From NCBI GenBank assembly GCA_030390025.1, contig CM059434.1, positions 131,502,001 through 131,566,000 of the forward strand: DNA of 64,000 bases. Reading direction: 5' to 3'. This document shows, piece after piece, positions 1-64,000 of this stretch (positions are counted from its first letter, which is position 1; each line of letters begins with the position of its first letter). Origin of the DNA: Squalus acanthias (lineage: Eukaryota). Position numbers and translations under genes: made by a program. A model generated the notes under the pieces. The model worked only from the letters and a program-made list of their open reading frames with translations, was not told where the DNA came from and did not search any database.

Positions 1-190
1 CTCTATCTAGGTCCCTCATAATTTTATACACCTCAATTAAATCTCCCCTCGGCCTTCTCTGTCCCAAAGAAAACAACCCCAGCCTATCCAATCTTTTCTC
101 ATAGCTAAAATTCTCCAGTCCTGGCAAATTTTTGTAAATCTCCTCCATACCCTCTCTAGTGTAATTACATCTTTCCTGTAATAGTGCAAT
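1..190 (-). mobile_element. CR1 LINE ORF2 3' fragment (degraded)
   Basis: Reverse complement resembles the RLGLFSLG..RPRGDLIEVYKIM segment of the other CR1 copies in this window. Confidence 0.7.
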
Positions 191-239
191 CACATCTTTC
201 CTGAATGGCCTGTTTCTGCGCTGTACTTTATATGTAAAA

Positions 240-1585
240 GACTTTGATGAAGTAACAGAGAGGATTGATGTTGTGTACGTATATGGACTTTCAAAAGGCA
301 TTTGACAAAATAGCACATGATAGATTTGTTAGCAAAATGAAAGCCCATGGTATTAAAGGGACAGTAGCAGCATGGATACGAAATTGGCTAAGGGACAGAA
401 AGGGACACTAGGAGTAGTGGTGAACAGTTGTTTGTCAGACTGGAGGGAAGTATACAGTTGTATTCCCCAGGGGTTGGTATTGGGACCACTGCTCTTTTTT
501 GATATATATTAATGACCTGGAATTGGGTATAAGGGGCATAATTTCAAAGTTTGCAGAGGACATGAAACTCAGAAATGTAGTAAACAATGTGGAGGATAGT
601 AACATTCAGGAGGACATTGACTGGTGAAGTGGACGGACACATGGCAGATGAAATTTAACGCAGAGAAATGTGAAGTGATACATTTTGGTAGGAAGAATGA
701 GGAGAGGCAATATGAACTGAATTATACAATATTAAAGGGGGTGCAGGAACCGAGAGACCTGGGGGTGTATGTACACAAATCTGTGAAGGTGGCAGAACAA
801 ATTGAGAAGGCTGTTAAAAAGCATACGGGATCCTTGACTTTATTAATAGACATGATGCGGAGATATATACTGTGTAATAGATTCCCTCAATGTACCTCTA
901 CCTGACGAAGGGGCAGCAGCTCCGAAAGCTCGTAATTTTAAATAAAACTGTTGGACTATAACTTGGTGTTGTGCGACTTCTCATTTTTATTAATAGAGGA
1001 ATAGAGTACAAAAGCAAGGAAGTTATGCTAAACATTTACAAAACACTGGTTAGGTCTCAGCTAGAGTATTGTGTCCATTTCTGGGCACCATGCTTTAGAA
1101 AGGATATCAAGATCTTGGAGAGGGTGCAGAAGAGATTTACTAGAATGGTACCAAGGATGAGGAACTTCAGTTTTGTGGAGAAGCTGAGGTTGTTCTCTTT
1201 GGAGCAGAGAAGGTTGAGGGGAGATTTGATAGAGGTGTTCAAAATGATGAGGGGTTTTGATCGAGTAAATAAGGAGAAATTGTTTCCAGTGGCAGAAGGG
1301 TCGGTAACCAGAGGACACAGATTTAAGGTGATTGGCAAAAGAACCAGAGGCGACATGAGGAAACATTTTCTTACACAGTGATCTGGAATGCGCTGTCTGA
1401 AAGGGTGGTGGAAGCAGATTCAATAGTAAGTTTGAAAAGGGAATTGGATAACTTACTTGAATGGAAAAAAATGCAGGGCTATGGGGAAAGAGCAGGGAGT
1501 AGGACTAGTTGGATAGCTGTACCAAAGAGCTGGCACAGGCACGATGGACTGAATGGCCTCCTTCTGTGCTGTATCATTCCATGAC
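240..1585 (+). mobile_element. 5'-truncated, frameshifted CR1 LINE (RT C-terminal half plus 3' UTR)
   Basis: ORFs 624-905 (WQMKFNAEKCEVIHFG) and 971-1381 (LEYCVHFW, RRLRGDLIE); CR1 3' UTR 'gaatggcctccttctgtgctgta'. Interrupted at 851-985. Confidence 0.9.
851..985 (+). mobile_element. Small Penelope-derived pLTR insertion with minimal hammerhead ribozyme
   Basis: Flanked by a 12-bp direct repeat TTTATTAATAGA (839-850, 986-997). Contains CTGACGA-A-GGGGC/GCTCC stem-GAAA-GCTC at 902-931. Same family as 59584-59889. Confidence 0.8.
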
Positions 1586-2204
1586 TAAGTGCCCCACAAA
1601 GACAAAAAACTTGGACACACCTGCACTAGGAGGATTGACGGGGTGAGTAGATATAGTCATGACAAGACTTAAAGCTATAGCTATATTAACTGGAATAGGG
1701 ATGGTAGTGTTGAAGGGCAATGGAATACAAGTGCACACACACATTTCTTCGTACGAGCACACAAAACTTCAGATGCAATACTCTATTTGCTTGCATTTGT
1801 TTAGATTTAGGAGTTCAGCTTAAACTTGGGCTTAGCTTTTGGCCCTGCATTCTGTCCATCACCAAGACTTCTGCTTCTGCCATACAGTCCACCTTCGCCC
1901 CTCTGAAACCCTTCTACCAGCTTAATCCATAACCATGTAATGGGCCGACGTCCTCTCTTGGCCACAAGAAACTGAGAGCAGTAAGGTGAGGCCAATAAAA
2001 GGCATCATCCATCCTAAAAATCTAAACAATCACAGAAGACGATGGCTGGTTCTATCACCTGTTGAGGTTCAGTCCCTGTGGAACAGGTTGCCGGCTGGTG
2101 CGGTGAACACTGATTCGCTGAATTCTATCGAGCGAGACCTGGATCTGTTTCTGGCTGGGACGGAGATCTCCACATACAAAAGTAGGTACCGTTTAATATA
2201 ACAC

Positions 2205-2705
2205 CGTCCTCGGCCTATTACACTGTTCCACGGAAGCTCAGCGTAAGCTCGAGGAACAGCACCTCATCTTTCGTTTAGGCACCCTACAGCCCTCTGGACT
2301 CAACATCGAGTTCAACAATTTTAGATCATAACCTCAGCCCCTATCACATTTATATTTTATTTTTTCATCCACCCTTTTGTTTGGCCCCCCCCCCCCTCTT
2401 TTATTTTCCTCCCAGAAGCTGGCAGCTGTCCTTCATTCTGCCAATGCATTTCACACTTCTTTTAGCCTCAACCTGTCACATTAACACCTCCTCTTGCCTT
2501 GATCATCTCTTAATGTCTCTTAATCTCTCCTTTTGTTCTTTCATCCCCTCCCCCTTTTCCCAGCATTATCCTTGCTTTAAATCTATTTCATTTCCTGCTT
2601 TGTTCCAGTTCTGACGAAGGGTCTTCGACCTGAAACGTTAACCCTGTTTCTCTCTCCACGGATGCTGCCTGGCCTGCTGAGTTTTTCCAGCGTTTTCTGT
2701 TGTTA
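2205..2705 (+). mobile_element. Penelope-like element 3' fragment (end of GIY-YIG ORF plus pLTR with hammerhead)
   Basis: Translates QRKLEEQHLIFRLGTLQPSGLNIEFNNFRS* from about 2239. Hammerhead core CTGACGA-A-GGGTC/GACCT-GAAACGTT at 2611-2639. Confidence 0.8.
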
Positions 2706-3555
2706 TGACCGTTTCACATTAATGGGGGCCAGCGTGGTTTCCTGGACAGCTTTTGATCATCTAAGGGGGTCGGAGAGGAGCTTATTCTCTAATTGGTCTG
2801 GCCTTTTACCAGATTTTTTGCCTCTCCCGCGGGATTACATGGCTCCGGGTGGGTGGGGAGTGTCTGTATTTTGATTCACAAGACATCACAATTTACATGG
2901 AACAGTCTGGGTGGACCAGTAGATCTTATTCTGATTGTCATTTCTCGTGTGTTCCACAACCAAACTAACCCCTAAATGCAAATCTGTGATGGGTTGAAAT
3001 TCTGTTTCTGTTTGCACGCTTCAACCCGGCACTTCCACCGAGCCTTCCACCCCACGGCAGGAGAGCCAGGCACCCAAAAACCACTGAAGGCGTGCATATC
3101 GCAAGGCCTCCCCCCTGCGCACGTAGGTGGGGTCAGCAGCAGAGGTTGGAGTGGACGCATTCTGGCCCTTACGTCGGGGAGGTGCCACCCTGCCGTTTTT
3201 CAGGGAGGGCCTCGTTGTCCAGGCTCGGCAGATGATGAGTAGCTGCTTGGCTGAGGTGCCCGAGGGCTGCCACTATTAACAGAGAGAGAGAGAGTAAGGA
3301 GAGCAAAACAGAGAGGAAAAACATTCCAGAGAGAAATGTCACCCAACACCGTAGGTCTATTACTTTTATTGCCCTCTTGAGTTTACCCCCCCCGGCTGGG
3401 ATCAGCTAACGCAGCAGAGACTGGGGCTTTCTGGGTTATTTATAAACTGTCTTTACCAACTAAGCCATCAATTAATATTTTAAGAATTAATGAATGAATC
3501 AATGATAGGAAGAGAACTGTAGGATGCAAGTAGGACAGTTTACCTGAGACCTATA

Positions 3556-5116
3556 GGCCGGAATTCTGCCTCCCTCGGGGGCGGTGGGGGGGGGTCCGGT
3601 GCGGGTGGTGGCCATGGCAGGTCGCGACCCCGCTGCTGGCTCCATCCCGCTGCTGAAAATGGGACCTATTAAGCTCACCCTGCGCGTTGCCCAGCCCAAT
3701 TAGATGGAGTGGGTTTGGTGACGTCATTCATGACACGTTTTCAGCCGGGATCTTTAAAAGGACCATGGCCACATTAGATTTGAAGTTTCATCTAACATAG
3801 TGCTGTCAGTGAAATACAGCATTGGAGTGCTGCAAACACTGACAATGACTGCACAGAGGTACAGGGCTGCACCCAGGTTCTCCAATGACTCCCTCCATAT
3901 GCTTATGGAGGGAGTCAGAGCACGCAGGGTGGAAGAGACCTCCCCAGGAGACCAAAACAACCTGGTTGCAGATTGCAGATGAGGTCACAAGCAGGGATGT
4001 GGTCAGGAGGACCTGGGAGCAGTTCCGCAAACGTTTCAATTATCTCATTAGATCAGGAAACGTTAGTACAAAGCCACACTCAACCTCATCCTGCTGTGCC
4101 TCTCATCACGTCCCCATCACTCTGCCTTCCCTACCCTACTCCTGCACATCCTTACTCATGCCAACAAACCTTGCACGTCCACCCATCCCTCTCTCTCTAT
4201 CTACATTATCACTTCCCCATCTCACTAGCCACCCCTCACACTCACCCTCATCCTAGTCCAATCATATCAACTAACAACACACAAGGGTAGCCACTTGGGT
4301 GTTTTATCCAATGTTTATGTAAAATTTCTGTTAATGTGGTGTCAAACATAAAAATCTTTATTTTCAACACTTTTTGGTCTTGGACAGATTCGTGTGCACC
4401 TTTGGAAGTGGCTTAATGAGTTGCAGTGAATGGTGAGACATAACGGTAGCCCCCCCCCGCAATGGTGATGAGTGTGAAAGGAATGGCTTGGGCATTGTAG
4501 GGATGCTTTATGATGTTGGTGTGGGGTGCTGCCAACCTGGCGCATCATTTGGCAGCCATATGGGTGTACAGCGTCAAGCGAAGTAAATCGGGTCATGATG
4601 AGGCCATCCCTGGCCTCCTGGGCAGCAATGTTGTCAGGTGCTGATGCCCTCTGTCCTGTGCAGCATCAGGTGATTGCGGAGAAAATTGGTGCTGCTGGTG
4701 TTGGGGCTCATCGTGGTCCAATTCTGATAACCAAGGTGAGACAGAATAAACAGCACCCATGTTGATGGAATAGATGGCAGGTGAAGTACAGATGACACAA
4801 GCATTCTGTCAATGGTGAGAGAGTTCTTCCAATGAGCTGAGACTGGATGAAGACTTTGCTGGAAAGACTTGCAGCCTGCAGAATCTGTGCTAGAAATGGA
4901 CTGAGCAACAGCTTCTGTCTGAGGAAAGTGATCATCTGTCAGGTGGGAGCTTTTACTGTACATTTCATGCTGTCAAGTAATCAGCTGGAGCAATGGCCAC
5001 TGAACTCCCGCCTCAGGTTGACAGACGTGGTTCCCGAACTGCGTGAATCCCGTGGCCATGCAGGGAAATTAAAAAAGTAAGAGGAAAAAGCCTCTTAAGC
5101 GCCTGTGAACTACCTG
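3556..5116 (+). mobile_element. PIF/Harbinger-like DNA transposon remnant with Myb/SANT-like ORF; probably resumes at 8001-8056
   Basis: RAAPRFSNDSLHMLMEGV...WLQIADEVTSRDVVRRTWEQFRKRFNYL at about 3855-4040 (frameshifted), a trihelix Myb-like motif; GC-rich terminus 'ggccggaattc'. Confidence 0.65.
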
Positions 5117-7996
5117 ATAATCCGTAATAAGGTGGATGAATTGACTGTGCAAATTGATGTTAACGGATATGATGTGATTGGGATTACAGAGACGTGGCTC
5201 CAGAACAATCAAGGCTGGGAACTGAATATCCAGGGGTATTCAACATTCAGGAAGGATAGAATAAAAGGAAAAGGGGGTGGGGTAGCATTGCTGGTTAAAA
5301 AGGAGATTAATGCAATAGCTAGGAAGGACATTAGCTTGGAGGATGTGGAATCAATATGGGTTGAGCTGCAGAACACCAAAGGGCAGAAAACGTTAGTGGG
5401 GGTTGTGTACAGACCTCCAAACAGTAGTAGTGAGATGGGGGAGGGTATGAAACAGGAAATCAGAGATGCATGCAAAAAAGGCGCAGCAGTTATCATGGGT
5501 GACTTTAATATGCATATAAATTGGGCTACTCAAACTGGAAGCAATACGGTGGAGGAGGATTTCCTAGAGTGTTTAAGGGATGATTTCCTAAACCAATATG
5601 TTGAGGAACCAACTAGAGGGAAGGCCATCCTGGACTGGGTGTTGTGTAATGAGGAAGGACTAATCAGCAATCTTGTGGTGCGAGGCCCCTTGGGGAAGAG
5701 TGACCATAGTATGGTGGAGTTCTACATTAGGATGGAGAAGGAAACAGTTAATTCAGAGACCATGGTCCAGAACTTAAATAAGGGCAACTTTGAGGGTATG
5801 AGGCGTGAATTGGCGAGGTTAGATTGGCAAGCGATATTTAAGGGGTTATCAGTGGAAGGGCAATGGCAGACATTTAGAGATCGCATGGATGAACTACAGC
5901 AATTGTACATCCCTAACTGGCGTAAAAATAAAAAAGGGAAGGTGGCTCAACCATGGCTAACAAGGGAAATCAGGGATAGTATTAAAAGCAAGGAAGTGGC
6001 ATACAAATTGGCCAGAAGTAGGAGCAAACCCGGGGACTGGGAGAACTTTAAAACTCAGCAGAGGAGGACGAAGGGTTTGATTAGGGCAGGGAAAATAAAA
6101 TATGAAAGGAAGCTTGCGGAGAACATTAAAACGGACTGCAAAAGCTTCTATAAATATGTAAAAAGAAAGAGGTTAGTAAAAACAAACGTAGGTCCCCTGC
6201 AGTCAGAAACAGGGGAAGTCATAATGGGGAACAAAGAAATGGCAGATCAATTGAACAAGTACTTTGGTTCGGTGTTTACTGTGGAGGACACAAACAACCT
6301 TCCGGAAATAAAAGAGATCAAAGGATCTGGTAAGAGGGAGGAGCTGAGGGAAATCCTTATCAGTCGGGAAAAGGTGTTGGGGAAATTGATGGGACTGAAG
6401 GCTGATAAATCCCCAGGGCCTGATGGTCTGCATCCCAGAGTACTTAAGGAGGTGGCCTTGGAAATAGTGGATGCATTGACGATCATTTTCCAACATTCCT
6501 TAGACTCTGGATCAGTTCCGAAGGAGTGGAGGGTGGCTAATGTAACCCCTCTTTTTAAAAAAGGAGGGAGGGAGAAAGCAGGGAATTATAGACCGGTCAG
6601 CCTGACATCGGTGGTGGGTAAAATGATGGAATCAATTATTAAAGATGTCATAACAGACCATTTGGAAAGTAGCGACATGATAGGTCCAAGTCAGCATGGA
6701 TTTGTGAAAGGGAAATCATGCTTGACAAATCTTCTGGAATTTTTTGAGGATGTTTCCAATAGGGTGGACGGGGGGGAACCAGTAGATGTGGTGTATTTGG
6801 ACTTTCAGAAGGCCTTCGACAAGGTCCCACACAAGAGATTGGTGTGCAAAGTTAAAGCACATGGGATTGGGGGTAATGTGTTGACGTGGATTGAGAACTG
6901 GTTGGCACACAGGAAACAAAGAGTAGGAGTAAATGGGTACTTTTCAGAATGGCAGGCAGTGACCAGCGGGGTACCGCAGGGTTCGGTGCTGGGGCCCCAG
7001 CTGTTTACATTATATATTAATGATTTGGACGAAGGGATTAATTGTAATATCTCCAAATTTGCGGATGACACTAATTTGGGAGGCATTGTGAACAATGAAG
7101 AGGATGCTAGGAGGCTACAGAGTGACTTGGACAGGTTGGGTGAATGGGCAAATGTATGGCAGATGAAGTACAATGTGGATAAATGTGAGGTTATCCACTT
7201 TGGTGGTAAAAATAGGGAGGCAGACTATTACCTGAATGGTGGCAGATTAGGGAAATTGGGAGGTGCTACGAGACCTGGGCATCATGGTACATCAGTCACT
7301 GAAGGTGGGAAGGCAAGTGCAGCAGGCAGTCAAGAAAGCAAATGGCATGATGGCCTTCATAGCAAGGGGATTTGAGTACAGGAGTAGGGAGGTGATGCTA
7401 CAGTTGTACAGGGCCTTGGTGAGGCCACACCTGGAGTATTGTGTGCAGTTTTGGTCTCCTAACTTGAGGAAGGACATTCTTGCTATTGAGGGAGTGCAAC
7501 GAAGGTTCACTAGATTGATTCCTGGGATGGCCAGACTGACATATCAAGAAAGATTGGATCAACTGAACTTGTATCCTCTGGAGTTCAGAAGAATGAGGGG
7601 GGATCTTATAGAGACGTTTAAAATCCTGACTGGTTTAGACAAATTAGATGCGGGCAGAATGTTTCCAATGTTAGGGAAAACTAAAACCAGGGGTCACAGT
7701 CTAAGGATAAAGGGAAAGCCATTTAAGACTGAGATGAGGAGGAACTTCTTCACCCAGAGAGTGGTGAATCTGTGGAATTCTCTACCACAGAAGGTTGTTG
7801 AGGCCAGTTCGCTAAATATATTCAAAAGGGAGTTAGATATAATACTCACAACTAGGGGGATCAAGGGGTATGGCGAGAAAGCAGGAATGGGGTACTGAGG
7901 TAGCATGTTCAGCCATGAACGCATTGAATGGCGGTGCAGGCTCGAAGGACCGAATGGTCTACTCCTGCACCTATTTTCTATGTTTCTATGTTTCTA
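5117..7996 (+). mobile_element. CR1 LINE, nearly complete ORF2 (APE endonuclease plus RT), one frameshift near 7260
   Basis: ORFs 5105-7375 and 7263-7898 (ITETWL, GDFN, SDH, PQGSVLGP, FADD); (TTTCTATG)n tail; ATAAT repeated at 5117-5121 and 7996-8000. Confidence 0.95.
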
Positions 7997-8056
7997 TAAT
8001 GATTTCAATTGGGTCGCCCACTGCTGCCGGTCGGTCGGCTCCGCAATGACAGACAC

Positions 8057-8722
8057 GGTAAGCTTTTTATTTCGACTGGTATTAAATTGACAGCAAGATC
8101 AATTCTTTTGGAACAATTTGGAATAAGTTTATTAAACACACACACTCATGCACATCAAAACAATAGCCTACTGGTATCTACGGACTCTACTCAATTACAA
8201 CAGGTAAGGTAATGGGTTAGATTTAAACAGACTTGCACTTCCCTGAGTCAAGCAATGCACGCGGCCTTTTTCCTTGCTTCTTGCTCTGGTCTGTAGAGGG
8301 AGGGCTTCCTGCTTTTCCGCATGGTCATCCAGAGAGAGAGAGAGAGCCTTTTATATCTTTTTAAGTCCATTGTCTCTAGTCTAAATTGCTAAGACCCCAG
8401 GATTGGGTCTTAGTTTCCTGGCAGTTCTTGATTGGCTTTCCTTTGAACATGTGTCTGTCTGCAGTGGCTGGGGCCATTTCTTGATTCAGTTAATTGTTTG
8501 TTAACACCTTTTAATGGCTCTTGAGTTTTGATGGTGAGTTTCGATGGTGTCTCTGTGGGGGTTTTCCTGTTATGCAGGTTTCCTTTGTTAGGTTTCACGC
8601 CGTTGCCTTGAGCTCCGCTCCCAGGGAGATCTTTACACATCAAATTCATCTTTATTACATACATCTGATATTGATAGTCTCGAGTCCATCACACATACAA
8701 AACATATATTTTTATTCTTACA
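8057..8722 (-). repeat. 3' LTR
   Basis: Direct repeat of 15754-17161. Minus strand has CCAAT boxes (~8401, ~8431), TATAAAA (~8350) and AATAAA (~8128-8133). Preceded by purine-rich GAGGCGGGGAATC (PPT, 8723-8735). Terminal base altered (GGTAAG instead of TGTAAG on the plus strand). Confidence 0.92.
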
Positions 8723-8770
8723 GATTCCCCGCCTCGAGGAGGAAATATCCTTATTGACCCCTCATTTGGT

Positions 8771-9013
8771 TTATCTCCTCAGGGCTCGCATATGGTGGTT
8801 CAGTTTCCTAAGGAGTTTTCTCAGGTAGCAGATCACGATGATCCCCACCACTACAATTATGGCTTGTGCCAGTATCATAAGCATTGAGAGGGTTCTGAGC
8901 CAGGGGTGTTGTCCTACATTATACATTGTTTCCCACCATGGACTGGCTCCTAGCTTTGTATAGCTCTGCTGTTTATGGCATTGTTCTGTGTCATCTGTAT
9001 TCGTATCATGGTC
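8771..9013 (-). CDS. 80-aa single-pass transmembrane ORF in the env position (small TM protein or env remnant)
   Basis: Stop-free from the acceptor ACTGAACTTGTTTCCCACAG (AG at 9015-9014): DHDTNTDDTEQCHKQQSYTKLGASPWWETMYNVGQHPWLRTLSMLMILAQAIIVVVGIIVICYLRKLLRKLNHHMRALRR*. Confidence 0.65.
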   Translation of the reverse strand, partial: DHDTNTDDTEQCHKQQSYTKLGASPWWETMYNVGQHPWLRTLSMLMILAQAIIVVVGIIVICYLRKLLRKLNHHMRALRR

Positions 9014-9040
9014 CTGTGGGAAACAAGTTCAGTGTAGTGT

Positions 9041-10150
9041 TTACTCTTTGGCAGTTTTTAACTGGTTAATATGATACCATTTCTTGTACTTAACGCCTTT
9101 TCCCCCGGGTAACTGAATCAAATAAACCGCGGGGTTCAATCGGTCTGTAATCGTTTGCGGTCCCCACCACCTGGGCTCAAAGGCATGCTTCTTTTTCCCA
9201 TAATTTTGAATCATTACGGTGACCCCCACCTGATACTCAAAGGGACGTACTTTCTTGTCAAAGTACCTTTTAATTTGTCTTTTTGACTTCCCCAATTTCG
9301 TGGCCACAAATCGATTCATCTGATCGGTGCGATCGACCACTTGTTCCAGCCACTTGGAACTACATGGTTCATTGTCAAGGGGCTGATCCCCGTTAGTGTT
9401 AGCTGGCCTGGCGTTCTCATGAGTCTCCCCATAATGGCTCCTGCTGTTTTATGAGGTGTGGACCTTATTGCCATTAAGCACATTGGCAGCATGTTAGCCC
9501 ATCGAGTGGGGTGGTCCGCACACAATTATTTTACATTAACTTGAGGGTCCTGTACCCCCTTTCGACCCCTCTGGACGACTGGGGGTGGTGAGCAATATAT
9601 AGTTCGTGTTTTATCCCCAACATTTCCTGCAGGTGGGTAAAAATCTTACCGGTAAAGTGCGAACCTTGATCACTGTCCACTTGTACCGGTGACTCCCCAC
9701 CTACAAAACACATGATTTAATAGTGTTTTGGCTGCCATGATTGTGGTGTTGGAGCGGCAGGGGAATGCTTCGATCCATTTAGTGAATTGATCCACCACCA
9801 CTAGGACATGCTGAAAATTGCCTTGCGCCTGTGGAAGTGGCCCAATGAAGTCTATCTGGAGGTGAGTCCATGGCCCTTGAGGTGGGGGCGCGCTTTGAAG
9901 CGAGGCTCGGTTAGTGCACGTGGGAGGATTGTGCTGCAGGCACGGTCGGCATCGTGCCACATTAGGTTGATTGTTTCCCTCATGGAAGGCCACCCAGCTG
10001 TGGACGCTGCCTTATAGAAGGTCACCAGGGCCGAATAGTGCCCTGCCGTGGGGTGGGAGTGGAAGAGGGAGAGCAGTTCCTGACCCACCTCTGGTGGAAC
10101 ACACACCACCGGCCAGGCGTGTGGCTTTCTTTTGAACATCAGCAACTGCT
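9041..10150 (-). pseudogene. pol: Integrase domain of pol (frameshifted)
   Basis: HSHPTAGH...CRPC (HHCC), LQIDFIGPLP, VVVDQFTKWIEAFP, DSDQGSHFT, PQSSRGVER, PRWWGP, WYHINQLK. Confidence 0.93.
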
Positions 10151-10359
10151 CCGCTGAGTCAGGGGCAGTGGCTAGTATGGTATTGGGGGCCCAGGCTGTC
10201 GGTTGAGGAAGGGGTCTGCCTTCCTCGTGCCAGGCGCTTACAACGGCGTATGGCTAGTATTGCTGCTGCAGGGATTTTAAATCTAGGTGATCAGTTGGGG
10301 AGCCCTAGCTAACAGCATTGCAGGGCTCAACAACTATATCCTCTATCTCCCCATCAATC

Positions 10360-10790
10360 GCAGCGTCCTTGGCTGCTCTGTCTGCTCTGGAATTTCCCTC
10401 ACTATGTGGACCCCCTTTTCTATGGGCTGCTACCTTTCCTATGAAGCAGGGCTGGGATCGCTGTTTAAGGTATAACCAGAGCAGGCGTAACCAGGGCCCA
10501 TGGACCAGGGCCTTACTGTCTATTGTACGGTAGTCATTTTTGTGGTATGGGGCAAGGAGAGCACGGTGTTTATAGCACAGGCACTATCGGACCAAATATT
10601 CACGGGTCTATCTGAGGATTATTTCACGGCGGTTAGAAGTGCGGCGATTTCTGCATATTGTGAGGACTGTCAGTTGCATCATCGCTGGATGGTTCTCTCT
10701 GGCAATACCACAGCATACCCGGTGTGGGGGGATCCCTCGATGTGATACGAGGACCCATCAATGTAGACATCTGGGGCTCCCTGTATGGGC
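10360..10790 (-). pseudogene. pol: Retroviral-type RNase H domain of pol
   Basis: Manual translation gives VYIDGSS..GYAVV, SSQYAEIAALLTAV, VNIWSDS, KVAAH, GNSRADRAAK (D-E-D-H-D set), with in-frame stops. Confidence 0.88.
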
Positions 10791-10853
10791 TCTTTCTGCA
10801 CAGGATGGGTCTCAAAGTTAATCAGGGGTAGCGGACATTCATGCGGTTCCCCC

Positions 10854-11876
10854 TTGGACTTTCCGAAGGCTTTCGATAAGGTCCCGCATAAGAGATTAGC
10901 GTGTAAAGTTAAGGCACATGGGATTGGGGGCAAGGTATTGACTTGGATAGAGAACTGGTTGGCGGACAGAAAGCAAAGAGTTGGAATAAATGGGTCTTTT
11001 TCCGAGTGGCAGGCGGTGACTAGTGGGGTACCGCAGGGATCGGTCCTAGGACCCCAGCTATTCACAATATATATTAATGATCTGGACGATGGAATTGGAT
11101 GTAATATCTCCAAGTTTGCAGACGACGCAAAGCTGGGTGGGAGTGTGTGCCGTGAGGAGGATGCCGAGAAACTCCAGTATGATTTGGACAGGTTGGGTGA
11201 TTGGGCAGAAGCATGGCAGATGCAATATAATGTGGATAAATGCGAGGTTATCCACTTTGGTGTCAAAAACAGGAAGGCAGATTATTATCTGAAAGGCAAT
11301 AGATTGGGAGAAGGGGAAGTGCAACGAGACCTGGGTGTCCTTGTGCACCAATCGCTGAAGGTAAGCATGCAGGTGCAGCAGGCGGTTAAGAAGGCAAATG
11401 GTATGTTGGCCTTCGTAGCGAAAGGGTTCGAGTACAGGAACAAGGATGTCTTGCTGCAGTTGTACAGGGCCTTGGTGAGACCACATCTTGAGTATTGTGT
11501 GCAGTTTTGGTCGCCTTATCTGAGGAAGGATGTTCTTGCCATGGAGGGAGTGCAGCGAAGATTCACCAGGCTGATACCCGGGATGGCAGGAATGGCGTAT
11601 GAGGAGAGATTGGGTCGATTGGGCTTATACTCACTGGAGTTTAGAAGAATGAGAGGGGATCTCATTGAAACTTATAAAATTCTAACAGGACAGGACAGAC
11701 TAGATGCGGGAAGGATGTTCCCGATGGCCGGGGAGTCCAGAACCAGGGGTCACAGTCTAAGATGAGGCGGTAAGCCATTTAGGACTGAGATGAGGAGGAA
11801 TTTCTTCACCCAGAGAGTGGTGAACCTGTGGAATTCTCTACCACAGAAGGCAGTAGAGGCCAATTCATTAAATATA
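10854..11876 (+). mobile_element. Internal CR1 ORF2 fragment inserted into the proviral pol; both ends truncated, no tail or TSD
   Basis: ORF 10785-11765 is CR1 RT from LDFPKAFDKV onward. Removing the fragment restores pol LPQFLVYE-GEPHEC. Confidence 0.9.
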
Positions 11877-13319
11877 TCATAAACCAGAAATTGTGGCAGC
11901 AATGTGGTGGGTTTGGAAATGATACCAATGTCTCTTTCCATAAATTCCAATGTCCATTTGCTGAGGCGCTGCGAGGAAACTAGCGAATCTCCAGGTTTCA
12001 TCAGTCGGTTCAGAGGCGTGTGAGCGCTGTGAAGGATGGTCACTTGTAGCCCAGAAATAAAGGTAAAATAATGTAGCGCCCAGAAGACGGCCAGCAGGTG
12101 GCGCTCACATGCAGGATTCGAGACGCATATGCAATGGGCTGTCGTCGATCAGCTCGCGTTCGGCACAGAACTGCGGCGAGGCTTTGTTCTGTGGCCCCAA
12201 CCTCCAAATGGAAGGACTGCGTGGGATCTGGAGGAATCAGACATGCGGCCTGCATCACTGCAGTTTTTAATTTGGCCACGGACTGGGTGTGAGCATCAGT
12301 CCATGCCGGGCGTAGGTCATCACCCTGCAGTTGTATCAAATCATACAGGGGCTTTGCGCACTCTGCAAAGCCTGGGATAAAGTTCCTTTGGTACCTCACC
12401 AAACCCAAGAATGGTCGTAGGGCTGTTTTGGAACTGGGTAATGGTAGTCGCTGTATTATCTCCACCTTGTGGGAGTCGGGGGATGATCCCTCTGGAGAAA
12501 TGGACGCTCCTAGAAAGGTGACCCGTTCTTTCACCAACTGAGCCTTCCGGGGATTCACCTTTAGTCCCGCCTGAGCCAACAATGTCAACACTTCGTGCAA
12601 AAGGGACCGATGCTCCTCCATGCTATCAGTTGCCAGCAGTAGATCGTCTACATACTGTAGCAAGCAGGTAGGGTGGGAAAAGTCTTTTAAAACTGCAGCC
12701 ATTCTTTTGTGGAAGATCGTGGGGGCATTGTGGAACCCCTGAGGCAGGCATGTCCAGGTGTAGCTCTGGTCCTCAAATGTGAACGCGAATTTGTACTGGT
12801 CCTCCCTTTTAACAGGGATACTCCAGAATCCATTGGCGATGTCGAGGGTCGAGAAGTACTTGGAACCAGCAGGATTTGAGATAATATGGTGGGAGCTCCT
12901 CTTACTACCGGTGAGCAGGCTGGCGTTACAGAATTTAACTTTCTGTAATCAATGGTCAGTCGCCAGCTGCTATCGGGCTTTTTAACTGGCCATGTGGGTG
13001 AATTGGTTGTGAAAGTGCCTGTCCTAACAACACCCTGCTCGACTAGGGATTTTATGGTGTCTCGGATGTAAGGGTGACTCTCCCTTGGGATGGGGTACTG
13101 TTTGGTGAATGAGTGGGGGGGTCCCTCAATAGACTTTTCGCCTGCCATTTTTCCACAATCGTGCTTGCACGTGGCAAACACCGCTCGGTATTCCTGAATT
13201 AGTTTTGCCACAGCTTCATTTTCGCTCCCCGGACGGTCACACTCGGATAGCTTTATAATAGCAAAAACAGAGTGAGCATCTGAAATTTCTATCACTTTTG
13301 CATTATTTCTCAATCCCAT
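11877..13319 (-). pseudogene. pol: Reverse transcriptase plus degenerate RNase H-like tether of pol
   Basis: NSPTWPVKKPDSSWRLTIDYRKLN, LPQGFHNAPTIFH, LLQYVDDLLL; tether FHLEVGATEQSLAAVL...PIAYASRIL lacks the catalytic DAS. Confidence 0.93.
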
Positions 13320-13720
13320 CTAAACACAGTCCCGATTGTAATCTATTACTGCGTCATTCTGATCCAACACATCAGTCCCTAAAATTCCCCTTCCGTCAGG
13401 GGTGGTCATCAGCATCGGCGCTGGGACCTCACAGGTGAGGCCTCCCAACTGAAGTTCAGAGGCCTTCCCTGTCTACGCGGTGGTTGTATCACCATTAAAC
13501 CCTTTAAGGGCCATACAACCCTTGCCCGCCGCTGCATGGCGTTCAGAGTATGGGGTGTGGATGATGGTAACGGCTGAGCCAGTGTCTATCAGCATAATCT
13601 GCTGCCGGCCCCCTTTTAAGATAACAAGGACTACTGGTCTCCCCGCTACCATCACATCGTAACCCCAGTTCCGACCAATCTTTGGGGGCCAAACCCCGTC
13701 ATAGAGTGGATCCTTGGAGG
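13320..13720 (-). pseudogene. pro: Retropepsin protease
   Basis: MLIDTGSAVTII in ORF 13473-13988; GILGTDVL near 13365-13390. Confidence 0.85.
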
Positions 13721-13917
13721 GGTCCCTCCAATAGGTGTGCATTGACGATAGGGTTTTGCATTCCCAATGGGTGTGCATTGGCGATTGCGTGCACCGGTAA
13801 ATGATTTTGCATCCCCCCCCCCCCCCGTGACAATTTGGGCTTTCATGAGGGTTATCAACTGGTCCAATTGTTGATCCGTCCCAGAGGGCTTGGATTCGTC
13901 CTTTTTTAGAAGGGTAA

Positions 13918-15583
13918 CTAACTGAGCCAATTGTTGTTCCATCCAGAGGGTTTGGGTTCGTTCCTCGGGAGGTATCTATGCGTTGCATCGTGATCCGGTG
14001 CCTGTCTGGGTCTCCGGCAGTGTTTTGCTCGGTGACCTTCCTTCTTACAATTAAAGCACTGTCCCCTAAAGGGGTAGTACCTCGATCCCTCCACCGCTGA
14101 CACTGCTTTCTTTGCGGTGGGTGGTGACTTCACCTTTAACTGGTCTTTTACCATCTCCCAGGCTCTTTGAACGTTAGTCTCTATATTTGTCCACTGATCG
14201 GCGGGCCTCGCGGCTATGCCCAGGGTGGTTTTAACGAGAGTGGAGTTGGGTCAGGAACGTTGTTCTGAATTGTTCCTGGTCCTTTCTTGCTGCAGCATGT
14301 GCGGGTGCCTGGTTCTGGGGACGTTCACAGATATCGTACAGGCGATTACTGAAGGCTCTAGGGGTCTCATCTGGGCGCTGTTCAGTCTGACTAAGCATAG
14401 CCACTAAGTTTAAGTTTTGGATCCCTAAATGGTTTAGGATCTCGGTCACGACTGCATCGGTCGCTGTGCCACGCTGGAGGATCACGTCTGGCAGATTATT
14501 CTTTAAAGAAGTGGAACAGGCCAAGAGGAGGACGCGTGTTAAGTCTCCCTCGTCTAACTCTGGGTGACACCTCCTGAAATCTGCCCACCTTCTATTAACT
14601 ACCAGTGGGTCGTCCCCATCATTAATGGGCCCCAACTCGTGGCTACACACCGTGGCGTCAGTACCAAATATGGGCCGTGAGTCGGTATGGTTACTAATGA
14701 TGTGACCATGCACGTTACGCTGTAAAGAGGTGGTCACTACTGCTACGGTTGGCCCTTGTGTCTCCAAGGTATCCCATCCTACACCGCCCTCCTGGGGATT
14801 ATACTGACTGCCTTCCTCTTCCCAATCTGTCTCCCCCTCGTCCCCTTCTGTTGTCTCTGTTCTGGCTCCCCGTGTTACTGCGGATACTAGAGCCTGTTGC
14901 TGCCCTAATTTACTCTTTAGCCGCGCTATTTCTAGGTGGCACCGGGAGTGGTCTGCCTCCCTATGTGGCTTCTTAATTGCTTCCCTTAATGCCCCCCTAA
15001 CGTCTTCTACTTCCTGACGGAGCCCCAGGTTTTCCAATTTAGATTTCTTGATGGCTAATCTGGTTTCATTTGCTGCAGCGACGGCTGCTCCTGCATTTAA
15101 ATTTGAGAGGCTTCGTTGCTGTAGCAATGAAGCTGCCTGCTCGGCTCCTCTTTCTAGTTGCCTGATACTGTGGCTTAATCGATCGATTTCTTGTCTCAAA
15201 TGCTGGCTTTCTCCCTCCTTTAACTGCCTAACAAGCTGGATGCCTTCTTCTTTCTGTTCTTTCATACTTTGAATCTCTTTTTCTTTTAGTTGAATTTCTT
15301 TGACTTTTAGTTCTTTTAAATCTTGTATCTCTCCCTTTAAATCTCGAATCTCTTTTGCATCCTGCCTCATCAATTCCTCATCTCTCCGAGCACAGTAATG
15401 TGCCCCGAATGCCAAGAGACCGTTTGCCTGTTTGGGCCTTAGCTTTCCCTCATCTACCCTCTCCTGGATAAATGCCACGAGCTCCCCAAAGGCCGCATGT
15501 TGGCCCTTACAGATGTATCGTGCCCGTAACTCTTGTAAGTCCCTTATGGACACCTTTTCGTATATTTTTTTCTGGTAGGCCAC
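13918..15583 (-). pseudogene. gag: Gag (coiled-coil N-terminal region, capsid-like region, CCHC knuckle), frameshifted
   Basis: 450-aa ORF 14231-15583 immediately after the PBS; Q.PDETPRAFSNRL motif; CFNCKKEGHRAKHC in ORF 13918-14154. Confidence 0.88.
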
Positions 15584-15732
15584 AGCTACGGCTTTTGCTG
15601 GCTTTTCCTATGCCCCCGATCCCTTCCTCCTGTGTCTTTTGAATTTACTGTTAAACTTTGCACCGCAGGTTAGAATCGCAACTCCCAAAATTTCCAATTG
15701 TTTAACAGAATGATCGAAAGCTGTCTCGCCAG

Positions 15733-15749
15733 ATCCCAATGAGCCCCCA
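15733..15749 (-). promoter_or_regulatory. Primer-binding site, tRNA-Pro-like
   Basis: TGGGGGCTCATTGGGAT, 4 nt after the 5' LTR; the canonical Pro PBS is TGGGGGCTCGTCCGGGAT. Confidence 0.8.
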
Positions 15750-15753
15750 GTTT

Positions 15754-17161
15754 TGTAAGCTTTTTATTTTGACTGGCATTAAATTAACAGCAAGACCAAT
15801 TCTTTTGAAACTATTTGGAATAAGTTCATTAAACACACACACTCGTGCACATCAAAACAATAGCCTACTGGTATCTACGGACTCTACTCAATTACAACAG
15901 GTAAGGTAATGGGTTAGATTTAAACAGACTTGTACTTCCCTGAGTCAAGCAATGCACGCGGCCTTTTTCCTTGCTTCTTGGTCTGGTCCTTCAGTGTGCC
16001 AGTACAGCCTTCGGTCACCTGAGGAAGAGAGTGTTTGAAGACCAGGACCTCAAACCCGGCACCAAGCTCATGGTCTACAGAGCAGTAGTGATACCCGCCC
16101 TCCTGTATGCCTCAGAGACATGGACCATGTACAGCAGGCACCTCAAAGCACTGGAGCAGTACTACCAATGCTGTCTTTGCAAGATACTGCAAATCCATTG
16201 GCAGGATAGGCGTACCAACGTCAGTGTTCTCGCTCAGGCCAACATCCCCAGCATCGAAGCTTTGACCACACTCGATCAGCTCCGATGGACGGGCCACATC
16301 GTCCGCATGCCCGATACGAGACTCCCAAAACAAGCGCTCTACTCGGAGCTGTGACGGGGCATGAGAGCCCCAAGTGGGCAGAGGAAACGCTTCAAGGACA
16401 CCCTCAAAGCCTCCTTGAAAAAGTGCAACATCCCCACCGACACCTGGGAATCCCTGGCCCAAGACCGCACAAAGTGGAGGAGAATCATCTGGGAAGGCAC
16501 CGAACACCTCGAGTCTCTTTGCCGGGAGCAAGCGGAAGCCAAGCGCGAACAGTGGAAGGAGCGCACGTCAACCCAAGCACCCCACCCACCCGCCCCTTCA
16601 ACCACCGTCTGCCCCACCTGTGACAGAGACTGTAGGTCCCGCATTGGACTCATCAGTCACCTGAGAACTCATTTTTAATGTGGAAGCAAGTCATCCTCGG
16701 TTCCGAGGGACTGCCTAAGAAGAGAGGGAGGGCTTCCTGCTTTTCCGCTTGGTCATCCAGAGAGAGAGCGAGAGCCTTTGGGTTCCTTATTTTATATCTT
16801 TTTAAGTCCATTGTCTCTAGTCTAAATTGCTAAGACCCCAGGATTGGGTCTTAGTTTCCTGGCAGTTCTTGATTGGCTTTCCTTTGAACAAGTGTCTGTC
16901 TGCAGTGGCTGGGGCCATTTCTTGATTCAGTTAATTGTTTGTTAACACCTTTTAATGGCTCTTGAGTTTCGATGGGTTTTCGATGCTGTCTCTGTGGGGG
17001 TTTTCCTGTTATGCAGGTTTCCTTTGTTAAGTTTCGCGCCGTTGCCTTGAGCTCCGCTCCCAGGGAGATCCATACACATCAAATTCATCTTTATTACATA
17101 CATCTTATATTAATAGTCTCGAGTCCATCACACATACAAAACATATATTTTTATTCTTACA
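15754..17161 (-). repeat. 5' LTR, interrupted by an RTE fragment
   Basis: TGTAAG...CTTACA termini; colinear with 8057-8722 once 15986-16722 is removed. Confidence 0.92.
15986..16722 (+). mobile_element. RTE-clade LINE 3' fragment inserted in the 5' LTR
   Basis: AFGHLRKRVF, LLYASETW, LRWTGHIVRMPDTRLPKQ, C-terminal CPTC..C..H..H; TAAGAAG tail. Confidence 0.9.
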
Positions 17162-19220
17162 AGGCGATGGATAGGATGCTAATCAAGCGGACTGCTTTGT
17201 CCTGGATGGTGTCGAGCTTCTTGAGTGTTGTTGGAGCTGCACTCATCCAGGGAATTGAAGAGTATTCCATCACACTCTTGTCTTGTGCCTTGTAGATGGT
17301 GGAAAGGCTTTGGGGAGTCAGGAGGTGAGACACTCGCCGCAGAATACCTAGCCTCTGACCTGCTCTTGTTGCCACAGTATTGATGTGGCTGGTCCAGTTA
17401 AATTTCTGGTCAATGGTGACCCCCCCCAGGATGTTGATGGTTCGGGATTTGACGATGGTAATGTCGTTGAATGTCAAGGGGCGGTGGTTAGACACTTTCT
17501 TGTTGGAGATGGTCATTTCCAGGTACTTGTTAGGCATGAATGTTAGCTGCCAATTATCAGCCCAAGCCTGGATGCTGTCCGGGGCTTGCTGCACGCAGGC
17601 ATGGACTGCTTCATTATCTGGGGGAATGCGAATGGAACTGAACACTGTGCAATCATCAGTGACCATCCCCAATTCTGACCTTATGATGGAAGTAAGGTCA
17701 TTGATGAAGCAGCTGAAGATGGCTGGGCCCAGGACACTGCCCTGAGGAACTCCTGCAGCGATGTCCTGGGGCTAAGATGATTGGCCTCCAACAACCATAA
17801 TCATCTTCCTTTGTGCTAGGTATGACTCCAGCCAGTGGAGAGTTTTCTCCTCATTCCCATTGACTTCAGTTTTACTAGGGCTCCTTGATGCCACACTCGG
17901 TCAAATGCTGCCTTGATGTCAAGAGCAGTCACTCTCACCTCACCTCTGGAATTCAGCTCCTTTGTCCATGTTTGGACCAAGGCTGTCATGAGTTCTGGAG
18001 CTGAGTGGTCCTGGCGGAACCCAAACTGGGCATCAGTGAGCAGGTTATTGGTGAGTAAGTGCCGCTTGATAGCACTGTTGATGACACCTTCCATCACTTT
18101 GCTGATGATTGTGAGTAGACTGATGGAGCGGTAATTGGTCGGATTGGATTCATCCTGCTTTTTGTGGACAGGATATAGCTGGGCAATTTTCTGCTTTGTC
18201 AGGTAGATACTAGTTTGATAGCTGTACTGGAACAGCTTGGCTAGAGGCGTGACTGGTTCTGATACACAAGTCTTCAACACTACAGGTGGGATGTTGTCGG
18301 GGTCCATAGCCTTTACTGTTTCCAGTGCGCTGAGACATGACTGCATGTGGCAGGACTGCAGAACTTTGAACTGATCCATTGGTTGTGGGATCGCTTGCCT
18401 CTGTCTATAGCATGCTGCTTCTGCTGTTTAGCATGCATGTAGACCCGAGTTGTAGCTTCAGCAGGTTGGCACCTCATTTTCTAGTACGGCTGGTGCTGCT
18501 GTGGCACTCCTCTTTGAACCAGGGTTGGTTGCCTGGCTTGATGGTCATGGTAGAGTGAGGAATATGAGGTTACAGATTGTGGTGGCATACAATTCTGCTG
18601 CTGCTGATGGCCCACAGCACCTCATGGATGCCCAGTTTTGAGCTGCTAGATCTGTTGTGAATCTATCCCATTTAGCACGGTGGTAGTGCCACACAACACG
18701 ATGGAGGGTGTCCCAAGTGTGAAGACGGAACTGCATCTCCACAAGGACTGTGCAGTGGTCACTCCTACCAATACTGTCATGGACAGATGCATCTGCGACA
18801 GGTAGTGGGTGAGGACGAGGTCAAGTAGGTTTTTCCCGCGCGTTGCTTCTCTCACCACCTGTCGTAAGCCCAGTCTGGCAACTATGTCGTTCAGGGCGCG
18901 GCCAGCTTGATCAGTAGTGGTGCTACCAAGCCCCTCTTCGTGATGGACATTGAAGTTCCCCCATGCAGAGTACATTCTGGGCCCTTGCCACTCTCAGTGC
19001 TTCTTCCACGTGGTGTTCAACATGGAGGAGTACTGATTCATCAGCTGAGGGAGGGCGGTAGGTGGTAATCAGCAGGAGGTTTCCTTGCCCATGCTGGACC
19101 TGAAGCCATGAGACTTCATGGGGTCCGGAGCCAATGTTGAGGACTCCCAGTACCCTCCCTCCCGACTGTATACCACTGTGCCGCCACCCCTGTTGGGTCT
19201 GTCCTGCCGGTGGGACAGAT
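17162..19220 (-). mobile_element. Degraded LINE of a second CR1-like family (APE plus RT), cut at its 3' side by the LTR
   Basis: GNFNVHH, LLDLVLT, NYRSISLL, QFGFRQ, LDIKAAFDRVWHQG, WADNWQLTF in ORFs 17157-18975. Confidence 0.85.
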
Positions 19221-19579
19221 CACTGAAGAATAGCTAAATGGACAAGACAGCTTGCATCTGCTGAAAGAGGGAATTGAGGGATGTGCTGGAAAAGTGGAGC
19301 TAAGTTAAACCAAAAAATGTAAGCTTATTGGCCGCATGAGCCTTTTCCAAAACCTTATATTTTTGCCGCTTTGTTAACACAAACCACAAACACCTTGACA
19401 TTTAAATCAACAGAGGACACAGTGATACATCATTTTATTTCCCATCCTTCTAGTTTTCGGACACATCTGTAGTAATGTATCCTCCCTGGAGCTAGGGTAA
19501 GGCCCATGCAAATAAGCAGATGACATCTGCTTTGGAAATCCCAGACTGATGAGTTAGTAACATTAAAATGTTTTACTTT

Positions 19580-20378
19580 ATCCTAAATATTGGAAAGACC
19601 GAAGCCATTGTCTTCGGTCCCCGCCACAAACACCGTTCCCTAGCCACCGACTCCACCCCTCTCCCTAACATCTGTCTGAGGCTGAACCAGACGGTTTGCA
19701 ACCTTGGTGTCATATTTATTTGACCCTGAAATGAGCTTCCGACCACATATCCGCGCCATCACTAAAACCGCCTTTTCCGCCTCCGTTACATCGCCTGACT
19801 CCGCCCCTGCCTTCGCTCATCCGCTGCTGAAACGCTCACCCAGGCCTTTGTTACCTTTAGACTTGACTATTCCAGAGCTCTCCTGGCCGGCCTCCCACAT
19901 TCTACCCTATGTAAACTTGAGGTCATCCAAAACTCTGCTGCCCGTGTCCTAACTCGCACCAAATCCTGTTCTTGCTGACCTACATTGGCTTCCTGTTTTC
20001 ATCCTTGTTTTCAAATCCCGCCCTGGCCTCGCCTCTCCCAATCTCTGTAATCTCCTCCAGCCCTACAACCCTCCGAGATATCTGCGCTCCTCTAATTCTG
20101 GCCTCTTTAGCATCCCCTATTTTAATCGTTCAACTATAGATGGTCGTGCCTTCAGCTGCCTAGGTCCTAAGCTCTGGAATTCCCTCCCTAAACCTCTCCG
20201 CCTCTCTTTTCTCCCTTTAAGACGCTCCTTAAAACCTACCTCTTTGACCAAGCTTTTGGTCACCTGCCCTAATATCTCCTTATGTGGCTCGGTGTCCGAT
20301 TTGGTTTTATAATCGCTCCTGTGAAGCACCTTGGGACGTTTTACTATGTTCGAGGTGCTATATAAATACAAGTTGTTG
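19580..20378 (+). mobile_element. L2 LINE 3' fragment
   Basis: LNIGKTEAIVFG-like start, 'ctctggaattccctccct', and L2-type end 'ccttgggacgttttacta...ctatataaatacaagttgttgt'. Confidence 0.8.
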
Positions 20379-20617
20379 TCCCCGCAAACCACAAGAAGCA
20401 CTCTGTTGGGCACAGGTGTGAGTGAAGTGTGAGATGCTGCTGTCGCTCAGAGTAAACACGTGACAATGTGACCAGCTGTTGATCATCTGACCAGAAGGGG
20501 CTGCAACTGTGCAGACGTCCACGCTCATTAGGTTATTAATGTTAAAGAGTTCTGTGAAACACAAGGCAGAAAAATGAGCACACAGAGTGCAGTGCAACAG
20601 CAAGCATCTTTTAGAAA

Positions 20618-20926
20618 GAAAAGAAAGACTTGCATTTATATAGCGCCTTTCACAACCACCGGACGTCTCAAAGAGCTTTACAGTCAATGAAGTACTTTTG
20701 GAGTGTAGTCACTGTTGTAATGTAGGAAACACGGCAGCCAATTTGCGCACAGCAAGCTCCCACAAACAGCAATGTGATAATGACCAGATAATCTGTTTTT
20801 GTTATGTTGGTTGAGGGATAAATATTGGCAGAATTCCTCATCTTTTCTTCGAAATAGTGCCATGGGATCTTTTACGTCCACCTGAGAGGACAGACAGGGC
20901 CTCGGTTTAACGTCTCATCCGAAAGA
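20618..20926 (-). mobile_element. Deu-domain SINE (SacSINE1-like) with L2-type tail
   Basis: 'cttgcatttatatagcgcctttcac...gcagccaatttgcgcacagcaagctcccac...gtgccatgggatcttttac...ggtttaacgtctcatccgaaaga'; degraded relatives at about 43615-43700 and 53765-54228. Confidence 0.7.
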
Positions 20927-21160
20927 AGCTGAACCTCTTTGGCAGGTTTTATAAATGTGAATCTAATTGTTCCGATAATGGTGTGGTGGAATCAGATTCC
21001 ACAGTAACTTTCAAAAGGCAATTGGACATGTACTTGAAGAGGACTAATTTGCAGGGTTATGGGGAAAAAGCTGGGGTGTGGGCTAACTGGCTGGCTTTTT
21101 CAAAGAGCTGGCACAGGCATGACGGGCACAATGGCCTCCTTCTGTGCTGTAAGATTCTAT

Positions 21161-21904
21161 GGGGTAAGAATTGAGTCGCGCCCCTTTTGGGGCGCTAACC
21201 TCGCCGGGGCGCGACTTTTAGCGCCCCGAAAAAATTAGCGGCCCCGCGCCGGAACTTCAGTGGTTGCGCCCCAAGAGGGAAGCGGGGCGCAACTGGAAGC
21301 AGCCCGCATCCCTCTTGGGGCGCTGCGAGTGAATATCCTGGCGCTACGCTGCGGCACGTCGCGCCGCGGTATTGCAGGCCTTCCTCCCCTTCTTAAAGGG
21401 GAGGGACCCTGCGCAGCGCGAACCGGGGCCCAGCTGGGCCCCCAGGGATCGGGAGTGCCGGCAAAAGAGCCCGGCACTCAAGAGAAGTGCTGGGCTCTTG
21501 GAGCGCAGCCGGCACTTCACGGTGGGGGGGCTTCACGGGGGCCGGGGGCAGGTGCTGGCAGGCGGCCAGCAACAAAAATGGCCGCCTGCCACCTCCGCTT
21601 TAAATATCGCCGCCCCGGCCGCACGTACGCCTCCCTGAACCTGTCGGACATAGCGTCTGGCGGTAAATCAGGGGGCGCGACTGAAGATCACGGCCGGGGC
21701 GCGAGCGGGGTGCTGCGCACGGCGATGACGTCATCGCCGGCGGCGCAGCGCCACAGGGCGCTACCGGCTGCCGCCGCCGCTAACCTCCCACTAAATTTTT
21801 CGGGAGGCGTGGGCGGCGCTGCGCCCGGGCGTTAGCTGCTTTACGCCCCATTAGCGCCCTCTTAAGGCGCTAACGGGAGGCGCAAGCAGCTGAATTTTTC
21901 CCCC
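21161..21904. mobile_element. GC-rich non-autonomous DNA transposon (Harbinger-like MITE)
   Basis: Imperfect TIRs GGGGTAAGAATTGAG / CTGAATTTTTCCCCC; 3-bp TSD TAT inside a (GATTCTAT)n CR1 tail. Confidence 0.7.
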
Positions 21905-22658
21905 TATGATTCTAATTATTACTATTTGCACGAGAGAAAAACATCTCCAGATTCTGATATTCAACCCAAACATCTTTGAACTTTTATTCATTGAATTATT
22001 TTACATATTTAACACAGGAGGCGAATTCAACAATAACTGCCGGTCTACTAAAACCCATTCTTCCTGGAGCCCTGGGACTGATGAGAGATATATAGCAAAA
22101 TAAAAAAAATCCATATATAGAATCTCAAGTTCTTTTTTTAACTCGGAGCGCCTTCTACAGAAATGCAACCAAATATGGTCTGGTTACATTTCATGCAATG
22201 CAGTAAGCAAAACCACACCATTGGTCAACTACCAGTTGCTGTGATGTCTGCACTGATTCCTGTCAAACTGTGTAAGCAGTTTGTAGCAGGGTGCAGTTAA
22301 AGAGACAATGCGGGTAATTTTAATTCGCCAGGATGGGCGGTGGGAGGAGGGAGGGGTGGGTGCGAAGGGTAGGTGGGCGAAAGATTAAAAACAATAGAAA
22401 ACCTAACCCTAACCCACCTTCAACGCGGTTTTAACGGAGGCGGGTTGGGGGGCTGGTGATTAAACTGCTCTCCGGAGGCTGGTCCCGAATTTAAATATTT
22501 TAATGAGGCTCCATTTTTAATTTTAATTCTGGCCGGCCGAGTTTCCCTGCTTGCAAGCTTATCTGCAAACTACCCTGCGATCGGACACCCCACCCCCACC
22601 CTCACCCATGTCCGCTCTCCTCCCGATGTCCAACAACCACCCATGTCACTCACCTCCT

Positions 22659-23925
22659 GACCTTTGCCAATTTGATTTGTCCAGTCTATATGAAGATTAA
22701 AGTCCCCCACGATTATTGCGTTACCTTTGTTACAAGCTCCTGCTATTTCTTGATTAATATTCTGTCCAACGGTATAGCTACTGTTAGGGGGCCTATATAC
22801 TGCCACCAGTTTTTTCTGCCCCTTGTTATTCCTTAGCTCCACCCATACTGATTCTACTTCCTGATCTTCCGAGCCGTGATCCTTTCTCTCTACTGTCCTT
22901 CTGTCATCCTTTATTATCAGGGCTACTGACCCCTCCTTTTACATTCTGCCTGTCTTTTCGAAACGTCAAGTACCCTGGAACATTTAGTTCCCAACCTTGG
23001 TCACCTTGCAACCACGTCTCTGTAATGGCTATTAGATCAAACCCATTTATCTCTATTTGTGCCACTAGTTTGTCTATCTTGTTACGAATGCTTCATGCAT
23101 TCAGATAAAGAGCCTTTAATTTAATTTTTTTTACAATTATTCCCTGCTTTGACCTTATTCTCTGCTGCACTGCTACCGTTAAACTCTCTGTCCCTTCCTG
23201 TCACACTCTGCTTATTTTCGCTACACTGCTCTATTGCCTTGACCTTTCTCTTTAGATTTCTAAATTTCCCCTCACCTGACCCCTCCCCCCCCTTTTTTAG
23301 TTTAAAGCCCTATCTACAGCCCTAGTTATTCAATTCGCCAGGATGCTGGTCCCAGCCCGGTTTAAGTGGAGCCCGTCCCGATGGAACAGCTCCCTCTTTC
23401 ACCAGTACTGGTGCCAGTGCCCCATGATTGGAAACCCTTCTTCCCACACCACTCTTTGAGCCACTCATTTAACTCTCTGATCTGCTTGACCCTATGCCAA
23501 TTTGCACGTGGCTCAGGTAGTAATCCAGAGATTATTACCCTTGAGGTTCTACTTTTTAATTTAGATCCTAGCTCCTCAAACTCCCTCAGCAGAATCTCTT
23601 TCTTAGTTCTACCTATGTCGTTGGTTCCTACACGGACCACAACAACTGGATCCTCCCCCTCACACTCCAAGTTCTTCTCCAGCTGCGAGGAGATATCCTT
23701 AACCCTGGCACCGGGCAGGCAACACAGCCTCTGGGACTCTTTCGCGGCTGCAGAGAACAGTATCTATCCCCCTGACTATATTATCCCCTACTACTACCAC
23801 ATTCCTTCCTTCTCGCCCTACTTGGATGGCCCCCTGTACCACGGTGCTGTGGTCAGTTTGCCCATCCTCCCTGCATTCCTTTTCCTCATCCACACAAGTA
23901 GCAAGTACCTCGTACCTGTTGGACA
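22659..23925 (-). mobile_element. CR1 LINE 5' portion (ORF1 SGNH-esterase plus start of APE)
   Basis: VVVVGDNIVRG, VVVVRVGTND, IISGLLP; YRPPN, GDFNLHIDW. Confidence 0.88.
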
Positions 23926-26900
23926 ATATAAAGGACCAATATTTGCTGTGGCAGGGTAACTAACTGTGTCTGCTGTTAGTTAGACTTGCCCTTGCATGTA
24001 AAGGTTTTCAAATTTTTTGCGTAGCAAGTTGCTGAAAGTGTGAGGTGATAACATCGCAGTGAGGGAAATAATGCATCTGGGACCTGAGTGAGCAGGGCAA
24101 GCAAGTATGGCCCTGATCTTGACAGGAGTGGGCTGTGTCGGCGGGGGTTGGAGGGAGGCGGAGTTTCTGTCGGGAAACCCGGAAGCATGCTGCGGAGTGT
24201 TGACTCCGATCCCTGACCCCGGGGGGTGGCCGGTGCGACCCGTGGGGGTGTCTGATTCCCGACCCGGAGGGGGGCCTATCCCTGACGGGGGGCAGGGGGT
24301 GTATGGGGGTTCTGATGGGGGATTGAGCTTGGGGTGCTGGGGGGTGCGGGAAGCAGTTACCTTCTCCCTGAAGCTGTCCTCGCCTCCCTTCAGCTGCCGG
24401 GTTTCCCAAAGCCGGGGAAATCCAGCTGGCCAGGGTTAAATCAGGGGCTGCCAGTCTCATTAATATATATAACTGGCCAACCCACCTCCTGGGAGCAGGT
24501 TGGATACCTGCCTCCGTTAAACCTGGAAGTGGGCAATTGGAGCCGGTTGGGATCGTGTTTGAGATTTTTAAAGTTTTAATATCTCACCCGACCACAACCC
24601 ACCCAAGTTTGGGAGTTCAGATTCAGCCCTATGTATCTCCTTAATCGATCAAATCGAAGGATTGTGAAATTAACAGCGCAAGGACTGAGGAGGAAATGTA
24701 AGTTAGAGATCAGGGACAGCAAGAGAAATAAAGAGAGGGAAAGAAAGACTGCATTAAGAGAGTGAGAACAAAAGACAGAAAGTAAAAAAAAATGCTTTAA
24801 GTTAAAATTTGACATTTTAAAAATCTCCAACAATTAAAACCTGAAGGAATGAGACTCCACACTTGCAATAATTAGTTTTCAGTGCCAGAGAGGTTGATGG
24901 CAGTAATTAACACACATCAGGTCATTAAAAGGGTACTAAGACTTAACTTTCTGTGGCGGGTTCAGTTCGTATCTACCGCGCAAGTACAGAAACCTTATGC
25001 CGTTCAATGCATTTTAATGGTGAGGCAGACAGCGAGATGCCGTTTTCCTGAAGCATCTCGTACAGCAACATTAGATTTTTGCGTTTAACTGCGCATCTGC
25101 CCATGCCTGAAGTTGCTGCAGAGTTTCCACATAAACGAAGGAGAGCGGCATTAGCCTCGCCATTATTTTGATAGCAAATTATGGGCCAAACTCTCATTCA
25201 TCTCTTCGTAGGGAGATTGGTGAGGGAAGGGAACTGGTGCTAGATTCCACTCTTCCTTGGATTCCACTCTCTCCTTTTCTACAGTGGAGTGTTGCTGGAG
25301 TTCTAGACTGGTGCCGTGGGAAGCTTCTGAGCCCTCGTAATCTACGTTAACTGAAACAGCGAAGGTGGCAAATCAAAGTGGAATCGCCAAATGTGAAGGT
25401 CTGGGAAATGGTTACCTCTTTGGTTGTGGTCTATCTTGTGAAAAATTATTGATCAAAGGGTTACTGAAAGCTGATCAATTCATAAGTTGTTTGATTTTTG
25501 TCTGCTTTATTCCAGATTATTTTCACATCCTTCACCATGGGATTTAAAGGATTCAGAGAACCTGTCAACTTCCAATCATCATAGAAAAAGTGCTGCTCAA
25601 CCCCAAAACTCACCTCCCTTTCAGCTCTCTTGCAAGTTGTTTATAGACACCAAGCTCAATCATGCCTCACTGTTTTGTATTATGAACACCTAAATGTTAA
25701 TGGACTTTCTCATTTGAGAGAGCGCGAGGCGTTCACTGATGAAGTTCCAGATCTAGCAGTACTCAGTTTTGATAATAGGATTTCATGTTTTGAAGTACCT
25801 CCCAATGTGAGATCACTTATCACCATCAGTAGTATTACAGAGACTCCCAAGTGTATGAGGAAGGCAGCTATGAGTTTATCAAATCATTTGATGATAAATC
25901 TCATTAATGAAGTTAAACAGAGATGATTTGAGCAATCCTAGCATTACCCTGCATGGACATCCTGGTTATCGGGGCATAGTATGAAACCTTTCCTCCGACA
26001 TCAGTCTGGTAGCTAGTGACATCAACAACATGGTTTACTAACCATATTGTCCATGATGGGGTTTAACATCTATATACAAATCCTAGTGGCCATCGATGTA
26101 TGATGGTGGCTGGAAATGGTGAGCATGGGGATAAATGTCCTTGTGATTTTCAGCATATTCTGGTGCGTAATACAAAGCAACTTTGTATGGCAAGAAAATA
26201 GAGCAGAAGCTGTTTCCATCAATTTTCCGCCATAAAATCACTAAGGGTAGAAGCTAAGAATGGGTGAGCATCATGCTATTGAAATTAAAGGAGACAGAGA
26301 AGGGGGTGAACATTGTAGATGTGTAGTACTCCACAGGGATTTAAGGGCGATAGTGTAAGCATTCAGTCACCAACCAGATGCTGGTACTATTTCCCCAACC
26401 TTGCTATCTCCCATGGCAAGAGGAGAGTGTCTCCCCATGAGTTCCATGGCCTTAAGGTGTGAGATGTTTAAAATTGGGATGTGCCCTCTGGTGGTCTGTA
26501 TCTTATGGGCATTGTGTGCCAATGTCTCCTGCAACAAGATTGAGTAAATGACAGGAAGGTATAAATGAGGAGAGTGCGCTAAATGGCATGGGAGAGCTGA
26601 AGAGATGTGGAGCTATCAGCCTCTTTAAGTGGATGAAGGGGTTTTGGAGTTGTGCATGTTTGTAATTGCTTTTAGGGGAGATGGGTAGCCATAGTGCAAG
26701 ATCCTGAGTTATTGCACCCTCCCTAACCAGAGTGTATCGTGAGAGGTTAGTTGCACGGGTGTTCCTTTAAGAGGATGAACAGTTTACTGGTGTCCAGGAT
26801 GGCCAAGCAAAAAAAGGGAGAGTGGCTGATATATGACCTTTCTTGCCCTGGTAAGGTTATTGAACTTCTTGCGGCACTGGTGTGTAATGCTGGGGAGGAG

Positions 26901-27130
26901 AGTGCCAGTGCCAGCTACCTCCAGGTGGCACAGCTGACATTTCTGGCTGGTTTGCTACCATGTACACCCAGCAGTCTGTGTACCCTGATCGCAGTTTCCT
27001 CAAGAAGGGATTGAAATTGCGGCACCTTCTTCTCTGCCTGTGTGCTGGACCCTGTTGCCTTGTTTGATTGTGTGTGCCAGCAGCTCCTGTAGTGGACATT
27101 CTTGAAAAGTGGCAGATAAAGATTCAGGAT

Positions 27131-30100
27131 AACATAAGAACATAAGAAATAGGAGCAGGAGTAGGCCAATCGGCCCCTCGAGCCTGCTCCGCCATTCAAT
27201 AAGATCATGGCTGATCTGATCCTAACCGCCAATCTACTATCTATCACAGAACCATCTCCTGCATCTAACAGAATTGCACACACGAAATAGGAGCAGAATC
27301 AGGCTACACAGTCCCTGGGCCCGCTCCACTACCCACAGGGCCATGACCGATCCGAACCTAGACTCATGTCCAAATTCCTGCCCGCTCCCCGTAACCCTTA
27401 ATGCCCTTTACTTCTAGGAAACTGTCTATTTCTGTTTTAAATTTAATTAATGTTGTAGCTTCTACAGCTTTTTGTGGCAGCATATTCCATGGACCTACCA
27501 CCCTCTGAGTGAAGTAGTTCCTCCTCATCTCAGTTTTGAAAGAGCAGCCCCTTATTCTAAGACTATGTCCCCTAGTTCTCGTCTCACCCGTCATCGGGAA
27601 CATCCTCCCCGCATCCACCCGATCCAACCCCTTCACAATCTTATATGTTTCAATAAGATCGCCTCTCATTCTTCTGAACTCCAATGAGTAGAGTCCCAAT
27701 CTACCCAACCTCTCCTCATATGACCACCCCCTCATCCCCGGGATTAACCGAGTGAACCTTTTTTGCACTGCCTCGAGAGCAAGGATGTCTTTCCTTAAGT
27801 AAGGACACCAAAACTGTATGCAGTATTCCAGGTGCGGTCTCACCAATACCTTGTACAACTGAAGCAATACCTCCCTATTTTTATATTCTATCCCCCTAGC
27901 AATGAAAGCCAACATTCCATTTGCCTTCTTAATCACTTGCTGCACCTGCATACTAACCTTTTGAGTTTCGTGCACCAGGACCCCCAGATCCCTTTGCACT
28001 TCAGTACTCTCCAGTTTCTTGCCATTAAGATAATAAATTGCTCTAGGATTTTTCCTGCCAAAGTGCATCACCTCACACTTTCCAGTGTTGTATTCCATCT
28101 GCCAAATCTCTGCCCACTTACTTAGCCTGTCTATGTCCCCTTGCAGGTTTTTTATGTCCTCCTCACTCACTACTTTCCCTCCCATCTTTGTATCATCTGC
28201 AAATTTTGATATGTTACACTTGGTCCCTTCCTCCAAATCGTTAATATAGATTGTGAAGAGTTGGGGACCCAGCACTGACCCCTGTGGAACACCACTAGTT
28301 ACTGATTGCCAGTCTGAGAATGAACCATTTATCCCAACTCTTTGCTTTCTGTTAGATAGCCAATCCTCTATCCATGCCAGAATATTACCCCCAATCCCGT
28401 GATTTTTTACCTTAAGCAATAATCTTTTGTGTGGCACCTTGTCAAATGCCTTTTGGAAGTCTAAATACACTACGTCCACTGGTTCCCCTTTATCCACTCT
28501 ATATGTTACTTCCTCAAAGAACTCCAGCAAATTTGTCAAACATGACTTCCCCTTCGTAAAACCATGCTGACTTTGTCCTATTAAATTATGATTATCCAAA
28601 TGTCCTGTTACTGTTTCCTTAATAATGGACTCCAAAATTTTACCTACCACAGATGTTAGGCTAACCGGTCTATAGTTACCAGCCTTCTGTCTACTGCCCT
28701 TTTTAAATAAGGGTGTTACATTAGCAGTTTTCCAGTCTGCCGGGACCTTAGCGGAATCCAGGGAGTTTTGAAAAATTATTACCAATGCATCTACAATCCC
28801 TACCGCCACTTCCTTCAAGACTCTAGGATGTAAGCCATCAGGTCCAGGTGATTTATCCGCCTTGAGTCCCATTATTTTACCGAGTACCACTTCCTTAGTG
28901 ATTTTGATCGTGTTTAGCTCCTCTCCCCCTATAGCCCCCTGTTTGTCCAGTGTTGGGATATTCTTAGTGTCCTTTACTGTAAAGACTGATACAAAATATT
29001 CATTCAGTGTTTTTGCCATCTCCATATTTCCCACCATTAATTTCCCGGTCTCATCCTCTAAGGGACCAACATTTACTTTAGCCACCCTTTTTCTTTTTAT
29101 ATAACTATAAAAACTCTTACTACCTGTTTTTATATTTTTTGCTAATTTACTTTCATAATCTATCTTCCCTTTCTTAATCAATCTTTTTGTTATTTTTTGC
29201 TGCCTTTTAAAGTTTTCCCAATCCTCTGTCCTCCCACTAGATTTCGCTACCTTATATGCCCTTGTTTTTAGTCGAATACGATCCTTAATTTCTTTACTTA
29301 GCCACGGATGACTGTCCTTTCTTTTACACCCTTTTCTTTTCAGTGGAATATATTTTTTTTGGAAGTTGTAAAATAACTCCTTGAATGTACACCACTGATC
29401 ATGTGTCGTCTTACCCTTTAATCTATTTTCCCAATCCACTCTACTCAATTCCGCTCGCATACCTTCATAGTCTCCTTTATTCAAGCTTAGCACGCTTGTT
29501 TGAGATCCAACCTTCTCACCCTCTAATTGAATATGGAATTCAACCATGTTATGGTCACTCATTCCAAGGGGATCCTTTACTAGGACATTTTTAATTAATC
29601 CTGTCTCGTTACACAGGACCAGATCTAAGGTTGCTTGCCCCCTGGTCGGTTCAGTTACATACTGCTCAAGAAACCCATCCCTAATACACTCAATGAACTC
29701 ATCCTCAAGGCAGCCCTGCCCCATTTGATTTGTCCAATTAATATGATAGTTAAAATCCCCCATAATTATAGATGTTCCCTTATTACATGCCTCAACTATT
29801 TCCTGATTGATACTCCGTCCAATAGAGTTGCAACTGTTCGGAGGCCTATAGACTACGCCCACTAATGTTTTTTTCCCCTTATTATTCCTTATCTCCACCC
29901 AAACTGTTTCATTATCATGATTTTTTGACCCAATATCATTACTCTGTATTACAGTGATTCCTTCCTTTATTAACATAGCCACCCCACCTCCCCTTCCTTC
30001 CTGCCTGTCCTTCCTGATCGTTAAATAACCTGGTATGTTTAATTCCCAGGCATTGTCACCCTGCAGCCATGTTTCTGTAATGGCCACAATATCATAACCA

Positions 30101-31222
30101 TATGTAGTTATTTGTGCCATTAACTCGTCTATTTTGTTACGAATGCTACGTGCATTCAGATAGAGAACTTTCAAATATGCTTTGTGGCACTTAGTTCCTG
30201 CTTTTTCACTTTTTACCAGTTTACCTTTTACTCCACACACTCTGTCCCTTCCTGCCACACTCTGATTTGTGATTCCCCTACTGCTACCTATGTCTATGAC
30301 CCTCTCTGTTGTCATTTTTATTTTTTGCTCTCTTGAAACCTCCCCCCCACTAATTAGTTTAAAGCCCTCTCCACAGCCCTAGTTATTCGATTCGCCAGGA
30401 CACTAGTCCCAGCACTGGCCAAGTGAAGTCCGTCCCAACGGAACAGCTCTCTCCTGCCCCAGTACTGGTGCCAGTGTCCCAAGAAGCAAAACCCATTTTT
30501 CCCACACCAGTCTTTGAGCCACGCATTCAACTCCCTGATTTTATTTACCCTAGCCAAATTTGCTCGTGGCTCAGGTAGTAATCCAGAGATTATTACCCTC
30601 GAGGTTCTGCTTTTTAATTTGGCCCCTAGCTGCTCAAACTCCCTCAGCAGAACCTCTTTCCTTGTCCTATCTGTCATTGGTACCAACATGGACCACGACA
30701 ACTGGATCCTCCCCCTCCCACTCCAAGTTTCTCTCCAGCCCAGAGGAGATGTCCTTAACCCTGGCACCGGGCAGGCAACACAGCCTTCGGGACTCTCGCT
30801 CTTGGCTGCAAAGAACCCTATCTATCCCCCTAATGATACTATCCCCTACCACTACAACATTTATTTTTACTCCCCCCACTTGAATGGCCCCCCTTACCAC
30901 GGTGCTGTGGCCAGGTTGCTCATCCTCCCTGCAGTCCCCGCTCCTATCCACACAGGGAGTAAGAGCCTCGAACCTGTTGGACAAGAGCAAGGGCTGCGGC
31001 TCCTCCAACACTACCTCCTGGATCCCTGTACCTGCCTCACTCGTAGTCACACCTTCCTGTCCCTGACCACGGGCTACTTCTGAATTAGTTACTCTAATTG
31101 GTGTGACTACCTCCTGAAACACGGAGTCCAGGTAACTCTCCCCCTCCCTGATGTGTCGCAGTGTTTGAAGCTCGGACTCCAGCTCATCAACACGGAGCCG
31201 GAGTTCCTCGAGCAGCCAACGG
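27131..31222 (-). mobile_element. CR1 LINE with intact ORF2 and frameshifted, 5'-clipped ORF1
   Basis: ORF1 pieces 30667-31242 and 30354-30767 (GDS, GTND, DGLHL); uninterrupted ORF2; (TTCTTATG)n tail at about 27131-27150. Confidence 0.95.
27364..30315 (-). CDS. CR1 ORF2 (APE endonuclease plus reverse transcriptase), 983 aa, intact
   Basis: YLNARS, ITETWL, GDFN, SDH, QHGF, LDFQKAFD, PQGSVLGP, FADD all in one frame. Confidence 0.93.
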   Translation of the reverse strand: MTTERVIDIGSSRGITNQSVAGRDRVCGVKGKLVKSEKAGTKCHKAYLKVLYLNARSIRNKIDELMAQITTYGYDIVAITETWLQGDNAWELNIPGYLTIRKDRQEGRGGGVAMLIKEGITVIQSNDIGSKNHDNETVWVEIRNNKGKKTLVGVVYRPPNSCNSIGRSINQEIVEACNKGTSIIMGDFNYHINWTNQMGQGCLEDEFIECIRDGFLEQYVTEPTRGQATLDLVLCNETGLIKNVLVKDPLGMSDHNMVEFHIQLEGEKVGSQTSVLSLNKGDYEGMRAELSRVDWENRLKGKTTHDQWCTFKELFYNFQKKYIPLKRKGCKRKDSHPWLSKEIKDRIRLKTRAYKVAKSSGRTEDWENFKRQQKITKRLIKKGKIDYESKLAKNIKTGSKSFYSYIKRKRVAKVNVGPLEDETGKLMVGNMEMAKTLNEYFVSVFTVKDTKNIPTLDKQGAIGGEELNTIKITKEVVLGKIMGLKADKSPGPDGLHPRVLKEVAVGIVDALVIIFQNSLDSAKVPADWKTANVTPLFKKGSRQKAGNYRPVSLTSVVGKILESIIKETVTGHLDNHNLIGQSQHGFTKGKSCLTNLLEFFEEVTYRVDKGEPVDVVYLDFQKAFDKVPHKRLLLKVKNHGIGGNILAWIEDWLSNRKQRVGINGSFSDWQSVTSGVPQGSVLGPQLFTIYINDLEEGTKCNISKFADDTKMGGKVVSEEDIKNLQGDIDRLSKWAEIWQMEYNTGKCEVMHFGRKNPRAIYYLNGKKLESTEVQRDLGVLVHETQKVSMQVQQVIKKANGMLAFIARGIEYKNREVLLQLYKVLVRPHLEYCIQFWCPYLRKDILALEAVQKRFTRLIPGMRGWSYEERLGRLGLYSLEFRRMRGDLIETYKIVKGLDRVDAGRMFPMTGETRTRGHSLRIRGCSFKTEMRRNYFTQRVVGPWNMLPQKAVEATTLIKFKTEIDSFLEVKGIKGYGERAGIWT

Positions 31223-33875
31223 TGAAGATAGCTGAAAGTCAAGTGAGCGAGCTAAGCACTGTTCCTTGCTTACCTGCTTGACCCCCAGTCTGTCGCTGCA
31301 GTGTTCAGCCAGAATAGGGGAGTGGGACTAGTTGCTGGCTCTTTGGTAGAACCAGGCAGGCACGATGGGCTGGATGGCCTCTTTCTGTGCTGTATGATTC
31401 TATGATGATACCAGAACTGAGAGCGTGCAACTGTCAGGAAAGACTGAACAGGCTGGGGTTCTTTTCTCCAGCGGTGACCTGATAGAAGTCTTTAAAGTTA
31501 TGAAGGGGTTCAATAGGGTAGATGTAGAGAAGATGTTTCCACTTGTGGGGAGTCCAAAACTAGGGCCATACATGTAGGATAGTCAGTAATAAATCCAATA
31601 AGGAATTCAGGAGAAACTTCTTTACTCAGAGATTGGGGAACTCGCTACCTATTGGAGTAGTTGAGGCGAATAGTATCGATGCATTTAAGGGGAAGCCAGA
31701 TAAGTACATGAGGGAGAAAGGAATAGACGGATATGTTGATAGGGTGAGAGGAGGCTCATGTGGAGTATAAAACCAGCATGGACCTGTTGGGCCGAATGGC
31801 CTGTTTCTGTTCTGTAACCTCTATGTAACGATCTTTTGAAAGCCTGCACGCTTCATTTCGATGCACTCCAGCAGATTACACCCATTTTACATGGGATTTA
31901 TGTCAATCACTGCTCCAATGGATGTGCAATGAGCTGACCCAGGAAACCCTCGTGTAAATACCGCTCCAGACTACCAGCGGGTGCAAATCTTTTTCCAGTG
32001 TTTTTCAATGTCCTTCAAATGTCCTTCACCTGTTCCTAACATCTCCAATGTTTCTTTTTCTTAAACAGACATCACAAACACCTTGATATTTAAAAAAGCA
32101 GGAAGTACAGGGTGGCAATCTCAAAGGGCTTGTAGCTAATGGACTTCCTTCCATTTCAGGCGTCTTCCCTTCTATTATGCACCACTTTGTCTTGCAAGCA
32201 AGTAAGTACATAAGGACAAAGAACATAAGAAATAGGAGCAGGAGTCGGCCATTCGGCCCCTCGAGCCTGCTCCGCCATTCAATAAGATCATGGCTGATCT
32301 TCTACCTCAACTCCACTTTCCAGCACTATCCCAATATCCCTTGATTCCCTTAACATCAAAAAATCTATCGATCTCTGTCTTAAATATACTTAACGACTGA
32401 GCTTCCACAGCCCTTTGGGGGAGAAAATTCCAAAGATTCACGACCCTCTGAGTGAAGAAATTTCTCTCATCTCAGTCCTAAATGGCTGACCCCTTATTCT
32501 GAGACTGTGACCCTTGGTTCTAGACTCCCCAGTCAGGGGAAACATCCTCCCTGCATCTACCCTGTCAAGCCCTGTAAGAATTTTGTATGTTTCAATGAGA
32601 TCACCTCTCATTCTTCTAAACTCTAGAGAATATAGGCCTAGTCTACTCAATCTCTCCTCATAGGACAATTCCCCCCCATCCCAGGAATCAGTCTGGTGAA
32701 CCTTCGTTGCACTCCCTCTATGGCAAGTATATCCTTCCTTAGGTAAGGAGACTAAAAGTGTGCACACTACTCCAGGTGTGGTCTCACCAGGGCCCTATAT
32801 AATTGCAGTATGACGTCTTTACTCTTATACTCAAATCCTCTTGTAATAAAGGCCAACATACCATTTGCTTTCCTAATTGCTTGCTGTACCTGCATGTTAA
32901 CTTTCAGTGATTCGTGTACAAGGACACCCAGGTCCCTCTGAACACCAACATTTCCCAATCGCTCACCCTTTTCTATTTTTCCTACCAAAGTGGATAACTT
33001 CACATTTCTCCACATTATATTCCATTTGCCCTGTTTTTGCCCACTCACGTAGCCTGTCTATATCCCCTTGAAGCCTCTTTGCATCCTCCTCACAACTTAC
33101 ATTCCCACCCAGCTTTGTATCATCAGCAGACTTGGATATATTACATTTGGTCCCCTCATCCAAATCATTGATATAGATTGTGAATAGCTGAGGTCCAAGC
33201 ACTGATCGTTGCGGTACCCCACTAATCACAGCCTGCCAACCCGAAAATGACCCGTTTATTTCTACTCTCTGTTTTCTGTCCATTAACCAATCCTCAATCC
33301 ATGTTAGTATATTACCCCAAATCCCATGAGCCCTAATTTTGTTTAATAACCTCTTGTGTGGCACCTTATCTATTCTGCTAGTTACAACCTCAAAAAACTC
33401 TTAACAGATTTCTCAAACTGGATTTCCCTTTCATAAATCAGTGTTGACTCTGCCCAATCCTATTACTATTTTCTAAGTGCCCTGTTACCACGTCCTTAAT
33501 AATAGATTCTAGCATTTTCGCTACTACTGATGTCAGGCTAACTGGTCTGTAGTTCCCCGTTTTCGCTCTCCCTCCTTTCTTAAATAGTGGGGTTACATTT
33601 GCTACCTTCCAATCCGCGGGAACCGTTCTAGAATCTATGGGATTTTGGAAGATGACAACCAATGCATCCACTATCTCTATAGCCACCTCATTTAAAACCC
33701 TAGGATGTAGGCCATCAGGTCCAGGGGATTTATCGGCTTTCAGTCCCATCAATTTATCCAGTTCTATTGTTTTACTAATACTAATTTCTTTCAGTTCCTC
33801 ATTCTCGCTAGAGCCTTGGTTCGCCCCTATTTCAGGGAAGATTTTTACGTTATCTTCCGTGAAGACAGACACAAT

Positions 33876-34633
33876 GGGCGCAATCTTGCCAGCCCTGGGG
33901 AGGCGGGTATGGAGGCGGGACTGCCATGAAAATGGCAGAATCTGGGGGCGGGTGCCCAACCCGCCCCCAATGCACCTGCGTGCCATCTTGGAGGCGGGAA
34001 GGGGATTAGTGCCACTTATCTGCCTAACAGGCAGATAAGAGGATTATCCCCATTTTACCCACACAAGTGCGGGCTTCCCGAAGGCTCCGAACCCCACCAG
34101 GGTCACCGAGGCGAGCAGTGGGTCTGCGGGGGTCTGCGGGGTGCAAAAGTGCGCTGTGAAGGTAAGTGATGGGTGCAAGTGTGGAGAGGTGAGTATCTGA
34201 GGTAAGTGGAAAGTGTTAGAAAAAGTTTACTTACCTTTGTTTCTTCCTGCAGGCTTCAATCGGTGGGTATGCGGAGAGTCTCGCACCTCCGCGGCAGAGA
34301 TGACAGATGGCCGCTGCATTCTCCAATGCAGCAACCATTTAATTTATGCTAAATAAAGAGGTTTGATGAGTCTTGAATTCAAGAACTCATCAAACTACAG
34401 AGAATGTCAGTGTTTGACAGCTTCACAGAAATTTTTGACAGATGAAACGTCATACGTTGACGTTCTCTGTAACCGGCTTTCCCTTAATTGGCCTGCAAAG
34501 CCCGTTGGGCGGGCTTAACAAGGTCAATCAAGGGAAAATAGCGTGGGTTGGCCAGAAGTTGATGGAGGTGGGACTAAAACCCAACAAGTGGGAGTCCCGC
34601 CTCCAAAAGCTCCCCATTGGCAAAATCCAGCCC
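33876..34633. mobile_element. Harbinger-like MITE, family A copy 1
   Basis: TIRs GGGCGCAATCTTGCCA / TGGCAAAATCCAGCCC; 3-bp TSD AAT/AAA; interrupts CR1 ORF2; alignable with 52140-52925. Confidence 0.8.
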
Positions 34634-36947
34634 AAAGTATTTGTTTAATTTCTCTGTCATTTCCTTATTCCCCATTATAATTTTTCCTGTCTCAGCCTGT
34701 AAGAGACCCACGTTTACTTTCGCTAATCTTTTCCTTTTTACATACCTATAGAAGCTTTTACAGTCTGTTTTTATGTCTCTCGCTAGTTTACTCTCATATT
34801 CTATTTTCCCTTTATCAATTTCTTGGTCTTCCTTTGCTGAATTCTAAATTCCTCCCAATCCTCAGGCTTACTATTTTTGGCAACATTATAAGCCTCTTCC
34901 TTTGAGCTAATACTATCTTTAACTTCTCTTGTTAGCCACGGTTGGACCACTTTTCCTGTGGGGTTTTTGTGCCTTAAAGGAATGTATATTTGTTGTAAAT
35001 TATGTCTTAATTCTTTAAATGCTAGCCATTGTTTGTCTACCGTCATACTTTTTAATGTAGTTTCCCAATCTACCTTAGCCAACTCGCCCCTCATACCTAC
35101 GTAGTTTGCTTTGTTTAGATTTAACTAAATCACTTTCAAACTCAATATAAAATTCTATCATATTATCGTCACTCTTCCCTAAAGGCCCCTTTACTACAAG
35201 GTTATTACTTGACCCTTTCTCATTGCACAATACTAGATCTAAAAAGAGCCTGTTCCCTTGTTGGTTCCTCAACATGCTGATCTAGAAAACTATCTTGTAG
35301 ACATTCCATGAACTCGTCCCCCACACTATTACTACAAATTTGGTTTGCCCAGTCTATATGTAGATTAAAGTCCCCCATGATTACTGTATTACCCTTGTTG
35401 CATGTGCCTCTAATTTCATGATTTATATTTTGCCCTACATTACAACTACTGTTTGGGGGCCTATAAACAACTCCCACCAATGTTTTCTGCCCCTTGCTGT
35501 TTCTTAGCTCCACCCAAACTGATTCTACTTCTTGATTTTCGGAGCTAAGATCCTTTCTCTCTATTGTCTTTATCCCATCCTTTATTATCAGGGCTACCCC
35601 TCCTCCTTTTCCATTTTGCCTATCTATTTTAAAAGATAAGTATCCTGGAATATTTAGTTCCCAACCTTGGCCACTTTTAAACCACGTCTCCGTAATGGCT
35701 ATTAGACCAAACCTATTAATTTCTATCTGCGCTATTAATTCATCTATTTTGTTGCGAATGCTTCGTGCATTCAGATATAGTGCCTTTAGCTTTGACTTAT
35801 TTCTATTTTTCACTGGTGCCTTATTACCTTTATTACTCTCTCTGTCCCTTCCTGACCCACTCTGCTTATTTTTACCCAAAACTCTACCCTGCTCTAGAGC
35901 CTTGACATTTCTCTTGCTGCTTTTAAATTTACTCTTTCCTGAATCCTCCCACCCCACCTTCATTAGTTTAAAGCCCTGTCTACTGCCCTAGTTATTCGAT
36001 TCGCCAGGACACTGGTCCCAGGCCGGTTTAAGTGGAGCCCGTCCCATCAGACCAGCTCCTTCTTTCCTCAGTACTGGTGCCAGTGCCCCATGAACTGAAA
36101 CCCCTTCCTCACACACCACTCTTTGAGCCACGCATTTAAACCTCTAAACTGTTTGTCCCTATGCCAATTTGCGCATGGCTCAGGTAACAATCCACAGATT
36201 ATTACCTTTTGAGGTTCCGCTTTTTAATTTGGATCCTAGCTCCTCAAACTCCCTCAGCAGAACCTCATTCCTAGTTCTACCTATGTCGTTGGTTCCTACA
36301 TGGACCATGACAACTGTATCCTCCCACTCCCACTTCTTCTCCAGCCGTGAGGAGATATCCTTAACCCTGGCACCGGGCAGGCAACACAGCCTTCGCTACT
36401 CCATGTCGCGGCTACAGAGAACAGTATCTATCCTCCTGACTATACTGTCGCCTACTACTACCACATTCCTTTTTACTCCCCCCACTTGAATGGCCTCCTG
36501 TACCACGGTGCCATGGTCAGTTTGCCCATCCTCCCTGCAGTCCTTGTTCTCATCCATGCAGGCAGCAAGTATCTCGTACCTGTTGGACAAGGTCAAGGGC
36601 TGAGGCTCCTCCATCACTATATCCTGGGTCCCCATACCTTCCTGACTCGCAGTCACACCCTCCTGTCCCTGACCACTGACGAACTCTAAAGTACTGCTTA
36701 ACCTAAGGGGTGTGACTGCCTCCTGGAACAAAGTGTCCAGGTAACTCTCCCCTTCCCTGATGCCCCGCAATGTCTGCAGCTCGGACTCCAGCTCAACAAC
36801 TCCGAGCCGAAGTTCCTCGAGCTGCAGGCACTTACCGCAGATGTGGTTGCTCGGGATCTCATTGGTCTCCACCAACTCCCACATGCTGCAGTTACGACAC
36901 ACCACCTGCACTGCCAGCTCTATCTAACTTTATTTTATTTATATAAT

Positions 36948-37765
36948 GGGCCGTATTTTCCGATCGGAGGCCTCCTGCATGCGGAGGCCTCCGATCTGGA
37001 AAAATCTACGGACTTACCCGAGGGCTCCTGGGGCGCCTACACTTCCGATCCTGGGCCTCTCCAAACTCCAAGTGCGCAGGGCCCACGTATCCTAGAGGCG
37101 CAGGCGGTTCGCAAGCGTCCCTGGGATCATGTGGGCCAGGCCAGCCAATAGAAGAAGGGAATCTCCCTTCATACACTTGACAGATAGACCTGTCAAATAT
37201 ATGAATGGAGATCAATGAAAATACATAGTAAAACTTTAAATAAATTTAAAAAAGAACCATCACCTTTTTAAAATCAGTTGAAATTACAATAAATTAAATA
37301 TTTTAAACAAAAGCTGGACACTTTGTTCCAGGAGGCAGTCACACCCCTTAGGTTAAGCAGTATTTTAAACAAAAATTTAATTTTTTGAAAAAAAAATTAA
37401 AGTTTTTTACGGAGCTAAAAATAAGCTTACCTTTTTTAAAGTATTTTTAAATGATAAATGACTGAAATTAAAAAAAAACTTTTTTTCAACTCTTATCCTG
37501 GTAAAAGCAGGTCTTATGCCTGCTTTTACCAGGCGTAAGAATTCTAAGGGTTTTCTGCGGGCGGAGGGTCTCCAGAAAGCGGAACTCTCCCCCCGCAGAG
37601 GCCCTTCTCTAGGGCAGGCGTCCGATCGGTCAAGAGCATTCTTGACAGCTTGGAAATGCCGGTTTTCAGCGCATGCGCTGTGCGTGCCTGAAGCAGGCAT
37701 TTCCGATGTCCCTACGGGTTTGTACACAGCCCGTACACACCCGTAGGGATCGGAATATCCGGGCC
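36948..37765. mobile_element. Harbinger-like MITE, family B
   Basis: TIRs GGGCCGTATTTTCCGATC / GATCGGAATATCCGGGCC; TSD AAT (36945-36947, 37766-37768); related end fragment at about 43370-43614. Confidence 0.82.
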
Positions 37766-38062
37766 AATTAGTCGCAGTATTTATTCAAATGATTATTTTT
37801 ACTTTTAATTTTTAGTTTTAATTAGTTAATTTAGTTTGTTATCAATTCAATAAAGTTATAGTAGTTAATACTCTCCCAGTTCTGAATTTAATCCATTTAC
37901 CTAACCTAGAGATCAAAAGAGCTGTACTCACCAACCAATTACCTACCTGCTGTCCTGTGATGCCACTCCTTGTTTTTTTGTTTTTTTAAGCTGCCACCTC
38001 AGGTCCGCACTGTGTTCTGGGCCTTCTCCAGTGCTCATATATAAGAACATAAGAAGTAGGAG

Positions 38063-41000
38063 GGGGGCTAGAAACCTATGTAGTGAAATAGAGGAAAGTG
38101 AAAGGCAGACAGAAATAAATGGTAAAAGGGTGAGGAACAAAAAACAAAGGGCCAAACTAATTCATAAAAAATGTGAGCATAAAAAAAGCCTGAGGGTTTT
38201 ATACCTTAATGCGAGAAGCATCAGGAACAAGGTAGATGAATTAGCTGTGGAAATAGAGGTTAATAATTATGATCTAATTGGGATTACGGAAACATGGTTG
38301 CAGGATGAGCAGGGCTGGGAGCTTAACATACAGGGGTATTCAGTATTTAGGAAGGATTGACAAAAAAGAAAGGGAGGAGGGGTAGCATTGCTGGTAAAAG
38401 AGGGGATAAATGCAATTGAAAAGAAGGATATTAACTCAGTTAATACAGAATCTATATGGGTGGAGCTAAGAAATAGCGAGGGGCAAAAAACATTAATAGG
38501 AGTGGTATATAGGCCTCCAAATAGTAAAATAGAGGTTGGGGAGGGCATCACGAGGGAAATTAGAGAAGCGTGCAATAAGAGCACAGCTGTCATCATAGGT
38601 GACTTTAACTTACATATAGATTGGACTAGCCTAATCAGTAAAAATAATGAGGAGGAGGAATTCCTTGAGTGTTTAAGGGATGGTTATCTGGATCAATATG
38701 TCGAGGAACCAACTCGGGAACAGGCTATATTGGACTGGGTACTGTGCAATGAGAAGGGACTAATTAGTAATCTTGTTGTACGGGGACCCTTGGGTCAGAG
38801 CGATCATAACATGATCGATTTCTCACTCGAAATGGAGAGCGAAGAAATTGACTCAGAGACTAAGGTCCTGAATTTAAACAAGGGGAATTATGATGCCATT
38901 AGACGGGAACTGAGTAGGTCTGATTGGACAATGTTCCTGGGAGGACTGGAGGTAGATAAACAATGGCAAGCATTTAAAGATAGAATGACAAAATTGCAAA
39001 AATTGTTTATACCAATCTGGCATAAAAGGAAATCTAAAAAGGTGACTCAACCGTGGATAACAGGGGAAATTAGAGACAGCATAAAATCCAAAGATAGGGC
39101 GTATAAAATAGCCAAAAAAAGCGCCAGAGCGGAAGATTGGGAACAGTTTAAGATAGAGCAAAGGAGGACAAAGGGCTTAATCAAGAGGGGCAAAATAGCT
39201 TACGAAAGCAAGCTGGCGGAAAATATAAAAACTAACTCCAAAAGCTTTTATAAGTATATCAAGAGGAAAAGACTGGTGAAAACCAAAGTTGGTCCATTGC
39301 AGTCAGATACGGGGGAATATATAACGGGAAATAAGGAAATGGCAGACCAACTAAATGCATACTTTGGGTCAGTCTTTACGAAGGAAGACACAAAAAACCT
39401 CCCTGGGATATCGGGAAAAATAGGGACATTGGCAAAGGAGGAACTGACGCAAATCAATATCTCTAAGGATATGGTGTTAAGGAAGCTAAAGGGATTGAAG
39501 GCGGACAAATCCCCAGGGCCTGATAACATGCATCCTAGGGTACTGAAGGAGGTGGCCCTAGAGATAGCGGATGCACTAAGTATGATTTTTCAGAATTCAT
39601 TAGACTCGGGAACAGTGCCCATGGATTGGAGGGTAGCTAACGTTACCCCACTATTCAAAAAGGGGGGTAGGGAAAAAGCAGGTAATTACAGACCTGTAAG
39701 CCTTACATCAGTTGTGGGCAAAATGCTGGAGTCCATCATTAAGGATGAAATAGCGGAGCACTTAGCAAATGGGGACAGGATAGGACAGAGTCAACATGGA
39801 TTTACAAAGGGTAAATCGTGCTTGACTAATCTATTGGAATTTTTTGAGGGAGTAACTGGTAAAATAGATGGGGGAGAGCCAGTAGATGTGGTGTACCTGG
39901 ACTTCCAAAAGGCCTTCGATAAGGTCCCACATAAAAGATTAGCATGGAAAATTGAAGCTCATGGGATAAAGGGGAAAGTATTGACGTGGATAGAGAACTG
40001 GCTGTCAGATAGAAAACAGAGAGTTGGAATAAACGGCTCATTTTCTGAATGGCAGGCAGTAACAAGTGGGGTACCACAGGGATCTGTCCTGGGTCCCCAG
40101 CTGTTCACAATTTACATTAATGACCTGGATCAGGGAGTCGGATGCAGCATTTCCAAATTTGCAGACGACACTAAACTAGGAGGGGGGGTGGGCTCAGAGG
40201 AGGAGACCAGGAAGCTCCAGAGCGATTTGGACAGACTGGGTGATTGGGCGGATAAATGGCAGATGCACTATAATGTGGACAAGTGCGAAGTTATCCACCT
40301 TGGGTGCAGGAACGGGAGGGCAAATTATTATTTAAATGGCAATAAATTGGGAGAGGGGGAAGTACAGAGAGACCTGGGTGTTCTTGTACACCAGTCACTG
40401 AAGGCGAGCATGCAGGTGCAACAGGCGGTCAAGAAGGCAAACGGTATGCTGGCCTTCATAGCAAAAGGGTTGGAATACAGGAACAGGGATACCTTGCTGC
40501 AGCTGTACAGGGCACTGGTGAGACCACACCTCGAGTACTGTGTACAGTTTTGGTCGCCTCATCTGAGGAAAGATGTTCTTGCCATGGAGGGGGTGCAGCG
40601 GCGATTCACCAGGCTGATACCAGGAATGGCGGGATTGACCTATGAGGAGAGACTATGTAGTTTAGGGATGTACACACTGGAGTTTAGAAGATTGAGAGGG
40701 GACCTCATAGAAGTGTATAAAATTCTGACAGGTCTAGACAGACTAGATGCAGAAGGAATGTTTCCCTTGGCGGGTGAGAACAGAACTAGAGGACATAATT
40801 TAAGGATAAGGGCTAAACCATTTAGGACAGAAATGAGGGGGAATTTCTTCACTCAGAGGGTGGTGAACCTGTGGAACTCATTGCCACAGAGGGCAGTGTA
40901 CGCCAGCTCATTAAATATATTTAAGAGGGAATTAGATATATTTCTACAGGCAAAAGGGGTTAAGGGTTACGGAGAGAAGGCGGGGACGGGATACTGAATT

Positions 41001-41097
41001 GGAGGATCAGCCATGATCTCATTAAATGGCGGAGCAGGCTCGAAGGGCCGGATGGCCTACTCCTGCTCCTATCTTCTATGTATCTATGTATTTCTAT
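38063..41097 (+). mobile_element. Young CR1 LINE, complete ORF2 with one premature TGA (38358-38360)
   Basis: In-frame ORFs 38031-38360 and 38388-40997; (TCTATGTA)n tail; 7-bp TSD GTAGGAG (38056-38062, 41098-41104). Confidence 0.95.
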
Positions 41098-41575
41098 GTA
41101 GGAGCAGGAGTAGGCCATACGACCCTTCTGGCCTGCTCCGCCATTCAATAGGATCATGGCTGATCCGAACCTAGACTCACGTCCACTTCCCTGCCCGCTC
41201 CCCATAACCCTTAATTCCCTTATCAGCTAGGAAACTGTCTATCTCCGTTTTAAATTTATTTAATGTCGCAGCTTCCACAGCTCTCTGCGGTAGCAAATTC
41301 CATAGATTTACTACCCTCTGAGTGAAGAAGTTTCTCCGCATCTCAGTTTTGAAACGGCAGCCCCTTATTCTAAGATTATGCCCCCTAGTTCTAGTCTCAC
41401 CCATCAGTGGAAACATCCTCCCCGCATCCACCCGATCAAGCCCCCTCACAATCTTATATGTTTCGATAAGATCGCCTCTCATTCTTTTGTATTCCAATGA
41501 GTAGAGGCCCAACCTACTCAACCTTTCCTCATAAGTCAACCCCCTCATCTCCGGAATCAACCGAGTGAACCTTCT
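41098..41575 (-). mobile_element. CR1 3' fragment whose tail is displaced to 38037-38055 by the younger CR1
   Basis: ORF 41177-41560; flanking repeat CCTTCTCCAGYGCTC at 38022-38036 and 41570-41584. Confidence 0.85.
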
Positions 41576-43880
41576 CCAGCGCTCCCTTTATGCCGCCAGC
41601 TCCGCTCCCGCTCAGGTCCGTGCTGTAGTCTTAAATGTTGTAAGTTGAAGGAATACTTCAGTAACAGACATTGCCCAACCCTTTGACCATCTTGGGTGTC
41701 AGAAAGTGACTGTTTAACATGGCTTCACAATTATCTTATGGAAATGTCCAGATTGTGGTAAACAGGCTTGTACTGAAATAGGAAGCGCATCAGGGAATAT
41801 TTTGTTTCCTCTGTCCATAGCATAGCTTACACATAACAGATACTACAACGCAGGAAACCTATTACCCTGAGGTGGACAAGGTTTTAATAAATAAGGCTCA
41901 TTATCAGCCAAAGAAGTGAATGCGTAAATGCAGGTGGCCACAGCAGGAAGAGCACCCACCCACTTTTCCAGCTACTGATCTGTAGTAATGTCTGAACTGA
42001 CCTCAAGTGAAAAGCTACCAGAACAAGATGGTTTTAATAAACTTATTGTATCCTAATAAACACATTACATCATTTAACATGACATGATATCCTCCATCAA
42101 CTTCATTTCTATGACTAATGAATCTTTCCTGCACATATTGATAATAGTATGTTTTATAATAGTATGTTTTATCAGCTAGAAATGTGGAGTCACATGAAAC
42201 ATTCAACAATATTTACATAGTTTGAAAAACTATAGTCCCAAATTATCCTTGGATTGCAAGATCCTTCATTTGCAAGATGTTTGTGTAGTTGTGTAAGTGA
42301 GTGAAAAGGGGAACAAAACATAACAAGATCAGATTTGTACTAGCCTGGAACTTAGGAGAGAGGACTGCAGTTTCACCTCTCCCAAATACCTTAATGCTCT
42401 TATAGTCAAGGAAGTACAGGGTGGCCTTCAAAAGGGGCTTGTAATGAATGGACTTTCTTCCATTTCAGGTCTCTCCCCTTCTATTATGTCCACTTTGTCT
42501 TGTAAGCAGATAAGTAGTCTTGAAATGTTGCAAATTGACGGAATACTTACAGTAACAGACATTGCCCAACCTGTAGCCCATCTTGGGTGTCAGAAAGTGA
42601 ACATTCATCATGAAGCTAGGTTGCGTTACAATGATTTGCTGCGTGAAGTCCATTTACAATGTTAAAACATTCAGCTGCAAAGTTGCACCGTGAATGTGCA
42701 CCCTGCTATAATATGGGCATCCATGGTAAGCAATGAAAGAACTGAAATATTGTGTCAAGGCTTGGCATGGGTCAGTAGTAAATGTATAGCAGGTCAACAA
42801 GCCACACTTTGGCAAGCATACTAGGGCCATCTAGCTGATAAATGGCACTGTTGTGTAGCCATATCTTTCCAGTTTTCTTAAGATCTGCCATCTTCTTCCA
42901 CGTCTATTCCCAGGTCTTGTGGTTATTGGATACACCTAGCCAGCACCTCCTACCACCCTCTGGGGAGGGTCTCTGGCGTGCTAAAGAGGATAATCCTCCT
43001 TACACCACATCAAACAGGAGCACCTTCATTTTTCCAACCATCAAATGTGGTTTGGGTGTCCAGCTGCTGTGTCACTTGGCCATTTCGCTCTTAGTCCATG
43101 GATACTGAGGGCAATTATGCTCCACTGCTCCCCTGGCTGAGTTCAGCTAACTCAGCCCAGACTAGGGATGCAACCTGAAATTTGCCTGGTCCGTATGACT
43201 CATTTAACGACTTAACAGGAGCAGATATTGGGAATTCAGTCATGGACATAAGTGACCACAATTCACACACTATTCTGTCCATTAAAATTGGTGTTGAGGT
43301 ATAGATCAGCCATGATCTAAGTGAATGGTGGAACAGGCTTGAGAGGCTGAATTACCTACTCCTGTTCCTATGCATATTCCTGCTTTTACCAGGCGTAAGA
43401 ATCCCACGGCCTTTCAGCGGGCGGAAGTTGGGCAAATAGCGCAACTCTCCACCTGCAGAAGCCCTTTTCCTGGGGATGTGGAGGATCTGTCAAGAAGCTT
43501 CTTGACAGATCGCAAGTGCCATGTTTTAGCGCATGCACTTCGCATGCTTAAACCCGGCACTTGCGCAGCACCGAGGGGCGCGTACGCACCCATAGGGGTC
43601 GCAAAATACGGCCCTATCTGTTTTAGTGATCTTGGTTGAGAGATAAATATTGGCCAGGACACCGGGGAGAACTTCCCTGCTCTTTCTCAGAACTCTTACA
43701 AGTTTTTTAATATTCACCAGAATGGGCAGTGGGAATTTAGATTCACTGCCCAATTAAAAGTACCTCTTCAGCCCTTCAGATCGAGACAGACACAGGAAGA
43801 GGTCTGCAGAACAAGCTAAACCACTAGAGAAAGCCATCACACTAAGCAATAATATAATACATTACTGTATGTTAGAAAAC

Positions 43881-44445
43881 TGTTTTGATAATCGGGGGGT
43901 AGTACTGTGTGGCGGGGGCAGGTTGGTAGAGGATCTTTGTCTTACGGATGTTTAGTGTAAGGCCTATGCTTTCGTACGCGTCGGTGAAGGTGTTAACGAT
44001 GGTTTGGAGTTCGACCTCCGAGTGTGCGCAGACGCAAGCGTCGTCTGCGTACTGTAATTCGACGACAGAGGATGGGACGACCTTGGATCTGGACTGGAGG
44101 CGACGGAGGTTGAACAGTTTCCCATTTGTTCTGTAAATTAGCTCCACTCCAGCGGGGAGCTTACTGAGGGTGAGATGGAGCATTGCCGCAAGGAAGATCG
44201 AGAAGAGCGTTGGTGCGATGACACAGCCTTGCTTGACCCCGGTCCGTACATGAATTGGGTCTGTGGTGGAACCATTGGTCAGGATCACGGCTTGCATGTC
44301 GTCGTAAAGCAGGCGGAGGATGGTGACAAACTTTTGAGGGCAGCCGAATTTGAGGAGGACACTCCATAATCCCTCCCGGTTGACGGTGTCGAAGGCCTTT
44401 GTGAGGTCAAACAAGGCCATGTAGAGCAGTTGGTGCTGTTCCCTG
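43881..44445 (-). mobile_element. RTE-clade RT internal fragment next to a CA-rich tract (44445-44700)
   Basis: FDLTKAFDTVNR, GVKQGCVIAPTLF, LQYADD, GLTLNIRKTK. Confidence 0.88.
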
Positions 44446-44857
44446 CACACACATAACACAAATATGCGCACCACATACAGAGCAGTAATGCATGCACGGA
44501 CACAATACAAACATCATATAAAAACACACAGCTAGACAGAGCAGAAACATACATATGCAGCACAAATTGCAAACGGAGCACACAGACAGCACACACACAT
44601 ATACAGAACAGAGACGACATACAAGTATGTATACTCGCACAAACAGAGCATAAAGGCACACATACGTCAATGTACAAATATGACACATAGCTAACCGTCC
44701 AACTCCAAGATAATGCAAATGAAAAAAACTGCGCGAGATTGATCACAAAGAAGGATTTGGATGCAGCAGTTTGATCCAGGATTCTTTTCCGGGATGTTTC
44801 TAGTTTATTAGTAATGATCTGTGTCAGTATTTGCAGGGTGTCCTGTCCAACATCCTC

Positions 44858-44965
44858 TCAACGAAGTACTGCACTGTACACAATCTCCTCTTCCTTTTTT
44901 CTTACTTTCGGCAAGTTTCCCAATTGCAGTTGTGCATAGCAGATATCATTCCCATTGCTCTCATC
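44858..44965 (-). CDS. Terminal exon of IgSF receptor, two ITIMs
   Basis: Acceptor TTTTCCCCCATTTTTCAG; phase 0; DESNGNDICYAQLQLGNLPKVRKKEEEIVYSAVLR*; AATAAA at 44809-44804. Confidence 0.85.
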   Translation of the reverse strand, partial: DESNGNDICYAQLQLGNLPKVRKKEEEIVYSAVLR

Positions 44966-45535
44966 CTGAAAAATGGGGGAAAACACACACACATGTGGTT
45001 TTACTTTCTCTGTCCTTACCTTCCTGAGCCTGCCTTCCTCCTACAATCTGCAGACTGTTAAAACCCAAGCTTGGCATTGGCTGATCACTACTCCTCGGTT
45101 TATCTCCCCTTTTCAACATTGCTGGTATTATCCACTACCGGCTTTTCCCCCTTCACTTGGGTTTCTCAATAAAAAAAATATAGTTTGTAACGAGAGAGTG
45201 CTCCAACTAAGCCAAGCTGACAGCGGACTGATTTTGATTTGCTTCTTTCCTTTAATGTTTCGACATATTTGAGGCTATCTGAGTGAGCTAATGGGTCACA
45301 TTGTACAACTGGTGATGATCAAAATCAAAATGGTCCAAGTTTGGTCTTATTGCACAGCTCCCAACTGCTTAGTCATTGCAAAGATATGTGATTAGAAATA
45401 TTCTGAAACACCTCAGAATATGATTTGGGTCTGTTGTTGCTTACATTATTCTATTATTTTCTATTACTGAACAGTTTACATTTACAGATCATCCCAGCAC
45501 AGGCCCTGCTGGTAAAATAATCAGAGAGCTCCGTG

Positions 45536-48294
45536 TATCCTCCCAGTGTCAGTCTCCACCGGCAACCTCCCAGTGTCAGTCTCCACCGGCAACCTCCCAG
45601 TGTCAGTCTCCACCGGCAACCTCCCAGTGTCAGTCTCCACCGGTAACCTCCCAGTGTCAGTCTCCACCGGTAACCTCCCAGTGTCAGTCTCCACTGGTAA
45701 CCTCCCAGTGTCAGTCTCCACCGGCAACCTCCCAGTGTCAGTCTCCACCGGTAACCTCCCAGTGTCAGTCTCCACCGGCAACCTCCCAGTGTCAGTCTCC
45801 ACCGGCAACCTCCCAGTGTCAGTCCCCACCGGCAACCTCCCAGTGTCAGTCCTCACTGGTAACCTCCCAGTGTCAGTCTCCACTGGCAACCTCCCAGTGT
45901 CAGTCCCCGCCGGCAACCTCCCAGTGTCCGTCTCCTCCGGTAACCTCCCAGTGTCCGTCCCCCCCACTGGTAACCTCCCAGTGTCAGTCCCCACCGGCAA
46001 CCTCCCAGTGTCCGTCCCCACCGGTAACCTCCCAGTGTCCGTCCCCACTGGTAACCTCCCAGTGTCCGTCCCCACCGGCAACCTCCCAGTGTCCGTCCCC
46101 ACCGGTATCCCAGTGTCCGTCTCCACCGGTATCCTCCCAGTGTCCGTCTCCACCGGTATCCTCCCAGTGTCCGTCTCCACCGGTATCCTCCCAGTGTCCG
46201 TCTCCACCGGTATCCTCCCAGTGTCCGTCTCCACCGGTATCCTCCCAGTGTCCGTCTCCACCGGTATCCTCCCAGTGTCCGTCCCCCCCACTGGTAACCT
46301 CCCAGTGTCAGTCCCCACCGGCAACCTCCCAGTGTCCGTCCCCACCGGTAACCTCCCAGTGTCCGTCCCCACTGGTAACCTCCCAGTGTCCGTCCCCACC
46401 GGCAACCTCCCAGTGTCCGTCCCCACCGGTATCCCAGTGTCCGTCTCCACCGGTATCCTCCCAGTGTCCGTCTCCACCGGTATCCTCCCAGTGTCCGTCT
46501 CCACTGGTATCCTCCCAGTGTCCGTCTCCACCGGTATCCTCCCAGTGTCCGTCTCCACCGGTATCCTCCCAGTGTCCGTCTCCACCGGTATCCTCCCAGT
46601 GTCCGTCTCCACCGGTAACCTCCCAGTGTCCGTCTCCACCGGTATCCTCCCAGTGTCCGTCTCCACCGGTATCCTCCCAGTGTCCGTCTCCACCGGTATC
46701 CTCCCAGTGTCCGTCTCCACCGGTATCCTCCCAGTGTCCGTCTCCACCGGTATCCTCCCAGTGTCAGTCCCACCGGTAACCTCCCAGTGTCCGTCCCCAC
46801 CGGTAACCTCCCAGTGTCAGTCCCCACCGGTAACCTCCCAGTGTCAGTCCCCACCGGTAACCTCCCAGTGTCCGTCTCCACCGGTATCCTCCCAGTGTCC
46901 GTCTCCACCGGTATCCTCCCAGTGTCCGTCTCCACCGGTATCCTCCCAGTGTCCGTCTCCACCGGTATCCTCCCAGTGTCCGTCTCCACCGGTATCCTCC
47001 CAGTGTCCGTCTCCACCGGTATCCTCCCAGTGTCCGTCTCCACCGGTAACCTCCCAGTGTCCGTCTCCACCGGTATCCTCCCAGTGTCCGTCTCCACCGG
47101 TATCCTCCCAGTGTCCGTCTCCACCGGTATCCTCCCAGTGTCCGTCTCCACCGGTATCCTCCCAGTGTCCGTCTCCAGTGGTATCCTCCCAGTGTCCGTC
47201 TCCACCGGTATCCTCCCAGTGTCAGTCCCCGCCGGTAACCTCCCAGTGTCCGTCCCCGCCGGTAACCTCCCAGTGTCCGTCCCCGCCGGTAACCTCCCAG
47301 TGTCCGTCCCCGCCGGTAACCTCCCAGTGTCCGTCCCCGCCGGTAACCTCCCAGTGTCAGTCCCCGCCGGTAACCTCCCAGTGTCAGTCCCCGCCGGTAA
47401 CCTCCCAGTGTCAGTCCCCGCCGGTAACCTCCCAGTGTCAGTCCCCGCCGGTAACCTCCCAGTGTCAGTCCCCGCCGGTAACCTCCCAGTGTCAGTCCCC
47501 GCCGGTAACCTCCCAGTGTCAGTCCCCGCCGGTAACCTCCCAGTGTCAGTCCCCGCCGGTAACCTCCCAGTGTCAGTCCCCGCCGGTAACCTCCCAGTGT
47601 CAGTCCCCGCCGGTAACCTCCCAGTGTCCGTCCCCGCCGGTAACCTCCCAGTGTCCGTCCCCACCGGCAACCTCCCAGTGTCCGTCCCCACCGGCAACCT
47701 CCCAGTGTCAGTCCCCACCGGCAACCTCCCAGTGTCAGTCCCCACCGGCAACCTCCCAGTGTCAGTCCCCACCGGCAACCTCCCAGTGTCAGTCCCCACC
47801 GGCAACCTCCCAGTGTCAGTCCCCACCGGCAACCTCCCAGTGTCCGTCCCCGCCGGCAACCTCCCAGTGTCAGTCCCCGCCGGCAACCTCCCAGTGTCAG
47901 TCCCCGCCGGCAACCTCCCAGTGTCCGTCCCCGCCGGCAACCTCCCAGTGTCAGTCCCCGCCGGCAACCTCCCAGTGTCCGTCCCCACCGGCAACCTCCC
48001 AGTGTCCGTCCCCACCGGCAACCTCCCAGTGTCCGTCCCCACCGGCAACCTCCCAGTGTCAGTCCCCACCGGCAACCTCCCAGTGTCAGTCCCCGCCGGC
48101 AACCTCCCAGTGTCAGTCCCCGCCGGTAACCTCCCAGTATCCGTCCCCACCGGCAACCTCCCAGTGTCCGTCCCCACCGGCAACCTCCCAGTGTCAGTCC
48201 CCACCGGCAACCTCCCAGTGTCCGTCCCCACCGGCAACCTCCCAGTGTCCGTCCCCACCGGCAACCTCCCAGTGTCAGTCCCCACCGGCAACCT
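45536..48294. repeat. 27-bp GC-rich minisatellite, about 100 copies, intronic
   Basis: Unit CCTCCCAGTGTC(A/C)GTC(T/C)CC(A/G)CCGG(C/T)A(A/T); abuts an L2 fragment at about 48294-48432. Confidence 0.97.
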
Positions 48295-48618
48295 GCTGAA
48301 ACCCTCATCCATGTCTTGTTACCTCTAGACTGGACTATTCCAACGCACTCCTGGCCGGCCTCCCATCTTCCACCCTCCATAAACTTTAATACATCCAAAA
48401 CTCTGCTGCCCGTATCCTAACGCACACCAAGTCAGGCCCGCTCCTCCTGGCCTGGCTGGATAGGGAGGGCTTTTAAAAAATATTTTATTACATACCTTTT
48501 GTTGACGGCTGCAGAAGAATCCTGAGCATGGGCAGGCCCAACACCTGCTTTGAACTAGTAACAGATGTTAGGCCCCTAATTTACATATTCACTCTTTAAA
48601 AATTAATTTTACATTTAC

Positions 48619-48707
48619 CATATTATCCTGCCCACGGTGCAATCTTTGATTACTAGCTTGAGTTCCTTTTCGTTCTTGAGTTCCTTTTCGTTCTTGAGTT
48701 CCTTTTC
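48619..48707 (-). CDS. Cytoplasmic exon of IgSF receptor
   Basis: Acceptor TTTTATATAAAAG, donor GTAAAT; 89 nt converts phase 1 to phase 0 exactly as needed; (G)KGTQERKGTQERKGTQASNQRLHRGQDNM. Confidence 0.65.
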
Positions 48708-49136
48708 CTTTTATATAAAATAATAATTGTGAAATAGAATAATGTATTTGTAAAGAACATTTTATGTGTTGCAGTGCATAGTGAACTGCAGTGATGTTTA
48801 ATAATATCATATTTTATATCATCTAAAGTAGTTGCCTCTGATATTTGCTTAATATTATTAAAGTTAGTTACAAACTGCGAGAACAAATGCAAATGTGAGA
48901 AGAAATGAACTGAGAGATCAGATACTTGTGCTCTGTGTGTATCATTCGTAACAGAATGACTTAAACACAGTGCAAAAGGTATATGTCATATCAGTTAGGG
49001 ACCATGGGTAGCCCAGTGAACCAATTAACCCTGAGACACTGAAAATTTAATTGAAGTAACATTGAAGTAGATAACGGGGAAAGAGACTTCTGAAAGTCTG
49101 AGTTAAACTAAACACCATTGTTGAGGTGAGAGAATT

Positions 49137-49542
49137 GCTCGCTGACCTACATTTGCTCGTGGTTAAGCCACGCTTCATTTTAAAATTCTCATCCTGGCTT
49201 TCAAATCCCTCCATGGCCTCACCCCTCCCTATCTCTATAACCTCCTCCAGCCCTACAACTCTCCCGGATAGCTGGGATCCTCCAATTCTGGCCTCTTGTG
49301 CATCCCCAATTTTAATCGTTCCACCATCGGCGGCCGTGCCTAAGCTCTGGAATTCCCTCCCTAAACTTCTCCACCTCTCTACCTCTCCTTCCTCCTTTAA
49401 GATGCTCCTTAAAACCTATCTCTTTGTTATCTGCCCTAATATCTCATGTGGCTCGGTGTCAAAATTTGTTTGATAACACTCCTGTGAAAAGCCTTGGGAT
49501 GGTTTACTACATTAAAGGCGCTACATAAATACAAGTTGTTGA
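49137..49542 (+). mobile_element. L2 LINE 3' fragment
   Basis: Alignable by eye with 19970-20378, including the terminal 'aaatacaagttgttg'. Confidence 0.8.
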
Positions 49543-51068
49543 AACATAATATCTTCCCCAAGAAAGAGCAGTTAATGCCTGTCGAGGTTAGCTGATTGTT
49601 ATTATCAGTGATTGGAGTAGGAGAGAGAAGTTAAGCCTGCAGGTGTTTGCAAAACTAACTGAAATTAAAGGAAAAATGTTGACTTTTGGACTCTGGTTTG
49701 GTGGCCCACTTCCTGACCAGCCAGAGAGTCCCTCATTGCCACAAGCAGCTGGATCATGGTAGCAGCTGCAACACCGAAAAGATGATGTTGTCCCGGTCAT
49801 GCTACATGCCTGTGAACTTTATCAGACTTGCAACCTGCCCAGACAGGGAGCTCCTAAACTTCTAGCAGCAGGAGCACCGAAGGGAATTTACATCCGAATC
49901 CAGGGCGTTCACCAACACCGCTGGCAAAAGGGTTACTGACTGAAGACATTGATCCGGGTCGAAATAGGCGACCGTGAGTGCTATTTAAATATTATTGTGA
50001 TATTCGTGCTAACCAAGTAAATGAGCTCTGACTAATAAATTTGTTGAAACTAAATACATGTGTTGCTTATGAAGACATTGTAGTCTGGTGTGGTTGTTTC
50101 TGGGCCCAAAGTAGGATCTCAGCTGGGAGCTGGACTTTCAGGACCGAATATTATAAATTTATCAATTTCATATCCTTTGATGTATTGGTGTTTAGGTACA
50201 GCCGGGATGGACTCCCTTTACATCATGAGACATTAATTTATTTATAAGTATATTCCTTTCACATCAAGCGAAAATCATAAATATAATTTTAGTCCGTGAA
50301 TATTTTTAACTCTTTGGAGTCTAACAGTCAGAGCATTGTCATGTGATGATGAAGGCTATTGTATGTAATTTGTAATCAGGTCTAATATTGTTCAAATTGA
50401 AAGCAGCCCATGAACAGAGAAAAATTGTTAGACTGGGAAAATGAAATCCATTTTAGTCACTATCTGATACATATTGGCTATGGAATGTAACAAAAAGATA
50501 AAGAAATACAGTACTGCAGTCTCATACATGTTGGGTAACCACACATTCCTAAATAGGTGCCGAATGAATGAAATCAGTGGTGAGGCCTCACACTGGAACA
50601 TTGTACCCAGGTGTGGAGACAGTATTTATGATTAGATTTAGAGGTAGTGGCCAGGATTCACAAAGGGGGAATCAAAAACAGATTCAAGTATTAGATCAAC
50701 TTATGACGAGAGTTTATAGAACTAATTATGTTCTCATCGGGGAAGAAAATAATTGAGGAGATGGCACAATCCAAGACTTTGAACAAGTAAACAGAATCCA
50801 TAGGCTGATTGTAGAGAGGTAGTTTGTGCAGAATCTGGAGTTGTGCTAAGCTAGGGAGATTTACAATATCTGGAGTATTTTATTGGTACTTTATATCACC
50901 AACAGTCAAATCAGTGAATGTGAGCATTTCCATTAGCCTAAAGGAGAGTTGGTAGATACCTGGGTCCAGCAGAGGAGGAAGGATTATGGTTCAGGGTCAT
51001 CATGGAGTTTGAAAAGAGACAGTGTTCCTCATGGAGCAAACTATTAAGTTGGCAGTGAAACCACTTAC

Positions 51069-51173
51069 CACATGTGCCTTTTATGAGGAGGAAGAGCACA
51101 AGAGGAATAATACAAGCTGTTCCACCACATATGGAAAGTAAAATGAGTAGCATCCAGAAACGCCCATCATGAT
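51069..51173 (-). CDS. Transmembrane exon of IgSF receptor
   Basis: Acceptor ATTTTTACAG, donor GTAAGT; 105 nt, phase 1-1; (D)HDGRFWMLLILLSICGGTACIIPLVLFLLIKGTC. Confidence 0.85.
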
Positions 51174-52139
51174 CTGTAAAAATATGAATTGTGAAATCAC
51201 CATATGCGTGGATCATGAAGGCAACCCCCCAAAACTCAAACTCACTTTCAATACATTCAGCCTTATTATGCAAACTGACTTCTTGCAGCAGTTTATTGCC
51301 CAGCTCCACCCTCTTTCTCATCTCCATCAATGGGCCATTACAGAATGGGTCATCATTCATAGTTTCTTTATTGTTGTAATGCAGCTTTTATATTGTATCA
51401 ATGCATGAAGTTCCATATAACTCTTATTTGAGTTGCCAATCTGAGATTGATCTGACTTTTGGCTAGTGGTGTGATACCGCCTTGAGGAGTAACCTTGCTG
51501 TTTGGACTCCACACAAGCTGTGGTATGATTGCAACTAGTGTGAAGCCATCTGAACTTACTTTTTAAATTTGAAAAGCTCATGTGCAGTCTGCTGGGGCGA
51601 GGGGCCAAGATTAACATCTGTAGAGATATTTATTTTTCCAAGTAAAAATGTAGGCCCTGAAAGTCTATGGGGGTTCAATCTAGGCAGTTACACCGGGATC
51701 AAGCCTGCCGTGGATCTCTGCAATTGATCCTGACAAAGTTTGTGGGGTCAGGGGAAGAGGCCTTAAGGAGCGAGCCTTCATTGGTATGGGGTGTTCCCCT
51801 TGTCGAACATGATGGAAATACTGGTAGGAGCTGGACAGCCTGTGGGGTGGGGTGTATCAGGGAACCGCTTTAAGAAAGATGATTCTCCCCCTTATCTTCT
51901 CTTTAGGAGTCCAGGCGAGCTCCACTTCTGCCAGTTTTGGTCAGGTGCGCTGGGTGAAAACCAGGTATACCTGCACCAGTGCCATGCAGGGTCCTGACCG
52001 AGGTGGTCACCAGGCTCAGCCCACCACCTTATGTTGATAACCTTATAGAGGTGGGAAAGGATCCGACCTCATATGACCAACCCGGAAAATGTGACTTAAG
52101 GCAGGTTCCAGCCAAGTTTGCATGCTGAACTTACACCAG

Positions 52140-52925
52140 GGGGGCGGTTTTCCCAGCCCTGGGGAAGCAGGTATGAAGGCGGGACTGCTGGGAAAATGGC
52201 AGAATCTGGGTGCGGGTACCCATCCCGCCCCCAACCCACCTCTGTGCCATCTTCCCGGGAGGCGGGTACCCGACTCGCGCCAGGTCCCGTCTCCTTGAGG
52301 CGGGAAGGGGATTAGTGCCAATTAACTGCCTGTTAACAGGTAGTTAACAGGCAGTTTTTTGGAGAATCCCTATTTTGAGCCCTAAAGTGTGGGCTTCCCG
52401 ACGGCTCCGAACCTCGCCAGGGTCAGCGAGGCGAGCCGAGCCGTGGGTCTGGTGTGCAGGTGAGTGATGAGTGCAAGTGTGGAGAGGTAAGTGTGTGAGG
52501 TGAGTGTAAAGTGTTTTAATAAGATTACTTACCTTTGCTTCTTCCTCCAGGCTTCATCCCTTTTGGCTGCGGAGCTGCCTCATCTCACCGGCAGAGATGA
52601 CAGAATGGCTGCTGCATTCTCCGATGCAACAGCCATCTGATTTCTGCTCAGGAAAGAGGTTTGGTGAGTCTGGAGTACAAGGACTCACCAAAGAACAGAG
52701 ATTGTCAGTGTTTGACAGCTTCTCAACGCTGTCAAACGATGACAATTCATCTGTCATACGCTGACGTTCTCTGTCACCGGCTTTCCCTTAATTGGCCTGC
52801 TAAGCGGGCTTAAGGTCAATCAAGGGAAAATAGCGTGGGTTGGCCGAACGTCGATGGAAGCGGGACTAAAACCCGACAAGCAGCAGTCCCGACTCCATCA
52901 AGTCCCCATTGATAAAATCACCCCC
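52140..52925. mobile_element. Harbinger-like MITE, family A copy 2
   Basis: Colinear with 33876-34633; G-run and C-run termini; probable TSD CAG. Confidence 0.78.
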
Positions 52926-54929
52926 CAGGAGTCTGCCGGAAGACTCTCAGATTTGTGGAGCCATACTTTTTATTTGGCAAGGGTTCACATGGCTGCTTTT
53001 ATTTTTTTTGCATATGTGTCACCACACTTAAAAAAACCGAATCCACCTGTCCTCTCTAGTTCCAGCATTTTCTGTTTATTAACAGATTTCCATTTGCCGT
53101 TTTTATTGAATTCCTTTTTCTTTCTAACTGTTGATTTTTTTTTTTTTATGAGGTGTTCTGTTGGTGAGACCCTCATCTTTAATCTCAATCTTCTATGTGA
53201 TACTAATTGTCTCTTCATTGTATCCTAATTCCTTATTTATTTTTGATTGCTTTAATACATTTGAATGGTTTAATCTACGACTCCACCTTCTATGTGGTTT
53301 GTAGGCTTTTTATTTTTCTTTAAAAGCCAAATGCATAAAGTCACTTGACTGCATTACACCTGGTCTCACACGAACTGAAATGCAATCCGCTCAGCTCAAA
53401 ATACTTACAGAACAACACTAGAGACCACAGGAGGCTTAGTTTTAGCTTTTACTTCACCAATGGACGGAAATGGAAATTTCAAGGTGTGATAAATTAACAC
53501 TAATGTCTATTTTGAGACTGTGTGACCTATGAAGCAATCCGTTAATCATCTATTTAAGTTAGAATCGAATGAATCCTTCAGGTCCTGGAATTAATGACAA
53601 ATTTTCCAGAAATGTATATCCATTGAGTTCCATATTTTTCAAGATTAAAATGGGCAATGAAAAGAAAGAACTTCCCTCTTCCCTGAAAACATTCGGATGA
53701 ATCTGCAGCTATTCCATTGCTTTTCTGTTCTTCCTAGAATGGGGTGACCAGAACTATAAAGGAGAGACTTGTATCTATATCGCATATTTCATTTCCTCAG
53801 AAGGTCCCAAACCACTTTACAACCAATTGATTACTTTTGAATCCTATGAAAGGTGTGATTAACAATTAAAACAAGGTGAGGAGACACTCAACTGCCAAAG
53901 TTTATTTTTCCAAGTAAAACCTTTGAAGTGCAGTCATTGTAATATAGGGAAATGCAGTGGCCAATTTGCACAAAGCAATATCTTACAAATAGTAGCAAGG
54001 TGCACGATCAGATAATTCATTTTTGGTTGGGGAAGGAATGGTGGTCAAGACACCTGGCAAATTCCCTGCTCTTCTTCAATACTAACTAACGTCTCATCTG
54101 ACAGTGCAACACTCCCTCAGTACTGCACTAGATTGTCAGCCTAGATTATGTATTCATGTCTTTAGTGAGGTTTGAACTCACAACCTTCTGACTCCAAGGT
54201 TAGAGTGCTGCAAACTGAGCCAAACTGACAGTTGAGGAGTAATTTTCTGACTTCACATTCCCCGTGTACAGCATCACCTCCCTTGTGTGCTTAAGTTTGA
54301 GCACACACTGTGCGTAATTTTCCAACTATTTAAATTAATGGTCAGAAAATTGTATGCTGTGTGCACTGGAATTTCTGATACATAATTAAAAAATGAGGTG
54401 CCAAGATATTCCATATTTCCAGACCCTTGCACTGAAGGTATATTCATCCGGTTTCTATTCCACCATCACAGACTTGTTTGGTAAAAACTTCAATGATAAA
54501 ACTACTGTGACACAGTTCCTTCTGTCTTTTGAAAGCTTTGCTTAAATAGGGCAACTATTTTTTGACCTTAAAATATTGTTTGTTCTATTTTACAATCATC
54601 CATATTGCATAACTCAAACTTCACTAAGGCATGTATTCCCTTCCTGTAAAATCCAAGCCCGGTTGTTAGTCCAGAGCTACATTGTTTAACCTGAATTTCT
54701 TTTTAATTTTCTCCTTTTTTCTCCGTCCTTTCATGAAGGTGCTGACTCATACAAGGATAAGGATCTGAGGTGTCGGTGTGCCTCCTGTAGCTTCATCCAG
54801 GTATAGGGTGGCTGCCTGATCCGTTTTAAACTGGACAGTTCCGTTCTGGGGGTGCGTGCCCAGTAACTTTGATCACTGAAAACCAGACAACAGAGTTCTA
54901 GTTTTGATTACTCCATTTAAAAATAAACA

Positions 54930-55330
54930 CCATGCATGTGTGGCTCTGTGCATATGTGAGCAGGTCCATACGTGAACAAACAATGTCCATGTGGCTCTGC
55001 ATATGTATGAACAGGTCTTCTGTAACTCCAAGCAGTGCTTGTGTGGCTCTGTGCATGTGTGAGCAACAACAACAGCTTGCATTTATATAGCGCCTTTAAA
55101 GTAGTATAAAGTCCCAAGGCGCTTCAAGCGAGTGTTATCAAACAAACTTTGACAGGTCCTTCGCATGTACAAGGAGTGCTTGTGTGGCTCTGTACATGTA
55201 TGAACAGGTCCTGTGCAAGTCCAAGCAGTCCATATGTGGCTCTGTACATGTATGAGCAGGTCCTTTGCATGACCATGCATGTATAACCAATGGCCGTGTG
55301 GCTCTGTGCATGTGTGAGCAGACCCATGCA
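54930..55330. repeat. Degenerate ~45-bp tandem repeat with an L2-type tail fragment inside (~55066-55152)
   Basis: Recurring 'tgtggctctgtRcatgtRtgaRcaggtcc'. Confidence 0.7.
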
Positions 55331-55589
55331 GTGAATACCGAAAACATGGAAATTCTTCAGATTCTGTTGATACATGAACAATTGCTAATGTTTCAGGTGC
55401 AATGAATGAATCAGAAAGTACATGAAATACACAACTGATCCCTGCCCTTACAGATGGAGTTTTTCCTCTTTGTTAGTGTCTTTTATCCAATGTTTAGATA
55501 AAATGGATGATTGGTCGGAGTGAAATGATTTTTGTTTTGGTCAGCCGGGTGTCTAACACACATGGTAGCCCCATCAATCATGCTTAAGC

Positions 55590-58500
55590 ACACTGGGTAA
55601 TCCACACAAATAACATTTCTAATTGCCCGACATGGAGTGCACATTTCTTCCTAACGGGGCACACTCCTTGATCTAAAGTCAGAGGGCCAAAAATGTGTTT
55701 GCCCTGAAAATGAGCGGGGAAGCTCCAGGCAAATGTGTAAAATCCCATGGGTGCAGATAGCCGCTTTGGTGAAGTCCAGCAGTATAGCCTCGAGGACCAG
55801 GCAGTGCAGGAAGAAGTTTAATGACCTGACACGGGTGATCAAGGTCAGTGAATTAATCATCAAATGCCATATCCCACCATCTGCACAATTAGCTTCACAC
55901 ACTATTCAAGGCACCACACCCCCATCACTCACCTACCAACAATCTCTATCAAACGCGACTCATACCTCACATTCATAGCTTCACCTCACCCTCACACACT
56001 TACCACTGCTGCAAGCCTCACACCCACATCTCACAGCTTGCACACACTGGCAGCTATTCAACCATGACAGGCACATCACCCAAACACATTGCACCGCACT
56101 CACTGACACACTTCCCTTTCTCTTGCAGGAAAAGGTGGCGCATAACAGACGACAGCAGACCTTAACCGGTGGGGTACAGGCTCGCCTGCATCATCTCACC
56201 TCCTTGGAGACAACGGTGCTGGCCATTGTTGGCAGGGGCATGGCTGAGCCTGTGGCCAGCGGCCAGGCTGAAAGAATACAAGATGCCTCGTACGTAATCC
56301 TCCTTCTCACATCTCTTCTGATTTACAAGCTGCACATGGTGTAAGTGTGCACCTCTTGCTTTCCCCCCCATTTCCACACCACAACCCTACCCTTATGCCT
56401 TTCTCCATTCAGATAGCCAAGAACTGACACCTGGCCAGGCACTGGTGGAGCAGCACGAACTAGAAGAGCACCAAGGCACTGATGAAGAAGACACAGCACC
56501 GTCACTCGATTTCACACTCACAGCCACCAGCTCAGATACTGACACTCCGCGTAGTTTAGAGAATAGGTAGAAGCGGGATCTACATGTGGTGAGACACCGG
56601 ACACGAGTGGCCTGTAGCCAGGGCAGGGGGAAAAGGGTAGCGCAGGTGCCAGCTCCCCGGAGGGCGAGGTCGCACACGAGTTCTGCTGCAGAGGACTCAG
56701 ATGAGGACTTTGATGGGGCGGCCTACAGAAGAACGCTGATGGGTATGCACAGTGAAACGCTTTGTGCATTGGCAGGCCTGCCAGAAAGCCTGAGTGCAGT
56801 GTCAAGGAGCACGGAGGAGTCCGGCACCAACCTTACACAGGGCTTTGCGCAGAGCTTGGAGCCAATGATTTCCAGCATGGAAGTGATGGGCAGCTCCATT
56901 AGCGCACTTGTGGACCCAACCATGATGCAGCGTCTGATGGCCGATGTCTCAGCTTCCATTGCAGCACAAGCACAAGCCACCCAACGTCTGAGTGCTGCAG
57001 CGGAAGCTCAGACTGCTGCCATCGTGGCTGCATTTACCAGTGTGGAAAGGGGCTTGCAGGGTGTCTCAGCAGTCCAGGAATCTATCCTCCAACAGATTAC
57101 TAGGATTGTTGAGGCGTCGCCTCGGGGAGTTGCAGTGGCTCCGTGGAGCACAAACCTGCTTTCCTCTCTCACGATGACAGCATTCGTCCTCCCACCACTG
57201 CCATTCCACCAGTGCCCTTGATGTTGCTGGTCAGCCAGCCCAGGCTGCTGCCGCCTATGCCGAGGTGATACAGTTCGCAGCCGGGCCTTCTACACCCAGA
57301 GCTGCTCGAGGCCATCCTGCAAGGCCATCTTCAGCCTCCCCCACTGAAAGTCAGCAGAGTTCCAGCAGCTATGCTGCAGCCACTGGGGTAGCACTTTGTT
57401 GGAGCACTAGGCAAAGACATATTGAAAACAGGCAGTAAGGGAATGCACAAGGGTGATTAGTTGACTTTGTTATGTAATATTGGATGGATTGATGTATAAA
57501 GTTGGATTGGAATGTTTCATTTGTGGTGGCTTTTATTTCAGCATTGTGGCCAAGAGGATGATGTGATGTAGTTAACAGAGGAAAGGTAAGGTGTGGGACT
57601 ATTGTTGAATTGGGATTGCGTTCACTGGTACCGCAGTCTGATGAGTTGATCATCTACAGCCCGGGCAGAAACGGGCTGTCTAGGTTGCCTCCCTTTCGCT
57701 TCCTCCTCCTCAGTTGGTCACTGTATGCCCGGTGGCAAGGGCTGTTCCCTCATGGTGGCAAGGTTGTGGAGCAGCAGCAGACCATGACAAATCTTGAGAT
57801 GCGCTCTGGTGACTACTGCAGGGCTCCTCCAGAGCGGTCCAGGCAGCAGAAGCGTTGTTGAAGGATGCCATTGGTCTGCTTTATCAGATTCCATGTGGCA
57901 GTATTGCTTTCATTATATGCACGCTGCCCACGTGTGTGTGGGTTGCGCAGCAGAGTCCTGAGCCCGGTGATCAGTGGGTAGCCCTTGTCGCCCAGTAGCC
58001 ACCCTCTGGTTTGTCGTGGTGGCTCAAAGGCTGAGTGAACAATGGACTGACGCTGAATAAAAGCATCATGACTGAGCAGTCGATGGTGCCCTGCACCACG
58101 GGGAAGCCCGCTATCCTGGCAAAGCCACGTGCACGCACCGCCTGCTTCTCTCTGCACAGAGAGAAAACAATCATGTCCCCTCTCCTGGCATAAAAAGCGT
58201 CTGTCACCTCTGTCAGCCCCTCCTCCTCCCTCTCTGAGCAGCTTGTCCTCCTCTTTGCTGCCTCTGCTCCATCTCCCAGTCATGCTGCAGGCCAAGGGGG
58301 ATGACTATTACAGCACCCATGACTGGGAGCAAGTGGCTTGACTAGAACCCTTGAAGTCAGAACCAAGGCCTTCTCCACGTGCAGTGCCACTCCCTGTCAC
58401 CTCACCAACTTTAATCAACTCTGGAAAACTCCAAACACTTCCATAAACTTACACAGAGCTAGTCGAAATTAATCAGCAACTAACATTAGATTATGGGGGC

Positions 58501-58809
58501 ATTGGGGGGGGGGGGGGGGGGGAGGTCCTTGCTGCAGCTGAATGCATGTTCGTCTGTGCGAGGTTAAGACAGGGCGTTAGCTCCAGTGTTGAGGATGAAA
58601 ATGGCAGCGCTGGCCTCAAATCAACATTTGCACACTGATCGACGTATCTGCACACGCAACATACTTTCGGCATATGCTCCTAACGCCCACCCTACAACCC
58701 TCACCAAGATGGTGTCCGGCACAGCATGCACAAGAAGTGCGCGCGCGGACGGCGTGATCGACATGTCACAAAACGGCACCCGTAACGCTGAAAGTCGTAT
58801 TTCTAGCCC
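55590..58809. mobile_element. Decayed PIF/Harbinger transposon: spliced Myb/SANT-like gene (+) convergent with a DDE transposase remnant (-)
   Basis: Plus strand: WVQIAALV..RTRQCRKKFNDL|gtcagt...ttgcag|EKVAHNRR. Minus strand 57700-58300: AGFPVVQGTIDC, GWLLGDKGYPL, YNESNTAT..I.QTNGILQQRFCCLDRSGGALQ. Confidence 0.85.
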
Positions 58810-59583
58810 AGAGAGCTTAGGTGTGGATTGGCCAAATTAAGTGGTGCTGCTGGAATTTTACCAGCTGGAATTTTACCAGCTAAGGCTGTGTACCGTACCA
58901 ACACAAAGCCCTGGGAAGGTTCCCGTTGCCTTTTCAGGTTGGACCACCTGCACCTTAAGGCATTGGTTTCCAGGGCTGAATGTTAAACTCTAGTAGTGTG
59001 ATGGCTTTAGTTTAAACCATTTCCTTCTCCAGTCCGTGATGGTATTTGCCAACTGTTCAGTTTTAGAGCTTGAACTCCTGGTTACAATCGGACAATTACC
59101 AGCTGTTGCCCCGTTTCCATCGAGCAGCACGTCAGGAAGAATAGAGGATTGTGCTGACGAGGCTTTATTCAAATCGGAATGGAACAATGAGCTTCTCCGA
59201 GAAATAAGGTGTGACTAGAAGCAAAGTAACATCACTGGAGCACACAGTTTGAGCTGCCATTTTGGAGGCTACTTTGTGTGAAAAAAGAGAATAGAAACAA
59301 AGACTGAAATAACGTGACTTGATGGAAAGCATTAGTTATAGAACCAGAATGACTGGATAGTGTGCCGATATTAGTTACTCACTGGATAAGCTTGCTAAGT
59401 AATTTGGAGAGCTACAAAAAAGGTTTATTTAAAGGCAAGTATTCCGGTTAGCATGGGGAACAATTGCTCTGCTCGATCCTTGCAGCAACATCATAAATTC
59501 ATTCAGGAGGACCTCCTCTGTTTGGTATCTGTAGCAAAATCGTAAACGGGTCAACAAATCCATCGTGAACACTGCTTCAAGTA

Positions 59584-59889
59584 TGAGAAGTCGCACACCA
59601 CCAGGTTATAGTCCAACAGCTTTATTTGAAATCACAAGCTTTCGGAGCGCTGCTCCTTCGTCAGGTGAAGTGAAGAGATACATATAGGCACAGCAAGAAA
59701 GCAGACAAGATAATCATCTGGCTGTGTTCTGACTATATATGCTGTGCCTATATGTATCTCTTCACCGGAGGAAGGAGCAGCGCTCCGAAAGCTTGTGATT
59801 TCAAATAAAACTGTTGGACTATAACCTGGTGTTGTGCGACTTCTCACTTTTGTCCACCCCAGTCCAACACCGGCATCGCCACATCATGG
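59584..59889 (-). mobile_element. Penelope-derived inverted-pLTR (fold-back) element with hammerhead ribozyme
   Basis: Arms ~59584-59695 and ~59740-59846 are inverted copies; 12-bp TSD CTGCTTCAAGTA (59572-59583, 59890-59901); intact hammerhead core on minus 59636-59664. Confidence 0.85.
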
Positions 59890-60198
59890 CTGCTTCAAGT
59901 AGGACACAGGTTTAAACGTGTACAAGACACATTTACTACTGATGTCAGGAAATTCTTCCCACAGTGATATGGAACTTCTGGGTAGGATAGTGGAGACAAA
60001 AATCCTCTAATCAATGAGAAACAATGGGATGCCGCGATGTAGGGACAGGGACTATCATTATCTCGGTGGATGGATGGATTGGCCTTCTTTATCTGGGTCT
60101 ATCTTGCCCATAGCAATTCTTCCACCATGTATTAAAAGCAAATTGTACTCTTGCAAATAGACACTCTGAATAAGCTGATCGATGATGTTCGAGCCTAC

Positions 60199-60513
60199 CT
60201 TCACCCTTTGTGCGCACAGCAATGAGAATAGTGCGGCTTATCTTGGACTGCGATGCTGGGTGTTGAACTGTACAGGTGAATTCAGTGGAGTCGGTGCAGT
60301 TTTCGGTGGAGATGCTGAAGATTGCTGTGCGGTTGTAGGTTCCATCGGGGTTGGACGAGTTGTTGTCACTGGTGAGCTGGTTGGTGAGGCAGGTTGGTTG
60401 GATACTCCTGGTGATAATATTTGGATAGAACCCGTACGCTGAACATGTGACCGTAAGTGAAGGTGAAGAAGCAATTTCTTCAGCAGATGCAAGTAGCCAA
60501 AGAGAAGGACGAG
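60199..60513 (-). CDS. Ig C1-set domain exon of IgSF receptor
   Basis: Acceptor CTTTCATTTTATAACCAG, donor GTAGGC; 315 nt, phase 1-1; RPSLWLLASAEEIASSPSLTVTCSAYGFYPNIITRSIQPTCLTNQLTSDNNSSNPDGTYNRTAIFSISTENCTDSTEFTCTVQHPASQSKISRTILIAVRTKGE (C..GFYP, DGTY, FTC.VQH). Confidence 0.92.
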
Positions 60514-63500
60514 CTGGTTATAAAATGAAAGGCAGAGAGATAGATTAGCAATGGAATCCGACTGATGCGAGATCAGTGTGCAACTGAACCATCCAGATTT
60601 CAAAGCTACTAAAACTATCTTACACCAGTATTTCTAAACATAAAGATAGCTTTCTAGAAATCAATTACGATCTTTTTAAAGGATACCAAATACTTGCATA
60701 TTTTCATTTTCACCCAATCGCTGATGTTTCTTCATTTTTCGCAGTCTGGTAAACCACACTTCTGCGTGTTAAATGTAATCTTTTCCTCCTTCCAGATTGT
60801 GTTTTCCTCTTGGTCCTCGGACTCCAATCTAACCCGCCCACCCTGTTCCATCCCGAGCCGAGCCGAGCCGAGCCGAGCCGCGCCATCCTCTCCCCGCTGC
60901 TGTTTCAGCCTTGCTGCTGTTTTTTTTTTGCCTTTTTCAGGCATTCTCCAGCCTAACTCCACTCCAGCATCTACCGCCGTTTGCTTAATTTTCCGGTCAC
61001 TCAACCACCCTTGTCTGAGGTGGCCTTCTGTCTTTGCCTCTTGCCTCTGCCCCGTTGACTTCGTGCTGCCCCCACCCACCACTCCTGGCCTCTTGCTGTT
61101 TCTTCTTCGGCCCTGTCAGCCTTTTTAAGTTTGTTCTTTCCTCCTGCGGCCACTATCAATTGAACGAGTAAGTGATATACCACTCTCTACTACACCAACA
61201 ATTGAATCATGTCAGCTACATCAGATACCCTAACAGCTGTGATTTAAAACAATATTTCGGAGATTATTCTCAGTGTGTAAAGCAATGGATTGGTTAAACT
61301 GGGATGAATTGGATGAAAGTGATCTCTTTGGCGAGCTGTAATAGATACAATTAGTTTGCAGCAGTCTCAACCCAGTTTTGAATGGGTGCAAGTCCACTTT
61401 CATGTTCCTCTGTCTGCAGAGTATAAAAAGAACCAGTTGCATTTTGTAGATGTTAATGCAATAGATTTGAAATTGGTGTTTGTGTCATGATTTTCCTTTC
61501 GACTACTTCATTTTCAAATCTGCTAGATTAGCAGTAAAGAGCTGGCCAATAAGCACTCACCTTTATTAAGACAGTAAAGTGCCATTTAAATAGTTTAATG
61601 GCACAATTTGCACAAATCCAGCTGTGAAATGTGAACATATCTGATTGTTGACAATCAACAGGGAATGTGCAAAATGCGTTTCATGGGAACCATATTCAAA
61701 GCAGCCATGCGAGGACAGAAAGACTCGCCTCTGCAGCAAAGCTCAGCTGGTCTATAAGTTCAAAATAAAACATTCCTGAACCATGACCAGTTCCTTCCGT
61801 CAATTCAAATCCTGATACAACACCATTGTTAGCCAGGACTCTGACCTGACCCAGCTGTAAGGCTTGACTCTGCTGTCAGTCCAGACCCTGATCTGCCTTC
61901 TCTCTCAGCTGATTTCACTGTCAGCCTGAATGGATCTCAGTGTCAGCCTGGACCCCAGCACAGCCACTCTGTCCACTGGGACCCCAATGTGACCCTGTCT
62001 TTAACCCAGACCACATCCCGACCCCACTGTCAGAACCCTAACTCTACTCTATCAGCCCTTCCCGACTGCTGTTTGATTTGGGCTAAACTACGCTTGCTTT
62101 GTTTTTCAAAGCAGTAAAAGCTACCAATAAAATTAAATCCATAATAATGAGATAAATATAGCTTAGAAATATAATTAAATAGAAAACCTCAAGTTATCAC
62201 TGTAATTCATGCTTATACTACCTTCCAATTTACCATAAATGCCAACATCCAACGGATATGCAAAAGTAATGCACAGAAAGAACAATATTCTTAGTGATAC
62301 TGCAGCTCATTAATTAAAATGCTTAGTTAAGTAAATGCACCATTAGTTGCAATAGTAAAAACACAGTAAATATTGAAAAAAAATACAGACAAGTAATCAT
62401 AAGGAGCATTTAAAAAAGAATAGTTCATCTGTTGATTTAATTTGCACTATTGGATTTCCTTATTAATGCCAGAATCAAATTAGATCTAAGGGAAAATAAT
62501 TCAACGTCCACTGTGTAACATTAGGGTATTTTAGAAAAAGTAAAATAACGATAACAATTATATTATTGTTAAAAAGCAATACTTTAAAGCAGCTACTGTT
62601 ATCAATAATAAATTGTGTATCCAACAGTGACTTCTTTTTTAAAAAATTGCTGCTATACCATAGTTTGAAAACCAATAAATAAGTAGGTAGCACAACACGC
62701 AGCCCATCCTTCTCTTAATATAACACTGTATTTACTGCACTGCTGAGTAAACTGACAGTCCTGTTTTTCTAATGTTTTTGGGGGGATTTTCATTATTTAA
62801 CAGTACCATGCGTTAGAATCTACAATTAGTACCTGTTATTTAACTAACCTTTAATCAGCACAGAATTAATCCACCTGTTAAGAATGTGATGGGGACAATG
62901 TGTACAGTTCTTGCAGATATTTCATTTTCATGGATAATTATGAAACCCCATGAGCCACCTTTAAAAACGACATCACCTTGGGAAAAATGTTGCAATTTGT
63001 CCTCCTTTCAATGTGCTGCAAAGGAAATGACCTTTGTTCTAAAATATACCAGAACGTTAAAACAAAAAACTGTGGCTGCAGGAAATCTGATGAAGAGTTA
63101 TGCTTGAAACATTAGCTTGTCACTTCTCTCCACAGGTGCCGTGCCTGACCTGCTGAGTGTTTCCAGCATTTTCTGACTTTAGAAAGTTGTTAGGCCCAAC
63201 TAATAAGGTAGAGAGATGAGTAATTTCATTGCTGTATATACAATGTGCTGAGAGGGAGTATGAGGGAAATGTTTAAAAAAAAAACCATCAAAGAGTAATT
63301 TTTTTTACTAGTATATCAGTAAAAAGTGAGGCAAAACCCACGAAGAGAGGATTGTAGATAATGATCAAAAATAGCAGGGGTATGTAAGAAGTACTCCATG
63401 TCTGTCTTTACTAAAGCGAGGATTGAGAACAAGATGAGTGATATTATGATGGATTTGTAGAACAACCAAACTTATTTCATTAGCCCAAGTTGAGGAATGC

Positions 63501-64000
63501 TAGCTGTTTCTATGTAGAATAACCTTTAAGCAGTCAAGCAACATTTTGCTTCAATTACTCCAATATTTTAAGCGTAGGAGGAAAATTATGGACATTGGTT
63601 AGTCTTGGGAAAAAGTATGTTTTTTCGCATGCTCAGAGTTTTCCTCACCGCTTTATTCATATCAATTCTGTTAAAGTTAGTCCATTGAGAAAAGTACGAT
63701 TCATTTTTAGGGCAGAGTAGAAGGAATTTTAATCTATATATAGTAATTTGATGCTGATACTGGTTGCCAGTATTCCATTCTCCAGCATTGTTATCTCAAA
63801 CATTGGTGAACACAACAGCCCTCACCCCCCAAAAAAATGAAAAGACGTAAGCAGATTGAGTGACAAACTGGTCCATTAATGGGGCAGTAATATACAGTAA
63901 TTTTCCAGCTTGTACCCTTGATGTGACTGCTGCAGTGATATTTATTTTTATTTTTACTTTTTTGCCTCCTTTTTCCACCCATTTTCTTCCTTTCTCCTCT

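Follow-up and report, generated by a model that had tools for sequence, protein, structure and literature searches.

An env-deleted form is the commonest copy of a Squalus acanthias endogenous retrovirus and carries a short in-frame Env stump, most likely as a passenger

The 64,000-nt stretch of Squalus acanthias DNA analysed here (the window; contig CM059434.1 of assembly GCA_030390025.1, positions 131,502,001 to 131,566,000 of the forward strand) contains a damaged LTR element on the minus strand. The element spans about 17161 to 8058 of the window and is arranged as 5′ LTR, gag, pol, a 319-nt interval, and 3′ LTR. Its features, in element order, are:

15754..17161, minus strand: 5′ LTR with TGTAA...TTACA ends, 93.6% and 95.7% identical to the 3′ LTR in two blocks
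about 15989-16722: LINE-like insert of ~735 nt that splits the 5′ LTR
15733..15749, minus strand: primer-binding-site-like stretch, 4 nt past the LTR
13918..15607, minus strand: gag, broken, with a coiled-coil-rich N-terminal half and a zinc knuckle (zf-CCHC, E 0.0011)
9041..13900, minus strand: pro-pol, broken, with RT, tether, second RNase H, and integrase
9014..9033, minus strand: env splice-acceptor-like tract; the same tract precedes env in full-env copies
9000..9009, minus strand: env start codon and first 3–4 codons (start of the signal peptide, the remainder deleted)
8998..9000, minus strand: deletion junction A, where ~1.8 kb of env is lost, with a 2-nt overlap
8771..8999, minus strand: last ~76 codons of env, comprising a membrane-proximal helix, an aromatic stretch, a transmembrane segment (TM), a juxtamembrane Cys, and a basic tail
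about 8890-8822, minus strand: TM within the env tail
8723..8735, minus strand: polypurine-tract-like stretch, read directly from the sequence
8058..8722, minus strand: 3′ LTR

The primer-binding-site-like stretch at 15733..15749 presumably resembles a tRNA-Pro primer-binding site. No target-site duplication is visible at window 17161-17180 / 8038-8057, and the 3′ LTR is without its last base. A LINE fragment is inserted in the RNase H region of pol, at about 10855-11878. Pfam matches in pol are RVT_1 (8.7e-33), RT_RNaseH_2 (3.5e-15), rve (9.4e-06), and RNase_H; the last of these, corresponding to the second RNase H, is weak (E 0.0089) and under the curated cut-off. The RT is 48–55% identical to two coelacanth proteins. 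The best PDB matches of pol are to Pr125Pol of foamy virus (1.2e-44), a likeness to the Spumaretrovirinae that reflects similarity rank among few solved RTs. Foamy viruses carry accessory genes between env and the 3′ LTR, whereas there are none here, and the env stop lies 49 nt before the LTR.

Lokiretroviruses, according to the excerpted text of PMC7947760, have a dual RNase H and an Env related to the F protein of Mononegavirales, and the present element resembles them in its dual RNase H, in its predicted F-like Env, and, by eye, in several RT motifs. It differs in carrying PQGF in the RT where the loki sequences compared have PFG, in the greater length of its Env (~680–760 aa), and in having foamy virus as best PDB match of its RT, whose motifs are mixed when compared by eye. 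The gag frame at window 14231-15607 has a long coiled-coil-like N-terminal half which, by eye, is like the loki Gag in the PMC7947760 supplement. One row in the consulted part of that supplement reads Orectolobiformes, Chondrichthyes, 3, 0, which we take as three genomes screened and none positive.

The interval between the pol stop (9043-9041) and the 3′ LTR, which starts at 8722, had been put at about 320 bp in a preliminary description of this DNA, in which a tiny spliced transmembrane ORF was proposed to stand in the place of env. Most of the anatomy given there is borne out. An acceptor-like tract ending in AG at 9015-9014 lies directly behind the pol stop, and a frame without stops runs from 9028 to the TAA at 8773-8771, giving 85 codons, of which 80 lie past the AG. 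The frame encodes one hydrophobic helix (Kyte-Doolittle 19-mer maximum 3.0) followed by 6 K/R in 15 residues, as claimed. The ACC-ATG at 9009 is present too. Its frame had been thought to meet the TM frame after a shift; in sister copies the ATG frame itself is continuous with the TM, for a product of 79 aa, or of 74 aa if codon 75 is a stop. The window copy carries a frameshift near 8955, where 4/4 public runs compared differ from it, and its ATG frame closes after 19 codons. The acidic N-terminal part that had been described is an off-frame reading exposed by this frameshift, peculiar to the frame of the window copy.

Openness of the 85-codon frame alone is weak evidence, because a stop-free run of this length arises in 257/5000 shuffles of the interval; the frame is real because of its homology to env. 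Against a 759-aa sister Env, the short ORF aligns over its residues 4-71 with residues 676-743 (43% identity, E 1e-20). The 79-aa product has its hydropathy peak at 43-61, its topology being read from hydropathy alone, with no Cys before the TM and one juxtamembrane Cys. By eye, the tail looks amphipathic.

When a natural 79-aa copy served as protein query against the genome, it matched the ends of long open frames, and these are env genes. Five copies of the same family (L032, L036, L039, L041, and L058) carry an env of ~2.1 kb net of later inserts, in which the same acceptor and ATG are followed by a signal peptide and the same tail, and both halves match the short form at 93–98%. The short ORF thus consists of the first 3–4 codons and the last ~76 codons of env, joined in frame, with ~1.8 kb missing. 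Of the two options entertained in the preliminary description, these copies establish the env with a large internal deletion.

The parent Env family is, by prediction, F-like in the manner of paramyxo/pneumoviruses. In a sister family, an env frame that is free of stops over 784 codons (L042:5621-7972) encodes a basic cleavage site, then a glycine-rich hydrophobic stretch, and a cysteine-rich body; this env may be young or maintained, and the adjacent pol is split into several frames. Among named proteins, the nearest relatives of the Env come from sharks. A single-sequence fold of a sister Env reached a pLDDT of 32.6, and an alignment-based model was used instead, that of the named shark homologue P0057 from 41 relatives (pLDDT 62.5). 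Foldseek matched this model to F of hMPV, RSV, and hPIV3 at E 2e-8, with TM-scores of only ~0.2, and Atlas gave 0.91 to PF00523 clusters for the Env relatives. The Pfam F-like match of an Env relative (E 0.036) is below cut-off, and neither a profile search of PDB nor a Pfam scan with the 41 aligned Env relatives returned anything significant. On this prediction, the short ORF would correspond to the membrane-proximal helix, TM, and tail of an F-like protein from which the fusion peptide has been deleted. Among the named relatives, P0056 and P0057 are intact Envs from sharks of different genera that are 86% identical, gapless, over 734 residues; their closest relatives in this genome are 63–83% identical, nearly all with stops. 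A co-opted env or a cross-species transfer is possible for this pair.

The genome was searched with a pattern for the acceptor and ATG that is blind to downstream sequence (reversed control, 0 matches), and all 74 places found were fetched and classed. Junction A occurs in 62/74 of them, 51 simple and 11 with a second deletion of 80 nt, and full env in only 4/74. The env-deleted form is therefore the commonest copy in the genome and the main form of its family, not a one-off, contrary to the expectation that a simple remnant would be unique to this locus. The remaining 8/74 places hold five other deletions, three of them with junctions out of frame: B1 (in frame) in two places, B2 (out of frame) in three, and three singles, one locally in frame and two out. 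Six extra copies were found outside the pattern (four with junction A, one B2, one full env), which brings the out-of-frame B2 to four dispersed copies in all. Contigs of runs X2 and X9, from two further organisms, bridge junction A. The 11 junction-A copies that are TM-less (L071-L076, L080-L083, and L085) are all on unplaced contigs with similar 5′ truncations and are probably segmental duplicates.

Lesion and pN/pS tests were conducted on 35/55 class-A copies, the other 20 being dropped for insertions, truncation, or poor coverage; about 12 of these have inserts or cuts inside the ORF, and dropping them favours the ORF. Over 34 copies, the ORF has accumulated 0.89 lesions per 100 codons, and the last 140 codons of integrase 0.90. 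This equality of lesion density, along with the early closure of the window copy's ATG frame, contradicts the earlier statement that the frame stays open despite the lesions in gag and pol. The pN/pS of the ORF is 0.68 (95% interval 0.43-1.18) and that of the integrase end 0.60 (0.43-0.84); the method has a bias to values below 1, with off-frame controls at 0.78-0.96. A dN/dS below 1 had been proposed as a check on the frame; the interval of the ORF's pN/pS includes 1. The frame is open to codon 74 in 21/35 copies, where a simulation of neutral decay expects 53% (p 0.26); counting intact copies by regular expression (25/55) missed some open ones, and that count was set aside. Across the 225-nt retained tail, the 35 short copies are separated from the 5 full-env ones at no column, and the net divergence is 0.002.

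A tree of 53 copies built from 1 kb of integrase (26/79 rows left out, including all 11 TM-deleted copies; bootstraps rough) is star-like, with end branches of about 0.023, and the full-env copies are scattered among the short ones and are of the same age. The decay results remove the argument that the frame was kept open and argue against host maintenance or adaptation. It is hardly conceivable that the host co-opted one mini-ORF copy as a gene: open frames, and nothing further, speak for it, the window copy is frameshifted, and the share of open copies is the neutral expectation.

Together with the junction, the full-env sisters, and the shared breakpoint, this star-like burst and the neutral decay since insertion make it probable that the short ORF, made of the env start and the env tail by an in-frame deletion, was a passenger as the env-deleted form multiplied. 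The deletion would have arisen by reverse transcriptase template switching at a 2–5-nt overlap, and the acceptor, ATG, TM, and basic tail would have survived because it fell between them. After the loss of Env, the element may have multiplied in the germ line through intracellular retrotransposition, or with an Env borrowed from contemporary full-length copies, which could have complemented it because they are of the same age. The shortened, Env-less genome would thereby have overtaken its parent in a single burst. Splicing and translation, if they occur, would yield a 79-aa single-pass Env stump with neither signal peptide nor fusion peptide.

Env-deleted lineages amplified by retrotransposition, with an env remnant free of constraint, are described in the relevant sections of PMC4643047 for cat FcERV-gamma6 and bat MLERV1_3, and 29/43 FcERV-gamma6 proviruses are given there as having one common env-removing breakpoint; the same source cites the ‘superspreader’ model of Magiorkinis et al. 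2012. As far as that account goes, the present family is similar in that one breakpoint is common to many copies, most of env is gone, and deleted copies far outnumber env-bearing ones. It differs in its in-frame junction, which keeps ATG, TM, and tail, in an Env that is F-like by prediction and not of gamma type, and in the equal age of its full-env and deleted copies, which are not basal and derived. In HERV-K(HML-2) type 1, a 292-bp deletion lies near the env start, and Np9 needs a second splice and a change of frame (PMC4351823, in excerpt). There too, a deletion near the env start in many proviruses leads to a small ORF from the env start codon; here, by comparison with that excerpt, ~1.8 kb is gone at the DNA level, the env frame and TM are kept, and there is no known function.

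Several observations sit less easily with a passenger. In the dominant form, the env ATG shares its frame with TM and tail and stands immediately past the acceptor, and the frame is kept at two more junctions, although 3/6 in-frame junctions is the chance expectation (p 0.32), in a count where B1 and B2 have a common re-entry point and are perhaps not independent. The decay tests, moreover, cannot see selection during spread: the star-like burst gives no internal branch to measure, and the tests are blind to a use of the stump at that stage because integrase, needed then, decays equally. The ORF may also be expressed. Although none of the public sequencing runs searched is recorded as RNA, one contig of run X1, whose type is guessed as RNA, departs from the element precisely at the acceptor (9014), and its 253 further letters match nothing in the stretch compared. 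This contig fits splicing onto the acceptor and partly answers the earlier proposal to look for RNA junctions ending at 9013, as a single contig from a run of guessed type. Most sister families likewise have an acceptor-like tract behind the pol stop, so that the acceptor is ordinary env anatomy.

These points leave some room, though little, for the idea that the Env-less element kept its spliced 79-aa TM stump because the stump aided spread, possibly as a fusogen like the FAST proteins. In its specific form, a FAST/sORF2-like cell-cell fusogen carried the Env-less element from somatic to germ cells and was selected during the burst, which we regard as improbable. The product has the size and layout used by Voichek et al. 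in the excerpted text of their preprint (10.1101/2025.03.14.642691): at 79 aa it lies within 60-210 aa, with a single TM, an N-terminal part within 10-50 aa, and 6 K/R in the 15 residues after the TM, where at least 3 are asked. The short form also dominates its family, and its acceptor may be used. The polybasic tail is not diagnostic of FAST, however, because full Env proteins carry one too (4, 4, and 3 K/R in the same 15 residues; a fourth has 2). FAST proteins typically bear features such as myristoylation or a cystine noose (PMC7412057). Neither an N-myristoylation motif MGxxxS/T nor a p10-type cystine noose with di-cysteine was found in the 79-aa product, although 2/6 fly sORF2 proteins in the excerpt of Voichek et al. 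are also without the myristoylation motif. The deletion took the fusion peptide and almost the whole F-like ectodomain, there has been no sequence change since then, out-of-frame forms spread too, and 11 further copies lost the TM by their second deletion. MDG1-group sORF2 and reovirus FAST proteins, as presented in these partial sources, resemble the product in size, single TM, short N-terminal part, and juxtamembrane basic cluster, but are accessory ORFs unrelated to env and mostly have the myristoylation or cystine noose that this env fragment does not. The other option of the preliminary description, a minimal env substitute or fusogen, thus finds no positive support, its TM and basic tail being inherited from Env.

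A non-fusogenic use of the stump in spread, for example steering Gag to an internal membrane via the tail or interfering with full-length Env, is very improbable. The dominant form retains both TM and cytoplasmic tail, complete and in frame, and the pN/pS of the tail is 0.46; against this, the tail interval of 0.21-1.19 includes 1, and codon 75 is a stop in 9/55 class-A copies.

Selection could instead have acted on the RNA. All six deletions re-enter env within the last ~200–385 nt before the LTR, so that something there may be kept, which counts against a pure passenger. The deletion would then have been favoured at the RNA level, this last part of env holding a needed cis element and the ORF being incidental; we judge this unlikely. 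In detail, deletion A would set an 11-nt stretch of the env tail beside its complement in the pyrimidine tract of the acceptor, hiding the acceptor and leaving more unspliced genome RNA. The 11-nt complement is perfect (9026-9016 / 8936-8926), arises by chance in 19/2000 shuffles (about 1%), and has arms that lie about 2 kb apart in full env and about 80 nt apart after deletion A; at least 10 pairs are kept in 42/66 junction-A copies, and the window interval folds at z -2.84. However, the complement was noticed post hoc, the z of a sister copy is only -0.92, no such complement occurs at the corresponding position in 12 sister-family loci, and a deletion in L056 removes the 3′ arm. A further suggestion, that the breakpoint regions pair with each other, is unsupported, as 62/200 shuffles are as low.

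For the short ORF itself, protein searches with the 79-aa sequence gave no candidate among proteins of 43-139 aa and no usable match in Atlas, and Pfam gave weak TM matches only; none of these results is proof of novelty. The literature search retrieved no paper in which a fish ERV has a mini TM ORF derived from env; the supplementary sORF2 table of Voichek et al., outside the scope of that search, could bear on this.

Convergence of sister families on the same mini-env was considered and rejected. Env interior lay upstream of 32 of the 37 additional TM matches that were fetched; among the remaining five, L095 is cut by another repeat, and four are env tails inside an apparent LTR and not pol-linked spliced ORFs. 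In an older family (L098:2032-2330, L125, L115, and L109), the last ~90 env codons, with an internal Met, stand directly behind a sharp TGTAAG-type boundary. Of 47 matches, 23 begin at this boundary, and at the three loci checked the 8 kb upstream hold neither pol nor gag; the arrangement resembles an env tail within a solo LTR.

With the passenger reading, this family would be one more ERV that lost env and out-multiplied its infectious parent, in a little-studied lineage with a foamy/loki-like pol and a predicted F-like Env. It also carries a caution for screens that recognise FAST proteins by layout only, as an Env C-terminal stump passes most such filters. If the stump did aid spread, it would show how a small FAST-like protein can come from a viral fusion protein, and would extend Env-independent transfer to vertebrate retroelements; a selected stump would then be the first retroviral case of a class I fusion protein trimmed down to a minimal membrane protein.

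Follow-up and report, generated by a model that had tools for sequence, protein, structure and literature searches.

Among the endogenous retroviruses (ERVs) of elephant shark, CmiERV lineage I was clustered with snakehead retrovirus (SnRV) by Han in 2015 (PMC4422223). SnRV-like ERVs form clade Huo (Xu et al. 2018) and are reported from all major vertebrate lineages; in coelacanth they are reported to be the main ERVs (PMC4977317); our literature search for 'SnRV-like' ERVs in elasmobranchs found no paper. Foamy and fish foamy-like Gag proteins are without Cys-His boxes, and these viruses are mostly tRNA-Lys primed. The ERV-L group, with a YIDD active site, a dUTPase and no Cys-His box, is env-less yet filed as ERVs.

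The window analysed here, a stretch of 64,000 nucleotides from Squalus acanthias (assembly GCA_030390025.1, contig CM059434.1, positions 131,502,001 to 131,566,000), holds a decayed ERV with a provirus layout, in a copy that is now dead. Judged from its sequence, it is likely an SnRV-related class III ERV (clade Huo) close to CmiERV lineage I, and likely belongs to this known group as a new member instead of being a novel basal lineage. Its features, in window coordinates, are:

8057–17161, minus strand: provirus, about 9.1 kb, broken, with paired LTRs
15754–17161, minus strand: 5′ LTR, about 673 nt, interrupted by a LINE fragment at 15989–16722
15989–16722, plus strand: 3′ fragment of a non-LTR retrotransposon, inside the 5′ LTR
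15733–15749, minus strand: primer-binding site (PBS) of tRNA-Pro type, 4 nt behind the LTR
13652–15607, minus strand: gag, with frameshifts near 14240 and 13945
about 15436–15092, minus strand: long predicted helix of gag, followed by a capsid-like part
about 14061–14014, minus strand: single CCHC of gag, a zf-CCHC match
13230–13640, minus strand: protease with DTG motif and two in-frame stops
12307–13106, minus strand: reverse transcriptase (RT) with YVDD, Pfam RVT_1, frameshift near 12875
11878–12306, minus strand: tether (dead RNase H), RT_RNaseH matches, frameshift near 12110
10854–11876, plus strand: CR1-type LINE fragment, 1023 nt, between tether and RNase H
10356–10853, minus strand: linker and second RNase H, three stops and a frameshift near 10549
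9041–10355, minus strand: integrase (H2C2, core, SH3-like C-terminus), stops and several frameshifts
9043–9041, minus strand: pol stop
9014–9033, minus strand: predicted splice acceptor (pyrimidine tract and CAG) directly behind the pol stop, read from the sequence
8771–9009, minus strand: small ORF in the env position, about 79 codons, frameshifted near 8955
8725–8735, minus strand: short polypurine tract preceding the 3′ LTR, read from the sequence
8057–8722, minus strand: 3′ LTR, about 665 nt

The element has a retroviral frame, with LTRs, PBS and polypurine tract flanking gag-pro-pol. The LTRs match at 95.7% over 234 nt and 93.7% over 441 nt (blastn), and the 5′ LTR starts with TG and ends with CA. 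No target-site duplication was recognised at the provirus flanks, so the copy may be recombinant. A preliminary description of this locus had called the PBS tRNA-Pro-like, and by eye 15 of 18 positions (15749–15733) equal the MLV PBS-Pro probe (PMC4587795), this probe being the reference. Rfam gave no matches. The span first described, 9041–15749, leaves out both LTRs. The CR1 insert carries a plus-strand RVT_1 match (E = 7e-21), and 10853 is joined to 11877, without the insert, in contigs from three of four runs. The non-LTR fragment in the 5′ LTR, presumably RTE-like, is shown by a gap in the LTR–LTR match, and LINE-like ORFs occur at 15944–16354 and 16355–16678.

Gag had been credited with a long coiled coil and one CCHC knuckle, and is seen here to have a long predicted helix and a zf-CCHC match (E = 0.0011, narrowly below the Pfam cut-off). 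A single-sequence model gave one helix of 115 residues (residues 58–172; block pLDDT 70–93 over most of it) within an overall weak model (mean pLDDT 54), with which Foldseek returned nothing at E ≤ 0.001. CCHC matches aside, no relative of the Gag pieces turned up in the set of proteins retrieved. Atlas look-alikes of residues 270–458 are Retrotrans_gag clusters (0.90), a lead only.

Pol runs on the minus strand from YVDD RT through a dead RNase H-like tether and a second RNase H to integrase, as the preliminary description had it, and this order is the ordinary retroviral layout. RVT_1 matched at 12948–12043 (E = 9e-33), followed by RT_RNaseH_2 (E = 3.5e-15). In the tether, the three carboxylates kept in all seven Gypsy controls are G, H and A. 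The second RNase H had been called complete, which holds for its catalytic motifs (DGS, AE, SDS, H and AD are all present) and fails for its frame, given three in-frame stops and a frameshift. It matched 7/7 retroviral or loki references at E ≤ 3e-9 and 0/7 Gypsy controls (E ≥ 0.31 or no match), and its C-terminal piece matched Pfam RNase_H (E = 0.009). Integrase matched Integrase_H2C2, rve and SH3_Tf2-1; no Pfam match to a dUTPase was found in the element.

A careful RT tree of 56 rows and a quick one of 79 rows agree. In the former, the window and class I fall on one side (100/99), apart from loki (100/99) and Gypsy (100/99) rows, and the window forms a clade with P0002, P0231 and P0278 (100/99). 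The window RT is 64% identical to P0002 of Xenopus tropicalis, and the protease and RT start reach 47% over 241 aa (tblastn). P0002 is also its sister in the integrase (IN) and RNase H (RH) trees (SH-aLRT 96 and 88). The wider RT group that takes in the window is weakly supported (88/77), the deep nodes of class III lack resolution, and five fish proteins fall with class I in the RT trees, apart from the window's clade. Because named rows for SnRV, CmiERV, foamy viruses, ERV-L, Odin and class II are absent from the trees, the assignment to SnRV is based on hand counts and on where CmiERV-I was placed in the literature.

Counted by hand over two RT blocks, the element is nearer to CmiERV scaffold 2 (90/121, 74%) and SnRV (70/119, 59%) than to Loki-Lch (55/119, 46%), MuERV-L (52/119, 44%) or SFV (50/119, 42%). 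The best named protein matches are from X. tropicalis (60%) and Latimeria (56–58%). A scan of viral contigs returned 45 pattern matches and no relatives; a metagenome scan gave 75 loci, among which full-length matches had a best RT identity of 30–37% and were class I-like by motif, so that they offer no view of the 3′ region in the window's clade.

These placements bear on three other identities. A Ty3/Gypsy element with an independently gained second RNase H is scarcely credible and is refuted by the RT tree, in which two 100/99 branches lie between the window and 14 Gypsy rows; RT identity to 37 Gypsy rows is 30–41%. The absence of env, the auto-naming of UniRef relatives as 'Gypsy retrotransposon integrase-like' and the Retrotrans_gag look-alikes of the capsid would fit such an element, and a second RNase H was gained independently in plant Tat elements. 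Neither the single active RNase H nor the Gypsy-clade RT of Ty3/Gypsy is found here, which upholds the earlier view that this is not a standard Gypsy element.

The same description had proposed a loki-adjacent, poorly sampled basal lineage, and this was not supported: RT, IN and RH all point to P0002, and grouping the window with loki rows, labelled by published-alignment RT motifs or by tree position, was rejected (AU p = 0.007). Lokiretroviruses and Odin (Wang and Han 2021, 2022) share the tether and second RNase H with the element, and the lack of env is a further Odin-like trait. Automatic annotation names relatives NYNRIN-like, CGIN1/NYNRIN being related to loki IN, and the IN tree places loki rows and the window's clade in one weakly supported group (87). 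In the loki screen, six chondrichthyan genomes are not marked with an asterisk; we read this as loki-negative, which would make a true case the first from cartilaginous fish. However, RT identity to 22 loki-motif proteins is 35–40% vs 64% to P0002, and lokiretroviruses form a separate RT clade with other motifs: PLSRWP and CPFGY are absent and the window has LPQGF (CPFGY also matches many Gypsy proteins and was never used as the sole loki marker). They also have an F-like env, and the element holds no Mononegavirales F-like ORF or Pfam match, little env being left. Odin RT is sister to loki, a position that the AU rejection of a loki grouping, obtained with no Odin row in the tree, speaks against for the element. 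A loki identity is largely refuted by these comparisons, and a loki or Odin-like element is very improbable.

It is quite improbable that the element is foamy-like (a FLERV, clade Tu) or belongs to some unnamed class III lineage separate from SnRV. Foamy Pol is the best PDB match (E = 1e-44), ahead of MLV (1e-35) and Ty3 (3e-34), but no SnRV-like protein competed among the PDB matches. Shark FLERVs exist and the unresolved deep class III nodes leave room for them, whereas the element has a Pro-type PBS and one CCHC where foamy and FLERV Gag has no Cys-His box, and SFV lies well behind CmiERV-I in the hand counts. 'Spuma-adjacent', as the locus had been called, is apt only loosely, for ERV class III. 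Unlike ERV-L, the element has YVDD, a CCHC and no dUTPase match. Of the two placements named beforehand as counting against a basal lineage, a catalogued shark ERV family was largely found, through kinship with CmiERV-I, and a described Gypsy clade was not.

The gap between pol and the 3′ LTR is only about 320 nt and holds no full env in this copy. The small membrane ORF found there does not appear in the preliminary description. It starts in good context 5 nt behind the predicted acceptor, and its length of about 79 codons is counted across this copy's break. A hydrophilic N-terminus beginning MIR and an ectodomain of about 42 aa precede one predicted membrane helix (19-mer hydropathy 3.02, from a hydropathy scan, not TMHMM) and a basic amphipathic tail (6 K/R in 15 residues after the helix; hydrophobic moment 0.73). 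A Pfam Claudin_3 match (E = 0.007, below cut-off) was taken as a hydrophobic-helix artefact. The ORF is most likely an env remnant, by position and predicted features. Its best Atlas look-alike, no more than a lead, is a cluster in which 11% of members carry GP41 (0.81). No homologue was found among 56 candidates at E ≤ 10 and the N-terminal piece is not hydrophobic, so an env origin is not established by sequence.

Contigs from 4 of 20 runs were used to compare copies, a comparison in which CR1 sequence swamped the open contig ends where any full-env copies would have shown. The family is multi-copy and was covered end to end in three of the four runs (28/30 bins in the fourth). Other copies have the short pol–LTR layout (the X1 record spans 8932–9256 whole; an X2 contig extends 130 letters beyond 9001) and in 4/4 runs differ in length at the break near 8955, a difference that keeps the ORF's start and membrane part in one frame.

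This frame would also suit a working FAST/sORF2-like fusogen, made from spliced RNA in an env-less element that passes from cell to cell, a reading drawn by analogy that we regard as unlikely. The ORF, as predicted, agrees with several screening criteria of Voichek et al. 2025 (10.1101/2025.03.14.642691): 60–210 aa, one membrane helix, a short ectodomain and at least three K/R after the helix. Its start codon is well placed behind the predicted acceptor, a random deletion would keep frame one time in three, and the sole substitution listed within the ORF falls in a third codon position (n = 1). In its size, its one membrane helix, its polybasic amphipathic tail and its env-less host element, the ORF recalls the insect MDG1 sORF2/FAST-like proteins, a likeness seen in features rather than in sequence. 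Against this, the ORF has no MGxxxS/T myristoylation motif, although two of six Drosophila sORF2 proteins lack it too (Voichek et al. 2025, 10.1101/2025.03.14.642691), and no ectodomain window in the scanned piece has a moment >0.6. Its position is also precisely that of env rather than one upstream of gag; a membrane helix and basic tail fit any env C-terminal remnant, and the Atlas lead is to GP41-bearing clusters.

With an env remnant as the preferred reading of the ORF, we think it probable that the locus is a decayed provirus, likely SnRV-related class III near CmiERV-I, whose family likely spread in the germline after losing most of env. By retroviral biology, LTR-driven RNA would have been packaged by the CCHC Gag and reverse transcribed from a tRNA-Pro primer; the second RNase H would have degraded the RNA strand, with the tether as connector, and integrase would have inserted the copy. 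Within a master copy, an internal deletion of env could have left the acceptor, start codon and membrane anchor, and the family would then have multiplied by intracellular retrotransposition. The LINE insertions are later than the provirus.

With this classification, the SnRV-related ERVs of cartilaginous fish, a thinly described set, gain a family that is env-less and Pro-primed. Families of this kind would have been missed by Han's elephant shark screen because it required an env homologue (PMC4422223). For retroviral origins the element offers nothing new. Were the small ORF shown to be conserved and expressed, envelope-independent cell-to-cell spread would extend to Retroviridae. That a vertebrate retrovirus family swapped Env for a spliced FAST/sORF2-like protein of about 79 residues, with envelope-free spread between cells, is a doubtful proposition drawn by analogy; if true, it would give retroviruses an equivalent of the insect MDG1 sORF2 route, and our literature search found no case of a retrovirus with Env so replaced.

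Set beside known systems, the element shares with SnRV an LLQYVDD-type active site, SnRV being unlike it as an 11 kb complex virus with a full env and four accessory ORFs. The X. tropicalis Pol A0A803K6K2 group (P0001, P0002, P0231) and P0278 are collinear with it over all of Pol; P0002, its sister or near-sister in the RT, IN and RH trees, is from a different host and was compared by Pol alone. The nearest published relative is CmiERV lineage I (scaffold 2) of elephant shark (PMC4422223). In both, the Pol domains come in the same order, tether and second RNase H included; by eye, both also have a Gag with an E/K/Q-rich N-terminus and a single CCHC and, immediately after the pol stop, an acceptor-like site, which in CmiERV-I precedes env. 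LTR divergence is similar (0.033 in CmiERV-I; K2P 0.036 here), whereas PBS sequence and LTR length and look differ, and where CmiERV-I carries a full gamma-type env the element has its membrane ORF of about 79 codons.

The provirus lies on the minus strand, is flanked by a pair of long terminal repeats (LTRs) and exceeds the interval of the preliminary description. Its main features, apart from Gag and Pol, are as follows.

17161–15754, minus strand: 5′ LTR, split by a LINE fragment at 15989–16722
Between the tether (dead first RNase H) and RNase H: CR1 fragment, 1023 nt
Ending at 9014, minus strand: predicted splice acceptor, from sequence reading
9009 (start codon) to 8771 (end), minus strand: small ORF in which a basic amphipathic tail follows one strong predicted membrane helix
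8722–8057, minus strand: 3′ LTR, from the LTR–LTR match

The LINE fragment is presumably RTE-like. The CR1 fragment is a later insertion, since contigs of other copies of the family join across its site in three of the four sequencing runs examined. Between the LTRs we counted 14 transitions and 9 transversions over 660 aligned columns (K2P 0.036); with the rates assumed in the available text of PMC10699275 (0.5e-9) and in PMC4422223 (2.2e-10), insertion would date to about 36 to 81 million years ago, a soft estimate because both rates are assumed and a target-site duplication, sought around the provirus, was not found. The primer-binding site (PBS) sits 4 nt behind the 5′ LTR and agrees at 15/18 positions with the MLV PBS-Pro probe in the available text of PMC4587795.

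Other features populate the window. An uninterrupted 1004-codon CR1-type ORF2 with endonuclease and reverse transcriptase (RT) (27364–30378, minus strand), with ORF1-like frames upstream at 30667–31251, is possibly a young, near-intact LINE. Further CR1-type copies lie at 5099–7898, 38361–40997 and 32200–36900 (72–85% alike), and the 3′ end of one is ~160 nt from the provirus end. A 27-nt minisatellite at 45535–48294 (~102 copies, 95% matches, GC 50–67%) is probably non-coding; each of its strands carries open frames several hundred codons long. An inverted repeat at 59584–59846 is MITE-like (90-nt arms, 94% complementary, 83 nt between), and a GC-rich stretch (60%) at 21239–21835, to which no gene was assigned, resembles a CpG island or promoter.

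Gag comprises a predicted helix of 115 residues and one CCHC; at the gag–protease junction, 13728–13830 contains a 17-nt tandem repeat as well as a G/C homopolymer run. Pol is collinear with the Xenopus tropicalis Pol protein P0002 from protease through the integrase (IN) end, and every domain carries stops and frameshifts. The dead RNase H-like region followed by a second RNase H, reported in the preliminary description, was confirmed by lost carboxylates (G, H and A in place of the D, E and D retained in 7/7 Gypsy controls) and by the presence of all five catalytic motifs in the second domain, which matches 7/7 retroviral or lokiretroviral (loki) references versus 0/7 Gypsy controls. This architecture alone cannot place the element, because the available text of PMC7947760 and PMC9040795 describes it as common to all retroviruses, loki and the Odin retrotransposons.

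The 14 proteins heading the results of an RT–tether query were 43–60% identical, those with names coming from X. tropicalis, Latimeria and Rhinophrynus, before identity fell to 39% or less. Teleost and lamprey proteins bearing the loki RT motifs of a published alignment were obtained in addition by a profile search. Three rows were dropped for short coverage, and the provirus RT, its break read as X, was then compared with the remaining 114; trees were built from 79 and 56 of the 115 rows, near-duplicates being thinned by hand. The careful 56-row tree separated Gypsy (100/99), loki (100/99) and, on a third side, the provirus with class I (100/99); deeper class III branches were weakly supported (88/77). 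Nearest to the provirus, in a set supported at 100/99, were P0002, P0231 (also X. tropicalis) and P0278, and P0002 was its sister in both the IN and RNase H trees. A loose group in the IN tree (87) joined loki to part of the provirus's group. Constraining the provirus RT with loki cost 51.7 log-likelihood units and was rejected (AU p=0.007).

Two sets of database proteins emerged from these comparisons. Dual-RNase H fish retroviral Pol proteins (P0137, P0138, P0142, P0144 and P0148; named hosts include Anguilla and Alosa) fall at the class I base in the RT, IN and RNase H trees, and P0144 heads a 3937-member cluster. UniRef and NCBI give frog and coelacanth retroviral Pol proteins (P0001–P0014, P0121, P0122) the automatic names 'Gypsy retrotransposon integrase-like' or 'NYNRIN-like', which obscure this ERV group.

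Because protein searches returned no named snakehead retrovirus (SnRV), foamy, ERV-L or Odin protein, we named the group against published sequences, by eye, over two conserved RT blocks. Hand counts, possibly off by a few, gave 90/121 identities with the elephant shark ERV CmiERV scaffold 2, 70/119 with SnRV, 55/119 with Loki-Lch, 52/119 with MuERV-L and 50/119 with foamy virus (SFV). Han 2015 (PMC4422223) placed CmiERV scaffold 2 in lineage I, clustering with SnRV. The retroviral, non-Gypsy layout of the preliminary description stands; its loki-adjacent or basal lineage is not supported, given the RT trees and the AU test, and the refuting outcome that it named, closeness to a catalogued shark ERV, thus largely obtains. 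On sequence grounds, the provirus appears to be a new member of the known SnRV-related group, and its own family may already have a Repbase or Dfam name. This kinship, together with the abundance of CR1 in the window, suggests a putative chondrichthyan host.

The pol stop and the 3′ LTR lie only ~320 nt apart, and the small ORF between them offers one modest lead. A frameshift near 8955 parts its start codon from the membrane part in the window copy; in contigs from 4/4 runs (four organism codes) the length differs at this point, restoring one frame of ~79 codons. The short layout is not private to the window copy, since one contig from run organism X1 covers 8932–9256 whole and one from X2 extends 130 letters beyond 9001; loose contig ends were mostly CR1, so full-env copies could have escaped this survey. 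Most likely, an SnRV-related retrovirus would have entered the germline, a master copy would have lost the middle of env while acceptor, start and anchor remained, and the family would then have multiplied by intracellular retrotransposition; env-less ERVs proliferate more easily, according to available excerpts of the cited literature. That the ORF is instead a working membrane protein akin to insect sORF2/FAST fusogens seems unlikely: its size, helix and tail agree with those in the available text of bioRxiv 2025.03.14.642691, but any env remnant would share them, a myristoylation motif is absent, and a weak Atlas look-alike (0.81; GP41 on 11% of members) leans to env.

The SnRV-related group corresponds to clade Huo, found in all major vertebrate lineages according to the available text of Xu et al., and SnRV-like elements are the main coelacanth ERVs in that of PMC4977317. 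CmiERV scaffold 2 shares with the provirus its Gag plan and an acceptor-like site directly after pol, but has a different PBS and carries a complete gamma-type env; class III SnRV-related pol combined with gamma-type env is reported from anamniotes in the available literature excerpts.
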